64,000 nt of DNA from Octopus sinensis (GCF_006345805.1 NC_043007.1:70432001-70496000); one strand, 5' to 3'; numbered from the stretch's first letter, positions 1 through 64,000 are shown. Notes: generated from the sequence alone by a model not told the origin. Translations and numbers: made by a program.

Positions 1-2143
1 AGTAAATTATTCTTCCAACTCCATTCAAGTTTATCTCAAGAGAAACAGAAATAATTTGAGTTACCAACAACAAAGGCAGAACTGCACAACTAGTTTTTAT
101 TTTCTTCTCTTAAAATGCACCTATTGTTTATAGCCTTCAAAATTTGGTTAAAAAAAAAAAAAAAAAAAAAAAATCAAACTCAATTTGAAGCCCCAGAGTT
201 TTTAAGAAATTGTTGTTTCCAGAAAGTTTTCACAACAGTTTGAATTCCTAAACAATAATTTGGAGTAAAAATGAAATAAAACTAATTCAAAGATATGACA
301 TATTGATTTCTTGTCAATGAGGAATTAATGCAACTCAATAAACCCCAGTATATAACAGGTACCTGTTTTATTGCCCCATGCCTTCGACTCAAAGTGATGA
401 CAAGCAAAGTCAACCCGAGTGGAATTTAAACTATATTGGGCTAACACTAAATATGGCAAAGAATTAGTCCGGTGGACACCATTCCAGATGAGAGTACATC
501 TAAACTGTAAGAGAGAATTTCTCCTTTACTTCAAATCTCACTTCAAAATTACAAGATTCCTAAAAGGAAATAAATTCTACTTTAGAAGATCTCAAGCCTG
601 TATTTCCAAACAAACCATTCTATGAAGGAAGTGGGAAAGGGGCAGATGATTTACATAATTCTACTGATTGAGAGGCAAATAGTTTAGTTAAAACAAAACA
701 AAACAAACAGTATGTCTTCTGTTTTTAAATATTACACAAAATTCTTAACACAAAAGTATTAATGCAGAACAAGTTGTAATAATTGTGGTTAACGCAAACA
801 ATAGACAACATCAACTATAAAAAGTCTGAAAAGTTCCATTAAACTAAACATACTTGTGGATTGTTGCAGATTTTATTTTGGAGTTTTATGCAAGCAATTT
901 TATAGTACAAAGTAACAACACCAGTCTTGTCTTCACATGATTTATATTGAAATAATTATAAAGATTTTAAGTGAGGAAGGCACATATTTAGAAAATGAGT
1001 TGGATTGTTTTACCTACAATAAGTCTTGAATAAGTTTATCATATTTCATATGGCGAACGAATTAAATAAGGAATTGATTTGACATACAACAATACCAGGC
1101 CGGTGGGCCGTGAAGAGTATGGTATTGCTGTTGACAAGCTAGTAAGATGTAATAACAGCCATAGGTATATAGTATCATTAATACCTTCACCACCAACAAA
1201 CTTTCAACAAGGAAATTTAACAAGAGAGATATTCAACTGTTATTTCAATGTGTCAAATATATGTATAACATTTAAACATTTTATGTAAATAAACAAGTCC
1301 CTGAAATTAACATCTAACAGTAGATCTAACAGAATAACAAGCAACATTTTGCTTCATTCTCTACACAAACACAGAAGTCAACATTCTTGGCTTAAGCAGA
1401 AATTCAGTGTTTGTCTTTTTTTTGTTTTGTTCTGTTACAACAATAAAATATTAATTTAGATAAGTCAAGATAATTATTCCAAATATGTACATATCTTCAT
1501 CGTTAAAATTGTAATTAATTTAAATATTATTCCTTATAAAAGATAGACTTATTGCGTAGTTTGTCATTAAACCCAAACAAATATTTATTATTTATTAAAT
1601 CTGTAATTTTAACCTCTTTCACAAAGTTAATATATTCTCTTAAGTCTAAAGAAAAATTTCAAATTTATTGAGAAAATATCAAGAAGACTTTTAAATAAGT
1701 GAATTTTTTTTATTTTTTTCAGCATTGTATCTCTTAATCAAGAAACATGTTGATTTGCTTTCAAACAATTTACCAAATACAATTAATTGTTTAACTAATC
1801 TACAAATTCGTATATCTGTGCCAGTATTGCTATCATTGTGGTTGCTGTTATTATCCTGAAATAATTGCAATGAGTTTTCCACCAGGAGGTTTTTTGGTAT
1901 TGGTAACTCATTGTGTCGACATTGCCAGTAGTTCAAAGGCACCAGTAACATTTTTTCAAATGAATCAATGAATTGTTGAAATAGAAAGTTAAAATTCTTG
2001 TAGTAGGAGTCTAAATAGTTTTGGTATTTTGCAGTTATGGCAGCAAGTTTACATTAAAATTTAGATCAAAGAAAATATAAAAAAAATAATAAGTAGAAGA
2101 CAATTTGTGCTGAAGGTGGTTGGAAGAGTTCAGGCCATGAATA
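1..2143 (-). other. Probable 3' UTR and downstream region of the cofilin gene
   Basis: Directly follows the stop codon; TE-poor and U-rich on the minus strand; several AATAAA candidates, so the true end is not determinable. Confidence 0.55.
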
Positions 2144-2306
2144 TCATTGTGATTTGTCACGACACTTCTCTAAAACAACTGTCTGTTCCAATTCAGAATC
2201 ATCTGTTGCTTGAATTTCAACACCAACTCCCTGAAGTTTTGACTTGAGACAAGCCTTACTGCTTGTATATATCATTTTCTGTTTTATTGTAGCACACTCT
2301 GGACTC
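2144..2306 (-). CDS. CFL: ADF/cofilin, last coding exon ((W)SPECATIKQKMIYTSSKACLKSKLQGVGVEIQATDDSELEQTVVLEKCRDKSQ*)
   Basis: Acceptor tttttttag| at 2307-2308; TGA stop at 2144-2146. WSP..A..KQKMIYxSSK..LK.KL.G...EIQATD is the ADF-H actin-binding helix. Confidence 0.96.
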
Positions 2307-3186
2307 CTAAAAAAAAAAGGAAAAAAAAAAAAAAAAGAAAAACAAAAGTTTACGTTTAAAAGAAGCCAAATAGCACAAAAGATTAACCGCTAGGGTCTTT
2401 ATTAAAATTTGGAAAAAAATGTACCATTAGTAGTTTGTAGCACAACATAGAACTGTGATTAACCTTTTGAATAATAAAGGCTGAACTATTGATTGTTGCT
2501 CTAAGTAGCCGAATTTATACATAAATTACTCAGCGACCTTCTGGCCAATCACAGGCTACATGTAACATGAGAAATATTTCTGTGTATTTGCATGAATAGA
2601 CAGATTTTTGTGAATCTAAATCACCAGGAATGGCCTAGAGAAAGCTATTAACTGATCAGCAAACAGCTGAAATATTAAGTTCTGGAGAGGAGAACAAACA
2701 GGTGATAACTATAGTGGAAATCAGTGATTCTCTATGTGAAAATGATTGTGAAGTGAGAGATAATGATAAGAACATGTATAATAGTGCAGACAGAATCATG
2801 AAATTGGGTGACGTTTAGTAAAACTCAATAAATGCCCAGTTCTACTTAGGTGGGAGGTGGGGAATGCTGGAGTTTAGGGAGGGAAATTTGGCCCAGGAAT
2901 TCAGTATAAAGAGTGTGAAATGTTCAGGAGCTTATAAGACCAGTGCTTACAACTAATATCCATTCTGAATTTCTGTCTTTCCTACTTTACCAAATAGATT
3001 TACAAGAAATACTTTAGTCTCAAGAGATCAATAATACTTTTTTCTTTGCTGACACAGGTTAAAAGAAAAAAAAAAATGTTCCTGTTACTTTAAGATTTGG
3101 ACTTAAATGTGCTTTCAACGCGGAAATAAGGGGCTAAACTTTATTCCAGCAACTACAAGTCCCAAACACCAACTATATTAAGTTTT

Positions 3187-3330
3187 CATCATCATCATCA
3201 TTCCATGCTAGCATGGGTTGGACGGTTCAACTGGGGTCTGGGGAGCCCGAAGGCTGCACCAGGCCAGTCAGATCTGGCAGTGTTTCTACAGCTGGATGCC
3301 CTTCCTAACGCCAACCACTCCGAGAGTGTA
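3187..3330 (-). mobile_element. 5'-truncated RTE 3'-end retroposon with (GAT)n tail
   Basis: Matches the 3' UTR of the RTE copy at 33600-33850; flanked by an exact 16-bp target-site duplication aactatattaagtttt (3171-3186 and 3331-3346). Confidence 0.9.
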
Positions 3331-3809
3331 AACTATATTAAGTTTTCTCTTTAAAAATTTAAACTTCCTAGTGTGCTGCATATTTCTATTAGAACTATTA
3401 ATTTAATATTGTTAAGATCTAAAGACAGTTTACTTGATGTTATCGCCTCCAGCACTGCAATCAATGTGAATTCAATAGTAAAATGCTATTTATGTCAGGG
3501 TGTAAATAGTAGAGCAGCAACTCCAGTTGAAAAAAAAATGAAATACTTTACACTTTTGACATTTTATAGAATGGGAAAACAAATTTGAAAAACTTTTGAT
3601 AATGGTAACTTTGTGTGTTTATGTCACTGCAGTTTTCCTTGACATATACACATTGTTACTTTAGAGATTTTATCAGGAAGATTTTCCATACATGGTTAAA
3701 ATTCAATAAAGACTAAAGAACAAAAAGCAGTGTAATTAGTCTATATTTTACATCAGATAGGAAATACTGTCTTTATATCAGCTACACATAAATGACAATG
3801 TAAATCCAA

Positions 3810-4092
3810 TGCCAGCGCCGCCTCGCCTGGCTTCCGTGCCGGTGGCACGTAAAATACACCAATCCGACCGTGGCCGTTGCCAGCCTCGCCTGGCACCTGT
3901 GCAGGTGGCACGTAAAAAGCACCCACTACACTCACGGAGTGGTTGGCGTTAGGAAGGGCATCCAGCTGTAGAAACATTGCCAGATAAGACTGGAGCCTGG
4001 TGCAGCCTTCTGGCTTCCCAGATCCCCGGTTGAACCGTCCAACCCATGCTAGCATGGAGAACGGACGTTAAACGATGATGATGGTGATGATA
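3810..4092 (+). mobile_element. RTE 3'-UTR-derived retroposon
   Basis: gtaaaaagcacccactacactc...catgctagcatgg...gttaaacgatgatgatg; inverted relative to 3187-3330. Confidence 0.85.
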
Positions 4093-5481
4093 ATGGGTAC
4101 GAATACAGAAAATTACTTCACACATACACATCCCCTAAGCAACTCACTTCTGCACCCTTACTACTCAATCTTTCTCATCACCTACGTACCTACCTAGCTA
4201 CCTGCCTGCTTATCTATCTATAAGCACACTGGCATGGTTACATAGTTAAGAAGTTTGCTTCCCAACCACATGGTTTCTGCTTTGGTCCTAGTATCTAAGA
4301 TAGACTGAAGCTCAGAAATGATGAAACTTGGTGCATGCACATGTATGTGTGTGTTCATGTAAATATATATATATCATCAATGATGATGAACTCTTTGATA
4401 ATGAATTTGATTCGTTCCATAACCTTGTTCGTTACCCTGTCAAATAAAATATATTTAGGGTCAGTAGCCAGAATACTCTTTAAAGTTGTTGGCATTAGGA
4501 ATGGTATCCAGCTTGCCAATTCCTGTCAAACCAGCCAACCCATTTAATGGATGTTCAATGATGATGATAATGAAAACAGAAATTATAAATAAAAATCTGT
4601 AATATACAATCGAGTAATGATAAACTACAAGAATAAGTTTTCAAAGTTAAAAAATTGAATAAATATAAAATTCCAGATTATTTTTAAAATCTGTTATGGA
4701 GTTAGAAAAGCTAACAGATGTTATGATAACCATTTTATAAAACAAATAAATCTGTAAAATAAGAAAAAACAAAATTACAATTTCACCAACCATTGAAATT
4801 AAACTGCCTTCAGTTTTGATCTGAGATTTGTGAACGAAGGGAAGTAATTCAACCTGACTTTCACACAACCCATACAACTATCCTAAATTTATTGAAAGAA
4901 AAATCACAATATTTTGGCTGCATTTGGCAGATTGTTATTCCAAAGTGAAAGACAGTAATGTATTTGTAAAGAAATAAGAATAGTGTTTTCTTGGAAATGT
5001 TTTAGAACAAACTACTTTAGAACTAACAAAGAAAAATGGGTCATTTTAAAATCTCTTATCGAAAAAAAAAAACAGCAAAAGCAGAAGGTTCTTGGGTAAT
5101 TTTTAACAAGAAAGTATCCAACTAGCTTGCCATAGTATATTCTTGACAGACTAAATATACTGCAACACTTTCAGAAGAATCGTTAACACATTTCTCAGAA
5201 ACAATGATATGTCCTCACAGTGTCTATGAGCGCAACAGATAAAATACCTTTTACGGCTTTTCTCCTGATATGGTTCCCCCAACTTTTTTTTGGATCTCCT
5301 TCCCCACACTTCAGTCTTTATTGTGAGGATTCGTATTATTCCCTCCTAGGATAGCATCTCCTCCTTCAGGTTGTCACTCAAGTTTTCTCTCTTTCGCAAC
5401 TAAATAATTTACATCCTCTGTCATGCAACTTAGAACCCCATAAGTTCCATCTCAAAACATTTCAAATTCCATTGAAGAGAC

Positions 5482-6261
5482 ATTAGGTCACAGTCCTTTC
5501 CAAGAAGAGTCCAAACACCCAAAAGAAAATTCTCATTATTAAACATACAGATGGATGATGGTTCACTTGCACTAGATGAGGCTGCAAAGAGAGAAGTTTG
5601 GAGATGCCACTATGAGAGGTTGCTGAATAAAGAAAATGAATGGGAGAAAGAGAGTCTGCCGAATTTCGACCCAACAGAGGGACCTGCTATCTGAGTTGAG
5701 AGTACCTTGGTAGATAAAGCAATTAAGAGTATGAAGACAGGGAAAGCCCCTGGCCCATCAGGAATCACTGCAGAGATGCTCAAAATATCTGACAGTGTCG
5801 GCTATAGCCTAGTCACCCGTATAGTTAACCAGGTGATACACGAAGGAGTCATACCCAATGACTGGTGTAAGCAGCAGTATAGTCAACTGCTACATAGGAA
5901 AAAAGGTGACGCTTTAGACACAAATAATTACAGAGGTATCAAGTTGTTAGATCAGGTAATGAAGGTCACGGAGAGGGTCATCATCATCATTTAGCGTCCG
6001 TTTTCCATGCTAGCATGAGCCCAACTAATTAGGGAGAGAGTCAGTTTAGATGAGATACAGTTTGGGTTCATGCCAGGGAAAAGCACCACTGATGCTATAT
6101 TACTGGTAAGACAGCTGCAGGTGAAATACCTGGTCAAAGATAAACCTCTGTACCTGGCTTTTCTTGACATGGAGAAAGCCTTATCTGGTGGTCAATAAGG
6201 AAACTAGGGATAGATGAATGGCTAGTGAGAGCTGTGCAGGTCATGTACAGGGACGCTGTCA
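5482..6261 (+). mobile_element. RTE-clade LINE fragment (reverse transcriptase region), decayed
   Basis: KAPGPSGITAEMLK, NYRGIKLLDQVMKVTERV and QFGFMPGKSTTDAI motifs, with stops and frameshifts. Confidence 0.9.
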
Positions 6262-7268
6262 GGTAAAAGTGGGCTGGTTACACCCTTGGCATAGGCCACA
6301 AGATTATGGTATCATTTGGCTTGCTGGGTCTTCTCAAGCACAGCATATTTCCAAAAGTCTCGGTCACTAGTCATTGCCTCGGTGAGGCCTAATGTTCAAA
6401 GGTCGTGCTTCACAACTTCATCCCAGGTCTTCCCGGGTCTATCTCTTCCACAGGTTCCCTCAACTGCTAAGGTGTGACACTTTTTCACACAGCTATCCTG
6501 ATCCTCCTTGCGAGCTTATGCATGACCTCAGCAGTCATGGCCTATGTTTCACTGCCATGTAGCATGGCTGTTCGCACACATGCATCATACAGTCTACCTT
6601 TTACTCTGAGTGAGAGGCCCTTTGTCACCAGCAGAGGTAAGATCTCTCTGAACTTTGTCCAGGCTATTCTTTTTCTAGCAGCTACACTTTCAGCGCACCT
6701 TCCCCCGCTACTGACTTGGTCACCTAGGTAATGGAAGCTATCAACTACTTCTAGTTTTTCTCCCTGGAAAGTGACAGAAGTTGGTCTCTGCACATTTTCA
6801 GTGTTTATTGCTCCTGAGCATCTGCCACAGACAAAAACTATTTTCCTAGTTAGCCTTCCTTTGACATTGCTACACCTCTTATGTGTCCATAGTTTACACT
6901 GGGTACATCTTATAGAGTTTCTACTTGCGCCTTTTCTACAGATCGAGCAGGGCCATCTACCTGAAGGGATTTGTGATTTGCCTGCCTTCCTACTTATTAG
7001 GACTTTGGTTTTAGCTAGGTTGACTCTAAGGCCCTTCGATTCTAATCCTTGTTTCTACATCTGAAACTTCTCCAGTTCTGATAGTGACTCAGCAATTAGA
7101 GCAAGGTCATCAGCATAGAAGAGCTCCCTGGGCATCCTGTCTTGAATTCCTCTGTTATTGCCTGGAGGACTATGATAAATAGGAGGGGACTGAGGACTGA
7201 ACCTTGGTGGACCCCAACCTCTACCTGGAATTCTTCACTGTACTCGTTGCCAACCCTCACCTTACTAG
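6262..7268 (-). mobile_element. RTE-clade LINE 3' half, inverted relative to its 5' half
   Basis: GVHQGSVLSPLLFIIVL, YADDLALI, DSFHYLG and LYDACVRTAMLHGSET motifs. Continues the sequence from the point where the plus-strand part stops. Confidence 0.9.
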
Positions 7269-7639
7269 CAATAATAATAAAAACCTGCATCTTGGTGAAT
7301 TTAAAGGTAGATGCAATAAAAAACATCTTCAAAGAGTGGAACAGAATTTAAAACTTCGAAACCATTCCTGCAGTAATGTACTAAATGATTAACAGATATT
7401 TTTAACATTCTCCTCCAAATCACAAACAGACACAAGTCAATCAAAATACAGTTTATTCTTTAAGGAATACTAATTTGAGTTGGGAAGGTGTTTAACATTA
7501 GTATAGAGTGTATGATGATGTATGCAGAAGTTAAAGAAATGTTTGTTGTTGTTACCTGTGTGGAGTGTTATATAGCTGTTAAACGTGTAAAGAGTATGAA
7601 GTTCAGATAGCAATAATATGATGATAATTCATTGAACAT

Positions 7640-7985
7640 AAAGCACATAACTCTGTGGTTAGAGCGTTGGCTCACAATTATGAGGTATTGATTTCAATTC
7701 CCGGACTGGGATTTGTTGTGTTCTTGAGCAAGACACTTTATTTCACGTTGCTCCAGTTCACTCAGCTGTAGAAATTAGTTGCAACGTCACTAGTGCCAAG
7801 CTTGATCGGCATTTGCCTTTCCCTTGGATAACATCGGTGGTATGGAGAAAGGAGGCTGGTATGCATGGGCATCTGTTGGTCTTCCATAAACAACCTCGCC
7901 TGAACTTGTGCCTGGGAGGGTAACTTTCTAGGTGCAATTCCATGGTAATTCATGATCAAAGGGGGTCTTTACCCTTTACCTTTCT
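7640..7985 (+). mobile_element. tRNA-derived SINE (third family in the window)
   Basis: A/B-box-like head (tgtggttagagcg...atttcaattcc), ttgagcaagacacttt core and (taccctt)n-like tail. Confidence 0.65.
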
Positions 7986-8301
7986 TTTACAGAAAGTATA
8001 GATTCCCTCCTACCTGTTAGGAGGCACAAGCATTTCCACACACATGATGGGAACTTCTGCCAACCAAATTCAATTATGGGGCTTCTGTTGGCTCAAGACT
8101 GTAGCAGAAGACACTTGTCCAAGGTGTTACGCAGTGGGACTGAACCCAAAACCATGTGGTTGAGAAGCAAACTGCCTACCCACACAGTCATGCTTGTGTC
8201 TAGATTGTCCTGGTGAATTACAATAAGGGATTAGCACTTATGGGAAAACATTTTGATAAATCCCAGATATATAACTGTAGACAAAAAAAATTTTAACTTA
8301 C

Positions 8302-8431
8302 CATAAAAAGAAGGCCAACTTTTGTCTACACATATCATTATGTTTGTATTCCATATCAAAAACTCCATAACGACACTGATGGTTTCCAGCAGCACATTGA
8401 AGTTTCTCGACAAAATCTTGGTACGTTTTAT
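8302..8431 (-). CDS. CFL: ADF/cofilin, middle coding exon ((D)KTYQDFVEKLQCAAGNHQCRYGVFDMEYKHNDMCRQKLAFFL(W); phase 1 to 2)
   Basis: 130 nt, with the CRYxxFD ADF-H motif. Donor |gtaagt; acceptor ttttattttctgaag| (AAG type). Phases fit both neighbouring exons. Confidence 0.95.
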
Positions 8432-8884
8432 CTTCAGAAAATAAAATAAAATGGAAAACAACTGGTGAAAAGACATTTCAGATAATCTGGACAGAAGAAA
8501 TATAAAAGCTGAACATTCTACTATATCTAAACTCTGAGTTTCCTAAAAGTTATAACGACACACTATCGTTAATAGATCATCGAGAAAAAAAAGAAAAAAA
8601 GGTAATCTTAATATTATGGAATAATCAACAAGTTCCAAGTTTGATACCAACATACCAACATGAACAATTACTCACTGATGTATTTTAGAGAAATTTTTAG
8701 AAATCTCATTCTTAGGATATAATTCCATTAAAATGAAAATTAAGACTTAGTATTTAAGAATTCCAGTTCCATTGTTGATGGGGAGACCATTTAAAGATCA
8801 ATAAAACAAGATAATCAAATTACAAAAACTGATCACATTGAGAAATCCATAGAAGGAAGGGTGAAGTGGAATCAGCAAAGACAT

Positions 8885-9165
8885 CGTCATCATTGTTTAA
8901 CATCTGCTTTCCATGCTGGCATGGGTTGGATGGTTTGTCCCAGGACTGGCAAGCCAGGCAGCTACACCAGGCTCCAATCTAATCAGACAAGGTTTCTACA
9001 GCTGGATGCCTTTCTTAACACCAAACACTCAGAGAATGTAGTGGGTGCTTTTTATGTGCTACCAGGACGGGGTCCAGTCAGGTGGCATTGGAAATGACCA
9101 CACTCAAATGGTGCTTTTCACATGCCACTGGTACAGGAGCCAGTCAGACAGCAATGGCATCAAAT
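8885..9165 (-). mobile_element. RTE 3'-UTR-derived retroposon, diverged
   Basis: (cat)n tail followed by ccatgctggcatgggttggatgg...gtagtgggtgctttttatgtg. Confidence 0.8.
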
Positions 9166-9393
9166 AAATAATTTAATGTTTATTTGATAAATAATATTTC
9201 TATGAGAACAAAAGTTGGATCTGTTCCACCAGCAATTGTGAAGAACATTTTGCACCAATATATGGAATTATTATACTCTAATAAACAAAAATACTAATAA
9301 AATACATTTACCAGTTATGAAAGCATCACCTTCTATAAAATTTATTTTATTTTTAATATCTTAAATCCAAGAATTAATGAAATTTATTCATCA

Positions 9394-9470
9394 ATGCTAC
9401 AATGTTTCATATTAAAGTTTACATCAGAAAACATCTGATTCGGAAGATTTAATCATCAACATTGTAGAAA
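9394..9470 (-). ncRNA. Structured intronic element copy 1 (box C/D snoRNA-like, K-turn-type hairpin)
   Basis: Minus strand: ctacaatgt-TGATGA-ttaaatcttccgaat-CAGA-tgtttt-cTGATGT-aaactttaat-ATGA-aacattgtag. 10-bp terminal stem; core shared with two other copies. Confidence 0.45.
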
Positions 9471-9599
9471 CATTTGTTCATTAAACCATAACAGCATAAA
9501 ATAGTTACAATAACTAAGGGGTACTTATTAGTGTGTAGAAATATTACTATGCTTATTTGTTTGGTTATTTCTTAAATGTGGCATTCCTCTCCCAAAGTA

Positions 9600-10980
9600 G
9601 CTGTTACAACTTGAGGGAGGGAGATTTGCCCGCTATTTCCATCAGGTAAGTAAGCCGCTGACAATATAAAAACATTTCTCACGGCATCAGCAGACAAAAT
9701 GCCCTAGAGGAAAGTGAGGAAGATGGGCTGGAACAGCCACTCTGACTTGTGGGGCTCATTTGCAGGTAGCAATTTCGAGCCCAATAGCGGTCCAGAAGCC
9801 AAGAATGCCGGAGGTCTCAACTGCCACAGGCATGGCCATAAACCTGTGGAAGAGTGACTGATACCTTGACAGTTTGCTTTTCTCAGCCAAATGAACAGTG
9901 GCACCTGCAATAGTAGCTGACAACACCAAGTTGCCACTGGCAGTAGTTTCGACATCCTCGATAAGGGGCCTACTGCCAGGGAATGGAAAAATGTCATACC
10001 ATCTGGCCTTTTATTGTCCTGCTGGTCTAGTCCCACTAGCTTGAGATGGAAAGGGAAGCCTGTGGCATCTAGGCCATGCTTTATAATCTTGTTAAAGGCA
10101 GCCAGAGCTCTTGTTAAGAGCGGAGTCTAGTGGCATGAGCAGCTCCCTCACACCTACTGTCTATGCCAGCATCCAGCTGTACTGGGCTGAGTTTCTCACC
10201 TGGTTTGAATGCAACACAGCTGCAGATGACTTTGGCTGTGAGTCTCCGAAAGACATTGCCCACAGCAATGGGGAGTATGCCCTTGCCCTTCTCGAGAGCA
10301 ATTAGTGAACTGAAAAGAAGAGGCCTCGGGGATTAGGGTCCAGGGTCCTGTAAATGCACTCAGCTTCAGCAGTGAGTGGTGACAGCAAGACTTTAAGGTG
10401 ACTGGATCAGAAACTGCCAACATCTCTGTCGCTACTGGCAGTTAAAGACCTCAGAGCAGAAAGAATGTCTTTCTCAAGGCCATACACAGCAACTGAAGGT
10501 CAGGTGATGGTATGAGTTTCAGATCTGCAGGTAGCTCAAGATGTTTGAGTCAGTGGGCAGTCAGGACCTCTTTGGTAAGATGGAGGACAGCGCTGTCAAA
10601 GGCAACTACTCTGACACTTACTAAGACATGGCCCTCGATGAGTTTGGCATAAACAGTCACATAGATACTTTGAGCTGGTGTCAGGGTTGGAGGTCTGCAG
10701 GATCGAGAATGGGCTGAGTACAACATGTTCAGATGCTAGATATAGGCATCAGCCCGAAGGACAAGATGTTAGTCCTGACTAGGGTTGTTGTTGACAGGCC
10801 ACCTTGATCAGTAGCAGTTTTGGGGAGATAAAGAGTCAGCAGAGCAAAATAAAATACTTGATCCCAATTGCATGGTTTGACCAGATTGTAGGGCTTTCTT
10901 GATTAAGGATGTGAGGGTACCAGCCACGAAAAACCTGGGCTGTTTTCTGGATCTTAAGAGCAATCTTCAGGAACCTACAT
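9600..10980 (-). mobile_element. Decayed non-LTR retrotransposon with a restriction-like endonuclease (CRE-like)
   Basis: Cys/His knuckle remnant followed by GLDQQDNKRPDGMTFF(PW), the RPDG..PW..G signature of RLE-type elements; many frameshifts. Confidence 0.65.
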
Positions 10981-12237
10981 TATCAGAAATCATTTACACT
11001 TAATTGTAAAGTAGTAACTTTTCTCAATGAACAAAGAGAGAAGTAAAAACTACATTAGTTAAAGACACAGCAGGTTCTTAAAAACAGTTGTTAATCTTAC
11101 ATATGTTGTTGCATATATTGCCTAAATTAATGCATTCACAACAACAACACACACAAACTTTCTGCACACATTCTGTTTAGAAAATACCACACATCCATAT
11201 TATACTGCACACCCCCCAAAAATTTACCTGAGTATATAAGATAAAGACTCAGGAAAACATCGAAAGAAGTATTGAAAAATAAGCTTCAGATGTTGAGCCC
11301 CACAGAGGTGATAACAAAGAACAAAGATGATTAACGATTTGCTCTGCTTGAGAAGACACTTTCCTTCTAAGTAAAATTGAAGCCTAAAAGGCATGTCGTT
11401 CATACCTATGTCTTGAAAACAATTTGTCCATGACAAATCTCTCCCTGGCACTACCTATCTTCCTAACACCCCTCCCATCCACTCATATTCACCACAGACT
11501 GCATTCCCCTCCCCTCTGTCTTCTCTCCTTTTGCACTCTTGTGAACTTACCTGCCCACTCAATCCCGTCTGTACCACATATATACCCTTCATTTAATTCC
11601 AAAGTATATCCTAACATTTTTATCACTTTCTCTCCTTTTCCACCTGGGTAGCCACGTATTGTTTCTACTGCAAGATGCCTGTTTCTGTCCTCCTGTTACG
11701 TTATCTTTTCATCACCTGGCACAAAACTCCCTATAAAACTACTCTCCACTCAGCTGAGGGGGTCTTGTCTTGCAAGTTACTTGGTGACCTTACTGTTGCC
11801 GGAGCCATGTAAAAAGCACCCAGTACACTCAGTAGAATGGTTGGTGTTACCAAAAGCATCCAGCCATAAAAACCATGTCAAATGTCAGATATGGTTATTC
11901 CCGTTGGTGAAGGAGAGGACTTAAAGAGAAAGAAAAACAAAAACACTACTTCTATTTGCAATGGATGCATGAATGTAATTTCAGCCCGCGTATGGATTTT
12001 GTTATGAAGTTACAGTGGAGGCATTGATGATTTTGAATTTGCCTGGGATCAGGCAAAGTGTGTCTTTGTAGTGGGATGTAGTTCTATTTACTGTTCTTTT
12101 CCTTCAACTCAAATTGTTTGAATACATCATGACGCATTTTATATAACCTTCCCAAGATGTACATATATATATGTACACAGACACATGTATACATATCAGA
12201 AGACATGTCTACATACACACACACATATATATATATA

Positions 12238-12618
12238 TCTCTCTATATAAACGGCAGTTTGTCTGTGCGTGTTTCTGTGTGTCTGTTTTCTTGTACCCTC
12301 ACCCTGACCACGGCTTTCAACCGATTCTGATGAAACTTGACACACACATACCCCAATGTCATAATTCAAAACTAACGCAGCGACAATTTTGAAAAGTTCC
12401 CCCAGTTCTGAAAAAAATCGATAAATTCGACATGGGGTCGAGAATCAGAAACACAAACCGCAAACTGTCTAGGGGACGCAACTCCACCATTTTTAACTAA
12501 AAAAAAAATTTACCATCATTTTTTCCCATCTTTTTGCTATTTTTTGGCTATAACTCTCTAAAAATGCTTTATAGTTATTTCCCTTACAAACCTGAGCAAC
12601 GCCGGGCGATACTGCTAG
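12238..12618 (+). mobile_element. Non-autonomous Helitron
   Basis: 5' TC (a|TCTCTCTATATAAA), subterminal hairpin (cctgagcaacgccggg), 3' CTAG|t; inserted between A and T. Confidence 0.85.
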
Positions 12619-12909
12619 TATATATATATATATATAAACATACAGACATATATATCTATAATGGTTGCCACATCTTGTCAGATAGCCAAATCAAGAGAGA
12701 CATCTGTACGTCATTGGATTTAAGTGACAACAGCTTGCACAACACTTTTGCCATTCTCTTGCTGGCAGTGACAAGCATTGCAAGATGACTGCTGTTATTT
12801 TGTCTGCAAGCTTTATGTTAGATAATCTGTCCCCTAAGAGAGGTGTTTCCCCAGGGCTTTACCAAAAAAAAAAAAAAGTCAAAACCTCTACTACTTCTGG
12901 GGATTATAT

Positions 12910-13342
12910 TTAACCCTTTAGTGTTCAGATTATTCTATCAAACATAATGCTTATTGATTCCCATTGATTTGAATTAATCATGCATTATCTCATATCTTCA
13001 AGATCTTGATGGTGTAATTACTTAATGTAGAATAACATTGTAGGGTAGGTGTGAGAGCCTGGATCTAGTCAGCTTGAACATAAAACAGATTAGCTATTTT
13101 GGCCGGATATGGCCAGTTAACCCTTTAGAATTCAGATTTCTTTGTGAAATGTAATATTTATTTATCCACAATGTTTTGGAATCATCAAGCATTATCTCAT
13201 CAGTTTGAAATTTCAATGGTGTGTTTGTATATTTTTAGATTGACATTGTAGGGTAGGTGTGAGGGGTTGGATCTGGTCAGTCTTAACATAAAACATAGAA
13301 TATTTGGGCCAGAAATGGCTGGATTAAATGCTAACGGGTTAA
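12910..13342. mobile_element. Two tandem piggyBac-type (TTAA) MITE units
   Basis: TTAA-CCCTTTAG starts at 12910 and 13117; ends ctaacgggTTAA. Related copies near 13475-13690, 25472-25880, 30340-30548 and 54022-54249. Confidence 0.7.
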
Positions 13343-14167
13343 CCTATAAATGAGACCGTGGCAAGCACTACTATTCTTGTTCAGAATGGACTTGGGAATA
13401 ACAGTTAATCAAGATGTGACTCCACACCCCGCTCAACTCCAGAACTGGAGCCTCACCACTGGATGTAGTTCAACCATTTAGCATTTAAACCGGCCATATC
13501 CAGCCCAAATATTCTTTTGGTTTTATGTCCAAATTGGCCAGGTCTGGCCTTTTATACCTACACTATAATGGCATTATAGTGCCAATCACATCGCTGAAGT
13601 TTCAAAGCTGCAAGATAATGCATGAATAATTCAAAATAATGTGAATATATAAGCATTACATTTGACAGAATCAGAATGCTTGAGTTAATGTCATACCCAG
13701 GACATTGTGTGCGTGTGCACACACGCACAAGTAGCACAAAGCCACCTCACTCAATACTATCATTCACCTTAGGTTAGGGATCTTGCCCTGCAAGTTACTT
13801 GGTAAGCTCCCTGATGCTGATGCCATGAAAAAAAGCACCCAGTATACCCTGTAAAAGAGGTTGACATTAAGAATGTTAACCAGTTGCAGAAACCATGCCA
13901 AAGCAGATATTCTGTCGGAAGATAAACATTAAATGGAACAAGATGATGATGATGAACTCACAAATATATATGTACAGACACGCACACATGTAGTACAATC
14001 TGTATGTTATATAGTGCACTAACTACTATGTAAGTCAATTTATGTCAATGTATAAAATTATTATGCTCTAATAATAATACTAACAAAATACACTTACCAG
14101 ATAAGAAAAGGTATTTTATTTCTAATTAAAATCCTAAATTCTAGAATCAATGAGATTTCTTCATCAA

Positions 14168-14243
14168 TGCAACAATGTTTCATATTAAAGTTTACATCAG
14201 AAAACATCTGATTCGGAAGATTTAATCATCAACATCGTAGCAA
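14168..14243 (-). ncRNA. Structured intronic element copy 2
   Basis: Core identical to copy 1. One terminal-stem change gives a G.U pair on the minus strand only. Confidence 0.45.
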
Positions 14244-15328
14244 CATTTGTTCGTTAAATTTACCATAACAGAATAAAATAGCTACTTTTTATTTAAAGTA
14301 AATTTTCCTCATTGAAGACAGAGAAAGAAAGAAATGAAAGGTACATTAGTTAAAAGATACAGGAGGTTCTTAAAAACAGCTGTTAATCTTTCATATATTG
14401 CATAGATTGCTTAAATTAATGCATTCACAACAACACAAATTAAGGTTTACCTGAACACACACACACACACACAAGTCCATCCATCTACTATTCATAGGAG
14501 TATCATGGGACTAGAAGCCTCAGGCACCCCTGCCATAGTGTCCTATCAGAAGCAACCGTGATTACTTTCCAGCTGAATTCCTGAACATGATCATCTGAGA
14601 CAATGAATATTATCCAATCGTCTCATTCTTGGTCTCAGCTGGCTTTGCTTGAAGAAATTTGTCTGGTGATTCTTTCATACATCTTAATCACGTGTCCATA
14701 ATACCAAAGCTGGGACCTCTCAATGCAGAGAAGTAACCAACTGACCTAGAGAGAACCCATGACCTCTGCGCTACACACCCTGTCAAGTAGTATTACTCAA
14801 ATGATCCTTTGAAGGAGCCCCGTTTCAGCCCCTTGCATTTGCTCCTGGGCTTTTCATCCTGCCTGTGCTTAGTAGTTTCAAAATGAAAGTTAGTCCAAGT
14901 AATCCAATCCCACTCTTCAGACTTCGACGTCTGACCACAGTGGTTCAGCAGGCCAAGATAGTGACCAGCATGCTGTAGGTTTTACACTGGAGTGGCCTTC
15001 TCCTACAGAAAACTTACATGGTGGGAGGGATCTACCAACACTGAAGTTGTTGGAAGGGTGCAAAAGTGGGCAATGGACTGCCTGAGGGACTCCAATCCTT
15101 TGTTTTATGTAAAGATTGTCACCCTTAACTTTTTCCTTTCCTACAGTACTCGTGAGATAGTGAGGATTTGTGCTTGGACTTTCTTCCATGTCATACTAAT
15201 TAACCCAAGTTAGGACCCTGACAGGTGCTACTACTCCAAGTCACAGTAGACCCAGGAACAATAATGAATAACAGATGGTTCTACATTCCCCAAGACTGAA
15301 CCTGGTAGTAGGTAGAGCCATATATATA

Positions 15329-15490
15329 GACGTAGGAGTGGCTGTGTGGTAAGTAGCTTGCTTACGAGCCACATGGTCCCGGGTTCAGTCCCACTGCATG
15401 GCACCTTGGGCAAGTGTCTTCTACTATAGCCTCAGGCCAACCAAAGCCTTGTGAAGGGATTTGGTAGATGGAAACTGAAAGAAGCCCGTC

Positions 15491-15525
<35 letters not shown>

Positions 15526-15737
15526 GTGTGTGTGTGTGTGTGTGTGTCTGTGTTTGTCCTCCCAACATCGCTTGACAACCGATGCTGGTGTGTTTACTAG
15601 CGGTTTGGCAAAAGAGACTGATAGAATAAGCACTAGGCTTGCAAAGAATAAGTCCTGGGGTCGATTTGCTCGAATAAATGTGGTGCTTCAGCATGGTCAC
15701 AGTCAAATGACTGAAACAAGTAAAAGAGAGTAAAGAG
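15329..15737 (+). mobile_element. tRNA-derived SINE with central (TA)(TG) microsatellite
   Basis: ggagtggctgtgtggtaagtagcttgctt...ccgggttcagtccc pol III-like head and ...gactgaaacaagtaaaagag tail; many copies in the window. Confidence 0.85.
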
Positions 15738-15753
15738 TATATACACATACATA

Positions 15754-17545
15754 CAGTGGTAACTTGACTTACGAGAGTCCCAACCAACGAGTTTTCCAAG
15801 ATAACAGCCGACTCTTGGCTGATTTTTTGCTTCGAGTTGCAAGCTAAAATTCAGGTTACGAGTCAGCTTCAGATACTCCACCACTAGTTGGCATAGCAAA
15901 CGCCACAGTGAATGCTGTAATATCTGTCCAGCATCTCGCGTCTCAGTTGATAGCTAGACAGACATGCATGTTAGCAAGTGCCAAGATCATTAGTAGATGA
16001 TAGCTAGACAGACATGCACACTAGTTAGACAGGTGGTAAAATGCTTACTTGGTCGTTGTAGGCTACAGAAGCATCAGTGTTGTGCTTGCAGTTTATTTTA
16101 CAAAACTTTGTTTTTCCAACCATGGGTCCAAAGAAAGTGAGTGCAAAAGACAGTGGTGAGAAGAAGAAGTGGATGATGTGCATTGAATGGAATTATCAAA
16201 AAGCATGACCAATGAGTGCGGGTAGTCAACATGGCAAAGCAGTACAAGCGTAGCACTTCGATCTGCACCATACTAAAGCAGAAGTAGTCAATAAAGGCTA
16301 TAATGTCAGCCAAGGGTGTTAAAACAATTTCTAAAGAGCAAACATCTATCCATGAAAATATGGAGAAGCTGCGAGAAGCAGCTTGCAGGGGATACCATGA
16401 CAGAGGCTATAATCTGTGAGAATGCACAAGCTATTTATGCTGATTTGCTGCAGCAGACTCCAGACACTTGTCTGGACGAGGCATCAGGCAAGCTGTTTAA
16501 AAGCCAGTTGGTGCTGGTTCGAGAATTTTAAAAACAGGACCGGCATTCACCCCATTGTCAGCCATGGTGAGGTAGTGAGGGTAGATATGAAGGCAGCTGA
16601 AGATTACCTCTAAACCTTTGCCAGAATTATAGCAGCCGAAGGATACATCCCCCAGCAAATCTTCAAATGTGATGAGACAGGTCTTTTTTGGAAGAAGATG
16701 TCAAAGAGGACATATACAACAGCAGAGGAGAAGAGAATGCCAGACCACAAACCCATGAAAGATAGGCAAACACTCCCACTGTGCACCAATGCAATATTAA
16801 GCTGCTGCTAGTTTAGCATTTGGAAAACACCAGAGCCTTTAAGTCACAGAAGATTCTCAAAGGAAAACTGCCGGTTATGTGGAAGGCAAGACCAAGGGTG
16901 TGGAGTGGGTGAATTTGGTCTTTGGTCCTGACTTTAGGAAATATCTCCAGGAAAATAACCTATCAATGCAAGCCTTCTCATCCTGGACAATGGACCTACT
17001 CACCCATCTAGCCTCAAAGAGTTCGAGTTTATAAAGGTTCTCTACCTTCCACCCAACACCACCCCTATTGCAGTCCATGGATCAGCAGGAGATTTCAAAT
17101 TTCAAGAAGCTCTTCACTAAGCACCTCTTCTGTTGCCACTTTGAGGTGACAGAGAGCAAAGACCTCACCCTTCGAAAGTTCTGGAAGAACCACTATGACA
17201 TCAAGATATGTCTCAGAATTATTGACATGGCCTGACAGGGTGTTACAAAGACGACCTTCACCTCTGCGTGGAAGAAGCTGTGGACTGAAGTTGAGTCTGA
17301 AACAGAGTTTGAAAGACTCGAACCTGAAGCGGCAGTGGTGGAGGAGATTGTATCTCTTGGCAAGTCCATGGGCCTGGATGTGGATGAAGGTGACATCAAT
17401 AAGCTCATCGAGGACCACTCCAAGGAACTGACAACAGAAGAGCTAAAGGAGTTACAGATGCAGCAGCACATGGAGGTTTTGCAGGAAACAGGTGATGTGG
17501 AGGAGACGGAGGGGGAGGTTAATTCTACAAGAGCAATAAAGGAAA
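15754..17545 (+). mobile_element. Tigger/pogo DNA transposon, transposase pseudogene
   Basis: TA|CAGTGGTAACTTGACTTACGA end; FKASWCWFENFKNRTGI (CENP-B-type HTH) and IFKCDETGLFWKKM...KDR (DDE_1), with stops. Confidence 0.85.
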
Positions 17546-17789
17546 TGTTGAAATTCATCCTGCTTCTCATCATTCTATACCCACTTAAAACTTGTCTAGT
17601 TCCTTCCTACTGTTTGTTCTTCCCGTAATGCTATTGCTGAATTGTTTCAACTCAGAAGGAGAGGAGGGAGGGAGGGAGGGAGAAAGGAAGGAAGGAGAGG
17701 AACTATTGCAGAGGGCGAGAGAGAATATATGTAAGCAAGAGAAACAGAGAACGAGAAGTGGGAGAGATTCAGTTGAAAACTGCAGTTGT

Positions 17790-17998
17790 TAGAGAAAAAC
17801 CTGTGTAAAACACCTTTTTTTCCTCATTTCTCACTTTATCCGGGAGCTCTGGGCAAAAAAGTTATAGTGCGTGATTATTCTTAGCACATAAGTAATGTGT
17901 GTGTGTGTGTGTGTGTGTGTAAAGTTTGGAGAAAATTGGTTGAAAACTCTGGAAATGTATACATATAACGTACACAGACATCCGTTGTTTTATATAGA
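17790..17998 (-). mobile_element. Helitron-like non-autonomous element, 5' part
   Basis: Minus strand begins a|TCTATATAAAACAACGGATGTCTGTG, like the other Helitron 5' ends; 3' end not recognised. Confidence 0.55.
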
Positions 17999-18003
17999 TA
18001 TTT

Positions 18004-18396
18004 ATTCTTTTACTTGTTTCAGTCATTTGACTGCGGCCATGCTGGAGAACTGCCTTTTAGTTGAGCAAAGCAACCCCAGGACTTATTCTTTGTAAGCCTA
18101 GTACTTATTCTATTGGTCTCTTTTGCCAAAGCACTAAGTTATGGGGATGTAAACACACCAGCACTGGGAATCAAGCAATGTGGGGGTGGGGCAAATACAG
18201 ACACACAAACACACTCATATATATATGTATATACGAAGGGCTTCTTTCAGTTTCCACCGACCAAATCCACTCACAAGGCTTTGGTCGGCCCGAGGGTACA
18301 GTAGAAGACACTTGCCCAAGGTGCCACACAGTAGGACTAAACCCGGAACCATGTGGTTGGTAAGCAAGCTACTTACCACACAGCCACTGCTGCACC
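18004..18396 (-). mobile_element. tRNA-derived SINE, same family as 15329-15737
   Basis: Full-length reverse-complement match to that copy. Confidence 0.85.
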
Positions 18397-18479
18397 TATA
18401 TACATAAATATATATCATATACATACACACACACCACACAAACACATATATAATATACACACAGATCATTAGCTTTGTC

Positions 18480-18990
18480 CTTCATGTCTCTGAAGATGAC
18501 CAGATTATCAGCTTTACACTGTGTTAGTCTTGTGGTAGCTTATTAGGCAAATTTAGGCATGGAATCTGCAATTACAATAGGAACACATAATAGCAGAGAC
18601 AGGACCCAGTGAGATTTGCTTTCCCTGCCGCCCTCCTCTCTTTAGTTTCTCTGGTCGCATCAGATTTAAAGTGCTGTACACCAGAGTACACAGCACTACA
18701 CCACAGGGAGCAATCCCAAACAAGATGCTCCCAAGTAGGCAGCTCTATGTTACACTTTTTCAAGGTGGTCTTGAGAGGGTCTTTACATTTCCTGTTTGGT
18801 CCACCACTTGACCACGAGACAATTGCTAGACGACCACAGGAGATCTGTTTAGTGAGCCTGGAGCTGGGCATATGTACTACATGCTCCCTTCACCATAGTA
18901 GGAATTTGCTCAGGAAAGCATACATGCTTAGCATAATAGCTCTCTCAAGCACAGTTCTATTAAGAATTTTATCCCGATGTCAATAATTTT
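18480..18990 (-). mobile_element. RTE-1-like LINE C-terminal fragment
   Basis: MPSSRLTKQISCGRL...GGPNRKCKDPLKTTLKKCNIELPTWEHL resembles RTE ORF2 C-termini. Confidence 0.75.
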
Positions 18991-19129
18991 TTGCAGATAT
19001 TACTATATACACCGTGTGTGTGTGTGTATATACATTATATATATATATATATATATAGATATATACATATTTACTTCACAATACGGTTTATATAATACAC
19101 TGTGTTAATGCACAAAATTATATTCTGAT

Positions 19130-20015
19130 AATAATAATCATCATCATCATCATTACTGATCGACCGTGGTCGAGACAATGGAATTTACCATGCTACGCCA
19201 GACTTGCACGGTCCATCATAGCATTACGGAGGTCCTGTTGCTGGATGCCGGTATCCCTGGAGATTACATCAGGGTAGGAGAGTGTGTGCCCTCTGGTATC
19301 GTGAGTAGATGGCTTCCAGAGGAGGAGAGTAGAAATTGCCTCGTTTTCAGCTCTACAACAATGTCCAGCTAACTGGACTCTCCTACCTTTCACAAAAGAT
19401 GACACAGGTGGTAGTTTCCCATATATTTGCATTTTGGTTGGATGGTGCTTCCACGAGAGATTTTGAGCTCTCATAAGGAGACGAGTGTAGGTTCCATCCA
19501 ACCGCCTCTCAAGCTTCTTTGATAACGTCCAGGTTTCTGAGCCATATAGTAGAATTAGTTCGACTGTGGCTTTAAAGATTTTAAGCTTAAGTCTCTACTT
19601 AGATTTGATGACCAGATCTTAAGCATATCATTACAGGCTGACCAGGCCATACCCTTTATAGTTAGAAAATCTTTTCCAGATGATGATATGTATGACCCAA
19701 GATATTTGTAATCAGAAACCATATTTAAGGGCGTATTGTTGAGAGTATGGATGATGCAATCACTGTTGGAGAGGCACTTGTTTACATATTCAGTCTTGCC
19801 CTCATTGAGGTAAAGACCTACACAATTTGAGGCTTGTTCGAGAGATTGTAAAAGAGACTGGGCATTAGAGAGAGAATCACTGATAAGAGCGATGTCGTCA
19901 GCGTCTGTTAAGTATTCAGCTGGGTGTCTGGAACTTCTAGGTTTTATTTCAAAGCTCTTGCCAGAAATGGTATCAACTGACATACGTAGCACATAGTCAA
20001 CGACAATGATGAAGA
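19130..20015 (-). mobile_element. RTE-X-like LINE, 5'-truncated, with (TGA)n tail
   Basis: DADDIALI, VSDYKYLGSYI and YTRLLMRAQNLSWKHHPT...GHCCR motifs; tail at 19130-19155. Confidence 0.8.
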
Positions 20016-20130
20016 TAATAATAATTCTAATGAAATACATATACCAGTTATGAAAGCATCATCTTTTATAAAATATATTTTATTCCTATTTAAAATCTTA
20101 AAACTTAGAATTAATGAAATTTATTCATCA

Positions 20131-20205
20131 ATGCTACAATGTTTCATATTAAAGTTTACATCAGAAAACATCTGATTCGGAAGATCTAATCATCAACATG
20201 GTAGC
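20131..20205 (-). ncRNA. Structured intronic element copy 3
   Basis: Core identical apart from one change that makes a G.U pair in the inner stem on the minus strand. Confidence 0.45.
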
Positions 20206-21576
20206 AATGTTTGTTCATTAAATTTACCCTAACGTCATAAAACATTTTTTTTTTTTTCAATAAACATCTGTGAAAATAATAAAACACACCATTCTACCAA
20301 ATCAACATAATCAAGACCACAAGAAAATATCGATGGGGGTACTTTCTAAAATAGTAAATTTTGTCAAAAGAAAACAAAAAAAAAAAAAACAGTATCAGCA
20401 AATACAAGACTGTTATCTTAACATTTTACATTAATATTTTAAAATTGAGGTGTTTAGTAACAGATTGTCATAAGCTTCACAACATAAAACCGAGAAAAAC
20501 ACAAAGTTGTGCGACTTTCAGAATGCGATATCTTGGCAAGGAATGAAGTTAGAAAGCTGATTTTGGTCATAAAATGACCATGAAGACCTCCTCTAATCAT
20601 CCCACCGCCATAAAATTATTTATTTTATGTATGCATCAGAAGGATGAAACAATGACTGCGCCTTTCTTATTTTGTAGAATATACTGGTGCTATGAAACGG
20701 TGTATCGCATTGCATATTTTAGCCATAATACCTACAAAAAAAAAACATACAGAGACCCCCACCAAAGGTATAGTTTGTGTTTCTATATACCAAGGTAAGT
20801 ATCTTTAAGAAGTAAGACAAGATAGTAAAATAATAACCCATTATCGTTATGAAGGTAACAAGAAATATTAGAAAATGAGCCATAACACTTCAAAAATGAT
20901 ACAGGGACCGCAGAAAAACTTATTGAGTGTGTGTGCTTACGATGGTGTATTACTAAACTCTCTGGTCCAAGCCACACTGGTTCTTCCAACTTTTTGGGAT
21001 TCTAGATATCGAGATAAAGAAAATAATATACCAACCTCAAAAATGGCCAGGGTGGCACTTATGACACTTATTAAACCCCTCAACATATTCAATTGTGATG
21101 TCAAGGAAAATTCACGTGGAGAGACCACTTCGTCTTCAAGCAGACACCCTGTTGAGCAATGTTACTCCAGAGATCCTTCAGAGGAGCCCTATTTCAACTG
21201 CTTGTATTCACAATTGTACACTTTCGGTCATTACTCAACATTCATGACACATTCACATACATGTATGCATGTACAATTCAATTAGCACAAAGCTACCTCT
21301 CTCAATGGAATCCCCTTACATAGATGAAGGGTCTTGTGTTGCAAGTTACTTGATAAGTTACTCACTAGGTGGTGCTGTGAAAAAAAAAAACCCACCAATT
21401 ACAGTCTGTAAAGTGCACTAGAAAGGCATCCAGGGTGTAGAAACCACGGCAAAGCTGACACTGGTGTTCTATATAATCTTCTGGCTTATTGGTTCCTGTT
21501 AAACCTTCCAACCCATGCCAGTATGGAAAAAGGACATTAAATGATGAAGAAGGACAAGCAGATATATAATACATCT

Positions 21577-22260
21577 ATTATATAAAATCTGTTGTCTGTC
21601 TGTGTGTGTGTGTGTCTTCTAGGATCTCAGCCATCCTCCATCCAATTGCGCTCAAATTTGATATGTAGATACTTATTTCTTTATTACCCACAAAAGGCTA
21701 AACATAGAGGGAACAAACAAGGACAGACATAGGTATTATGTTGATCACATCGACCCCAGTGCGTAACTGGTACTTAATTTATCGACCCCGAAAGGATGAA
21801 AGGCAAAGTCGACCAGGGTGTGTATAAGTCTTTAAAAAATTAGAAAAATCAATTCCAGGTGAGAATGCGATCAATAAAGCCGTGGGAAAGTGCAAGTACA
21901 TCAGCTGTTGTGATCGATACTACGCGTAAGCGAAAAAATGCACGTGCAGTTTGCGCAGGCATTCTCAAGGCAAAAGTTATCATGGGTCAAGGAGCAGGGG
22001 ATGTTGTTTTTATTTCCCGCATGCCATTAATTCTGTCGGACTGTGTTTACCCGATGAAACGTGTTCAATCCCCTATTCGCCTGAGCTTTGCGATGACCAT
22101 CAACAAAGCACAGAGGCAGTTGTTGAAAGTCGTGGGGTTGGAAGTCAGCACTCCCTGCTTTTTGCATGGACAACTGTATGTGGGCTGTTCAACAAACCTT
22201 TTCTACTACGCTCCAGACGCAGTAACAATGAATGTGGTTTACAAGGCTGCGCTCCACTAG
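21577..22260 (+). mobile_element. Internally deleted Helitron with PIF1-like helicase C-terminus; SINE fragment inserted at ~21690-21815
   Basis: 5' a|TCTATTATATAAAA; RMPLILSD...KRVQSPIRLSFAMTINKAQ...HGQLYVGCS; CTAG at 22257-22260. Confidence 0.85.
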
Positions 22261-22845
22261 CTTTTCCATGCCCATGAACATCCCATAAAGTTAGCTAGCT
22301 CAAAATTAGTCACTTAGTCCCCTAGGTTGTTGTTTTTCATCAAAAATCATCCCAAGTTGATTTCCTACATGTTTTATCAGATAAACTTATTTTTGTCCCC
22401 GGTACGTTTTCATAAATTCATCATGCTTTTCTATCTAGATTTACCTCCAACTAACCCATTTGCATGCATCGTTTTTGTCCTGCTTTTCTTCTGTCAACCT
22501 GTACATAACTGCACCTTCCATTTTTTGTTGTTTTTGTACTGCTTAAAAGCACGTTTCTTTCCTGCCAAGCTTTCTGTTTAAACCGTGTTTGTGTTCTCCC
22601 AGTCAACAGCCTTATCATTACTGGTACCTTAAACTCTTCAGTTGCATATTTGTGTGAATAAAATCGTTTTTCTTTGGAATAGAAAAAAAGTCTATCTTTA
22701 TTTCTTCTTTCGCTGGTGTCTCAAATTTAGGTTAAATCAGTGTTTCTCAAAGGGGATGCCCATGGGACGGTCAGACAAGTTGTTTTGAGAAAACTTGGTT
22801 TAAATGTTTGACAACTCAGCACCGTCCACTGGAGGGGGGGGCTCG

Positions 22846-22881
<36 letters not shown>

Positions 22882-23127
22882 AACATATACATACACATAT
22901 ATAAACATACACATATATATACATGCACACACATATATTCATATACACATAGGCTATAGTAGAAGACACTTGCCCAAGGTGCCCCGCAGTGAGACTGAAC
23001 CCGGAACCATGTGGTTGGGAAGCAAGCTACTTATCACACACCCACATATACACATTTATATATATATATATATATACACGTATACATATATATATATATA
23101 CACACACACACACATACATATATATAC

Positions 23128-23935
23128 ACATTTGACTGCGGCCATGCTGGAGCACCGCCTTTAGTCAAGCAAATCGACCCCATTATTCTTTGTAAGCCTA
23201 GTACTTATTCTATCGGTCTCTTTTGCCGAACTGCTAAGTTACAGGGACGTAAATACATCAACATCGGTTGTCAAGCGATGTTGGGGGGACAAACACACAC
23301 ACATCATCATCGTTTAACGTCCGCTTTGCATGCTAGCATGGGTTGGACGATTTGACTGAGGACTGGTGAACCAGATGGCTGCACAGGTTCCAATCTGATC
23401 TGGCAGAGTTTCTATAGCTGGATGCCCTTCCTAACGCCAACCACTCCGAGAGTGTAGTGGGTGCTATTAAAGTGCCACTGGCACGAGGGCCAGCCTGGCA
23501 ATGGCCACGCTCGAAAATGGTGTTTTTTACGTGCCACCTGCACAGGAGTCAGTCCAGTAGCACTGGCAACAACCTCGCTCGAATGTTTTGTTCAGGTGCC
23601 ACAGACACAAGCGCCAGTGAGGCGACACTGACAACAATCACGCTCAAATGGTGTGCTTTATGTGCCAGACAGCTGCTCTGGCAGTAATCCTGCTTGGATG
23701 GAGCAGTTAGTGCTCCACTGGCATGGGTGCCAGTCGACACACACACATATATATATACATACATACATACACACACATGATGGGCTTCTTTCGGTTTCCA
23801 TCTACCAAATCCACCCACAAGGCTTTGGTCGGCCCGAGGCTATACTAGAAGACAGTTGCCCAAGGTGCCACGCAGTGGGACTGAACCTCGAACTATGTGG
23901 TTGGTAAGTAAGCTACTTACCACACAGCCACTCCT
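23128..23935 (-). mobile_element. tRNA-derived SINE split by an RTE-tail retroposon (23303-23650) in its central microsatellite
   Basis: SINE 3' half at 23128-23300 and 5' half at 23770-23935; a further SINE 5' fragment at 22950-23040. Confidence 0.8.
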
Positions 23936-24127
23936 GTATATACATATACATATGTATGTATATAAACTATTTGGCTGCTTGTTTCCCTGGAGATTGTCAG
24001 AATGATGTAGACGCTTCTGATGAGATCCCAATAAGGTTCAAAAATTGATAAAAGGTTGTTCATCATTGAATGCTCCAACAATTCTGTCAATACACACTTT
24101 AGACAGGGACTTTTGTCAACCTCAAAG

Positions 24128-24535
24128 GGATCATCATCATCATTTAGCTTCCGTTTTCCATGCTAGCATGGGTTGGATGGTTTAACTGGGGTCTGTGATT
24201 TGGCAGTCAGATTTGGCAGTGTTTCTACGGCTGGATGCCCTTCCTAATGCCAACCACTCCGTGAGTGTAGTGGGTGCTTTTTACGTGCCACCTGCACAGG
24301 TGCCAGACAGAGCTGGCAAACGGCCACGAACGGATGGTGTTTTACGTGCCACCGGCACGGGGGCCAGGCGAGGCTGGCAACGGACACGAACGGATGGTGC
24401 TTTTACGTGCTACTGGCACGGGGCCAGGCGAGGCTGGCAACGGACACGAGCGGATGGTGCTTTTACGTGCAACGGCACGGGGGCCAGGCAAGGCTGGCAA
24501 TGGACACGAACGGATGGTAGTTTTACGTGCCAACA
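24128..24535 (-). mobile_element. RTE 3'-UTR retroposon containing a 60-bp minisatellite (~4 units)
   Basis: cggatggtg recurs at 24331, 24391, 24451 and 24511. Confidence 0.85.
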
Positions 24536-24681
24536 AAAGTGTGTATGTATGTTCAATCAGAAAAGTAATTGTTTTCTATATATTCTTAACACTAAGTCTT
24601 GTTTGTTCCTCATTCCCAAATATAAATAATATATTATCCTTTGTTTTCAATCTCTTTTCTTTCACCCTAACCTATACTTAC

Positions 24682-24817
24682 CCTTTTCAGCTCGCTCCTC
24701 CACAACAATACTTTTTAAATCTTCGGATAGTCTGAATATGACATATCTATGTTTATGCTTCAATTTGATTTCTTGAAAAGCGTCTAAAACTTCATCTGCA
24801 ACAGTAACTCCGGAGGA
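24682..24817 (-). CDS. CFL: ADF/cofilin, first full coding exon (SSGVTVADEVLDAFQEIKLKHKHRYVIFRLSEDLKSIVVEERAEK+G; phase 0 to 1)
   Basis: Manual minus-strand translation; acceptor tttttaaatttcag| and donor |gtaagt; 136 nt. Typical ADF/cofilin N-terminus (M)SSGV with Ser3. Needs an upstream exon ending in ATG. Confidence 0.95.
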
Positions 24818-26484
24818 CTGAAATTTAAAAAGAAAGGCAAATAATTTTCAAAAATCATAACATTTTATGAAAGAAACATTAATCTTACTTAAAACAAAGA
24901 GAAAAAAAATTACTTGCACCACCTCCACTAAAAAGGAAAGAAATGCACATCTGGGAATTAGCAACCAGCCGAGAACTGAAAAGATGAGCTCCAATTGTCT
25001 CCTTAATGCTAGTAAGGAAATGCCAAGGAGACTGTATTGGAATTGGACCTCAAGGCAGTGATGATGGACTGGGAAGTGTGGTAGGGAGACTTTGTTGCTG
25101 CAGCCTGGCCACAACAATAATAAAAGGAACGACACATTTCTACCAAAAATTAGATCCATCCTTTGTGGAGGATTTAAGCAATACCAAACAGAAGAACAAA
25201 CAGTAAGTTTACATCACTGAGTTTGGTAATCTGGTTGCAAGACTTGGAGATTATAAAATAACTTTACTGGAACTGGTTCTGGCACAGGAGACATTAGAAA
25301 AGTTTGATTCCATGAAAATTAACACTGACGATTTATACAAACTAATATGAACTAGGATGATATCAATTAGAATTACTCATTAAAAAGAAGAAAAAAAAAC
25401 CTTTCTAACAAGAGTTAAGTAATAAAGAGGAGTCAATATTTATTAGGAAAACCAAGTTTTTAAAATTTACATTAACCCTTTAGCATTCAACCGGACATAT
25501 CTAGCTCAAATACTCTTCTTTATATTTAATCCTTTAGCATTCAGATTATTCTGTCAAATGTATTGCTTCTTTATTCACAATGTTTTGAATTTATCATGCA
25601 TTGTCTTGTGGCTTCAAGATTTTGATAACGTGAATGTTTATTTTTTTACAATGGTATTATAGAAGTGTGAGATATTGAATGTGACCAATCTGAACATAAA
25701 AGAGGCAGAATATTTCGGCCAGATCTCACTTCTCACACTTTCTGTATGTTACAATGACAATTTAAGAATAACAATCACACCATCGAAATCTTGAAGCTAC
25801 GAGATGATGCATGATGAATTCAAAACAATGCGAACAAAGAAGCATTACACTCAACAGAGTAGTCTGCTCAAAAGTTGAATGAAATAAGGGTAGAAAAACT
25901 CAGATGTATTTTTGCATTCAATCATGGTTGCTTAACACTGACTGGACCAACACTGAATGAGCAAATCTACGATTAAAAGCAATCCAGCCATGACAATCCT
26001 GTCTTTTCCAATATGCAGCAACCACAACACTACAGTTAATGCATACTATTTCAAGACTGCTATATCTAGCAGATCATGTAATCAGATAAAGACTCCCTCA
26101 TTATTGAGATTGTTAGAAAGTCTATAAAAAGCCATAAAGAATAATAACTGCAGAGACTATGTTACAGGCATATTTATTATTGCTTTTATTACAGGACATG
26201 ATCAAGCATTCAGCACTTTCTTACAATGGAACAGGTGCAACCAGTTTCCACAAGCAATCTGTTAGCAACATTTTATTTTCTATTACACTGAAAGTCTTCA
26301 ATGTATTTTAGTTCCTGATATACCTTTATCCTACAGAAAATACACTATAGACCATTGTTTTTTCTTCAGTGTAGACAGAAAGTGGAATGCCTATGCATAC
26401 GATCAAATTACTTGATGTTTCAAGTTTAAACCTGCCCAGTAGTGATGAACGGGTGACAACCACTTCTAGTGAAACACATACAAA

Positions 26485-27100
26485 TAGATTTCCCCACCAG
26501 CAGGAGAAAATTATAAATGTATTGTATATAATTAATTATTTTACTTAGAATTTATTGAGTCAATGTAGTTTTAAGAAAAAGTAACACTTTCAGTAAGTCC
26601 ATAATTAATGGTATTATCTCTTCTAGAAAGGCATCAGTGCCATAACAGCCCATTACACCTCCTCTTCTACCTGTACATACTAGAATTTATGCTAAAAGAA
26701 AGCAAAATTTTGAGACATATAAGTTTTTTTAAATGACAAGGAAAGGAAATTTTGAGACATAAGTTTTTTAAAAATGACAAGGAAAGGAAATAAATGCCAT
26801 AAAAAAAAATTATAGATTTCCCCACCAGCAGGAGAAAATTATAAATGTATTGTATATAATTAATTATTTTACTTAGAATTTATTGAGTCAATGTAGTTTT
26901 AAGAAAAAGTAACACTTTCAGTAAGTCCATAATTAATGATATTATCTCTTCTAGAAAGGCATCAGTGTCATAACATCCCATTACACCTCCTCCTCCACCT
27001 GTACATACTAGAATTTATGCTAAAAGAAAGCAAAATTTTGAGACATATAAGTCTTTTAAAAATGACAAGGAAAGGAAATAAATGCCATAAAAAAAAATGC
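26485..27100. repeat. Near-identical tandem duplication (period 328 bp)
   Basis: tagatttccccaccagcagg at 26485 and 26813; about five substitutions. Unit 1 has an internal ~40-bp duplication. Confidence 0.95.
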
Positions 27101-28438
27101 GCAAAAAAAAACTGAGGAAAGCCATGATCTAAAATAGAAAAATGTGAAAGAATCTGTTGGCCTTTAAAGGAGAAGTAAAACAGCATCAGTTTGGTGGTGG
27201 TGGTGTAGGGGAGGAAGCTGGTGGAAGGAAGGAATGGTAAATTGGGAGGAAGATGAGCAGCATTCAGAACTACCGTTGTTGTGGTTGTTGTTGCTTGCAC
27301 ACACACACACAAACTTCAGTAAGCAACTAGAAAGAGAACATTGAATGAGTAAGTGTTGTTAGGAGCAGCCAACTATGAAGAGGCATTGAGGATGAACAGC
27401 CTTACTGTTATTTTATTGCACCACACAACTGAAGAAGCTGCATAAACTTACTAACAGTTTAAAAGAAAAAAAAAAGCAACATGCACACATATGGAAACAT
27501 TAACTGCTTTGAATAGGCACAATTCCCTACAGTTAGGGAAGAAAACAAGCAGCTATGATATTCATGCTTTTTGAAAGATATTCACAAGTATATAACTGAA
27601 GTGAATGGCTCCTATGAGGAACTAAAACCCAATTATAAGCTTAACTTGTTAGGACTACATTAAATGCCCACATCAGTGCATATACTACAATGTTGGCTTG
27701 TAAAGGAAGGAGAAAACAAAAATCTTACAAAGATAATGCACAATAAATACATTGAATTACTAACACATATTTACTATTTATAGAAATAAATAAATCTATG
27801 TTCACCGTAGTCGAAACTAAGGTAGTACAACACAAAGGGCTATCATCTGAAAAATTCAGTTCAGCTTTGATATTTCTATATCAATAATGTAAATACAAAT
27901 GAGACAAGATTCAATCAATACACTTAACCCTCTCTCCCTCTCATATATATATATATTTAATATACACACACACATTACATATATATATATATATATATTT
28001 AATATACACACACACATTACATAATTAATGATATTATCTCTTCTAAAAAAGTGTGTGTGTGTATACAAATATGCAGTTTATAAGTCACAAGGCAGTTTTT
28101 TTTTCCCTCCCAGTTAAAAATCAAGAATAAACTAGGGCAACTTAAACGTGAGTAAATACAGTACACACATGCACACACACACGATAAAAACCTAACGTAT
28201 TTTTTCCCAGACAACTGCAGTCAGAGCTGACCAATGATGTCCCAACATCAACAACTACAGCTGCCAGTGACTGTTAATAATTAGTATAATGATGATAAAC
28301 ATTATCCATGATACATAAGTCACTGGTGAATAACAAAAACTGGTCATGTTGATTGGTTGCTATATAAAGAAGCTTATGGGTTAGTAGTTTGGTCAGTATA
28401 AATATACAGAAAAGAAAAATAAGTTTCGATGACTAGAT

Positions 28439-28685
28439 CAGTGGTTCCCAAGGTGGGTGGTACTGCCCTCAACCTAGGGCTGGTAGAAGGGTGGGGGTGT
28501 TGAAGGAAAGTGGAGTGATAATGGGGTAGCCAAAAGGGTGACAATGGATGTAACCCCGCCCCAACCCCCCAAACAATGGCTTAAGTTTTATTTGTGAAAT
28601 ACAGTTGTTTTGAATTTACAGCAGAAAGTAGTAAATGCTTGTGGTGTCAAGGGGGCAAGAGCCTGAAAAAGTTTGGGAACCACTG
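28439..28685. mobile_element. hAT (Charlie-like) MITE
   Basis: TIR CAGTGGTTCCCAA/TTGGGAACCACTG; 8-bp flanks gactagat and gagtaaat match at 6/8. Confidence 0.8.
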
Positions 28686-28792
28686 GAGTAAATTAATATC
28701 ACCAGGGTTAAATAATGCTCGATCTTGATAATTAGTCTTGTTAATTTGTTGTCATGAAATCCAGGAAAATGGATTTTGAAAATTCAACTATA

Positions 28793-29187
28793 TCTCTCTC
28801 TATATAAAGCTGAAGTTGTCTGTGTATGGCAGGTTTGGTAGCCTTTAACTAACACTATTTCCTCCGAGACCCTGCGGCACAAGTTGACCAAAATTGAGAG
28901 TATGATAGAAGAATGTTTGCTCTTCCTTCCGTAGAAGAAAAAATTCAAATCGGACCATGGTAACACCAAAAATTATTTACATAAAAAAGGTGCTTTTTTT
29001 TTCTATGAAAATCCCTATTTTTTAAAGATTTTTTTACTGCCGTGTCGCCATTTTTCGGTATATTTCAACCAGAAAAATGTTCTCTTAAAGAGAATAACAA
29101 GCTACATAATGCAAAACTTTTACTTTTCAAAAGTTCCAATTCTAAAGGGTCGAAACAAACCCGAGCAACGCCGGGCGATACTGCTAG
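28793..29187 (+). mobile_element. Non-autonomous Helitron
   Basis: a|TCTCTCTCTATATAAAGCTG...cccgagcaacgccgggcgatactgCTAG|t; sister copy at 56497-56890. Confidence 0.88.
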
Positions 29188-29359
29188 TTTGTAATAAATT
29201 GTAGATTAATAAGATTACTGAAAAAGGAAACTTGACCAGTCTTTAACAAATTCTCTTACAACAGTGAACAGATTAAGGCATCTTTAATTCCTCAAAGTAT
29301 TAAAGCTTATCCCTAAACTGAATGAACAATCAATGGTTAAAAATGTTTTTTTTAATTAG

Positions 29360-29560
29360 GGTGGTGAGCTGGCAGAATCGTTTGCACATTGAACGGCATT
29401 TCTTCTAAGTTCATGTCCTAGGTTCAAATACCGTTGGGGGTCGACTTTACTTTTCATCATTACGGGGTTGATAAAATGAATATCAATTGAATATTAGGTC
29501 AATGTAATCAACTTCCACCCTATACGACAACTGGTGGCCTTGTACCAAAATTTCAAACCA
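29360..29560 (+). mobile_element. Second SINE family (ggtgagctggcagaatcgtt head), diverged
   Basis: Related copies at ~30690-30900 (+) and at 48665-48850, 49325-49552, 49862-50075, 52676-52840 and 57172-57386 (-). Confidence 0.75.
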
Positions 29561-31539
29561 ATATTAGTTCTTCGGGTGTACGTTTATCAATTATTTAGTT
29601 TATTTAAGTAGAAACCAATAACACAAACTTTTAAAGGAAACTGTTGCACTATCTGGATATTTATTTATTCTGGAACAAAAGGAGAAGCTCCATGCTGTTG
29701 TTTGCTGATAAACAGAATCAAAAGGTAAAATACGATTACAAAATATGAGTTGTGACTGTGTAGTAAGAAGTCTACTATGCAATCACATGGTTCCAAATTC
29801 AATACCACTGCATTGGTACCTTGGGCAAGTGTCTTCTATTACAGCCTTGTAAGTGGATATGGAAGATGGAAACTGAAAGAAACCTGTCATGTGTGTGTGT
29901 ATGTCCTCCACCACTGCTTGACAACCAATGTTGGTGTATTTACATCCCAGTAACTTAAGTTTGACAAAAGAGACTGCTAGAATAAATACCAGACTTTAAA
30001 ATAAAATAAATACTGGGGCAACTAAAATTCCGAGTAAGGATTAGTTTTCCCCATACAACCCTGCATGTAAATCTTGCTAATCCATCATATTCTTTCCCTT
30101 CTTTAATATCATTAAGATATGATTTATACTGATCCATCCCTCTCTCCATTTAGTTTCATCTGCATTATGAATAGGTTTTTTTTTTGTTAAAAGAATAATT
30201 GTCCCTAACTGGTGTGTGAGATGTAGTTTGAACTTCAATCTGGTCTGCAAAACCAAACAAGTTTAACCCTTCAACAAGACCATTTTAATGACAACACTAA
30301 GCCCCAAATCATTATAAAATAATTATTTTGCCCTTTAGTATTTAAACAGGCCATATCAGGCCCAAATATTCTACCTGCTTTATATTCAAACTGGACAAAT
30401 CTGGCCCCTCACACCAACCATACAATATCATTCTAAAACTTAAAAGTTACCTCATCAAAGCTACAAGATAAAATGTAAGATTAATTCAAAGCATGTGAAT
30501 AAATAAGCAACAATTTTGACAGGATAAGGTGAACCCTAAAAGGTTAAACTACCTAAATGTAGTCAATTATCTTTTCTGTATACCCCGCCAGAATCATGCT
30601 TAAAAAATGTCTAAACTCTTAAAACAATGATAGTATTGTTGCTGACTCCCTTTAAAAAACCCATTGGCAATATTCATGTACTGCAAGACAGAGAGCTGAC
30701 AGAATTGTTAGCACAGTAGGCAAAATGCTTAGCAGTATTTCGTCCATCTTTATGTTCTGAATTCAAATTCCACTGAGGATGACTTTGCTTTCATCCTTTC
30801 GGGGTCAATAAAATAGATACTACTTGAGCACTGGGATCAATGCAATTGATTTAACCCAACCCTGAACTTGCTGGCCTTGTGCCAAAATTTGAAAGCAATG
30901 TTCCTGTACTGCAACAAGCTAGTTAAAACATTCAACAAATATCTTACATTTTTAAAGTAAGGAATTTTTAAAATTGATTCTAAATTGCCATGAGTAACAA
31001 ATCACAAATGTTGAATTTCATGCTAAAATCTTTGAGAGCGTAAAAGAGACAAGCCTTAGCAGATGCCTAACGAAACCTTAAATACACCGCATCAAACAAA
31101 TGGGTTCATTTGTGCTTGTTTTAACCTCTTCATTTAGGATATCCACATTTTAACTTTTAACTAACATCAGTTCAATTTTTCTCTCTGCACAAATACTAAA
31201 CAAGACAGTTTCCTCTTCAACTTATCCAAGGTTGACTCATAAAAGCCAACCACCAGCTTTGTCACAACTCTTTCATCAACATTACTGAATCATAGGATAA
31301 TTGAGAGAGGGTGGGAGCGTTGGGGTGTTAGTACTTCATGTGAATTATTGCAGATTGTTAGAGGAAAGAAAATGCTGGTTAAAATAAATAAAAAAAATCG
31401 AGTTGTAGAGTATAGAACTTGACTGAATACAAAGTATGGAAGCTGGAAGATGAGACAGCATATGTAATGAGAAGAAAAGTGAATCAAGGTCTTTGAAATC
31501 AGGAAGGAATGTCAGTTATAAAACAAAAGATGCAATCTA

Positions 31540-32112
31540 TCTATCTATCGATGTGCAAACAGCCATGCTACATGGCAGTGAAACGTGAGCTGTGACCACA
31601 GAAAATATGCAAAGGCTTGAAAAAAATTAAGATGGTATGCTTCACAGGATGTGCAATGTCAGTGTGCATGTACAAGACAGTGTAAGCATCTTGAGAGAAA
31701 AATTGGGGCTAAGAGGAATCATATGTGGTATGCAAGAGAGACAACTGCACTGGTATGGACATGTGATGCCCATGGATGAGAACAATTGTGTAAAGAAATG
31801 CTGGTCTCTAACTGTGGAGGGAGCCTGTGGAAGAAGCAGACCCAGGAAGACATGGGAGGAGGTGATGATAAATGACCAAGACCTTTGGCAATATGCTGTG
31901 CTTGAGAAAACTCATCAAGCCAAGTGAAAGGGTGGTCATGGCCAGTGTCATGTAACCAGCACCCATTACACTCTTGGAGTGGTTGGCGTTAGGAAGTGCA
32001 TCCAGCTGTAGAAACCATGCCAAATCAGACTGGAATCTGGTGCATCCCTCCAGCTTACCAGTTTCAGTAAAACCATTTAACCCATACCAGCATGAAAAGT
32101 GGATGCTTAATG
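31540..32112 (+). mobile_element. RTE LINE 3' end
   Basis: QERQLHWYGHVM...GACGRSRPRKTWEEV, then 3' UTR and (GAT)n tail. Confidence 0.85.
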
Positions 32113-32149
32113 ATGATGATAATATATATATATTACAGAAAGATAGAGT

Positions 32150-33852
32150 ATATGGTAAAATATGTCAGAGAAGCACCATTGATGATATATTTCTGGTAGG
32201 ACAGCTGCAGGAAAAATAAATAGCCAAAGATAAGCCTCTGTACTTGGCCTTTGACAGGGTCCCCTGATCCATAATCTGGTGGTCAATGCGGAAACTAGGG
32301 ATAGACGAGTGGTTGGTGAGAGCTGTACAAGTTATGTACAGAGATGCTGTCAGTAAGGTGAGGGTTGGCAATGAGTACAGCAAAGAATTCAAGGTACAAG
32401 TAGGGGTTCACCAAGGATTGGTGCTCAGCCCCCTTTTGTTCATTATAGTCCTCCATGCAATAACAGAGGAATTTAAGACAGGCTGTCCCTGGGAGCTCCT
32501 CCATGTTGATGACCTTGCTCTTGTAGTGGAATCACTACCAGAACTAGAAGCAAGGTCTAGAATCGAAAGGCCTTGGAGTTAACCTAGCAAAAACCAAAGT
32601 CTTAGGAAGTAGGAAGGCAGGCAAATCACAAATTCCTGCAGGTAGATAGCCCTGCACGATCTGTAGAAAAGGAGTAGGTAGTAATGCCATAAGATGCACC
32701 CAGTATAAGCTTTGGACACCTGCCAGCGGGGGATCAAGCTGGAGGTAGTAGATAGCTTCCATTATCTAGGTGACCAAGTTAGTAGTGGGGGTGGATGCTC
32801 CAAGAGTGTAGCTGTGATAATGCTACATGGCAGTGAAATACGGGCTGTGACAACCGAGGACATGCGTAGGCTTGAAAGAAATGAAATCAGTATGCTTCGT
32901 TGGATGTGCAATGCCAATGTGCATGTTTGGCAGAGTGTAAGCTAGGCATATGAGGCATCAGATGTGGTGTGCAAGAGAGGCGACTTTGCTGGTATGGTCA
33001 TGTGATGTGTATGAATGAGGACAGTTGTGTAAAGTGCCAATCTCTAATTGTGGAGGGAACTTGTGGTAGAGGTAGACTCAGGAAGACATTCGATGAGGCA
33101 GTGAAGCATGATCTTCGAACTTTGAACCTCACAGAGGTAATGACTAGTGACCGAGACCTTTGGTAATACGCTGTGCTTGAGAAGACCCATCAAGCCAAGT
33201 GAACTCATAGTTATGGTTAATGTTGGTGTCACATAAAGAGCACTGTTCAAGCATTGGGCCTCACGGAAGCAAAGTGGCCAAGTTCCTTTTGAGCGTTGGG
33301 CCTCATGGAGGCAAAGTGATCGAATTCCTTTTGAGCATTGGGCCTCATGGAGGCAAAGTGGTCAAGTTCCCTTTGAGCATTGGGCCTCATGGAGGCAAAG
33401 TGGCTGAGTTCCTTTTGAGCGAGGGCCTCATGGAGGCAAAGTGGTCAAGTTTCTTTTGAGCATTGGGCCTCACGGAGGCAAAGTCGTCGAGTTCCTTTCG
33501 AGTGTTGCACCTCACAGAAGCAAAGTGGCTGAGTTCCTTTTGAGCATTGAGTCCCACAGATATAATGACTGAGACCATTGGAATTATGTTGTGCTTGAGA
33601 AGAAAATCCATCAAGCTGAGCAAAATCAGTCGTGGCAGATACTGGTGTCATGCAAATGGCATCTGTGCCAGTAGCCTGTAAAAGCATCCATTACACTCTC
33701 AGAGTGGTCGGTGTTAGGAGGGGCACCCAGTTGTAGAAAACCATGCTAAATCAGACTGGAGTCTGGTGCAGCCTTCCAGCTAACTAGCCCTGGTCAAACT
33801 GTCCAATCCATGCCAGCATGGACAACGGACGTTAAATGATGATGATGATAAT
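32150..33852 (+). mobile_element. RTE LINE, RT domain to tail, decayed
   Basis: MRKLGIDEWLVRAVQVMY, GVHQGLVLSPLLFIIVL, DDLALV and DSFHYLG motifs; (GAT)n tail. Confidence 0.9.
33249..33550. repeat. 42-bp minisatellite (~7 units) in the RTE 3' UTR
   Basis: Unit starts at 33249, 33291, 33333, 33375, 33417, 33458, 33500 and 33542; no spacers. Confidence 0.92.
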
Positions 33853-36689
33853 GTACATCTTTATATCTGCATTCTGAACAGTTAAGAAGACAAGAGTTTT
33901 ATTTCCATCAACTGCTTATCCCTTTCATTATCCCTCTATGTTTATATAAATAATATAGACACGTCTTTAAATTTCATGCCCTCAATTCATTGATATATTG
34001 CCGTGTAATCATCAGCATTTCATGCTCCTTCTTCATCAAGTTTTCAGTCTCTACTCAAAATTATAATCAACAAGAGTTCACCAGTATATTTGGCTGTTAC
34101 AAAGTTAAACTGGAGTTCCAACACAGATCTAGGCCATAAACTACAATAAGTTATCTCATGAAATTTTTTAGCTCTTCTGAATACTATTTGATATGAATAA
34201 TTCCCAGTCTAAATATGACACCAGCTAAAATCTATTTTTATCTCATTCGTTAACCTTTCTCTGATTCGGTGTGTTGCCATTTTCTGTTTCTTTTGAAACA
34301 AAACAAAAATTTAATTTAGATTTGTCTAGGAGACTGAATTTCTAAATTACGTTCACGTGACTACAACAGTTTTGTCATAATGTGTTGCTGTCCCATATGC
34401 AGTACTCAAAGCAGAATGACATATCAACTATATGCTGGTCAATCACAACCTGTGGTCTACAAAACTTTCTCAATGACACAGCTAAAATATAAAAGATACA
34501 TTTTATTTCTGTAGTAGGTGGTCAGCCTGGTGGTGAGTCATGCTTGAAGATTCTATCAGAGACTTCTAATTGATGACTGATTATGATCAATAAAAAGGAA
34601 AAAAAAAAAAATCAACCATGTCTTTTGACAAGCTCTCATTGTCCATTTAATAATTCTAAATATGTCTAAAACAATCAGATGGAAATGGTGTGGGTTTTTC
34701 CTGCCAGGAAGTAGTATTTCCAGTTTTTAAAACCGTTGCTTGAGCTACTATTGCAAATAAATGACACAAATCTCTCATGAATCATACCTTTCATTTTGGG
34801 AAGAAAAAAACAAAAAAAAAAAACATTGTAAAGCAACGTCTCAGATATACTAGGCCTGAAAGAGAATAAAAAGACAGGATGATCACAAATGGAAATACCA
34901 TTGATTATAAGGTCTGCTTCGCCAGGATTGACATGATACTAAACAATTTTTAGTATTAATACCTGTTTAGAGGGTCATTCCAACAATCTACATAGTACTT
35001 TTTGTATATAACAACACATAACTAAGTACTTCAGACTTGCAGTCTTTCAAAAATAGTTCATTTTTAGCTTCTATAATGTTAAACAAATCTTCCCTGAATA
35101 TGACATTAGTCCATTACTGGCAACTTTTCCACGAGTTCTACTTCATATTTCTGATAACTATTCTTAGCAAAGTAGATTAAAAGAGAAAAGAACAAAGTAA
35201 CTTTTAACTATTTTCATTCCAAACTGCCTGACACTACCCCTAGGATACAAACTTCATGTTTAAAGTTATCTAAATGGAAATCCTCCATCAAAATTTCATG
35301 TTAATGTTTTATTCCAAACACCAGATAATATAATCACAAAGTTATGTTACTAAATCCTACATCATTTTAAAAATTAATTGAAATGAAAGTGATGTGTATC
35401 AACGGAAATATAGTAACAGAAGGATTAGTAACTGACAGAAGGAGAATGCATTTGGTACTGACTAGTTTTATAACTCATAATAGAGGCAGATGACTTAGGA
35501 GCATCATTTTTGAAACCTTGGAACCGCCTCAGTTCAAATCATTGTCTTCATAAATTCAGAATAAATAAACACTAAAATATAATTATCATATATTTTATTA
35601 ATCCTAAAGATTCTCAGAGAATCAACCTCATCACAAACATATAGTTTATAGAAAATATTTTCTCCAGGATTTTCATAAACAAGGCACAGGAATAAGTTTG
35701 CTTCCCAACCACATGGTTCTAGGTTCAGTTTGGACAAATGGCTTTGGGCTAACCACAACCTTGTGAGTGGGCTTGGTAGACCGAGAGGAGCCAGTTGTAT
35801 ATATCTATGTCTGTCTAATCTATCTATATGTGTGGTTGTTTGTGTCAGCCCCCAACTACTGTTGGCATCTTTACATCCCTGTAATTTAGCGGTTCAACAA
35901 GAGACCAACAGAATAGGTACTGGGGTCAATTTGTTTGACTAAAGAATTCTGAAAGATGGTGCCACAGCCTAATGATTGAAACAAGTAAAAGATAAACATT
36001 AACCAATGATTAATATTTTTGCCTATCATGTGACTGCCCTTATTCTGAAGGGAAAAAAAAGAAGTTTATATTACTGCTGTAGTCATTTCACTCAGTTAAA
36101 TCAGTAATATTCTTGTGGAAAATATGTTTTAATCAAATGTATAAAATGGGGAAGGCTTCATTGCAGAGCCATTAACTACTTCCTTACATCAGAGAGATGG
36201 CAGTAAGTTTGTCATTTCCTTTCCCCAATAAATCAAGAACTTTGAGCTAATGGAAGAAATCAATATTGTTTTTGAATACTTACATAACAGATATTACCCT
36301 ACTGTCATTTGTTTGGATTTTCAAATAACACATTTTATTGTTTAAACTCTTAATTCTCTTACAATATAAATATCTTCTTTACAGCTTTGTTTTCTATTCA
36401 GCATATTGCCTCTTATATTGCTAATATTATTTCTATTTAATCTGTTCCGTTACATTCACATTAAAACCAATGAAATATTATATTCCTAATTATTTCTATA
36501 TTTGAACCATTATATTTTCTCACTTCAACAGAAATTTAGAAAATAACTGTTTACCACTTGAAGGACTTTTAGGTTGTAAAGAGTAGAAACAGTTTGTTTA
36601 GGAATGAATGGCAATATAAAGTAAATAAGGTCATCAAGTATCAACAGAATACGCAGGTGATAGAATATCAGGTGAAATTGGTACGAGCC

Positions 36690-36741
36690 GACCAAAGCCT
36701 TGTGAGTGGATTTGGTAGACGGAAACTAAAAGAAGCCCGTC

Positions 36742-36779
<38 letters not shown>

Positions 36780-37042
36780 TATATATATATAAATATATAT
36801 ATATAAATATATATATAAATATATATATATATATAATATATATGTGTGTGTCTGTGTTTGTCCCCCCAACATCACTTGACAACCGATGCTGGTGTGTTTA
36901 TGTCCCCATAACTTAGTAGTTCGGCAAAAGAGAACCGATAGAATATTACTAGACTTACAAAGAATAAGTCCTGAGGTCGATTTGCTCAACTAAAGGCGGT
37001 GCTCCAGCATAGCCACAGTCAAATGACTGAAACAAGTAAAAA
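36690..37042 (+). mobile_element. tRNA-derived SINE lacking its 5' head
   Basis: Matches 15329-15737 from gaccaaagccttg onward. Other plus-strand copies at ~29770-30020, 35695-35992 and 53150-53535. Confidence 0.85.
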
Positions 37043-37112
37043 AGTATATATATATATATATAACAAAGAGATGACATAAAAAAAAAACAAATGGTATGCA
37101 ATGAACTTCATT

Positions 37113-37191
37113 AGCTTACAGCTGTTTCAGCCATGTGTGGTGGACTCTTTGGTTTAATACCAGAATAACATCCTGTAGCTTCATCAGAGCC
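37113..37191 (-). ncRNA. Type I hammerhead ribozyme motif, Penelope-like, with long loop II
   Basis: Minus strand: ggct CTGATGA agcta-(~42 nt)-tggct GAAA CAGCTGT A|agct. Palindrome ACAGCTGT in helix III; GUA triplet. Confidence 0.55.
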
Positions 37192-37942
37192 TTGAACATG
37201 AAGTGCACTTTATTTGGGAAAGTTACATTTTTCAAACATACAGGTATTATAAAATGAGAAAGTTTATGTTGAAGGCTATGGAAAGTTCTATCCCAAGGTA
37301 GAAGCTACAGGATGTTATCCTGGAAGTCCACCACATCTTATAGCAGAAACATAACTTGTGGTTTTTCTGGTGTCATCTCTTTGCTTTCTATTACCACTCT
37401 ATACTCATATAACATTGTGTTCTGGACCATACATATATTGATCTCCACACCAAGTTATTTGTTTCACTATGCCTAAGCAAAATATTAATATATATATATA
37501 TCAATGTACGTATATCATATATCTTATCTTCATCCGTCATTGTTGATGATGACCAAAGACATTACCTAGAAGATGGGGTATAAGTGTCCAGCTATGGCCG
37601 ATACATGCTAAGAAGGCTCTGTTGTAGTTTGGGCACTGGTGGTCTGTTGGGACTATAGACAAGAGGAAAGAAGAGAGACGATGTGCTTGGGTAGGATGTA
37701 GGAGCAGAGTGCAGAGATATAGATAGATGTAGTAGTACTCGAGGCGAGACAATTTGGTGGTCTGGGGAGTAGGGATGACCACAGTAACGAGGGTGTGAAG
37801 AACAATATTATATGGATGGTGAAATGGTTAATGAGTGAGATGGTTGTGGGTAGCAAGAGAGAAACAGTATCGAAATGAGAGAGGAGGAGAGCTGCAGTGG
37901 ATATATGGTGTGTGTGTATATTTATATATATATATATATATA

Positions 37943-38820
37943 TGAGGGGGTACTCAAAAGTAACTGGAAATATTCTCTGTGGGACAAGCCTGTTGTAGTT
38001 CAGGCTTCCACTGCTAGATGCCATCTGATGCGACCCTCAGACATCAGTCTACTGACCAGCATTGTCCACTGAGGTTATACTGCTACATGGTGCATCTTTG
38101 TTTTGCAGTGCTTCTCCCATTTGTCAATCTTTACAGTGGCTGAAATGAAGGAACTGCATGCTTCCATGAAATTCTGTTTTCTGCTGAGGAAAATGGCGAC
38201 CAAAACAGTTTTCATGCTTCAACCAACATTACAAGGCCACTGTCATGAGCAAAACACAAGTTTACGAGTGGTTTCCATGCTTTAGGGATGGTCACTTGTG
38301 ACTTGAGGACCAACCTCATTCAGGGCAATTGCTGACCTGCAAAACAGTTGAAAACCTCATGAAAATTCATGAACTGATCTGAGAGGACCATCACCAAACA
38401 ATTGACAAACTTATTTAATATGACTGGTGTGTCCAGGAGCCGGTGCCAATGAATTTTGAGTGAGGAATCTCGAATGAAAAGAGTTGCAAAATTTATGCCT
38501 CACTTGCTCATGGAAGATCAAAAGCAGTCACGACTAAATGTTTGTCATGAATGGAAAGAACAGTTGGAAGTTGATCCAAACCTTTTTCAATGGTCATCAC
38601 TGGTGATGAAAGCATGTGCTACAGAATTTGCAGATGTGGAGGAGTTAAAAGGCATCACTTTGCAAGAGTCCCAAGACTGCTTTGAAAAGTGGAAAATTAG
38701 TCTGGACTGATGCAATGCTTCAAATGGAGAATACTTTGAAGACGTTAAAAGTGTAAACATGCAAAACTAAGAGAATAAAATAATATTGCAAAATTCTAGT
38801 TTCTTTTAGGTACCCCCTCG
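37943..38820 (+). mobile_element. Mariner-family element, internally deleted
   Basis: TIRs TGAGGGGGTACTCAAAAGTAACTGGAA and its imperfect reverse complement, flanked by TA; MKRVAKFMPHLL..DQKQSRL transposase remnant. Confidence 0.85.
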
Positions 38821-38834
38821 TATATATATATATA

Positions 38835-39120
38835 TGGCATGTAAAAAGCACCATCCAATCGTGGCTGTTGCCAGCCTCGCCTGGCCCCTGTGCCAGTGGC
38901 ACCCAAAAAGCACCATCCGATCGTGGCCATTTGCCAGCCTCGTCTGGCACGTAAAAAGCACCCGCTACACTGATGGAGTGGTTGGCATTAAGAAGGGCAT
39001 CCAGCCGTAGAAACATTGCCAGATCAGACTGGGCCTGGTGCAGCCTTCTGGCTTCCCAGACCCCAGTTGAACCGTCCAACCCATGCTAGCATGGAAAGCG
39101 GACGCTAAATGATGATGATG
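38835..39120 (+). mobile_element. RTE 3'-UTR-derived retroposon
   Basis: Standard body and (GAT)n tail. Further copies near 44205-44565, 48945-49295, 50690-50890 (-), 60600-60900 and 62290-62625. Confidence 0.85.
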
Positions 39121-39135
39121 AAGAGGATGATATAA

Positions 39136-39310
39136 AAGTTAAAAACATATAATAAATGCATCAACGGGAAACAGACACAAAAGGTCACCAAATCACTAGT
39201 TATCGTCCAGAGGGTCAAACGTAATTTCGTGCCCTTTGGCCAATAACTGATGAGGATTTGGTGACCTGTGTCTATTTCCCGTTTGTGCATTTATTATATG
39301 TGTTTAACTT
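39136..39310. repeat. Foldback (long inverted repeat), MITE-like
   Basis: Arms 39136-39203 and 39243-39310 are largely reverse-complementary; loop about 40 nt. Confidence 0.88.
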
Positions 39311-39399
39311 ATTTAATGGAACAGTTATTACTTTTGTTTACAAGTGATTATATATACACACATACATACACAAAAGTGTGTATATAATGCATATATATG

Positions 39400-40760
39400 T
39401 GTATACACACACATATGCATACGTCAGCTTCACTACAATGGGCAGGTTTTCATGAGAACCTTGTATTGCCAGATATCCCAGCCCTTTGTCATTTTCTCTG
39501 TGAACTCAGGGTTTTGAGGTCAACCTTAACCACTTCATCCCATGTCTTCCTCATCCACAAGCTCCATTCATATTTAGCGATTGGCACATTTATATACAGC
39601 TGTCCTCATCCACATGCATCACATGTCTATACTAGTGGGGTTTTCTTTCTTGCAAACTACATCTGACTCCCTATGCCCAGTTTTTCTCTCAGCACATTTG
39701 TAGCATGTCATTTATGCCCACTTACATTGCACATCCAAAGAGCATGCTTGTTTCATTTCTTTCCAGTCTTCTCATATCCTTTATGTTCGAGGCCCATGTT
39801 TCACTACCATGCAGCATTGCAGTTCTAACGCAAGCATCATACAATCTGCCTTTTACTGTGAGAAAAGACCTTAGTTGTCAGCAGTGGTATAGGTCCCTGA
39901 ACCTTCTCCAGTCTCTTCTTAGTCTACTATACTTTCAGAGTGACTGCCTCCCTAGCTAATCCAGGAAACAAGAAAGTGATAAGAAAGTGACATGGAAATG
40001 TTATGAGGGGCTGTAGAATGTAGGGAACGCATGGTATGAAGTAGGTCTTTGTGCTGTACTCTAGTGAGCTGTCTGGGCACTTAAGAGACTCAGTTTCTGG
40101 CGTGCTTGTATGAACTGCACAAGTGCATCTACTGTATATGAGGCTTACATCAAATACAGCAAATGGAGTTTATATCTATTCCTTTTCTGCACATCAAGCA
40201 GGGCCATTGCTCTGAAGGTACCAAGGTCCTGTCTTCTTTCCTACTTGCTAAAAATTTTGTGTTTGCTAGGTTTACCTTAAGACCTCTCAAATCCAGGTTT
40301 AGCTTCCATGTCTGGAATTTCTTCCGATTCCACTATGGATTCAGCTACAAAAATTAGATCATCAGCATGTAAGAGTTCTCATAAACAGCCACTCACAAAC
40401 ACCTCTGATGGCTTGTAGTTGTACATCTATGAATACTGTATCCATGGTACCTCTTCCAGACACAAAACCAAACAGCATCTCATCTAGATCAATCCTGTCA
40501 CGAATCAGTTGTACCATGACTCTCTCTCTCTATGAACATGATACAGTAATTTAATTCCTCTGTAACTGCTTCTCTCTAAGACATCTCCTTTGCCTCTGAA
40601 ACAGTTTATAACGATTGTGCTATGCCAGTCTTTAGGTATGACACCCTCTTGTAAGATTTGATTTACTATCTGGGTGGTAAACCCGTACCCTACCTCAACA
40701 AATATTTTCAGCTTCTCTGCAACTAGAAGGACCTGCAGTTTTCCCAATCTTCATCTCCTT
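39400..40760 (-). mobile_element. Highly decayed RTE LINE pieces
   Basis: EGVIPKDW...KGDVLERSSYRGIKLL and remnants homologous to 5482-7268. Confidence 0.75.
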
Positions 40761-41669
40761 GATCATCTTAACTATGTTGCTGTCAAATTGAATTGCTGGT
40801 CCCTCTGTACAAAGTACAGCACAAAGTAGATCTACTTCATACCATGCGTTCCCTACATTCTACAGCCCCTCATAACATTTCCATGTCACTCTCTTATCGC
40901 CCATATATCAGTGGCAAGTATAACTTCATCATTCTGAATATATTTCTCACCAATGATATCTCACTTCTCTTCCACACGGTTTCACACTCCTAAACACTTC
41001 ACATGTCTCATCCCCATGTTGCAAGACATGTACAAATCTCCTCTCTCTTTCACCCTTGGCCAAATACACCTGTTGTCAAGCTGTTCTTTTAGCCACTTGG
41101 TAATGCTCCCGATCCTCTTTCCTCCAGCTTTTCCATGCCAGTTTCTTAGCCTTTGTAGCCCTATCAAGAGCATTGTTCCACCAGCATGTAACTTTTGGCT
41201 TGGTTGCGATTTGATCCAGCCACATGTCTGCTCAGTACCCAAAGCAAATTATTTCATACAAATTTCAAGTTTCCAGCTATATTACAGAAATCTAAATCTC
41301 TTCCCAATTGTAGAATCTTTTTATTTCCATGGACCCCACCACCACCACCACCACACATGTGCATGTCTAAATATAAGTTACATATTTACATATATACAGC
41401 ACAAATAAAATACAGAAAACATATCTGTTATCAAAGGCTTTATAAATATACACACATTTCTCCAATTCAACTGATAAGCTTACACAACTGTTAGTTGAAT
41501 ATTACATAAGCTTATTAATTCACAGAATCAGTTTTTTGGCAAAACACTAATTTATTACTATACAAATTATCAACATCAGTGGAGAGGCAGAAGAGAGGGC
41601 AACAGTAGTAGGTTGTAACAAACAGAAGATAGAAAGGCCAAGGCCACACCCTTTTGTATTCATATGGTT

Positions 41670-41712
<43 letters not shown>

Positions 41713-41884
41713 GAGACATGCTTGTACACAACCATTCCTGTACATAGACAACAGAGAAGAGAGAAGGGAAAGAGATAACCACATAGTTGTTTAGACTCCA
41801 TGATGAGGGAAACATCAACAAAACTAGTAACAACAACAATAATAAACATCATCACTATTTAATGTCTGTTTTCCATGCCGGCAT

Positions 41885-42525
41885 GGGTCGAACTAGAGGC
41901 ACAAGGCCTGAACTTCTGTGGGTGAGTTAATTACATTGACTCCAGTGTTCATCTGGTATTTATATCATTGACCCCTAAAGGATGAAAGGCAAAATCAACC
42001 TCGGTGAAATTTGAACTCAGAACATAAAGACTGGTGAGATGCCACTAAGCATTTTGTCTGGCATGCTAACGATTCTACCAGCTTGCCACCTTGACAGTAA
42101 TAATAATAATAATCCTTTCTACTAAAGACACAAGACCTGTGAACTAGTTGATTACATCAACCCTAGTGTTTCACTGGTACTTAATTTATTGACTCCAAAA
42201 AGATGACAGGCAAAGTCAACCTTGTCATAATTTGAACTCAGAACATGAAGACAGATGAAACGCTACTAAGCATTTTGCCTGGTGTGCTAATGATTCTGCC
42301 AGCTCGCCAACTTGACAATAATAATAATGGTTTCAAATTTTGCCACAAGGGCAGCAATTTCGAAGGAGGAAATAAGTCAGTTACATCGACATCAGTGTTC
42401 AAGTGGTACTTATTTTATCAACCCCAAAGGAATTTGAACTCAGAACATAGCAATGAGTGAAATACCGCTCAGCATTTAGTCCAGCACTAATGATTCTGCC
42501 AGCTCACTGCCTTAATAATAATAAT
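41885..42525 (-). mobile_element. Three head-to-tail copies of the second SINE family
   Basis: atttgaactcagaacat recurs at ~42010, 42230 and 42432, separated by (taa)n tails. Confidence 0.8.
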
Positions 42526-42699
42526 AATAATAATAAAGTATGGTATGGTCATTCTTCTCAAAGTGGCTCTTCTGATGAGTAGTGTCAATGTCCTCTCTCC
42601 TACCTCATGTGTGAAACCTATTGGTAAAATGAATCTATAAATACTAAAATACAGTAGAAAGATTAATATACTCACTCTATAGACAAATATACAAATGCC

Positions 42700-42812
42700 T
42701 GTCTGATTCAGACTATATATGTATATATAGATTCAGACTATATATGTATAGATAGATTTAGACTATATATATATATATAGATTTAGACTATATATATATG
42801 TATATATATATG

Positions 42813-42845
<33 letters not shown>

Positions 42846-43307
42846 TTAAATTTACAGAAAACAAAAGACGAAGACAGGTGAGGGAACAACAAGCAGGTGT
42901 ATTAGTTTGACATTCAGGAAGAATGGAAAAGGCTTTGAGGTTTCAAGCATATGCTTTTCAACAGAAAGGATTGAGAGGGGGGGGGATATCAAGATTAATC
43001 AGCCAAAACTGCGAGGATGATCCAGTTCTTGACTGAAGATTGAAGGCTTCGAATGTTCCGTCCATGTTTTTTGTATCGTCTTCTAAATGTTTTGCGTTCT
43101 TGTCCCAGTTTGTATTTTTTTATACATATATATATACATACATATATATATGCACACATACATATATATGTGCACACATACACATATATACACATACATA
43201 TATACACATACATACATACACACACACACATACATACATATACACACATACATATACACATACATACATACATATACATACACACATACATACATATACA
43301 TACATAC

Positions 43308-43340
<33 letters not shown>

Positions 43341-43356
43341 CGTACACACACATACA
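42700..43356. repeat. Compound microsatellite block (TA/TG/TACA)n around a PLE-like fragment
   Basis: Visible directly; source of the spurious His/Thr/Tyr/Ile and Val/Cys/Met ORFs. Confidence 0.9.
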
Positions 43357-46084
43357 TGATTGATACATGGTGCAGTGTTGTGAAGTAAACAACATTTCCA
43401 TCAGTTCAAGTATGTTTGGGACATATTTGACTTGTAAAAAGGCCACTTTCATTGCAGTCTGCCACAGAGAAAAGTTTTCGCTTAAGGCAAAAATCATCTC
43501 TCAGTGCCCTTTATCAACTAATATATCATAGTATTTCAAGCATTTTATGCTCTCATCTGTAATGGTAACCAAGTGATACAACTATGAAATGACAGGAAGC
43601 CTTTGCTTTCTCATAAAAAAAATAAATGTAGAAATTATCAACTGACAGCAGCAAGCAGAAGCTGAACACTCACAACACAATGGTTACCAAGTAATAAATT
43701 GATTTCTAACATTGGTACAAGGACTATTGTAAACGAGTGGGTAGGATGAGTAACTGATTTAATATTTTCCAGTAGATGACTGGGAAATATTTCATTAGTT
43801 AGACTAACATTTGAGCAGGTTGGAATACAAAGAAATACACAGCATTTTCTCAGCTGTTCTCACCAGACTATTTATATCAAACAATCTAATGTCTAATTCA
43901 TATTAACTGATAAAAAGGTTAGTGTTGCTATTTAAAGACATCACATTACTTTGAAGGTTGCTACAAATATATTTTCATTAATCTAGCTGGAAAAGCACTC
44001 ATTATATTCAAGGTTTGACTCAGCTAAAATTACTGGTGTCAACACAGCATCACAATATCAAATTGATTTTATCAACAATATATTCAGTTCAAAATAAAAA
44101 AAAAAAGAACTTGAATCCAGATGGCTTAAATGTTCTTACTCGAGCTCAATATATCTGTATTGTACCGATGAGGTGGTCAGTTTAAGTTTGGCTTATTTAT
44201 AAAAGCGCTAACAGCTCCATCCAAGCGGGATCACTGCCAGAGCAGCTGTCTGGCTTCCGTGCCAGTGGCACGTAAAAAGCACCGTTTGAGCGTGATCGGT
44301 ACCAGTGTCACCTTACTGGCACATAAAAAACACCATTTCGAGCGTGGCCGTTGCCAGTACCGCTGGACTAGCCCTCGTGACGGCGGCACATAAAAGCATC
44401 CACTACACTCTTGGAGTGGTTGGTGTTAGGAAGGGCATCCAACTGTAGAAACTCTGCCAGATCAGATTGGAGCCTGGCACAGCCATCTGGTTCGCCAGTC
44501 CTCAGTCAAATCGTTCAACCCATGCTAGCATGGAAAGCAGATATTAAACGATGATGCTGATGCTGATACATGTGCCCATGGAGAAATATTGCCTTGCTTG
44601 GAAACAAGGTGAGGATTAGTGACAGGAAGGGCATCCAGTCATAGAAAATCTGCAACAAATAAACAGTTTGACCCATGCAAACATTTGAAGAGAGGGCATT
44701 AAATGATGATGATAATATGGAGTTAAATTTTGCACAAAAGAAGCCTTTCTAACGTTAAGCTTTAAAGACCAGAGTCTACAAATGATCTCAATTCATCTTG
44801 ACATTTACGCCAGACTGATTCTGTTTAAAGGTTCTGTGAAAGCTGCTGCATAAACAGACAATTCCACCTGAAACTCATTCATTACTAAGACATTTTCCAG
44901 TATATAAGACAGTCCCCAAGAACTCCCTAAATCTATAGAGACTAATTTCTGATAATATATAAAAAAAAAATTTGAGACTTTCAAAACAAAGAATAGTTGA
45001 AAATAAATCATTATTATTCAACCATCAGCATGAATGAAAATATAGAAATGGTTACAAAAACATTAAGATATAGACATTATAAAAAGAAAATGAGAAAATT
45101 ATAGAAGAGAATTATAAAAAAATTCAAAAAAAAAAAAAAAGAGGAATTAAAAACCAAAAGAATCCAGAGATTAAAAGTTCATAGTAATCCCTCAAAGATA
45201 GACACTAATCGAGGAAGTTCAAACAGTATTGTTGTTGATGAGATAGAAGTGAAATTCAGAAGATTTCTGAGTTGGTTCAATCAAGATAAGCAAGTAAAAT
45301 CCAGGGAATCAATAGTCAGAAACCTTGCAAATGAAGGAAAAATGTAGGTAATTCTTTACAGCTGTTTCTGGGGGTAAGGTGTTCATTAAAAGCAGTTATG
45401 TACATCATTATATATATATATACATACTAGCTTAAAACCCACTCTATCAAGCAGCTTTTAAGGTGACTCCTATGGAGGGTTCTTCATTGGACCTTAGGTC
45501 CAACAATGATACTTCAAGCATTGAATACATATTAAATTTTATTCAACTTGACCAATATTTTTCAAGCAATGAACAATTTTCATCAAAACAATGATATATT
45601 TTGTAGACTTGGAACTTATTGCAAAGCTGCATGATAAACAACATTTTTGTCTTCCTATTCAGGGGTCAATACAATGTTCTTCTGTCTAACCTTTCTCTCT
45701 CTCTGCTGATTGTTTTTAACCACCACCACAACTGCCATACACACACCATTCAGACTTCTGATGCCACCACCATCAATACCTTTGATTTCACCGCCTACCC
45801 CTCCACCATCATCACCACTGTCTTTCACATTGTTTACTATCACCATCATCCCTGACCGCCTTGGCTACCAACACCACCATTGCAACTACAGCTCATACTA
45901 TTACTATCACCCCATTACCATCACAACCGTCAATCTACTATTGCCCCAATCATCTCTATGCTTACTATTACTCTGACCCCAGCAGGAGGAATAGTAGAAG
46001 TGTCATTGAACAGTGAGAGAGGGTTTCAAAGTGTGACACACTGAAACACAAATTCGTTTTGGCATTTATTATAATAATATATAC

Positions 46085-46138
<54 letters not shown>

Positions 46139-46994
46139 CACACATATATATATACGCATATACATATATATATATACACACACACACACAAGATATTTTG
46201 GTGCGAGTTAGATAAATCAGCAGAGATGTAAGTTATGCAAACAATCTTGCTCATCATCAGAAGACAAATTCAAGTAGTGAGATCATAAAATATATTTATG
46301 CTTACATTGCCTAGAACCAAGTCACATTTACACCGGTCCTGTATCCCTTCACTCATAATCAGATTTTAGGCACTTGGTCTGATTTGAGCATTTATGTCTT
46401 GGCATTTTCTTATGAATATATTATACATGCATATTTATATTTTCAAATTTTGTGTTTGAAGCAGCTTAAGAATGTAAATATTACCAAGATCACAACTTTA
46501 TGTGTGTTAGTAAATGGTACAAAGCTGTAGTATTTTGTCTTCCTTGTGCAACAGACACATGCACACCAGACTTCTATCAGCATATGACTACCAAATTTTC
46601 ACACAAAATATTAGTCGGCCAAAGGCTACAAGAGTAGACACTTATCTAAGATGCCATGCAGTGAAACAAGACATGGAGCCATGTGGTTGAAAAGTGACAC
46701 ATCCATACCTGCATATATACATACATATATGTACGTACCTACATCTACATGTATATATACATGCATATATGGGTACAGGACACAAAAAAAATATTGAACA
46801 CAACGAGAAATGTTTTTTTGGTGTCCTGTACCCATACATGCATGTATATATACATGTAGATGTAGGTACATACATATATGTATGTATATATGCATATGTT
46901 TTATTTATTAATTTGTTATTATATGACGGAACGCACACATCCATTTCTAAGTAAGTTGGTTCTTTTTATATATATATATATATAATATATATAT

Positions 46995-47032
<38 letters not shown>

Positions 47033-47783
47033 TTATTTTAAATAGTTTCATCCATCTTGAAGTGGCTAAAAGTTTTGCAGGCCTCCAAAAGAAGTTACCA
47101 GATCTACACACACAAAACAATTTCAGTGTCGCTATCTTGAATAAAAAAAAAAACCTAGATTCATTCTCTTTTCTTTAGTACAAAAATGGAAATGTAAAAT
47201 TTCAACAGAAAGTTTGGAGTAAATTGAAAATATGCAGAGTAAAATAGCTGAGAATTTTGTGAAGGAGCAGGATACTAAGAAAAATCTAGTGGCTGGAACA
47301 ACATAGGTGTTTGGCCTCTGAGAATTAGTAGCTGATGGATTATATAGCAGAATGATAACAGCCACTTAAGTTTTGTAAAAAGGCATGTTCAGAAATGAGG
47401 TGAGAAGGTGGGGTGTACTGATATATAAATAGAACAAATAGCAAGCAAGCAGCCTTCAGTTATTTCTCAGCCAAAAAAAAAAAAAAAGTAACAGACAAGG
47501 ATGTGTTAGATTTGCTTTTCCAACCAAAGGATTAAAAAGTGATCTCTTTTAGTTTTCTTTTTGAAGATTTACATGCATTTCTTTAATGCTTCTGTTTTAT
47601 GTTCTAAATCAAATTAGAGCAAAGTGTTTAATAAATCCAATAAAATTTCTTTAAACATTGTTTTTCAAAAAAGAACATTAACCATTCTCAACCTTACTTA
47701 AAAAGCAGATGGTATCTAGCTTTTGTGGTTCTTTAATGCTGCTATTTCACTATCAATATATAGGATTTCATTTACCTTTAAGA

Positions 47784-47829
<46 letters not shown>

Positions 47830-48472
47830 GGGGGGGTAGTTATAAGATTTATTAGATTCAATGCACATCAACACATAGGATACCAAAAATGGCTAGGTGC
47901 AATAACAGGGTTCATAGTGAGGTAAAGCAATCAAGAAGGTGTCTTGTGTTGCTTAGGATATTGTAGATATGTAAAAGTACCAAATCCAATTTAAACTGTA
48001 GATCAGACTCAGGGTTGGATCTAGGGGCAATAATAGGTATAAAAAAGGACACATGTGGGGTTTTAAATTCATGCTGGCTGTTTTGGTAGAATTTGAGGTA
48101 TTCATAGATTACATTGCAGCATGTAATCCACCGTATTCAGGTAAAATTTTAAATGGGTATAAACAGATGTGATAAAAGCTTGATGATGAATCCAACAAAT
48201 ATTGAATAAGTGGTAGTTTAAAAAATAACAAATTTACAGAAAAATTAGGAGTTGTTATAACAGGCATGTGAGAAGTAAAGCGATCAAACTGTTGTTTCGT
48301 AACAGTTATCTTAATTAGTCTATAGCCAAAACTACCTGTGAGGACGTGCAAGAATCACAAACAAGCTGTAACCAAGATACGTCATTACAGTCTTTATAAC
48401 CAAGAAGATATCTTTGTTAGCTGTTGTAAGTTTCAAAACCCCATTAGTGTTCTTATACACATATTTATTTAT

Positions 48473-48513
<41 letters not shown>

Positions 48514-51500
48514 CTGAAAACAGTACTTGATGAGGACTTAATTTATTTGCCTGGATTTGAATTTAAACAGATAAGAACATAAATACTTGTAAAGCATTAT
48601 TTAATCCTTTGTTTTATCACTGCAGCTTACCAGCATACACCATTGTTAAAAGCAACATGGACTTCTAATTTTGGTATAAGACCAGCAATATTAGGTGGGG
48701 GGGTGAGGGGGGGGGACAAAGTCGATTACATTAACCTCAGAGTCCAACTGGTGTTTTATCTTATTGAGCCTGAAAGGATAAAAATCAAAATTGACCTTGG
48801 TTAGAACATAAAGAGCCAGGAAAAATGCTGCTAAGTGAGATTGCAGCCATGCATGTCCAGCCCAGTTAAGAGCACTCCTGATGCATTGGGCAATGATAAG
48901 CTTGAGAGGACCTCTTGAGTGAAGTAAAACCAATGTCGTAGCTGTGGCTAGCGCCCCATGACTGGCTCCTGTGCTGATGGCACATAAAAAGCAATATCTG
49001 AACATGGCCAATGCCAGTACCCACTGACTGACCCCACACCCTGTGCCAATGGCACATAAAAAACACTATCCAAACATGATCGATGCCAAGCCCACCTGAC
49101 TGGCTCCCGAGCCGGTGGCACATAAAAAAGCACCCACTACATTCTCAGAGTAGTTGGTGTTAGGAAGGGCATCCAGCTGTAGAAACATTGCCAGATCAGA
49201 TTGGAGCCTGGTGCAGCTGCTGGCTCTCCAGACCTGTCAAACCGTCCAACTCATGCCAGCATGGAAAACGGACATTAAACAATGATGATGATGATTGGTA
49301 ACAATTCTGCAGTTTGCCATAGTAATAATAATGATCCTTTCTACTAAAGGCACAAGGACTGAAATTTGTGGGGAGGGGACTAGCCAATTACATCCCACCC
49401 ACCCTCAAGTGTTTCACTGATAATGTATTGACTCCAAAAGGATGAAAGGCAAAGGCAACCTCAGCACAATTTGAACTCAGAACTTAGTGAGACGAAATAC
49501 TACTAAGCACTTCGTCCAGCGCAATAATGATTCTGCCAGCTTGCCACCTTAATAATAACTGTTGGAGAATGAATAGCTGCAATTAATAGGTGTGATAAAA
49601 ATTCACAGACAACTATTCTAACTATGTTACAGATGTAATTGATATATTAGTTTCTGAATGTTTTTGAAATTAATATTTCCTCATCAGTTGAAGATTCTGA
49701 AAACAATAAAAAGAACACACCTATCTATTTTGTGGTTCCTTCTTTAAGATCAAATATACAATCTCAATGATTCCAACTTTGTCCTATACTTAAGTTGGGT
49801 GTCAGCTTTCGCATTATGGACACCTCTGCTCTTCTAAGATATACCATGTTAAAATATATTCTCTTGTACTCTAGGCACAAGACCCAAAATGTTTTCTGAG
49901 GGGTGGGGGAGTTCAGTTGATTAGATCGATCCCAGTATGCAACTGGTACCTAATTTATTGACTCCAAAACGGTGAAAGACAAAGTCAACCTTGGCGAAAT
50001 TTGAACTCAGAATGTAAAGAGAGACAAAAAACTGCTAAGCATTTTGCCCGGTGTGCTAACGTTTCTGCCAGCTTGCATGTTTAAAGTATATTGACAAAAC
50101 TTGCCTTTTTCACTATCAAAGATAAAAGTAAATGATGGACTCACATTACTGTTAATTTTCTAGTCACCCTCATTAACTCTGTATTACCACACTCATATTT
50201 CAAATTATACAGCACACAGAGACAGTGACAATTATAAAAACCTAGGAAGCATGTTCCAAGACAAAATAGCTAATCATTGTTATCATCACTTTCCGGTCTC
50301 TGTGGCTAAAAAGGAGACAATCACTCTGAAATGCATGCATCCCAAAGTTTCGTTAGGTGATACTGTGAGCTGACAGTGTATTTTACACCTATTTGCCTAC
50401 AGCGAGAAATTTTCTCCATGACAAATCAGTGTCCCAGCATGGTTGCAGTCTAATGACTGAAACAAGTAAAAAATAATATCTCTACAGTAATCCCGACAAC
50501 AGTGCACAAGATACATCAACACATAATTTTAAGGCTGGTGCTGTTGCTGACTGTTCAGGAAAAGTATAGAGAGGAAAACAATAGCAGAGGGCAAGCACAA
50601 GCAGTCAGAGCATTAGTTATGTGACAAAACATCTAATGTTTGAAGTTCTTTGAGATAATAAAGAATTCTTTAGTTTGAAAACTGTGCACATCATCATCAT
50701 TTAACGTCCGCTTTCCATGCTTGCATGGGTTGGACGATTTGACTGAGGTCTGGTGAACTAGACTCCAATCTGATCTGGCAGAGTTTCTACAGCTGGATGC
50801 CCTTCCTAATGCCAACCACTCCGAGAGTGTAGTGGGTGCTTTTACGTGCCACCGGCATGAGGGCCAGTTAGGTGGTACTGGCAACGGCATTCAACTAAAA
50901 TATGTCCAACTTGAAGTACAAAGGAATTTCTGATCTTTAAGAGACCAAATAAAGTTGTGAAAACAAAAACTACTCAAAGAGTGGAGTGGGAACAGAAATA
51001 AACTAAAGCAGCTAAAATCTGAAGACATTAAACAAGAGCTGGTTTTAGTTTTGCTCAACCCCAGACTATTCTAATTTTCACATTTCAGGTTCTATATTTC
51101 ATTCTGAATCAAGAACAAAGACAACTCTGACAACATAACGTTGATCTTTTAATTCTCGACTAAAAATGTTGCCATTTCTAACATCTTCATATTATTTTTA
51201 GCACCAAGTCAAGAGTTAGAGTGTTTTTAGATAACTCTAAATGCAAAAAGAAAAGCCCCCCACACACACACACACACCACTCTAAACATTATATGACCTA
51301 GAATTAGTTTGCTATTTATCAGAAGCAATTTATTTCAATGAACATGTATTATTTGAACAGTAAAAGTAAATGACAGCTTGAATGACCATCAGGACAATGG
51401 TTGAGAGCCAGTCTGTTGTTGTGGCTCAGCTAAACTAATATCCAACATTGAAACAAAGATGTTAATCAAATACACAACTGTTACTTTTATTTAGGTGATG

Positions 51501-54021
51501 ATTGTATTATTACCCAAGAAGTCTCTTTTGAAATCCTTCCAGAAAGTCTAAAGAGAGAGTTATTGAAAAGCATATCAAATTAATCATTTACAATCCCCCT
51601 TACAAGTTCTAAACAGATTCATGTGTGATGAGAAAGGGAAACTTTTTATAATTAGTGTTTAAGGGAAAACTGTAAACTGACTTCATATAAATCCATCTCT
51701 TTAAGATGTTACATTTGATCAGTTAACTTAGTCCAGAAAAACAGTCCCTATTTTGAAGGCTAGGTTTAAATTTTAGCGAGTGATACCAAAACCCGTCAAA
51801 TGTGCTAAAAATATTTTGCAAATGTTCAATGTTCACCATTTCTTGGGTAATGTGTCAAGACTAAACTCTGACAAGTGAAATTTTACAAAAATTCATTTTG
51901 AGAAAAAGATTAATGAAATTATGTTTATGAATTTGTTTTGCAAGATTCCTGATGTGTAATGAAACATTGTATTTCAGGACGGTCATTTTTTTTCCTTGCC
52001 AAAATAAACACATGCACTATATATTATTTCTTCACTAGTTTATCATTGCTCTTATTTTATCTATGTCCAATGTCTGAAAGCTTTTTGGCACACATCTGTG
52101 ACCACTTCAATGACTCTTCCTTTCCAAGTGTCTCCCCCTGTTCTGGTTAGTCCATTCTGTCTTTCTATCTAGAAAGATTTGATAGATTTCAGCATCACTC
52201 ACTAAAAATTAAACACAGCCTTTAAAATTGGGACTGTTTTTCTGGACTAAATTAAAGCGTCCAGAATGAACTAAACAAAACAAGAGGAGATGTGGGATGG
52301 TAGAGTCGATGAAGAGGTCACAAATATGACAAAAAATTTCCAGACAATGGACATAAGATAAAGTAAGAACAATAATAAATGAGCGTGAATATATGATGCA
52401 TGTCTTTATTTGGCAAGAAGAAAAAAATTACCATCCCGAAATATAACAATAGCTAATGAAATAATTATTGCAATTATTATAAATATTTACTGGACATTGT
52501 CCCATCTGATTATCATTTGCTCCGCATCTTTAGATGGAAAAAATATGAATTCTGTAGATGAGGTCAGAACAGTACTGGTACTGGAGGAGTATTTTTCATC
52601 ACGGACAAGTGAATTTTGGAAGGGGGGCCTTGCAAGTCTACCAGATAGATGGAAGAGCATTGTAGAATATATTCTTTTGTACTCTAGGCACAAGACCCAA
52701 AATGTTTTTTGGGGACAGGGGAGTTCAGTCGATTAGATCAATACCAGTATGCAACTGGAACTTAATTTACCAACTCCAAAAGGGTGAAAGACAAAGTCAA
52801 CCTTCGTGAAATTTGAACTCAGAATGTAAAGACAGAGCATATTTTAGATAAAAGAACTGTTTATCTTAATTTTGAAAAATAAAAGTATAAAAAAACCACA
52901 TTATATTTAGGATGACCCAATAAATCAACAAGTGCAGTGGTGAAGTGCTTCTATGTTCATGTCACATAATAATATAATAAATTTTTGCAAGTGGACAGCT
53001 AAACTGCAATCAAGTTTGAAATTTTTTTAATTAGAAAGTTAAATTACATTTATTCAAACATGACTGAGTCTACAATACCAGATCAATATTCTGATCAAGA
53101 TAACTGCAGCTAATATTCATTGGGAGGCCAAATGTTAATTAAATCAGGTGCAGGCATGGGTGTGCAGTAAGAAGTTTGCTTCCCAACCGCATGGCTCTGG
53201 ATTCAATCCCACTGCATAGCACCTTGGGCAAGTGTCTTCTACTAGAGCCTTGAGCCAAACCAAGCCTTCAGAGTAGATTTTGTAGATAGAAACTGAAAGA
53301 AGCTGGTCATATATCTAGGTATATTGCTTTTTGTGTTTTTGTTTGTCCCCTGCACCACTGCTTCATAACCAGTGTTGGTTTGTTTATATCCTCATAACTT
53401 AGCAGTTCAGTAAGAGAATGAAAGAATAAGTACCAGGCTTGAAAAAAAAGAGTACTGAGGTTGATTCAGTTGACTAAAAATACTTCAAAGCAGTGCCCCA
53501 TCTTGACCACAGTCTAATGACTGAAACAAGTGAGATTAAAGATTTATTTAAACATTATATTTTATTCCTGTGTTGTTAAATTGTAGGTTCATGAAGACAA
53601 GGTTGGTTTATTTATAGTTGCACATCTAATTATATTTGTACATGTGTGCATGGATGAGGACAGCTGCATAAAGTGCCTATCTCTAATTGCAGAGGGGACT
53701 TGTGGAAGAAGTAGACCCAGGAGGGCATGGAACATAGTTAAGTATGATCTTCAGATATTTAGTCTCACAGAAGTGATGACAAGTGACCAAGACCATTGAT
53801 GATTTGCTGTTTGTGAAGACACATCAAGCTAAGTGAGATCATAGTCCTGCCAGTGTCGGTGACTAGTAAAAGGTATCCATTACACTCTATGGAGCAGTTG
53901 GTATAAGGAAGGGCATCCAGCCATAGAAACCAATCCAAAACAAACTGGAGCCTGGTGTAATTCTTGGGCTTACCCATGCTACCATGAAAAACTAATGCTA
54001 AATGATGAAGACGATGTAACT

Positions 54022-54249
54022 TTAACCCTTTAGTGTTTAAACCGGCCATATCCGGCCCAAATATTCTATGTTTTATATTCAAACTGGTGATATCTAGCCT
54101 CCCACACCTAACCTACATTGACATTCTAAAAATAAACAATCGCATCACTGAAACCTTAAAAGCTATAAGATAATGCAGGATTAATTAAAAACAATTTGAG
54201 TAAAAAAATATTTACATTTAACTGAGTAATTTGAACACTAAAGAGTTAA
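54022..54249. mobile_element. piggyBac-type MITE
   Basis: TTAA-CCCTTTAGTGTT...AACACTAAAGAG-TTAA. Confidence 0.8.
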
Positions 54250-56496
54250 GCCAAAATCAAACCAAAGATAAAAATTGGAAACTCGTGTAGATTTTGAAGT
54301 TCATTCCGGAATGTGACATGGATAAAGAAACCTGTTAATTTTCATTTTTATCAATTTCCCACTGATTAAACCTTTTAATAAACTTTAAATAAGATCTTGT
54401 ATATAAACCAAAATCTAACACCACAGTTATTTCAGAACAAAACATACTTTTTAATTACGAATTTTACAGTTAATTGGAAAAAGTTTAATGAGGAATTCTT
54501 GTTTAACCCTTTTGGTACCAGCTCACCTGAAACTGCTACTGGTCCTATGATACAAATTCCCAGTTTTAAAGAGATCTAAACTAAAAATTCAATCAGAATT
54601 TCATGTTAATTTATGTGCCAAACACCTGCTTATTAATGACAGGTACTTTATTAAATCCTTAATTATTTTCAAAATTAACAGAAACAAAGGCTGTACATTT
54701 CAAGAGAAATATGGTAATGAAAAAGTTAATCAAAATTATTTTCTTCAGACAAACTAAAATAGGTAAAGTTTGCTATTTACACCTCATGTCCCATATTCAA
54801 TGTCTGTCATGTAAAGGTTTCCACAAGTTGAACTGAAAATTCATTTCTAATTCCATTACATTCTTTCTTGCCTTTTACTTCTTTGTACAAGAGACCTGTA
54901 TTCCTGCTCAGCATGCTTTCTCAAATTTCAGTAAACTGCACTGTAAAGCTATTTCCTCTCTCTTTAAATCTATACTCTTGGACTTAAATTGTCAAAATTC
55001 CTTTCCTAAATTAAGTATTTAACAGTAAGCGCCTACATCAAATAGAGAGGGAGGAGTGCATGCACATGGGGACATGCACAAGCACTCACTTGAATAGGAA
55101 CAGTGAAAACAATAGCAATTAACCAAAATTCACCAACTCCCTTGTGAGCAATATTTCGTGAACATATAAATCTCTTGGCAACAACAACAATGTTATAACA
55201 AAATAATAGTATTTAAAGCTGTTGATTTATAAACAATACAGACGGTGTACTTACAACTATAACCATACTGACTGCACACATAAACATTGGCCTTCAAGCA
55301 TAACATATATTCTGAATAATACTTTTAATATCACATCAGTCACAAAATTAAGCACAGACAATTAAGGGATACAAATATAGTTTTAACCTCTTAACTTCAG
55401 GCATTATTTCACTGACAACTAGCCACACAAGAACACTAATAAATAAAATTTAAAAATCAATTACTATTTTTACTACTTAATTCCTTGACTTCAGATAAAC
55501 TGTCCACCAAACATTTACAAACATGAAATTTTGCACTATGTGGGTGTCTAAAAATTCTCAGAGAATTCAAGCAATCTTCACAAAAATATCTAGGTATACA
55601 GAGAGAAGCTGAATAGTAATATGAAACAAAAAGATTAAACTGTCTGCAGTTAAGATTAATAAGAAAAAAATACAAAAAAAAAAACAATTAATTTTACAAG
55701 AATGCCAACATAATAACTGAAGGGTTGTTTAACCCGTTCATTACCAACCCGGCCAAAACCGGCTCTGGCTCAGTAGTACAAATGTCTTGTTTTCATAAGT
55801 TTTTAATTAAAATCTTTCATCAAACCTTAATCACAATTTATGTTCCTAACACTAGCTTAATGATAACTTAGTTATTTTACTAAATTCTTTGTTATATTTT
55901 AAAATGATTGGAAGAAACAGAGTGTCTCAAAATAAATACAGTAAAGAAAGGGTCAAATAAAACATCAACATCAACACACCAATGAAACCCCACCCCTAAA
56001 CAAAAGAAAAGTTTGGGCTTACAAACTGCCTGCATCAAACTTGCTTTTTAACAGTTTTACTTGCAACTTATTTCATTTAAAGTTAAACTTTCATTTCTGG
56101 ACAGATATTTGTATTGACTATTTATTTTATCCTAATATTTCCTTCTTTCTACCAATGGCTCTCTCTCTCTCTCTCTCCCCCAAACCACTGGCACTGAGTA
56201 GTTTTTACACTGATTAGCAACTTTCCATCACCCAAGCCTTATGTTCGGTCCTGGTTACCTATCAGCACCAATTCCCTCTCAACTAATCCATTGGATCCTT
56301 CAACAGAGAATGACAATCCATTTAAATTCCATAATTCCAAAATGTTTCAAGGTCTCAAATGTATCAACAATTCAAATGTCAAAATGTCAACAACTCCATT
56401 GTCCATGGTTACTATTGTCTACAATCAGATGATAGTACTGTATGGCTTATTATACAACTGCTTCCTTTATGCTTCTAAATTTGGAAGCTTTCCTAA

Positions 56497-56890
56497 TCTC
56501 TCTATATATAAAGCTGAAGTTGTCTGTATGGCAGGTTTGGCAGCCTTCAACTAACACTATCTCCTCCGAGACCCTGCGGCACAAGTTGACCAAAATTGAG
56601 AGTATTATAGAAGAAGGCTTGCTCCTCCTTCCATAGAAGAAAATATTCAAATTGGACCATGTTAACACCAAAAATTATTTACATCAAAATGGTGCTTTTT
56701 TTCTATGAAAATCCCTATTTTTTTTTTACTATTTTTTGACTGCTGTGTCGCCATTTTTCGGTGTATTTCAACCAGAAAAATGTTCACTTAAAGAGAATAA
56801 CAAGCTATATAATGCAAAATTTTTACTTTTCAAAAATTCCCATTCTAAAGGGCTGAAACAAACCCAAGCAATGCCAGGCAATACTGCTAG
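56497..56890 (+). mobile_element. Non-autonomous Helitron
   Basis: Near-identical to 28793-29187; TC start and CTAG|t end. Confidence 0.88.
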
Positions 56891-58756
56891 TTTGCTATAA
56901 AACAATTAGATTCTAAATTCAAATTCAGTGTATCACACTCAGTAGCCACCCATCTTTCACATTCCAGTATCAAGGTATGTAGTACCATACATCAAACTAG
57001 AGATCCCAATCATGAAATTTCAATACAAAAAAAAAAAGTTTCATTCATAATTCAGGCAAGAAATAGACATTTTCCAAATTTCTTCCAATTACATAAAGAT
57101 TGTTTCCATCAACTTCCACTTTATAAATAGAGAGAAATTCTTAAATAAATGGAGGCAGAAATGTGTATGCTGGTTTCAAGTTTTGGCACATGGCCAACAA
57201 TGTTGGGTGAGACACTAAATTGATTACATCAACCCCAGCGCACAACTGGTACTTATTTTATTGAGCTTGAAAGAACAAGAGGCAAAGCTAACATTGGCAG
57301 CATTTGAACCCAGCACATAAAGACACACAAAATGCTGCTAAGCCTTTTACCCGGCGTGCTAACAGTTCTACCAGCACTCCACCTTAGTGAAGGGCATATA
57401 TCTGAAGAAGTAAAGATAGAAGGAAAAAGAGAATTGCCAAAGAGAGCAATCCAAATCAGCCATAAAATAAAAATAAACTAGTTCTAACTTAAAATTACAC
57501 ATTTTTAATGGGGTAAGGGTGAGGGAATAGGGGGAGATGGGGACAGACAGTATAAATGAGAGTAATTTAGGAGAGCTATTTTTATCAGAATCCAACATAC
57601 AATTCCATTCAAATAAAATTCAAAATCAATGTGTAAGATTAACTGACAAATTGGAAATATAATATTCATGAGAACACATTTGTGCTATCAAGACTTCTTG
57701 GTTATAAAAATAGACAAGTTAGAACACAAGAATGTCTTAATACAGAAACAATGCCAAGTTCTGGTAATAACAAATAGCATATCCTCAATACTCTAGTTGT
57801 GAATAAGCTCAACAGATATAACTCTAAGAGGACACCAGGATGGATATATATATATAATATATATTTCATTACATTTTCAAATGATAAACAGATGTGTGTG
57901 TGTGTTCATGAAAGTAATGGACACAACTAGAAGCCATTATACTGCTCCGTATTTCTAACTACTGCAGGTAACATTCTGCCTTCGACCAAAACCTTGAAGA
58001 TGAATTTGGCAGATAGAAACTGAAAGAAGCCCATCATGTGTGTGTGTGTTTGAGTGCAGATGCACACAAGTATCTCTATCTCTTATTATAAAAGGCAGAT
58101 TTTATCTGCCTCCCTTTGGGAGTTATACAAATCTACAATATAGGATTTCTTCAATTACAATTTACCTAGCATTTTTGAGAGTACAATGCATCGCGTCATG
58201 CCAGGTCCAGTTTTTAAAATTTAAACTCCAATTAAGCAAAATTTACAGAAAACTCACATTCTGGTGTGTGTGTCAAATGCTTTTCTTAGTCTGGTTTACA
58301 CCACACGCAAACGCACACACACAGTGTGCTACGAATAAAGTGAAACTAATTCAGTGTGTTGACAGGTAGACAATAGAATGCGATGACGACTATGACGCTG
58401 ATAGATACATGAGTAAAATGTATGGGAAGCTAACACATAAGAGTGAGTGAAAATGTTCTTGGAAGAGAGTAAATAGCCAGAGAGTAATAAAGTAAACATA
58501 CACTCATACATACATACATACATACACACACACATACATACACACACACACATACATACACACATACATACATACATACTTACATATACATACATATACA
58601 TACATACATACATATATATATATACATACATACATACACACACACACAGTATTGAAGCTTGAGAACAATCAGATACATCTGCAACACATCTGTTGAAAAT
58701 ATTATTGTTCACACACATACATATACATATATACATACAGAGAGACAGACAGATAG

Positions 58757-58787
<31 letters not shown>

Positions 58788-58999
58788 ATCCAGCATGGCC
58801 ACAACCTCAAGGCTGAAACGTATAAAACAATAACAGAATATAAATGTGTGCATGTGTGTGAGAGAGAGAGTGTGTGTGTGTATATGTATGTATGTATGTA
58901 TATATATATAATAATGCGGGGGTTTTTTCAACAGCTTGAACTAAATGTCAGAGGGGAATGGGATAAACTACTTATATTAACTTGCTATAAAAGCAGGTA

Positions 59000-59512
59000 G
59001 TAATTTTATCTTGTCCTTATTCATAGTGCAAGTTTTGAAGAGTGCATTTCGATTTTAACAGCTATTTTTTTCAAAGCTATATTGGAAGTAACAAGGAGCA
59101 TATTTGGCATATTTTGCTTTATGAGTTCAATAAAGACAACAATGCAACGGAAAGTACAAGAAATATTAATGCAGTATATGGGGATTGGACAATAAGCGTA
59201 AGGCAGTGTCAATGGTGGTTCCAGAAATTCCGAGCCATAAACTACAGCCTAGAAGACGAGCCTCATCCTGAAAGATCTGTAGAACTCGACAAGGACATCC
59301 TGAAAACCCTGGTGGAACAAAATCTCATCGTAACTGTTGAGGAACTAGCAGAGAAGCTTGGATTAGGTCATTCAACCATTCATTGAGACCTGTGTGCTAT
59401 CGGAAAAGTCAGCAAATTGGGTCAATGGGTTCCTCACGAACTTTCCGAGTCTAATTGCATGCAGAGAGTGAATGTATGCTTTTCTTTGCTGTCACATCTC
59501 ACCACTACTGCG
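59000..59512 (+). pseudogene. Mariner transposase N-terminal fragment
   Basis: HILLYEFNK..NATE..RNINAVYG...QWWFQKFR...LEDEP...TVEELAEKL and KLGQWVPHEL; truncated by Helitrons. Confidence 0.85.
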
Positions 59513-59521
59513 CTATGTATA

Positions 59522-60499
59522 TCTATATATATAAAACTGTAGTTGTGTGAGTGTCTGTCCACTTCGATTTAGATTCCTAACTACTCCCACATTTTGCGGT
59601 GCAGTTTAACCAAATTCGGGTAGCTTATAGTCGTGATTCATATCGAGCCCGTCTGACTATTAGCGCGCGTCAACGATGAGTCTACGATTTTAAAAATAAT
59701 TTAACATCATTTTTTATTCCATTTTAATGCATAATTTTTCGTGTGTCGATGGCGGCGGAGTTGGCGTCCACGCTCACACCTGCACCTGTGGGGAAGGGAG
59801 TGTAAGGAAATCAACGTCGTAATGCGTTGTCAAGGAGACCAGCGTTCTTTTAGAACGACTTCATGGCTTGAAGACACCAAAACAGAAATGGCTAAGAAAG
59901 CGTCTACATGAGTCTACGATTTAAAAAAAAATTTACCATCGTTTTTTTTCCATTTTAATGCATTTTTTCGCTATTATATAAGGGAAGTAACTCTCTAAAA
60001 ATGTCTACGATGAGTCAACGATTTAAAAAAAAATTTACCATCATATTTTTTCCATTTTTAATGCATTTTTTGCTATTTTTTGGCTATAACTCTCTAAAAA
60101 TGCTTATATAGTTATTTCCCTTACAAACCCGAGCAACGCCAGGCGATACTGCTAGTATATATATAAATGGCAAAATGTCTGTGTGTGTGTCCTTTATACA
60201 AATCCACAATTTTTCAGTTAGAGGGCTCGCACTTTCTATGGTCATTCAAAACCGTCCAAGGATGGTCGTGCACATCTTTACATTTCCCCAGTGACCCTGC
60301 AAAGCCATTAAAAAATCAATAGAAGTGACTTTTTTGTGAATTTTCTATCCAAAACCCAATCAAAATGCCCGAAACTTGATATGCCAATTGAAAGCTTGCT
60401 AGCTGTATGTGATTGGACAGTACTCGCGTGTATGTGTGCACGCAGCTGTATATGCATGCACTAGCACTATGACCCGGCGTTGCCGGGTCATAGTGCTAG
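59522..60499 (+). mobile_element. Two adjacent or nested non-autonomous Helitrons
   Basis: CTAG|t ends at 60155 and 60499; perfect hairpin tatgacccggc-gtt-gccgggtcata before the second end. Confidence 0.85.
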
Positions 60500-60903
60500 T
60501 TTGATATCTGAATTGACAAAAACCTGCACTGTCAACAAACCATACACTTGTGTTGTACATTCAAAATGCATGTAAAATATGGGATTTCTACTTACAAAAG
60601 CAGGCAAAGGTTAATCATAGGAAAGGCATCCAGATGTAAAACAGTGTTTGAATAATATATTTACCCATGCTAGCATGGAAAAATACATGGTGAATATGTG
60701 TGTGTGGGTGCATGTTCATGCAGGTGCCACATAAAAAGCACCCAGTACACGCTGTAAAGTGGTTGGCATCCAACTGTAGAATTCATGCCAGAACAGACAA
60801 TGGAGCTTGGCATAGCTTTCCGGCATACCAGCTCCTGTCAAACTGTCCAACCCATGCCAGTATAGAAAATAGACATATGATGATGATGATGACAATGGTG
60901 ATA

Positions 60904-61452
60904 TTGGGTTGTCCGGAAAGTTTGTGCCGATTTTTAAAGGAAAGAAAAAGGTCAATAAATACTTGCCATTATATTTTTAATCAACCAAATATGAACCATT
61001 TTGTTGCACAATGCGTCTCCATCTTTCCTTTAACTTGAAAATACCCTCTTCCCAGAATTGAGGTGGTTTCATGGCAAAGAATTCATCAAGGTATCTTTTT
61101 ACATCATCCAAGGAATTGAAATTTTCAATATTAAGACTATTCTGCAGAGACCTGAATGAGTGGAAATCCAGAGGAGCAATATCTGGTGAATATGGAGGGT
61201 GGGGTAACACATCCCAGCCGAGCTGCAGCAATTTTTATCTGGTTCCCAAAGCATCAAGTGCCGAAAATTAACTTTCTTATCTTCCATTTTAAAGGGTTAC
61301 AGAATTAACACAGGTTATACCACAAAAACATAGCTTAAACTGTGCTCTAAATGGGGGTGCAGTCAAATCCTATTTTATGGGCTCAACTACGTTCTAAAAT
61401 AAGTTGAAAGGTAAGCTACTATAAATCGGCATGAACTTTCTGGACAACCCAA
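60904..61452 (-). mobile_element. Internally deleted mariner with intact TIRs
   Basis: ~30-bp TIRs with 3 mismatches and TA duplication; MEDKKVNFRHLML fused to HPPYSPDIAPLDFH...WEEGIFKL. Confidence 0.92.
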
Positions 61453-61849
61453 TATATATTATTACTAATAGCATTTCGGATTTACTTCAATCTACATTTT
61501 TAGTTCAAATCTTGCAACTAACACCACATTGTACAACTGATGTCCTCAAAACTTAAAAGACTTGAAAAATATCCTTTTAGTTCATATTTTCATCAACAGT
61601 TCTTAAGACGAAAACTGAAACCATGCTGCTTATCACACAGTTAAAGAAGAACTCACCGGGGTTTTCACTCTGGCCCTAATTTTGAAAAAGTACGATATAG
61701 AATCAAACAATTATTTCATATTTGCTCTGCACGAGATGCCCAAACAGATAGATAAAAAAGGTCTTCTATCAGAGCAAAAGAAAATAGAAGTAAATAAAAA
61801 ACAAGAACCAAATTTCCTCTACCTAATCAGAAAATAGACATATATATGA

Positions 61850-62035
61850 TTTGCGGGAGCAACTGTTTTCTCGAAGGTACATATTGTTGGGAATGGCTTG
61901 AAATGTGCAGTAGATAAACAGCTGACAACTGATGAAGGGTCGTTCTTTATATTACTTGTATTGTTTTCCATTTGTTTCTCTCTTTGTTCACAAAAAAAGT
62001 ATGTCTTCTTATTTCATTGTGACGTCCTGTACCTA
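61850..62035. repeat. Interspersed repeat, possibly Penelope-derived, with a second copy at 63045-63200
   Basis: gagcaactgttttctcgaagg...caactgatgaa.ggtcgttcttta in both places; the second copy precedes the hammerhead motif. Confidence 0.7.
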
Positions 62036-63293
62036 TATATGCATATATATAGGAGCACTCCATCGGTTACAACGACGAGGGTCCCAGCTGATACGATCAA
62101 TGGAACAGCTTGCTTGTGAAATTAATGCGTAAGTGACTGAGCAATCCACAGACACGTGTACCCCTAACGTAATTCTCAGGGAGATTCAGCGTGACACAAT
62201 GTGTGACAAGGCCGGCTCTTTGAAATACAGTATGTACATATATGTATGTATGTATGCCTATACATATATTTTATCCTTGTGATCGTTGCCAGAGCAGCCA
62301 GCTGGCTTCCGTACCCGTGACACATAAAAGGGCACCATTCGAGCGTGATCGTTACCAACGTCACTTCATTGGCACCTGTGTCGGTGGAATGTGTAAAAAG
62401 ATTCGAGTGAGGTCATTGCCAGTACCGCCTGACTGGCCCCTGTGCAGGTGGCACGTAAAAAGCACCCACTACACTCTCGGAGTGGTTGGCGTTAGGAAGG
62501 GCATCCAGCTGTAGAAATTCTGCCAGATCAAGACTGGAGCAGCCATCTGGTTGCCAGCCCTCAGTCAAAAGCGTCCGACCCATGCTAGCATGGAAAATGG
62601 ACGTTAAACGATGATGATGATGATTATTATGACTGAATGCCACGCATCCATTTCCAAGTAAGTTTATCTTAATTTTGATGCAACTCTTCTGTACTGTTCT
62701 CTCTCTCTCCCCGCTTTTGTTTTTCTATCTCTTCCTTTCTCTAATTCTTTTTTTCTCCCCTTCACCCTTTTCTATCTGTCCCCCTCTCTCCCTCTTCCTC
62801 CTTTACTCTCTTGTTGCTCACACGTGACCATCATTCATGTTCATTTTTCTTTTCTTTTCTTTCAGTCCATTGCATAGACCAGACATATCCTTGTCTGTCT
62901 CCTCTCCTATCTTTTCTCTGGTCAAAGAATGTTCCTCAGCATTCACCACCTTACCCTGTCTGGCTTAGCAGCCCTCATTGTTTGTTTCACTGACCTGTTT
63001 TTGTTACCAACTTTGACCCTCTGCAAAACTTTTATTTTGGTTTGCAGGAGCAACTGTTTTCTCGAAGGCACATATTGTCGTGAATTGCTCAAAATGTGAA
63101 GTAAATAAACAGCCAACAACTGATGAATGGTCGTTCTTTATGTTATTTGTCTTGTTTTCCATTTGTTTCTCTCGTTTGCAAAACAAAAGTTTGTCTTTGT
63201 ATTTCATATTTTTTTTTGTAATTGGGATTTCATGTTGTTTACGTTTTGTGACCATATATGGTTCTGTAATCATATATGCACATATATATACTA

Positions 63294-63337
63294 CTCCAGA
63301 CTGATGATGAGCAATGACTCTGAAACTAGTCTCTGGG
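63294..63337 (+). ncRNA. Type I hammerhead ribozyme motif, Penelope-like minimal type
   Basis: tccaga CTGATGA tgag-caatga-ctct GAAA C-TA-G TC|tctggg. Helix I is 6 bp; helix III is the palindrome ACTAGT; GUC cleavage triplet; U.U at the base of helix II. Confidence 0.65.
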
Positions 63338-64000
63338 TGCTGGCTTTGCTGGATGGAGGTGCTTGTCTCCACTTTGAAAACAAAAGGACACAAGAAATGT
63401 GTCAAGCCCTCCAGGAAACAGCGTTTCCTAGGGTTAAATAGCAGTAGCATTCTTCCCTTTCATGGGTTGTCACATTAAGTTGACAACATACTACCACTTT
63501 ATCATGCTGCTACTGCATAAATCTCTCAGAGATTTAGAAATGTATTATTTCTATATTTTGTTGTGTCTGGGGAGAGTCATTCTCTTTTAGTGCACTATAA
63601 TGTAACACACTCACCGGTAAAATTTCCACTTATTTCTTATTTTTATTTTCTAAAATTTTCGTTTTTTTGCGTCTTGCAACCTTTTCAATAGTTTTGACTC
63701 TCAAGACTATTGAAAAGGTTGCAAGGCACTAAAAGAGATTGACTCTCTCCAGACAACAGAATATGCTTCAACACACGAACTCGTATAAAGAATCTTGCAA
63801 ACCAAATCCCAAAACGAAATATTATTTCTATAGTTTCACAGAATCATTACAGCCTTGTAGTATTCTGAGTTCAAATTGTGCCGTGGTCAACTTCGCCTCT
63901 CATCAACCCAGGGTCAAGAGAATAAAATACTAGTCAAGAGCAGTGGATTTGGCAGAATCATAACAGAATTGAAGAAAATACCTCAAAATATCTCTTTCTG

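Follow-up and report, generated by a model that had tools for sequence, protein, structure and literature searches.

One intron of the ADF/cofilin gene of Octopus sinensis holds three copies of a hairpin, raising the question of whether they are small-RNA genes, elements acting on the host transcript, or remnants of a repeat. The original prediction, made from the window (the whole 64,000-nucleotide stretch that was analyzed), saw in them either a cluster of snoRNA-like paralogs or a splicing-regulatory element. This interpretation was partly supported: the box C/D layout, the synteny, and the conservation held up, and membership in the box C/D class is not established. Our preferred reading, to which we assign a probability of roughly one-half, is that the hairpins belong to an orphan family of box C/D-like small RNAs that tandem duplication has multiplied within the intron.

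Three copies in cofilin intron 2

A tblastn search with the Octopus protein P0001, together with the splice sites, identified the host as an ADF/cofilin (“actophorin-like”) gene on the minus strand (Table 1). The coordinates of exons 2 and 3 bracket all three hairpin copies, placing them in intron 2, in agreement with the single cofilin intron originally proposed. Transposons crowd this intron in Octopus. The distance from the hairpin copies to the 3' splice site is 409 to 965 nt or more.

A 50-nt core recurs exactly three times on the plus strand (9399-9448, 14172-14221, and 20136-20185), as the original prediction had reported, compared with no matches in 100 shuffles. This invariant run far exceeds the expectation from the flanks (approximate P, 3e-12; invariant fraction outside the run, 0.53), and the longest invariant run obtained by column permutation was 33 (20,000 permutations). 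The core identity was thus as described, and the actual repeat unit proved larger, spanning ~240 bp (9256-9508, 14046-14296, and 20017-20260) with copies 80 to 88% identical to each other. Self-BLAST further showed that unit 1 continues at 11007-11146, beyond a ~1.5-kb insertion, and that the unit boundaries are unlike among copies, as in segmental duplication. A reverse-transcriptase fragment (19555-20040) adjoins unit 3. Direct reading found stop codons in every sense frame of the hairpin, which is noncoding, and the small ORFs that overlap the copies had no match in public assemblies.

Table 1. Positions of hairpin, host gene, and repeat features, counted from the first letter of the window
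Feature	Position	Strand	Basis or note
Exon 2	24817-24682	-	tblastn, splice sites
Host intron 2 (between exons 2 and 3; 16,250 nt)	8432-24681	-	tblastn, splice sites
Exon 3	8431-8302	-	tblastn, splice sites
Exon 4	starts 2306	-	ADF/cofilin gene
Hairpin copy 1 (71 nt; closest to exon 3)	9397-9467	-	Exact core; fold -19.7 kcal/mol, z -3.3
Hairpin copy 2 (71 nt)	14170-14240	-	Exact core, fold, alignment, covariance model
Hairpin copy 3 (71 nt)	20134-20204	-	Exact core, fold, alignment, covariance model
Predicted mature RNA of copy 1, if trimmed like known C/D snoRNAs	~9402-9464	-	Rule from PMC4914119
C box UGAUGA, copy 1 (same offset in copies 2 and 3)	9453-9458	-	Alignment columns 16-21
Invariant block 1, copy 1, GAUGAUUAAAUCUUCCGAAUC: C box and candidate antisense element upstream of D'	9437-9457	-	
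Central variable segment, copy 1: CAGA, UGUUU loop, UGAUGU	9421-9437	-	Columns 37-53
D'-like CAGA, copy 1	9434-9437	-	Alignment
C'-like UGAUGU, copy 1	9421-9426	-	Alignment
Invariant block 2, copy 1, AAACUUUAAUAUGAAACAU	9402-9420	-	Columns 54-72
D-like box AUGA, copy 1, directly adjoining the terminal stem's 3' arm on its 5' side	9407-9410	-	Columns 64-67
Duplication unit 1 (~250 bp)	9256-9508	-	Self-BLAST
Duplication unit 2 (~390 bp; least interrupted)	14046-14435	-	Self-BLAST
Duplication unit 3	20017-20260	-	Self-BLAST

Conservation and copy number

O. vulgaris carries the three copies in the same intron. In Argonauta hians, the orthologous intron is only 1.37 kb long and contains two copies at a distance of 481 bp. 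Tandem duplication produced the family, with two copies in Argonauta and three in Octopus, and transposon insertions have spread the Octopus copies over 11 kb. When the Octopus and Argonauta introns were compared by BLAST, the hairpin was the only alignable part (E values, 1e-19 to 1e-21), with 88.7% identity between the genera versus 81.1 to 85.5% for three exon-containing alignments; the predicted excess of conservation over the flanks was thus borne out between species. Because two hairpins persist in the orthologous Argonauta intron and are better conserved than the coding exons, we conclude that the copies are probably unannotated small-RNA genes. Paralogs in both lineages have kept the core while their flanks decayed, and paralogs of one species are more alike than orthologs.

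Searches with sequence profiles and a covariance model, in which the copy 1 hairpin scored 108.6 bits, recovered three copies in the window, three in O. vulgaris, and two in Argonauta, all intronic, and no further copies in ~164 kb of nonredundant octopod sequence at these loci. True dispersed repeats from the same loci matched many times by BLAST. Dispersed copies had been named in the original prediction as the mark of an ordinary mobile element; since no other copy was present in the ~164 kb, which is a sample of octopod DNA and not the genome, the hairpin is unlikely to be a dispersed MITE or SINE. No terminal inverted repeat is common to the three units, in which the inverted repeat is internal, and the units contain no tRNA-like sequence. 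No copies were detected in three other mollusc cofilin loci (Chiton, Solemya, and Mytilus) with the profiles and the covariance model, or in JGI metagenomes.

Fold and box C/D layout

RNAfold reproduced the hairpin originally proposed for the cofilin sense strand in all three copies, with the same fold on the minus strand at -19.7 to -22 kcal/mol and z scores of -3.3 to -4.5. From the outside in, a 10-bp outer stem is followed by a GAUG/AUGA 4x4 loop and a 6-bp AUUAAA/UUUAAU stem; beyond an 8x6 loop, a second 6-bp stem is capped by UGUUU. Copy 2 carries an A-to-G change in the 5' arm that gives a G.U pair and an A-to-U change in the 3' arm that gives a U.U mismatch, and its stem is lengthened further by G-C/C-G. 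In copy 3, the outer stem contains a C.U mismatch and the AUUAAA stem an A-to-G change (G.U). Two substitutions (columns 11/73 and 25/59) do yield G.U pairs on the minus strand only, as had been noted, but they fail as an argument for that strand because other substitutions give G.U pairs on the plus strand only. In the full count, the sense strand forms pairs in 134 of 150 cells (3 of them G.U) and the antisense strand in 136 of 150 (5 of them G.U); wobble pairs give no preference for the sense strand.

The motifs follow one another on the sense strand as UGAUGA, CAGA, UGAUGU, and AUGA, the order originally given. The C box UGAUGA is invariant in all eight copies from the three species, with U at the R position of RUGAUGA. 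The D-like box reads AUGA in the same eight copies and is not the canonical CUGA, as the original prediction had recognized; a pattern scan found CUGA beside the terminal stem in no copy. Because of this substitution, the G-C pair of stem II becomes G.A, and the GA required for the sheared pairs is present. ATGA is a permitted D-box variant in a scan for C/D-like RNAs (PMC4914119), and AUGA is the D' consensus of U18 (PMC5389607). The two boxes are joined by a terminal stem of 10 to 13 bp in which 87 to 89% of cells pair, compared with 33 to 49% in a slid-partner control. Between genera, its pairs changed from A-U to G-C (9/75), from G-C to A-U (6/78), and from U-A to G.U (5/79), and just 2 of 500 shuffles reached its covariation score.

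Apart from column 25 of copy 3, substitutions are limited to the terminal stem and columns 38 to 53. Block 1 (21 nt, columns 17 to 37) is identical between Octopus and Argonauta except for that A-to-G change; block 2 (19 nt, columns 54 to 72), identical in all eight copies, spans a candidate antisense element, the D-like box, and the beginning of the 3' stem arm. In the center, 6 of the 16 positions differ in both Argonauta copies and a seventh in one, the inner 6-bp stem is lost in Argonauta, and CUAA and UGACGA replace the Octopus CAGA and UGAUGU. D' and C' are degenerate, with D' one change from CUGA in each genus, at different positions. Invariant blocks around a variable center are what an arrangement of C box and guide, then guide and D box, predicts.

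A kink-turn-like hairpin had also been proposed. In SNU13-type kink-turns the loop is asymmetric, and a 3-nt bulge precedes the tandem sheared G.A pairs. The loop was a symmetric 4x4, lacking the 3-nt bulge, in every predicted fold, because the GUU before the G.A pairs complements the AAC after the D-like box. Predicted G.A, A.G, and U.U pairs could form between the boxes, and kinking induced by protein is conceivable.

In Rfam, the 141-nt region drew 25 weak matches, 20 of them to box C/D families on the sense strand and over full-length models, compared with 0 of 4 in an adjacent 141-nt control, and the Argonauta region gave the same picture. The Rfam search lent the original prediction no family at gathering score; the best match was to SNORD37, at 20.8 bits versus a gathering score of 45. 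Other C/D matches of ~22 bits lie elsewhere in the cofilin intron. In a scan for a stem of 10 bp or more followed by UGAUGA, 30 to 80 nt, NUGA, and the closing stem, 0.05 occurrences were expected per 64 kb; in the window, the pattern was present at these copies only. Scanning of human rRNAs and snRNAs gave no antisense match above 9 to 10 bp: the longest (10 bp, with three G.U pairs) was to U4, and the best rRNA match (9 bp, 18S positions 650 to 658) predicts modification of A654, which is not a known methylation site.

The sense strand carries a genuine box C/D layout. Like intronic box C/D snoRNAs, which are bound by SNU13/15.5K, NOP56, NOP58, and fibrillarin, the hairpins combine a length of ~65 to 71 nt and a sense intronic location in a housekeeping gene with UGAUGA close to the 5' end and xUGA close to the 3' end, a terminal stem that covaries, possible tandem G.A/A.G plus U.U pairs, and degenerate D'/C'-like boxes beside two conserved stretches at the positions of antisense elements. 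They differ in the AUGA box, the symmetric loop, the sub-threshold Rfam score, and the lack of an rRNA or snRNA target among the human sequences scanned; these, together with the failed G.U argument, are why membership in the box C/D snoRNAs is not established. A further difference is the presence of two or three copies in a single annotated intron, at a large distance from its 3' splice site. Mammalian intronic C/D snoRNAs have an optimum ~70 to 80 nt from that site.

If the hairpins do form an orphan C/D-like family, each copy would give rise to an intron-derived RNA of ~63 to 71 nt with box C/D snoRNA-like architecture, transcribed within cofilin intron 2 on the sense strand and freed after splicing. 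The G.A motif might recruit SNU13 and then NOP56, NOP58, and fibrillarin, and the bound proteins could shield the RNA against exonucleases. The invariant blocks would serve as antisense elements of an orphan snoRNA-like RNA. Known C/D snoRNAs are trimmed to end 4 to 5 nt before the C box and 2 to 5 nt after the D box (PMC4914119). Cofilin is a gene for which high expression is expected; the size and the sense location in a presumably highly expressed intron host fit snoRNA biology.

Alternative readings and known systems

It is possible, if doubtful, that the copies are instead cis-acting structured elements of the pre-mRNA, bound by protein (perhaps at the tandem G.A motif) and affecting intron splicing or processing or cofilin expression with no stable small RNA. 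This would accord with their confinement, in three species, to a single intron of a single gene, the symmetric loop where a canonical kink-turn would be expected, and the lack of a trans target among the sequences scanned, and repeated binding sites would account for the retention of at least two copies. Conservation (~75%) also reaches ~30 nt upstream of the hairpin and includes GUAAAU, which resembles a 5' splice site; this is more than simple exonucleolytic release requires. However, the Chiton, Solemya, and Mytilus cofilin loci lack the element, so cofilin splicing has no general need for it, and the short Argonauta intron would require no special help. The exact C-to-D layout and covarying terminal stem are unexpected for a generic protein-binding site, and no complementarity to the exons or splice sites of the host proved to be conserved, the sole 10-nt match (exon 2) being confined to Octopus. 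A cluster of miRNA or snoRNA-like miRNA precursors, with the blocks as 5p and 3p arms and the variable center as terminal loop, is unlikely. In its favor are two invariant blocks of ~20 nt around ~16 variable nucleotides on a basal stem of 10 to 13 bp, as well as the hairpin length and the tandem intronic paralogs, both typical of such clusters; coleoids have many lineage-specific miRNAs (PMC9699675), and human miRNA precursors resembling box C/D snoRNAs, likewise with C/D-like boxes, conserved arms, and a variable center, have been described (PMC3089480). Yet only ~10 of 22 putative duplex positions pair in the octopus arms; a miRNA precursor would be expected to have a ~22-bp duplex, mostly paired, on top of a ~11-bp basal stem. 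The 4x4 loop lies where Drosha should cut and the 8x6 loop in mid-duplex, the folding energy amounts to only about -20 kcal/mol, and the sole weak Rfam miRNA match is mir-1305 (16.4 bits versus 63).

We consider it very improbable that the copies are a functionless repeat of low copy number, or a fragment of an old mobile element, that was duplicated along with the adjacent sequence and whose core gene conversion has kept identical. The tract identical among Octopus paralogs (~120 nt) is longer than the hairpin, the greater likeness of paralogs within a species is what concerted evolution predicts, and the intron is filled with transposons. Gene conversion, however, fails to explain the identity of the two blocks between Octopus and Argonauta amid unalignable intron, where exon-containing alignments of only 81 to 85.5% identity fall below the blocks, and the sequence examined showed no consistent terminal inverted repeats, tRNA-like head, or dispersed copies. 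There is similarly little prospect that the antisense (window plus) strand is the functional one, as an independently transcribed hairpin RNA. It pairs as well, and in copy 1 it folds at -18.4 kcal/mol (z, -2.7), but it carries no C/D or other recognizable motif, would require its own promoter within an intron, and attracts almost none of the weak Rfam matches, nearly all of which are on the sense strand.

The orphan C/D-like reading has parallels in several known systems. The UGAU/UGA non-Watson-Crick quartet between two helices is shared with SECIS elements and with further kink-turn-like tandem G.A motifs to which L7Ae-family proteins bind; the octopus element differs in being intronic, not in a 3' untranslated region, in a host that is no selenoprotein gene, and with an unfitting spacing to the apical AA, and the cofilin region had no SECIS match in Rfam. 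Several candidate snoRNA-like copies share one annotated intron here, and introns of Drosophila and rice have been reported to hold several snoRNA isoforms (Huang et al. 2004/2005, as cited in PMC5932544); judged by its title in that reference list, the Drosophila cluster paper concerns box H/ACA snoRNAs. Tandem small-RNA paralogs within one intron of a protein-coding host are common to both, but those clusters have proven expression and mostly rRNA targets, whereas the octopus hairpins are predictions from sequence. Two snoRNA genes per intron are the prerequisite for the sno-lncRNAs of the Prader-Willi region and RPL13A (PMC4234469), which Octopus and Argonauta would satisfy if the hairpins are snoRNA-like. 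The intervening RNA is stable in the sno-lncRNAs, whereas the octopod arrangement is read from DNA; the Octopus spacers, 4.7 to 5.9 kb long, are made up of transposon debris, and the one spacer with a typical size is that of Argonauta (410 nt).

A repeated hairpin in intron 2 of the cofilin gene

The window sequence matches record CM016869.1 of GCA_006345805.1 exactly, in reverse complement. Using tblastn, we located an ADF/cofilin gene on its minus strand, and the protein it encodes has the same sequence as the Octopus “actophorin-like” protein P0001. The coordinates of exons 2 and 3 place all three hairpin copies inside intron 2, in gene-sense orientation (see the table). The 50-nt core reported in the original prediction was recovered exactly three times in the window, on the plus strand at 9399-9448, 14172-14221, and 20136-20185, with no matches in 100 dinucleotide-preserving shuffles. 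Its extent had been drawn too narrowly, and alignment of the surroundings gives a duplicated unit of ∼240 bp. The difference-free 50-nt run is far longer than the flanks predict (approximate P, 3e-12); with an invariant fraction of 0.53 outside the run, 20,000 column permutations gave no run longer than 33.

The fold proposed in the original prediction was reproduced on the minus strand in all three copies. It comprises a 10-bp outer stem (CUACAAUGUU/AACAUUGUAG), a 4x4 loop (GAUG/AUGA), and a 6-bp stem (AUUAAA/UUUAAU), followed distally by an 8x6 loop and a 6-bp stem (AUCAGA/UCUGAU) with a UGUUU loop. Folding energies range from −19.7 to −22 kcal/mol (z-scores of −3.3 to −4.5 versus shuffles). 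The argument that G.U pairs single out this strand did not hold up: counting all substitutions, 134 of 150 cells are paired with three G.U on the sense strand versus 136 of 150 with five G.U on the antisense strand. Assignment to the sense strand rests on the box motifs and the intronic location. A coding exon was ruled out by stops in all sense frames, and two small ORFs that overlap the copies are not on record in public assemblies.

Positions of the cofilin gene features, hairpins, and repeats (window coordinates unless the Argonauta locus, L003, is named)
Feature	Position	Strand	Remark
Cofilin exon 2	24817-24682	minus	splice-site reading
Cofilin exon 3	8431-8302	minus	splice-site reading
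Cofilin exon 4	from 2306	minus	splice-site reading
Cofilin intron 2	8432-24681	minus	16,250 nt, between exons 2 and 3
Hairpin copy 1	9397-9467	minus	
Hairpin copy 2	14170-14240	minus	
Hairpin copy 3	20134-20204	minus	
Duplication unit 1	9256-9508		pairwise identity among units, 80-88%
Duplication unit 2	14046-14296		
Duplication unit 3	20017-20260		
Argonauta hairpin copies	L003 42746-42816, 43227-43297		481 bp apart
Conserved ∼30-nt upstream stretch, Octopus	9468-9500	minus	copy 1
Conserved ∼30-nt upstream stretch, Argonauta	L003 42715-42745, 43195-43226		
SINE-like family, example sites	3809-4081, 23304-23572, 49040-49293, 62370-62622		

Conservation between Octopus and Argonauta

We compared the cofilin gene loci of O. 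sinensis (L001), O. vulgaris (L002), and Argonauta hians (L003). With a profile of the duplicated unit, each of the Octopus loci yielded three copies and no more across its 86 to 87 kb, every one inside intron 2. Intron 2 of O. vulgaris is only ∼2 to 3% diverged from that of O. sinensis and therefore adds little information. The Argonauta intron 2 is only 1.37 kb long (L003 42340-43706), yet it carries two hairpin copies. When the Argonauta and Octopus introns were compared by sensitive BLAST, the hairpin gave the only significant alignment (E, 1e-19 to 1e-21), with 88.7% identity across its 71 nt, compared with 81.8%, 85.5%, and 81.1% for the three alignments between the loci that contain exons. 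The remaining interlocus matches are exons, the 3′ UTR, or dispersed repeats that match in many places, which the hairpin does not. The many dispersed copies and the lack of excess conservation over flanks that the original prediction had named as evidence against it were thus not seen, the former within ∼164 kb of nonredundant octopod DNA. The observation is confirmed, and it is strengthened by cross-genus synteny and constraint.

In an alignment of eight hairpin copies (three each from the two Octopus species and two from Argonauta), columns 17 to 37 (GAUGAUUAAAUCUUCCGAAUC; block 1) and 54 to 72 (AAACUUUAAUAUGAAACAU; block 2) are identical in Octopus and Argonauta apart from copy 3 of Octopus, in which one A is replaced by G. 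Differences between the genera are confined to the central 16 nt (Octopus, AGAUGUUUUCUGAUGU; Argonauta, UAAUAUUCU(C/G)UGACGA) and the terminal stem, where changes are compensated: A-U to G-C (columns 9/75), G-C to A-U (6/78), and U-A to G.U (5/79). RNAalifold predicted the same stems. Across the structure, 89% of pairing cells are paired, versus 33 to 49% with partners slid by 1 to 3 columns; three pairs change on both sides, and the covariation score was attained by only 2 of 500 shuffles. In Argonauta, the inner 6-bp stem is not kept. Paralogs in both lineages retain the core while their flanks decay, and they are closer to each other than to their orthologs, which points to independent duplications or concerted evolution.

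Searches with nhmmer and a covariance model of all eight copies found no hairpin copy in the chiton, Solemya, and Mytilus cofilin loci, and a 22-mer from the invariant part had no match in a metagenome collection. If a stable RNA is made, the snoRNA-like family would be lineage restricted, so far found only in octopods. A weak covariance-model match in Argonauta intron 3 (L003 44762-44855) was rejected as an unrelated, near-perfect long palindrome that is MITE-like.

Several features next to the hairpins were also recorded. The ∼30 nt upstream (sense) is ∼75% conserved between Octopus and Argonauta and includes a 5′-splice-site-like GUAAAU motif; at copy 1, GUAA has been lost via a 4-nt deletion. 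A second UGAUGA lies 4 nt past the hairpin in all Octopus copies (9388-9393, 14161-14166, and 20125-20130, minus strand) and not in Argonauta, and the ∼35 nt past the hairpin is well kept among paralogs inside each genus and not between genera. The cofilin 3′ UTR (2012-2143 and 1270-1719, minus strand) can be aligned across the two genera at 70 to 81% identity and is the sole conserved noncoding sequence of the locus besides the hairpins.

A candidate box C/D-like family and alternative readings

Taken together, the C/D layout and the cross-genus constraint suggest that the hairpins may be an unannotated box C/D-like family of small RNAs derived from the intron; this is the best available reading, and we put the probability of this candidate family at roughly 0.5. 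On the sense strand, an exact C box (UGAUGA) directly follows the 5′ arm of the terminal stem, AUGA directly precedes the 3′ arm, and D′-like and C′-like motifs occupy the hairpin center. Both the C-D′-C′-D order and the size match those of box C/D snoRNAs. The expectation for a pattern of a stem of at least 10 bp, UGAUGA, 30 to 80 nt, NUGA, and a closing stem is 0.05 occurrences per 64 kb, and the hairpin copies were its only sites. A permissive Rfam scan of 141 nt around copy 1 yielded 25 weak matches, 20 of which were to box C/D families on the sense strand over full-length models (best, SNORD37 at 20.8 bits versus a gathering score of 45), and the Argonauta hairpin region behaved in the same way. 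Unrelated C/D matches of ∼22 bits occur elsewhere in the intron, so the Rfam scores show a generic C/D layout only. After this whole-intron control we downgraded the weak matches as direct evidence and retained the enrichment argument, given that a neighboring 141-nt control had four weak matches, none of them to C/D families.

Other features fit this reading less well. All eight copies have AUGA as the D box, a variant allowed (as ATGA) in the C/D-like scan of PMC4914119 and matching the yeast U18 D′ consensus (PMC5389607). AUGA retains the GA of the sheared pairs and turns the stem II G-C pair into G.A. The GUU before the G.A pairs is complementary to the AAC after AUGA, so that a symmetric 4x4 loop is predicted in place of the asymmetric loop and 3-nt bulge that mark a kink-turn; the K-turn of the original prediction is not borne out in the predicted folds. 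At the gathering score, the Rfam search it had proposed returned no family in the whole window and, apart from one tRNA in the Argonauta locus, none in four other loci. That tRNA gene (L003 6223-6295; 40 bits) lies upstream of the cofilin gene model.

Complementarity to human rRNA sequences reached at most 9 bp (best, 18S 650-658); this match would predict A654, which is not known to be a methylation site. The best snRNA match, likewise to human sequences, was 10 bp to U4 with three G.U pairs. In the host locus, the only candidate was an Octopus-specific 10-mer at chance level: exon 2 (24715-24724, minus strand) contains GAAGAUUUAA, a perfect 10-nt complement to block 1 that is not conserved in Argonauta exon 2. 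The snoRNA-like reading stands as to layout and size; on the D box, loop, Rfam, and target evidence, box C/D membership is not demonstrated, and the hairpins would be a new family of box C/D-like kind with noncanonical features.

The copies lie 409 nt (Argonauta) to at least 965 nt (Octopus) from the 3′ splice site, with several per annotated intron. This arrangement is unusual but has precedent in intronic clusters of several snoRNA genes in Drosophila and rice (cited among the references in PMC5932544) and in sno-lncRNAs, for which two snoRNAs in one intron are the prerequisite (PMC4234469). Since at least two hairpins share one intron in both Octopus and Argonauta, it is conceivable, if a long shot, that they work in pairs as snoRNP caps, with the intron trimmed to the caps to leave a stable sno-lncRNA and with multicopy retention selected, not incidental. 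The Argonauta product would then be ∼550 nt, and, coming from a cephalopod cytoskeletal gene, it would be the first sno-lncRNA-type transcript known outside mammals.

A cis-acting pre-mRNA element would explain the strict tie to cofilin intron 2, the ∼75% conservation of the 30 nt upstream including GUAAAU, and the noncanonical loop, but it leaves the box layout and the two copies kept in the short Argonauta intron unexplained, and we consider it unlikely; were it correct, the hairpins would mark a conserved regulatory feature of octopod cofilin expression. Only ∼10 of 22 duplex positions are paired, which makes miRNA-like precursors less probable still, despite the fit to conserved arms with a variable center and the existence of snoRNA-like miRNA precursors (PMC3089480). 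Invariance between genera cannot be accounted for by a functionless repeat homogenized by gene conversion, a very improbable origin, and an antisense-strand RNA, which would be without recognizable motifs and would require its own promoter, is just as improbable. Two further structures were rejected. A “private sub-intron,” with a 21-nt microexon 64 nt downstream of copy 1 and good splice-site-like flanks, is not supported because copy 2 has no acceptor and Argonauta has nothing equivalent, and a SECIS-like reading was ruled out by location, spacing, and the lack of an Rfam match.

Should the hairpins give rise to a stable box C/D-like RNA, they would form a new orphan snoRNA-like family, arranged in tandem in one intron of a cytoskeletal gene and constrained more strongly than the host coding sequence. 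Cephalopod RNA biology, with its editing and expanded miRNA set, is of wide interest, and our literature search turned up no account of cephalopod snoRNAs. Two invariant antisense blocks in an orphan guide would point to a conserved target, and the AUGA box with its symmetric G.A loop would probe the tolerance of snoRNP assembly to deviation.

Array history and surrounding repeats

To the right of unit 2, the flank at 14294-14435 is 81% identical to 11007-11146; unit 1 was therefore split by a ∼1.5-kb insertion (9509-11006). Unit 3 is directly adjoined by a 161-amino-acid ORF (19555-20040, minus strand) with a weak RVT_1 match (24 bits, below the cutoff), and represents a LINE fragment that inserted next to the array. 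Intron 2 is full of SINE-like repeats, and the compact Argonauta arrangement (481-bp spacing) probably lies nearer to the original tandem duplication.

One dispersed SINE-like family of ∼270 bp (69 to 81% identity) occurs at 8882-9163 and at least 12 other window sites, with related copies also scattered across the Argonauta locus. A tandem repeat with a G+C-rich 60-nt unit (24319-24530; ∼3.5 copies, 83 to 85% identity) lies in intron 2, ∼150 nt from exon 2, and apparently belongs to a repeat that recurs near 8968-9082 and 23384-23498. Matches to mir-297, mir-466, and mir-1277 at 22840-23131, 12160-12234, and 19012-19073 were subthreshold (up to 53.9 bits versus 90) and were rejected as low-complexity artifacts of TA/CA microsatellite-like tracts. 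Elsewhere in the window, an ORF at 60977-61231 (minus strand) resembles a transposase C terminus and has no Pfam match, and an ORF at 59042-59386 (plus strand) encodes the HTH_48 domain of Mos1-type mariner transposases (E, 4e-20).
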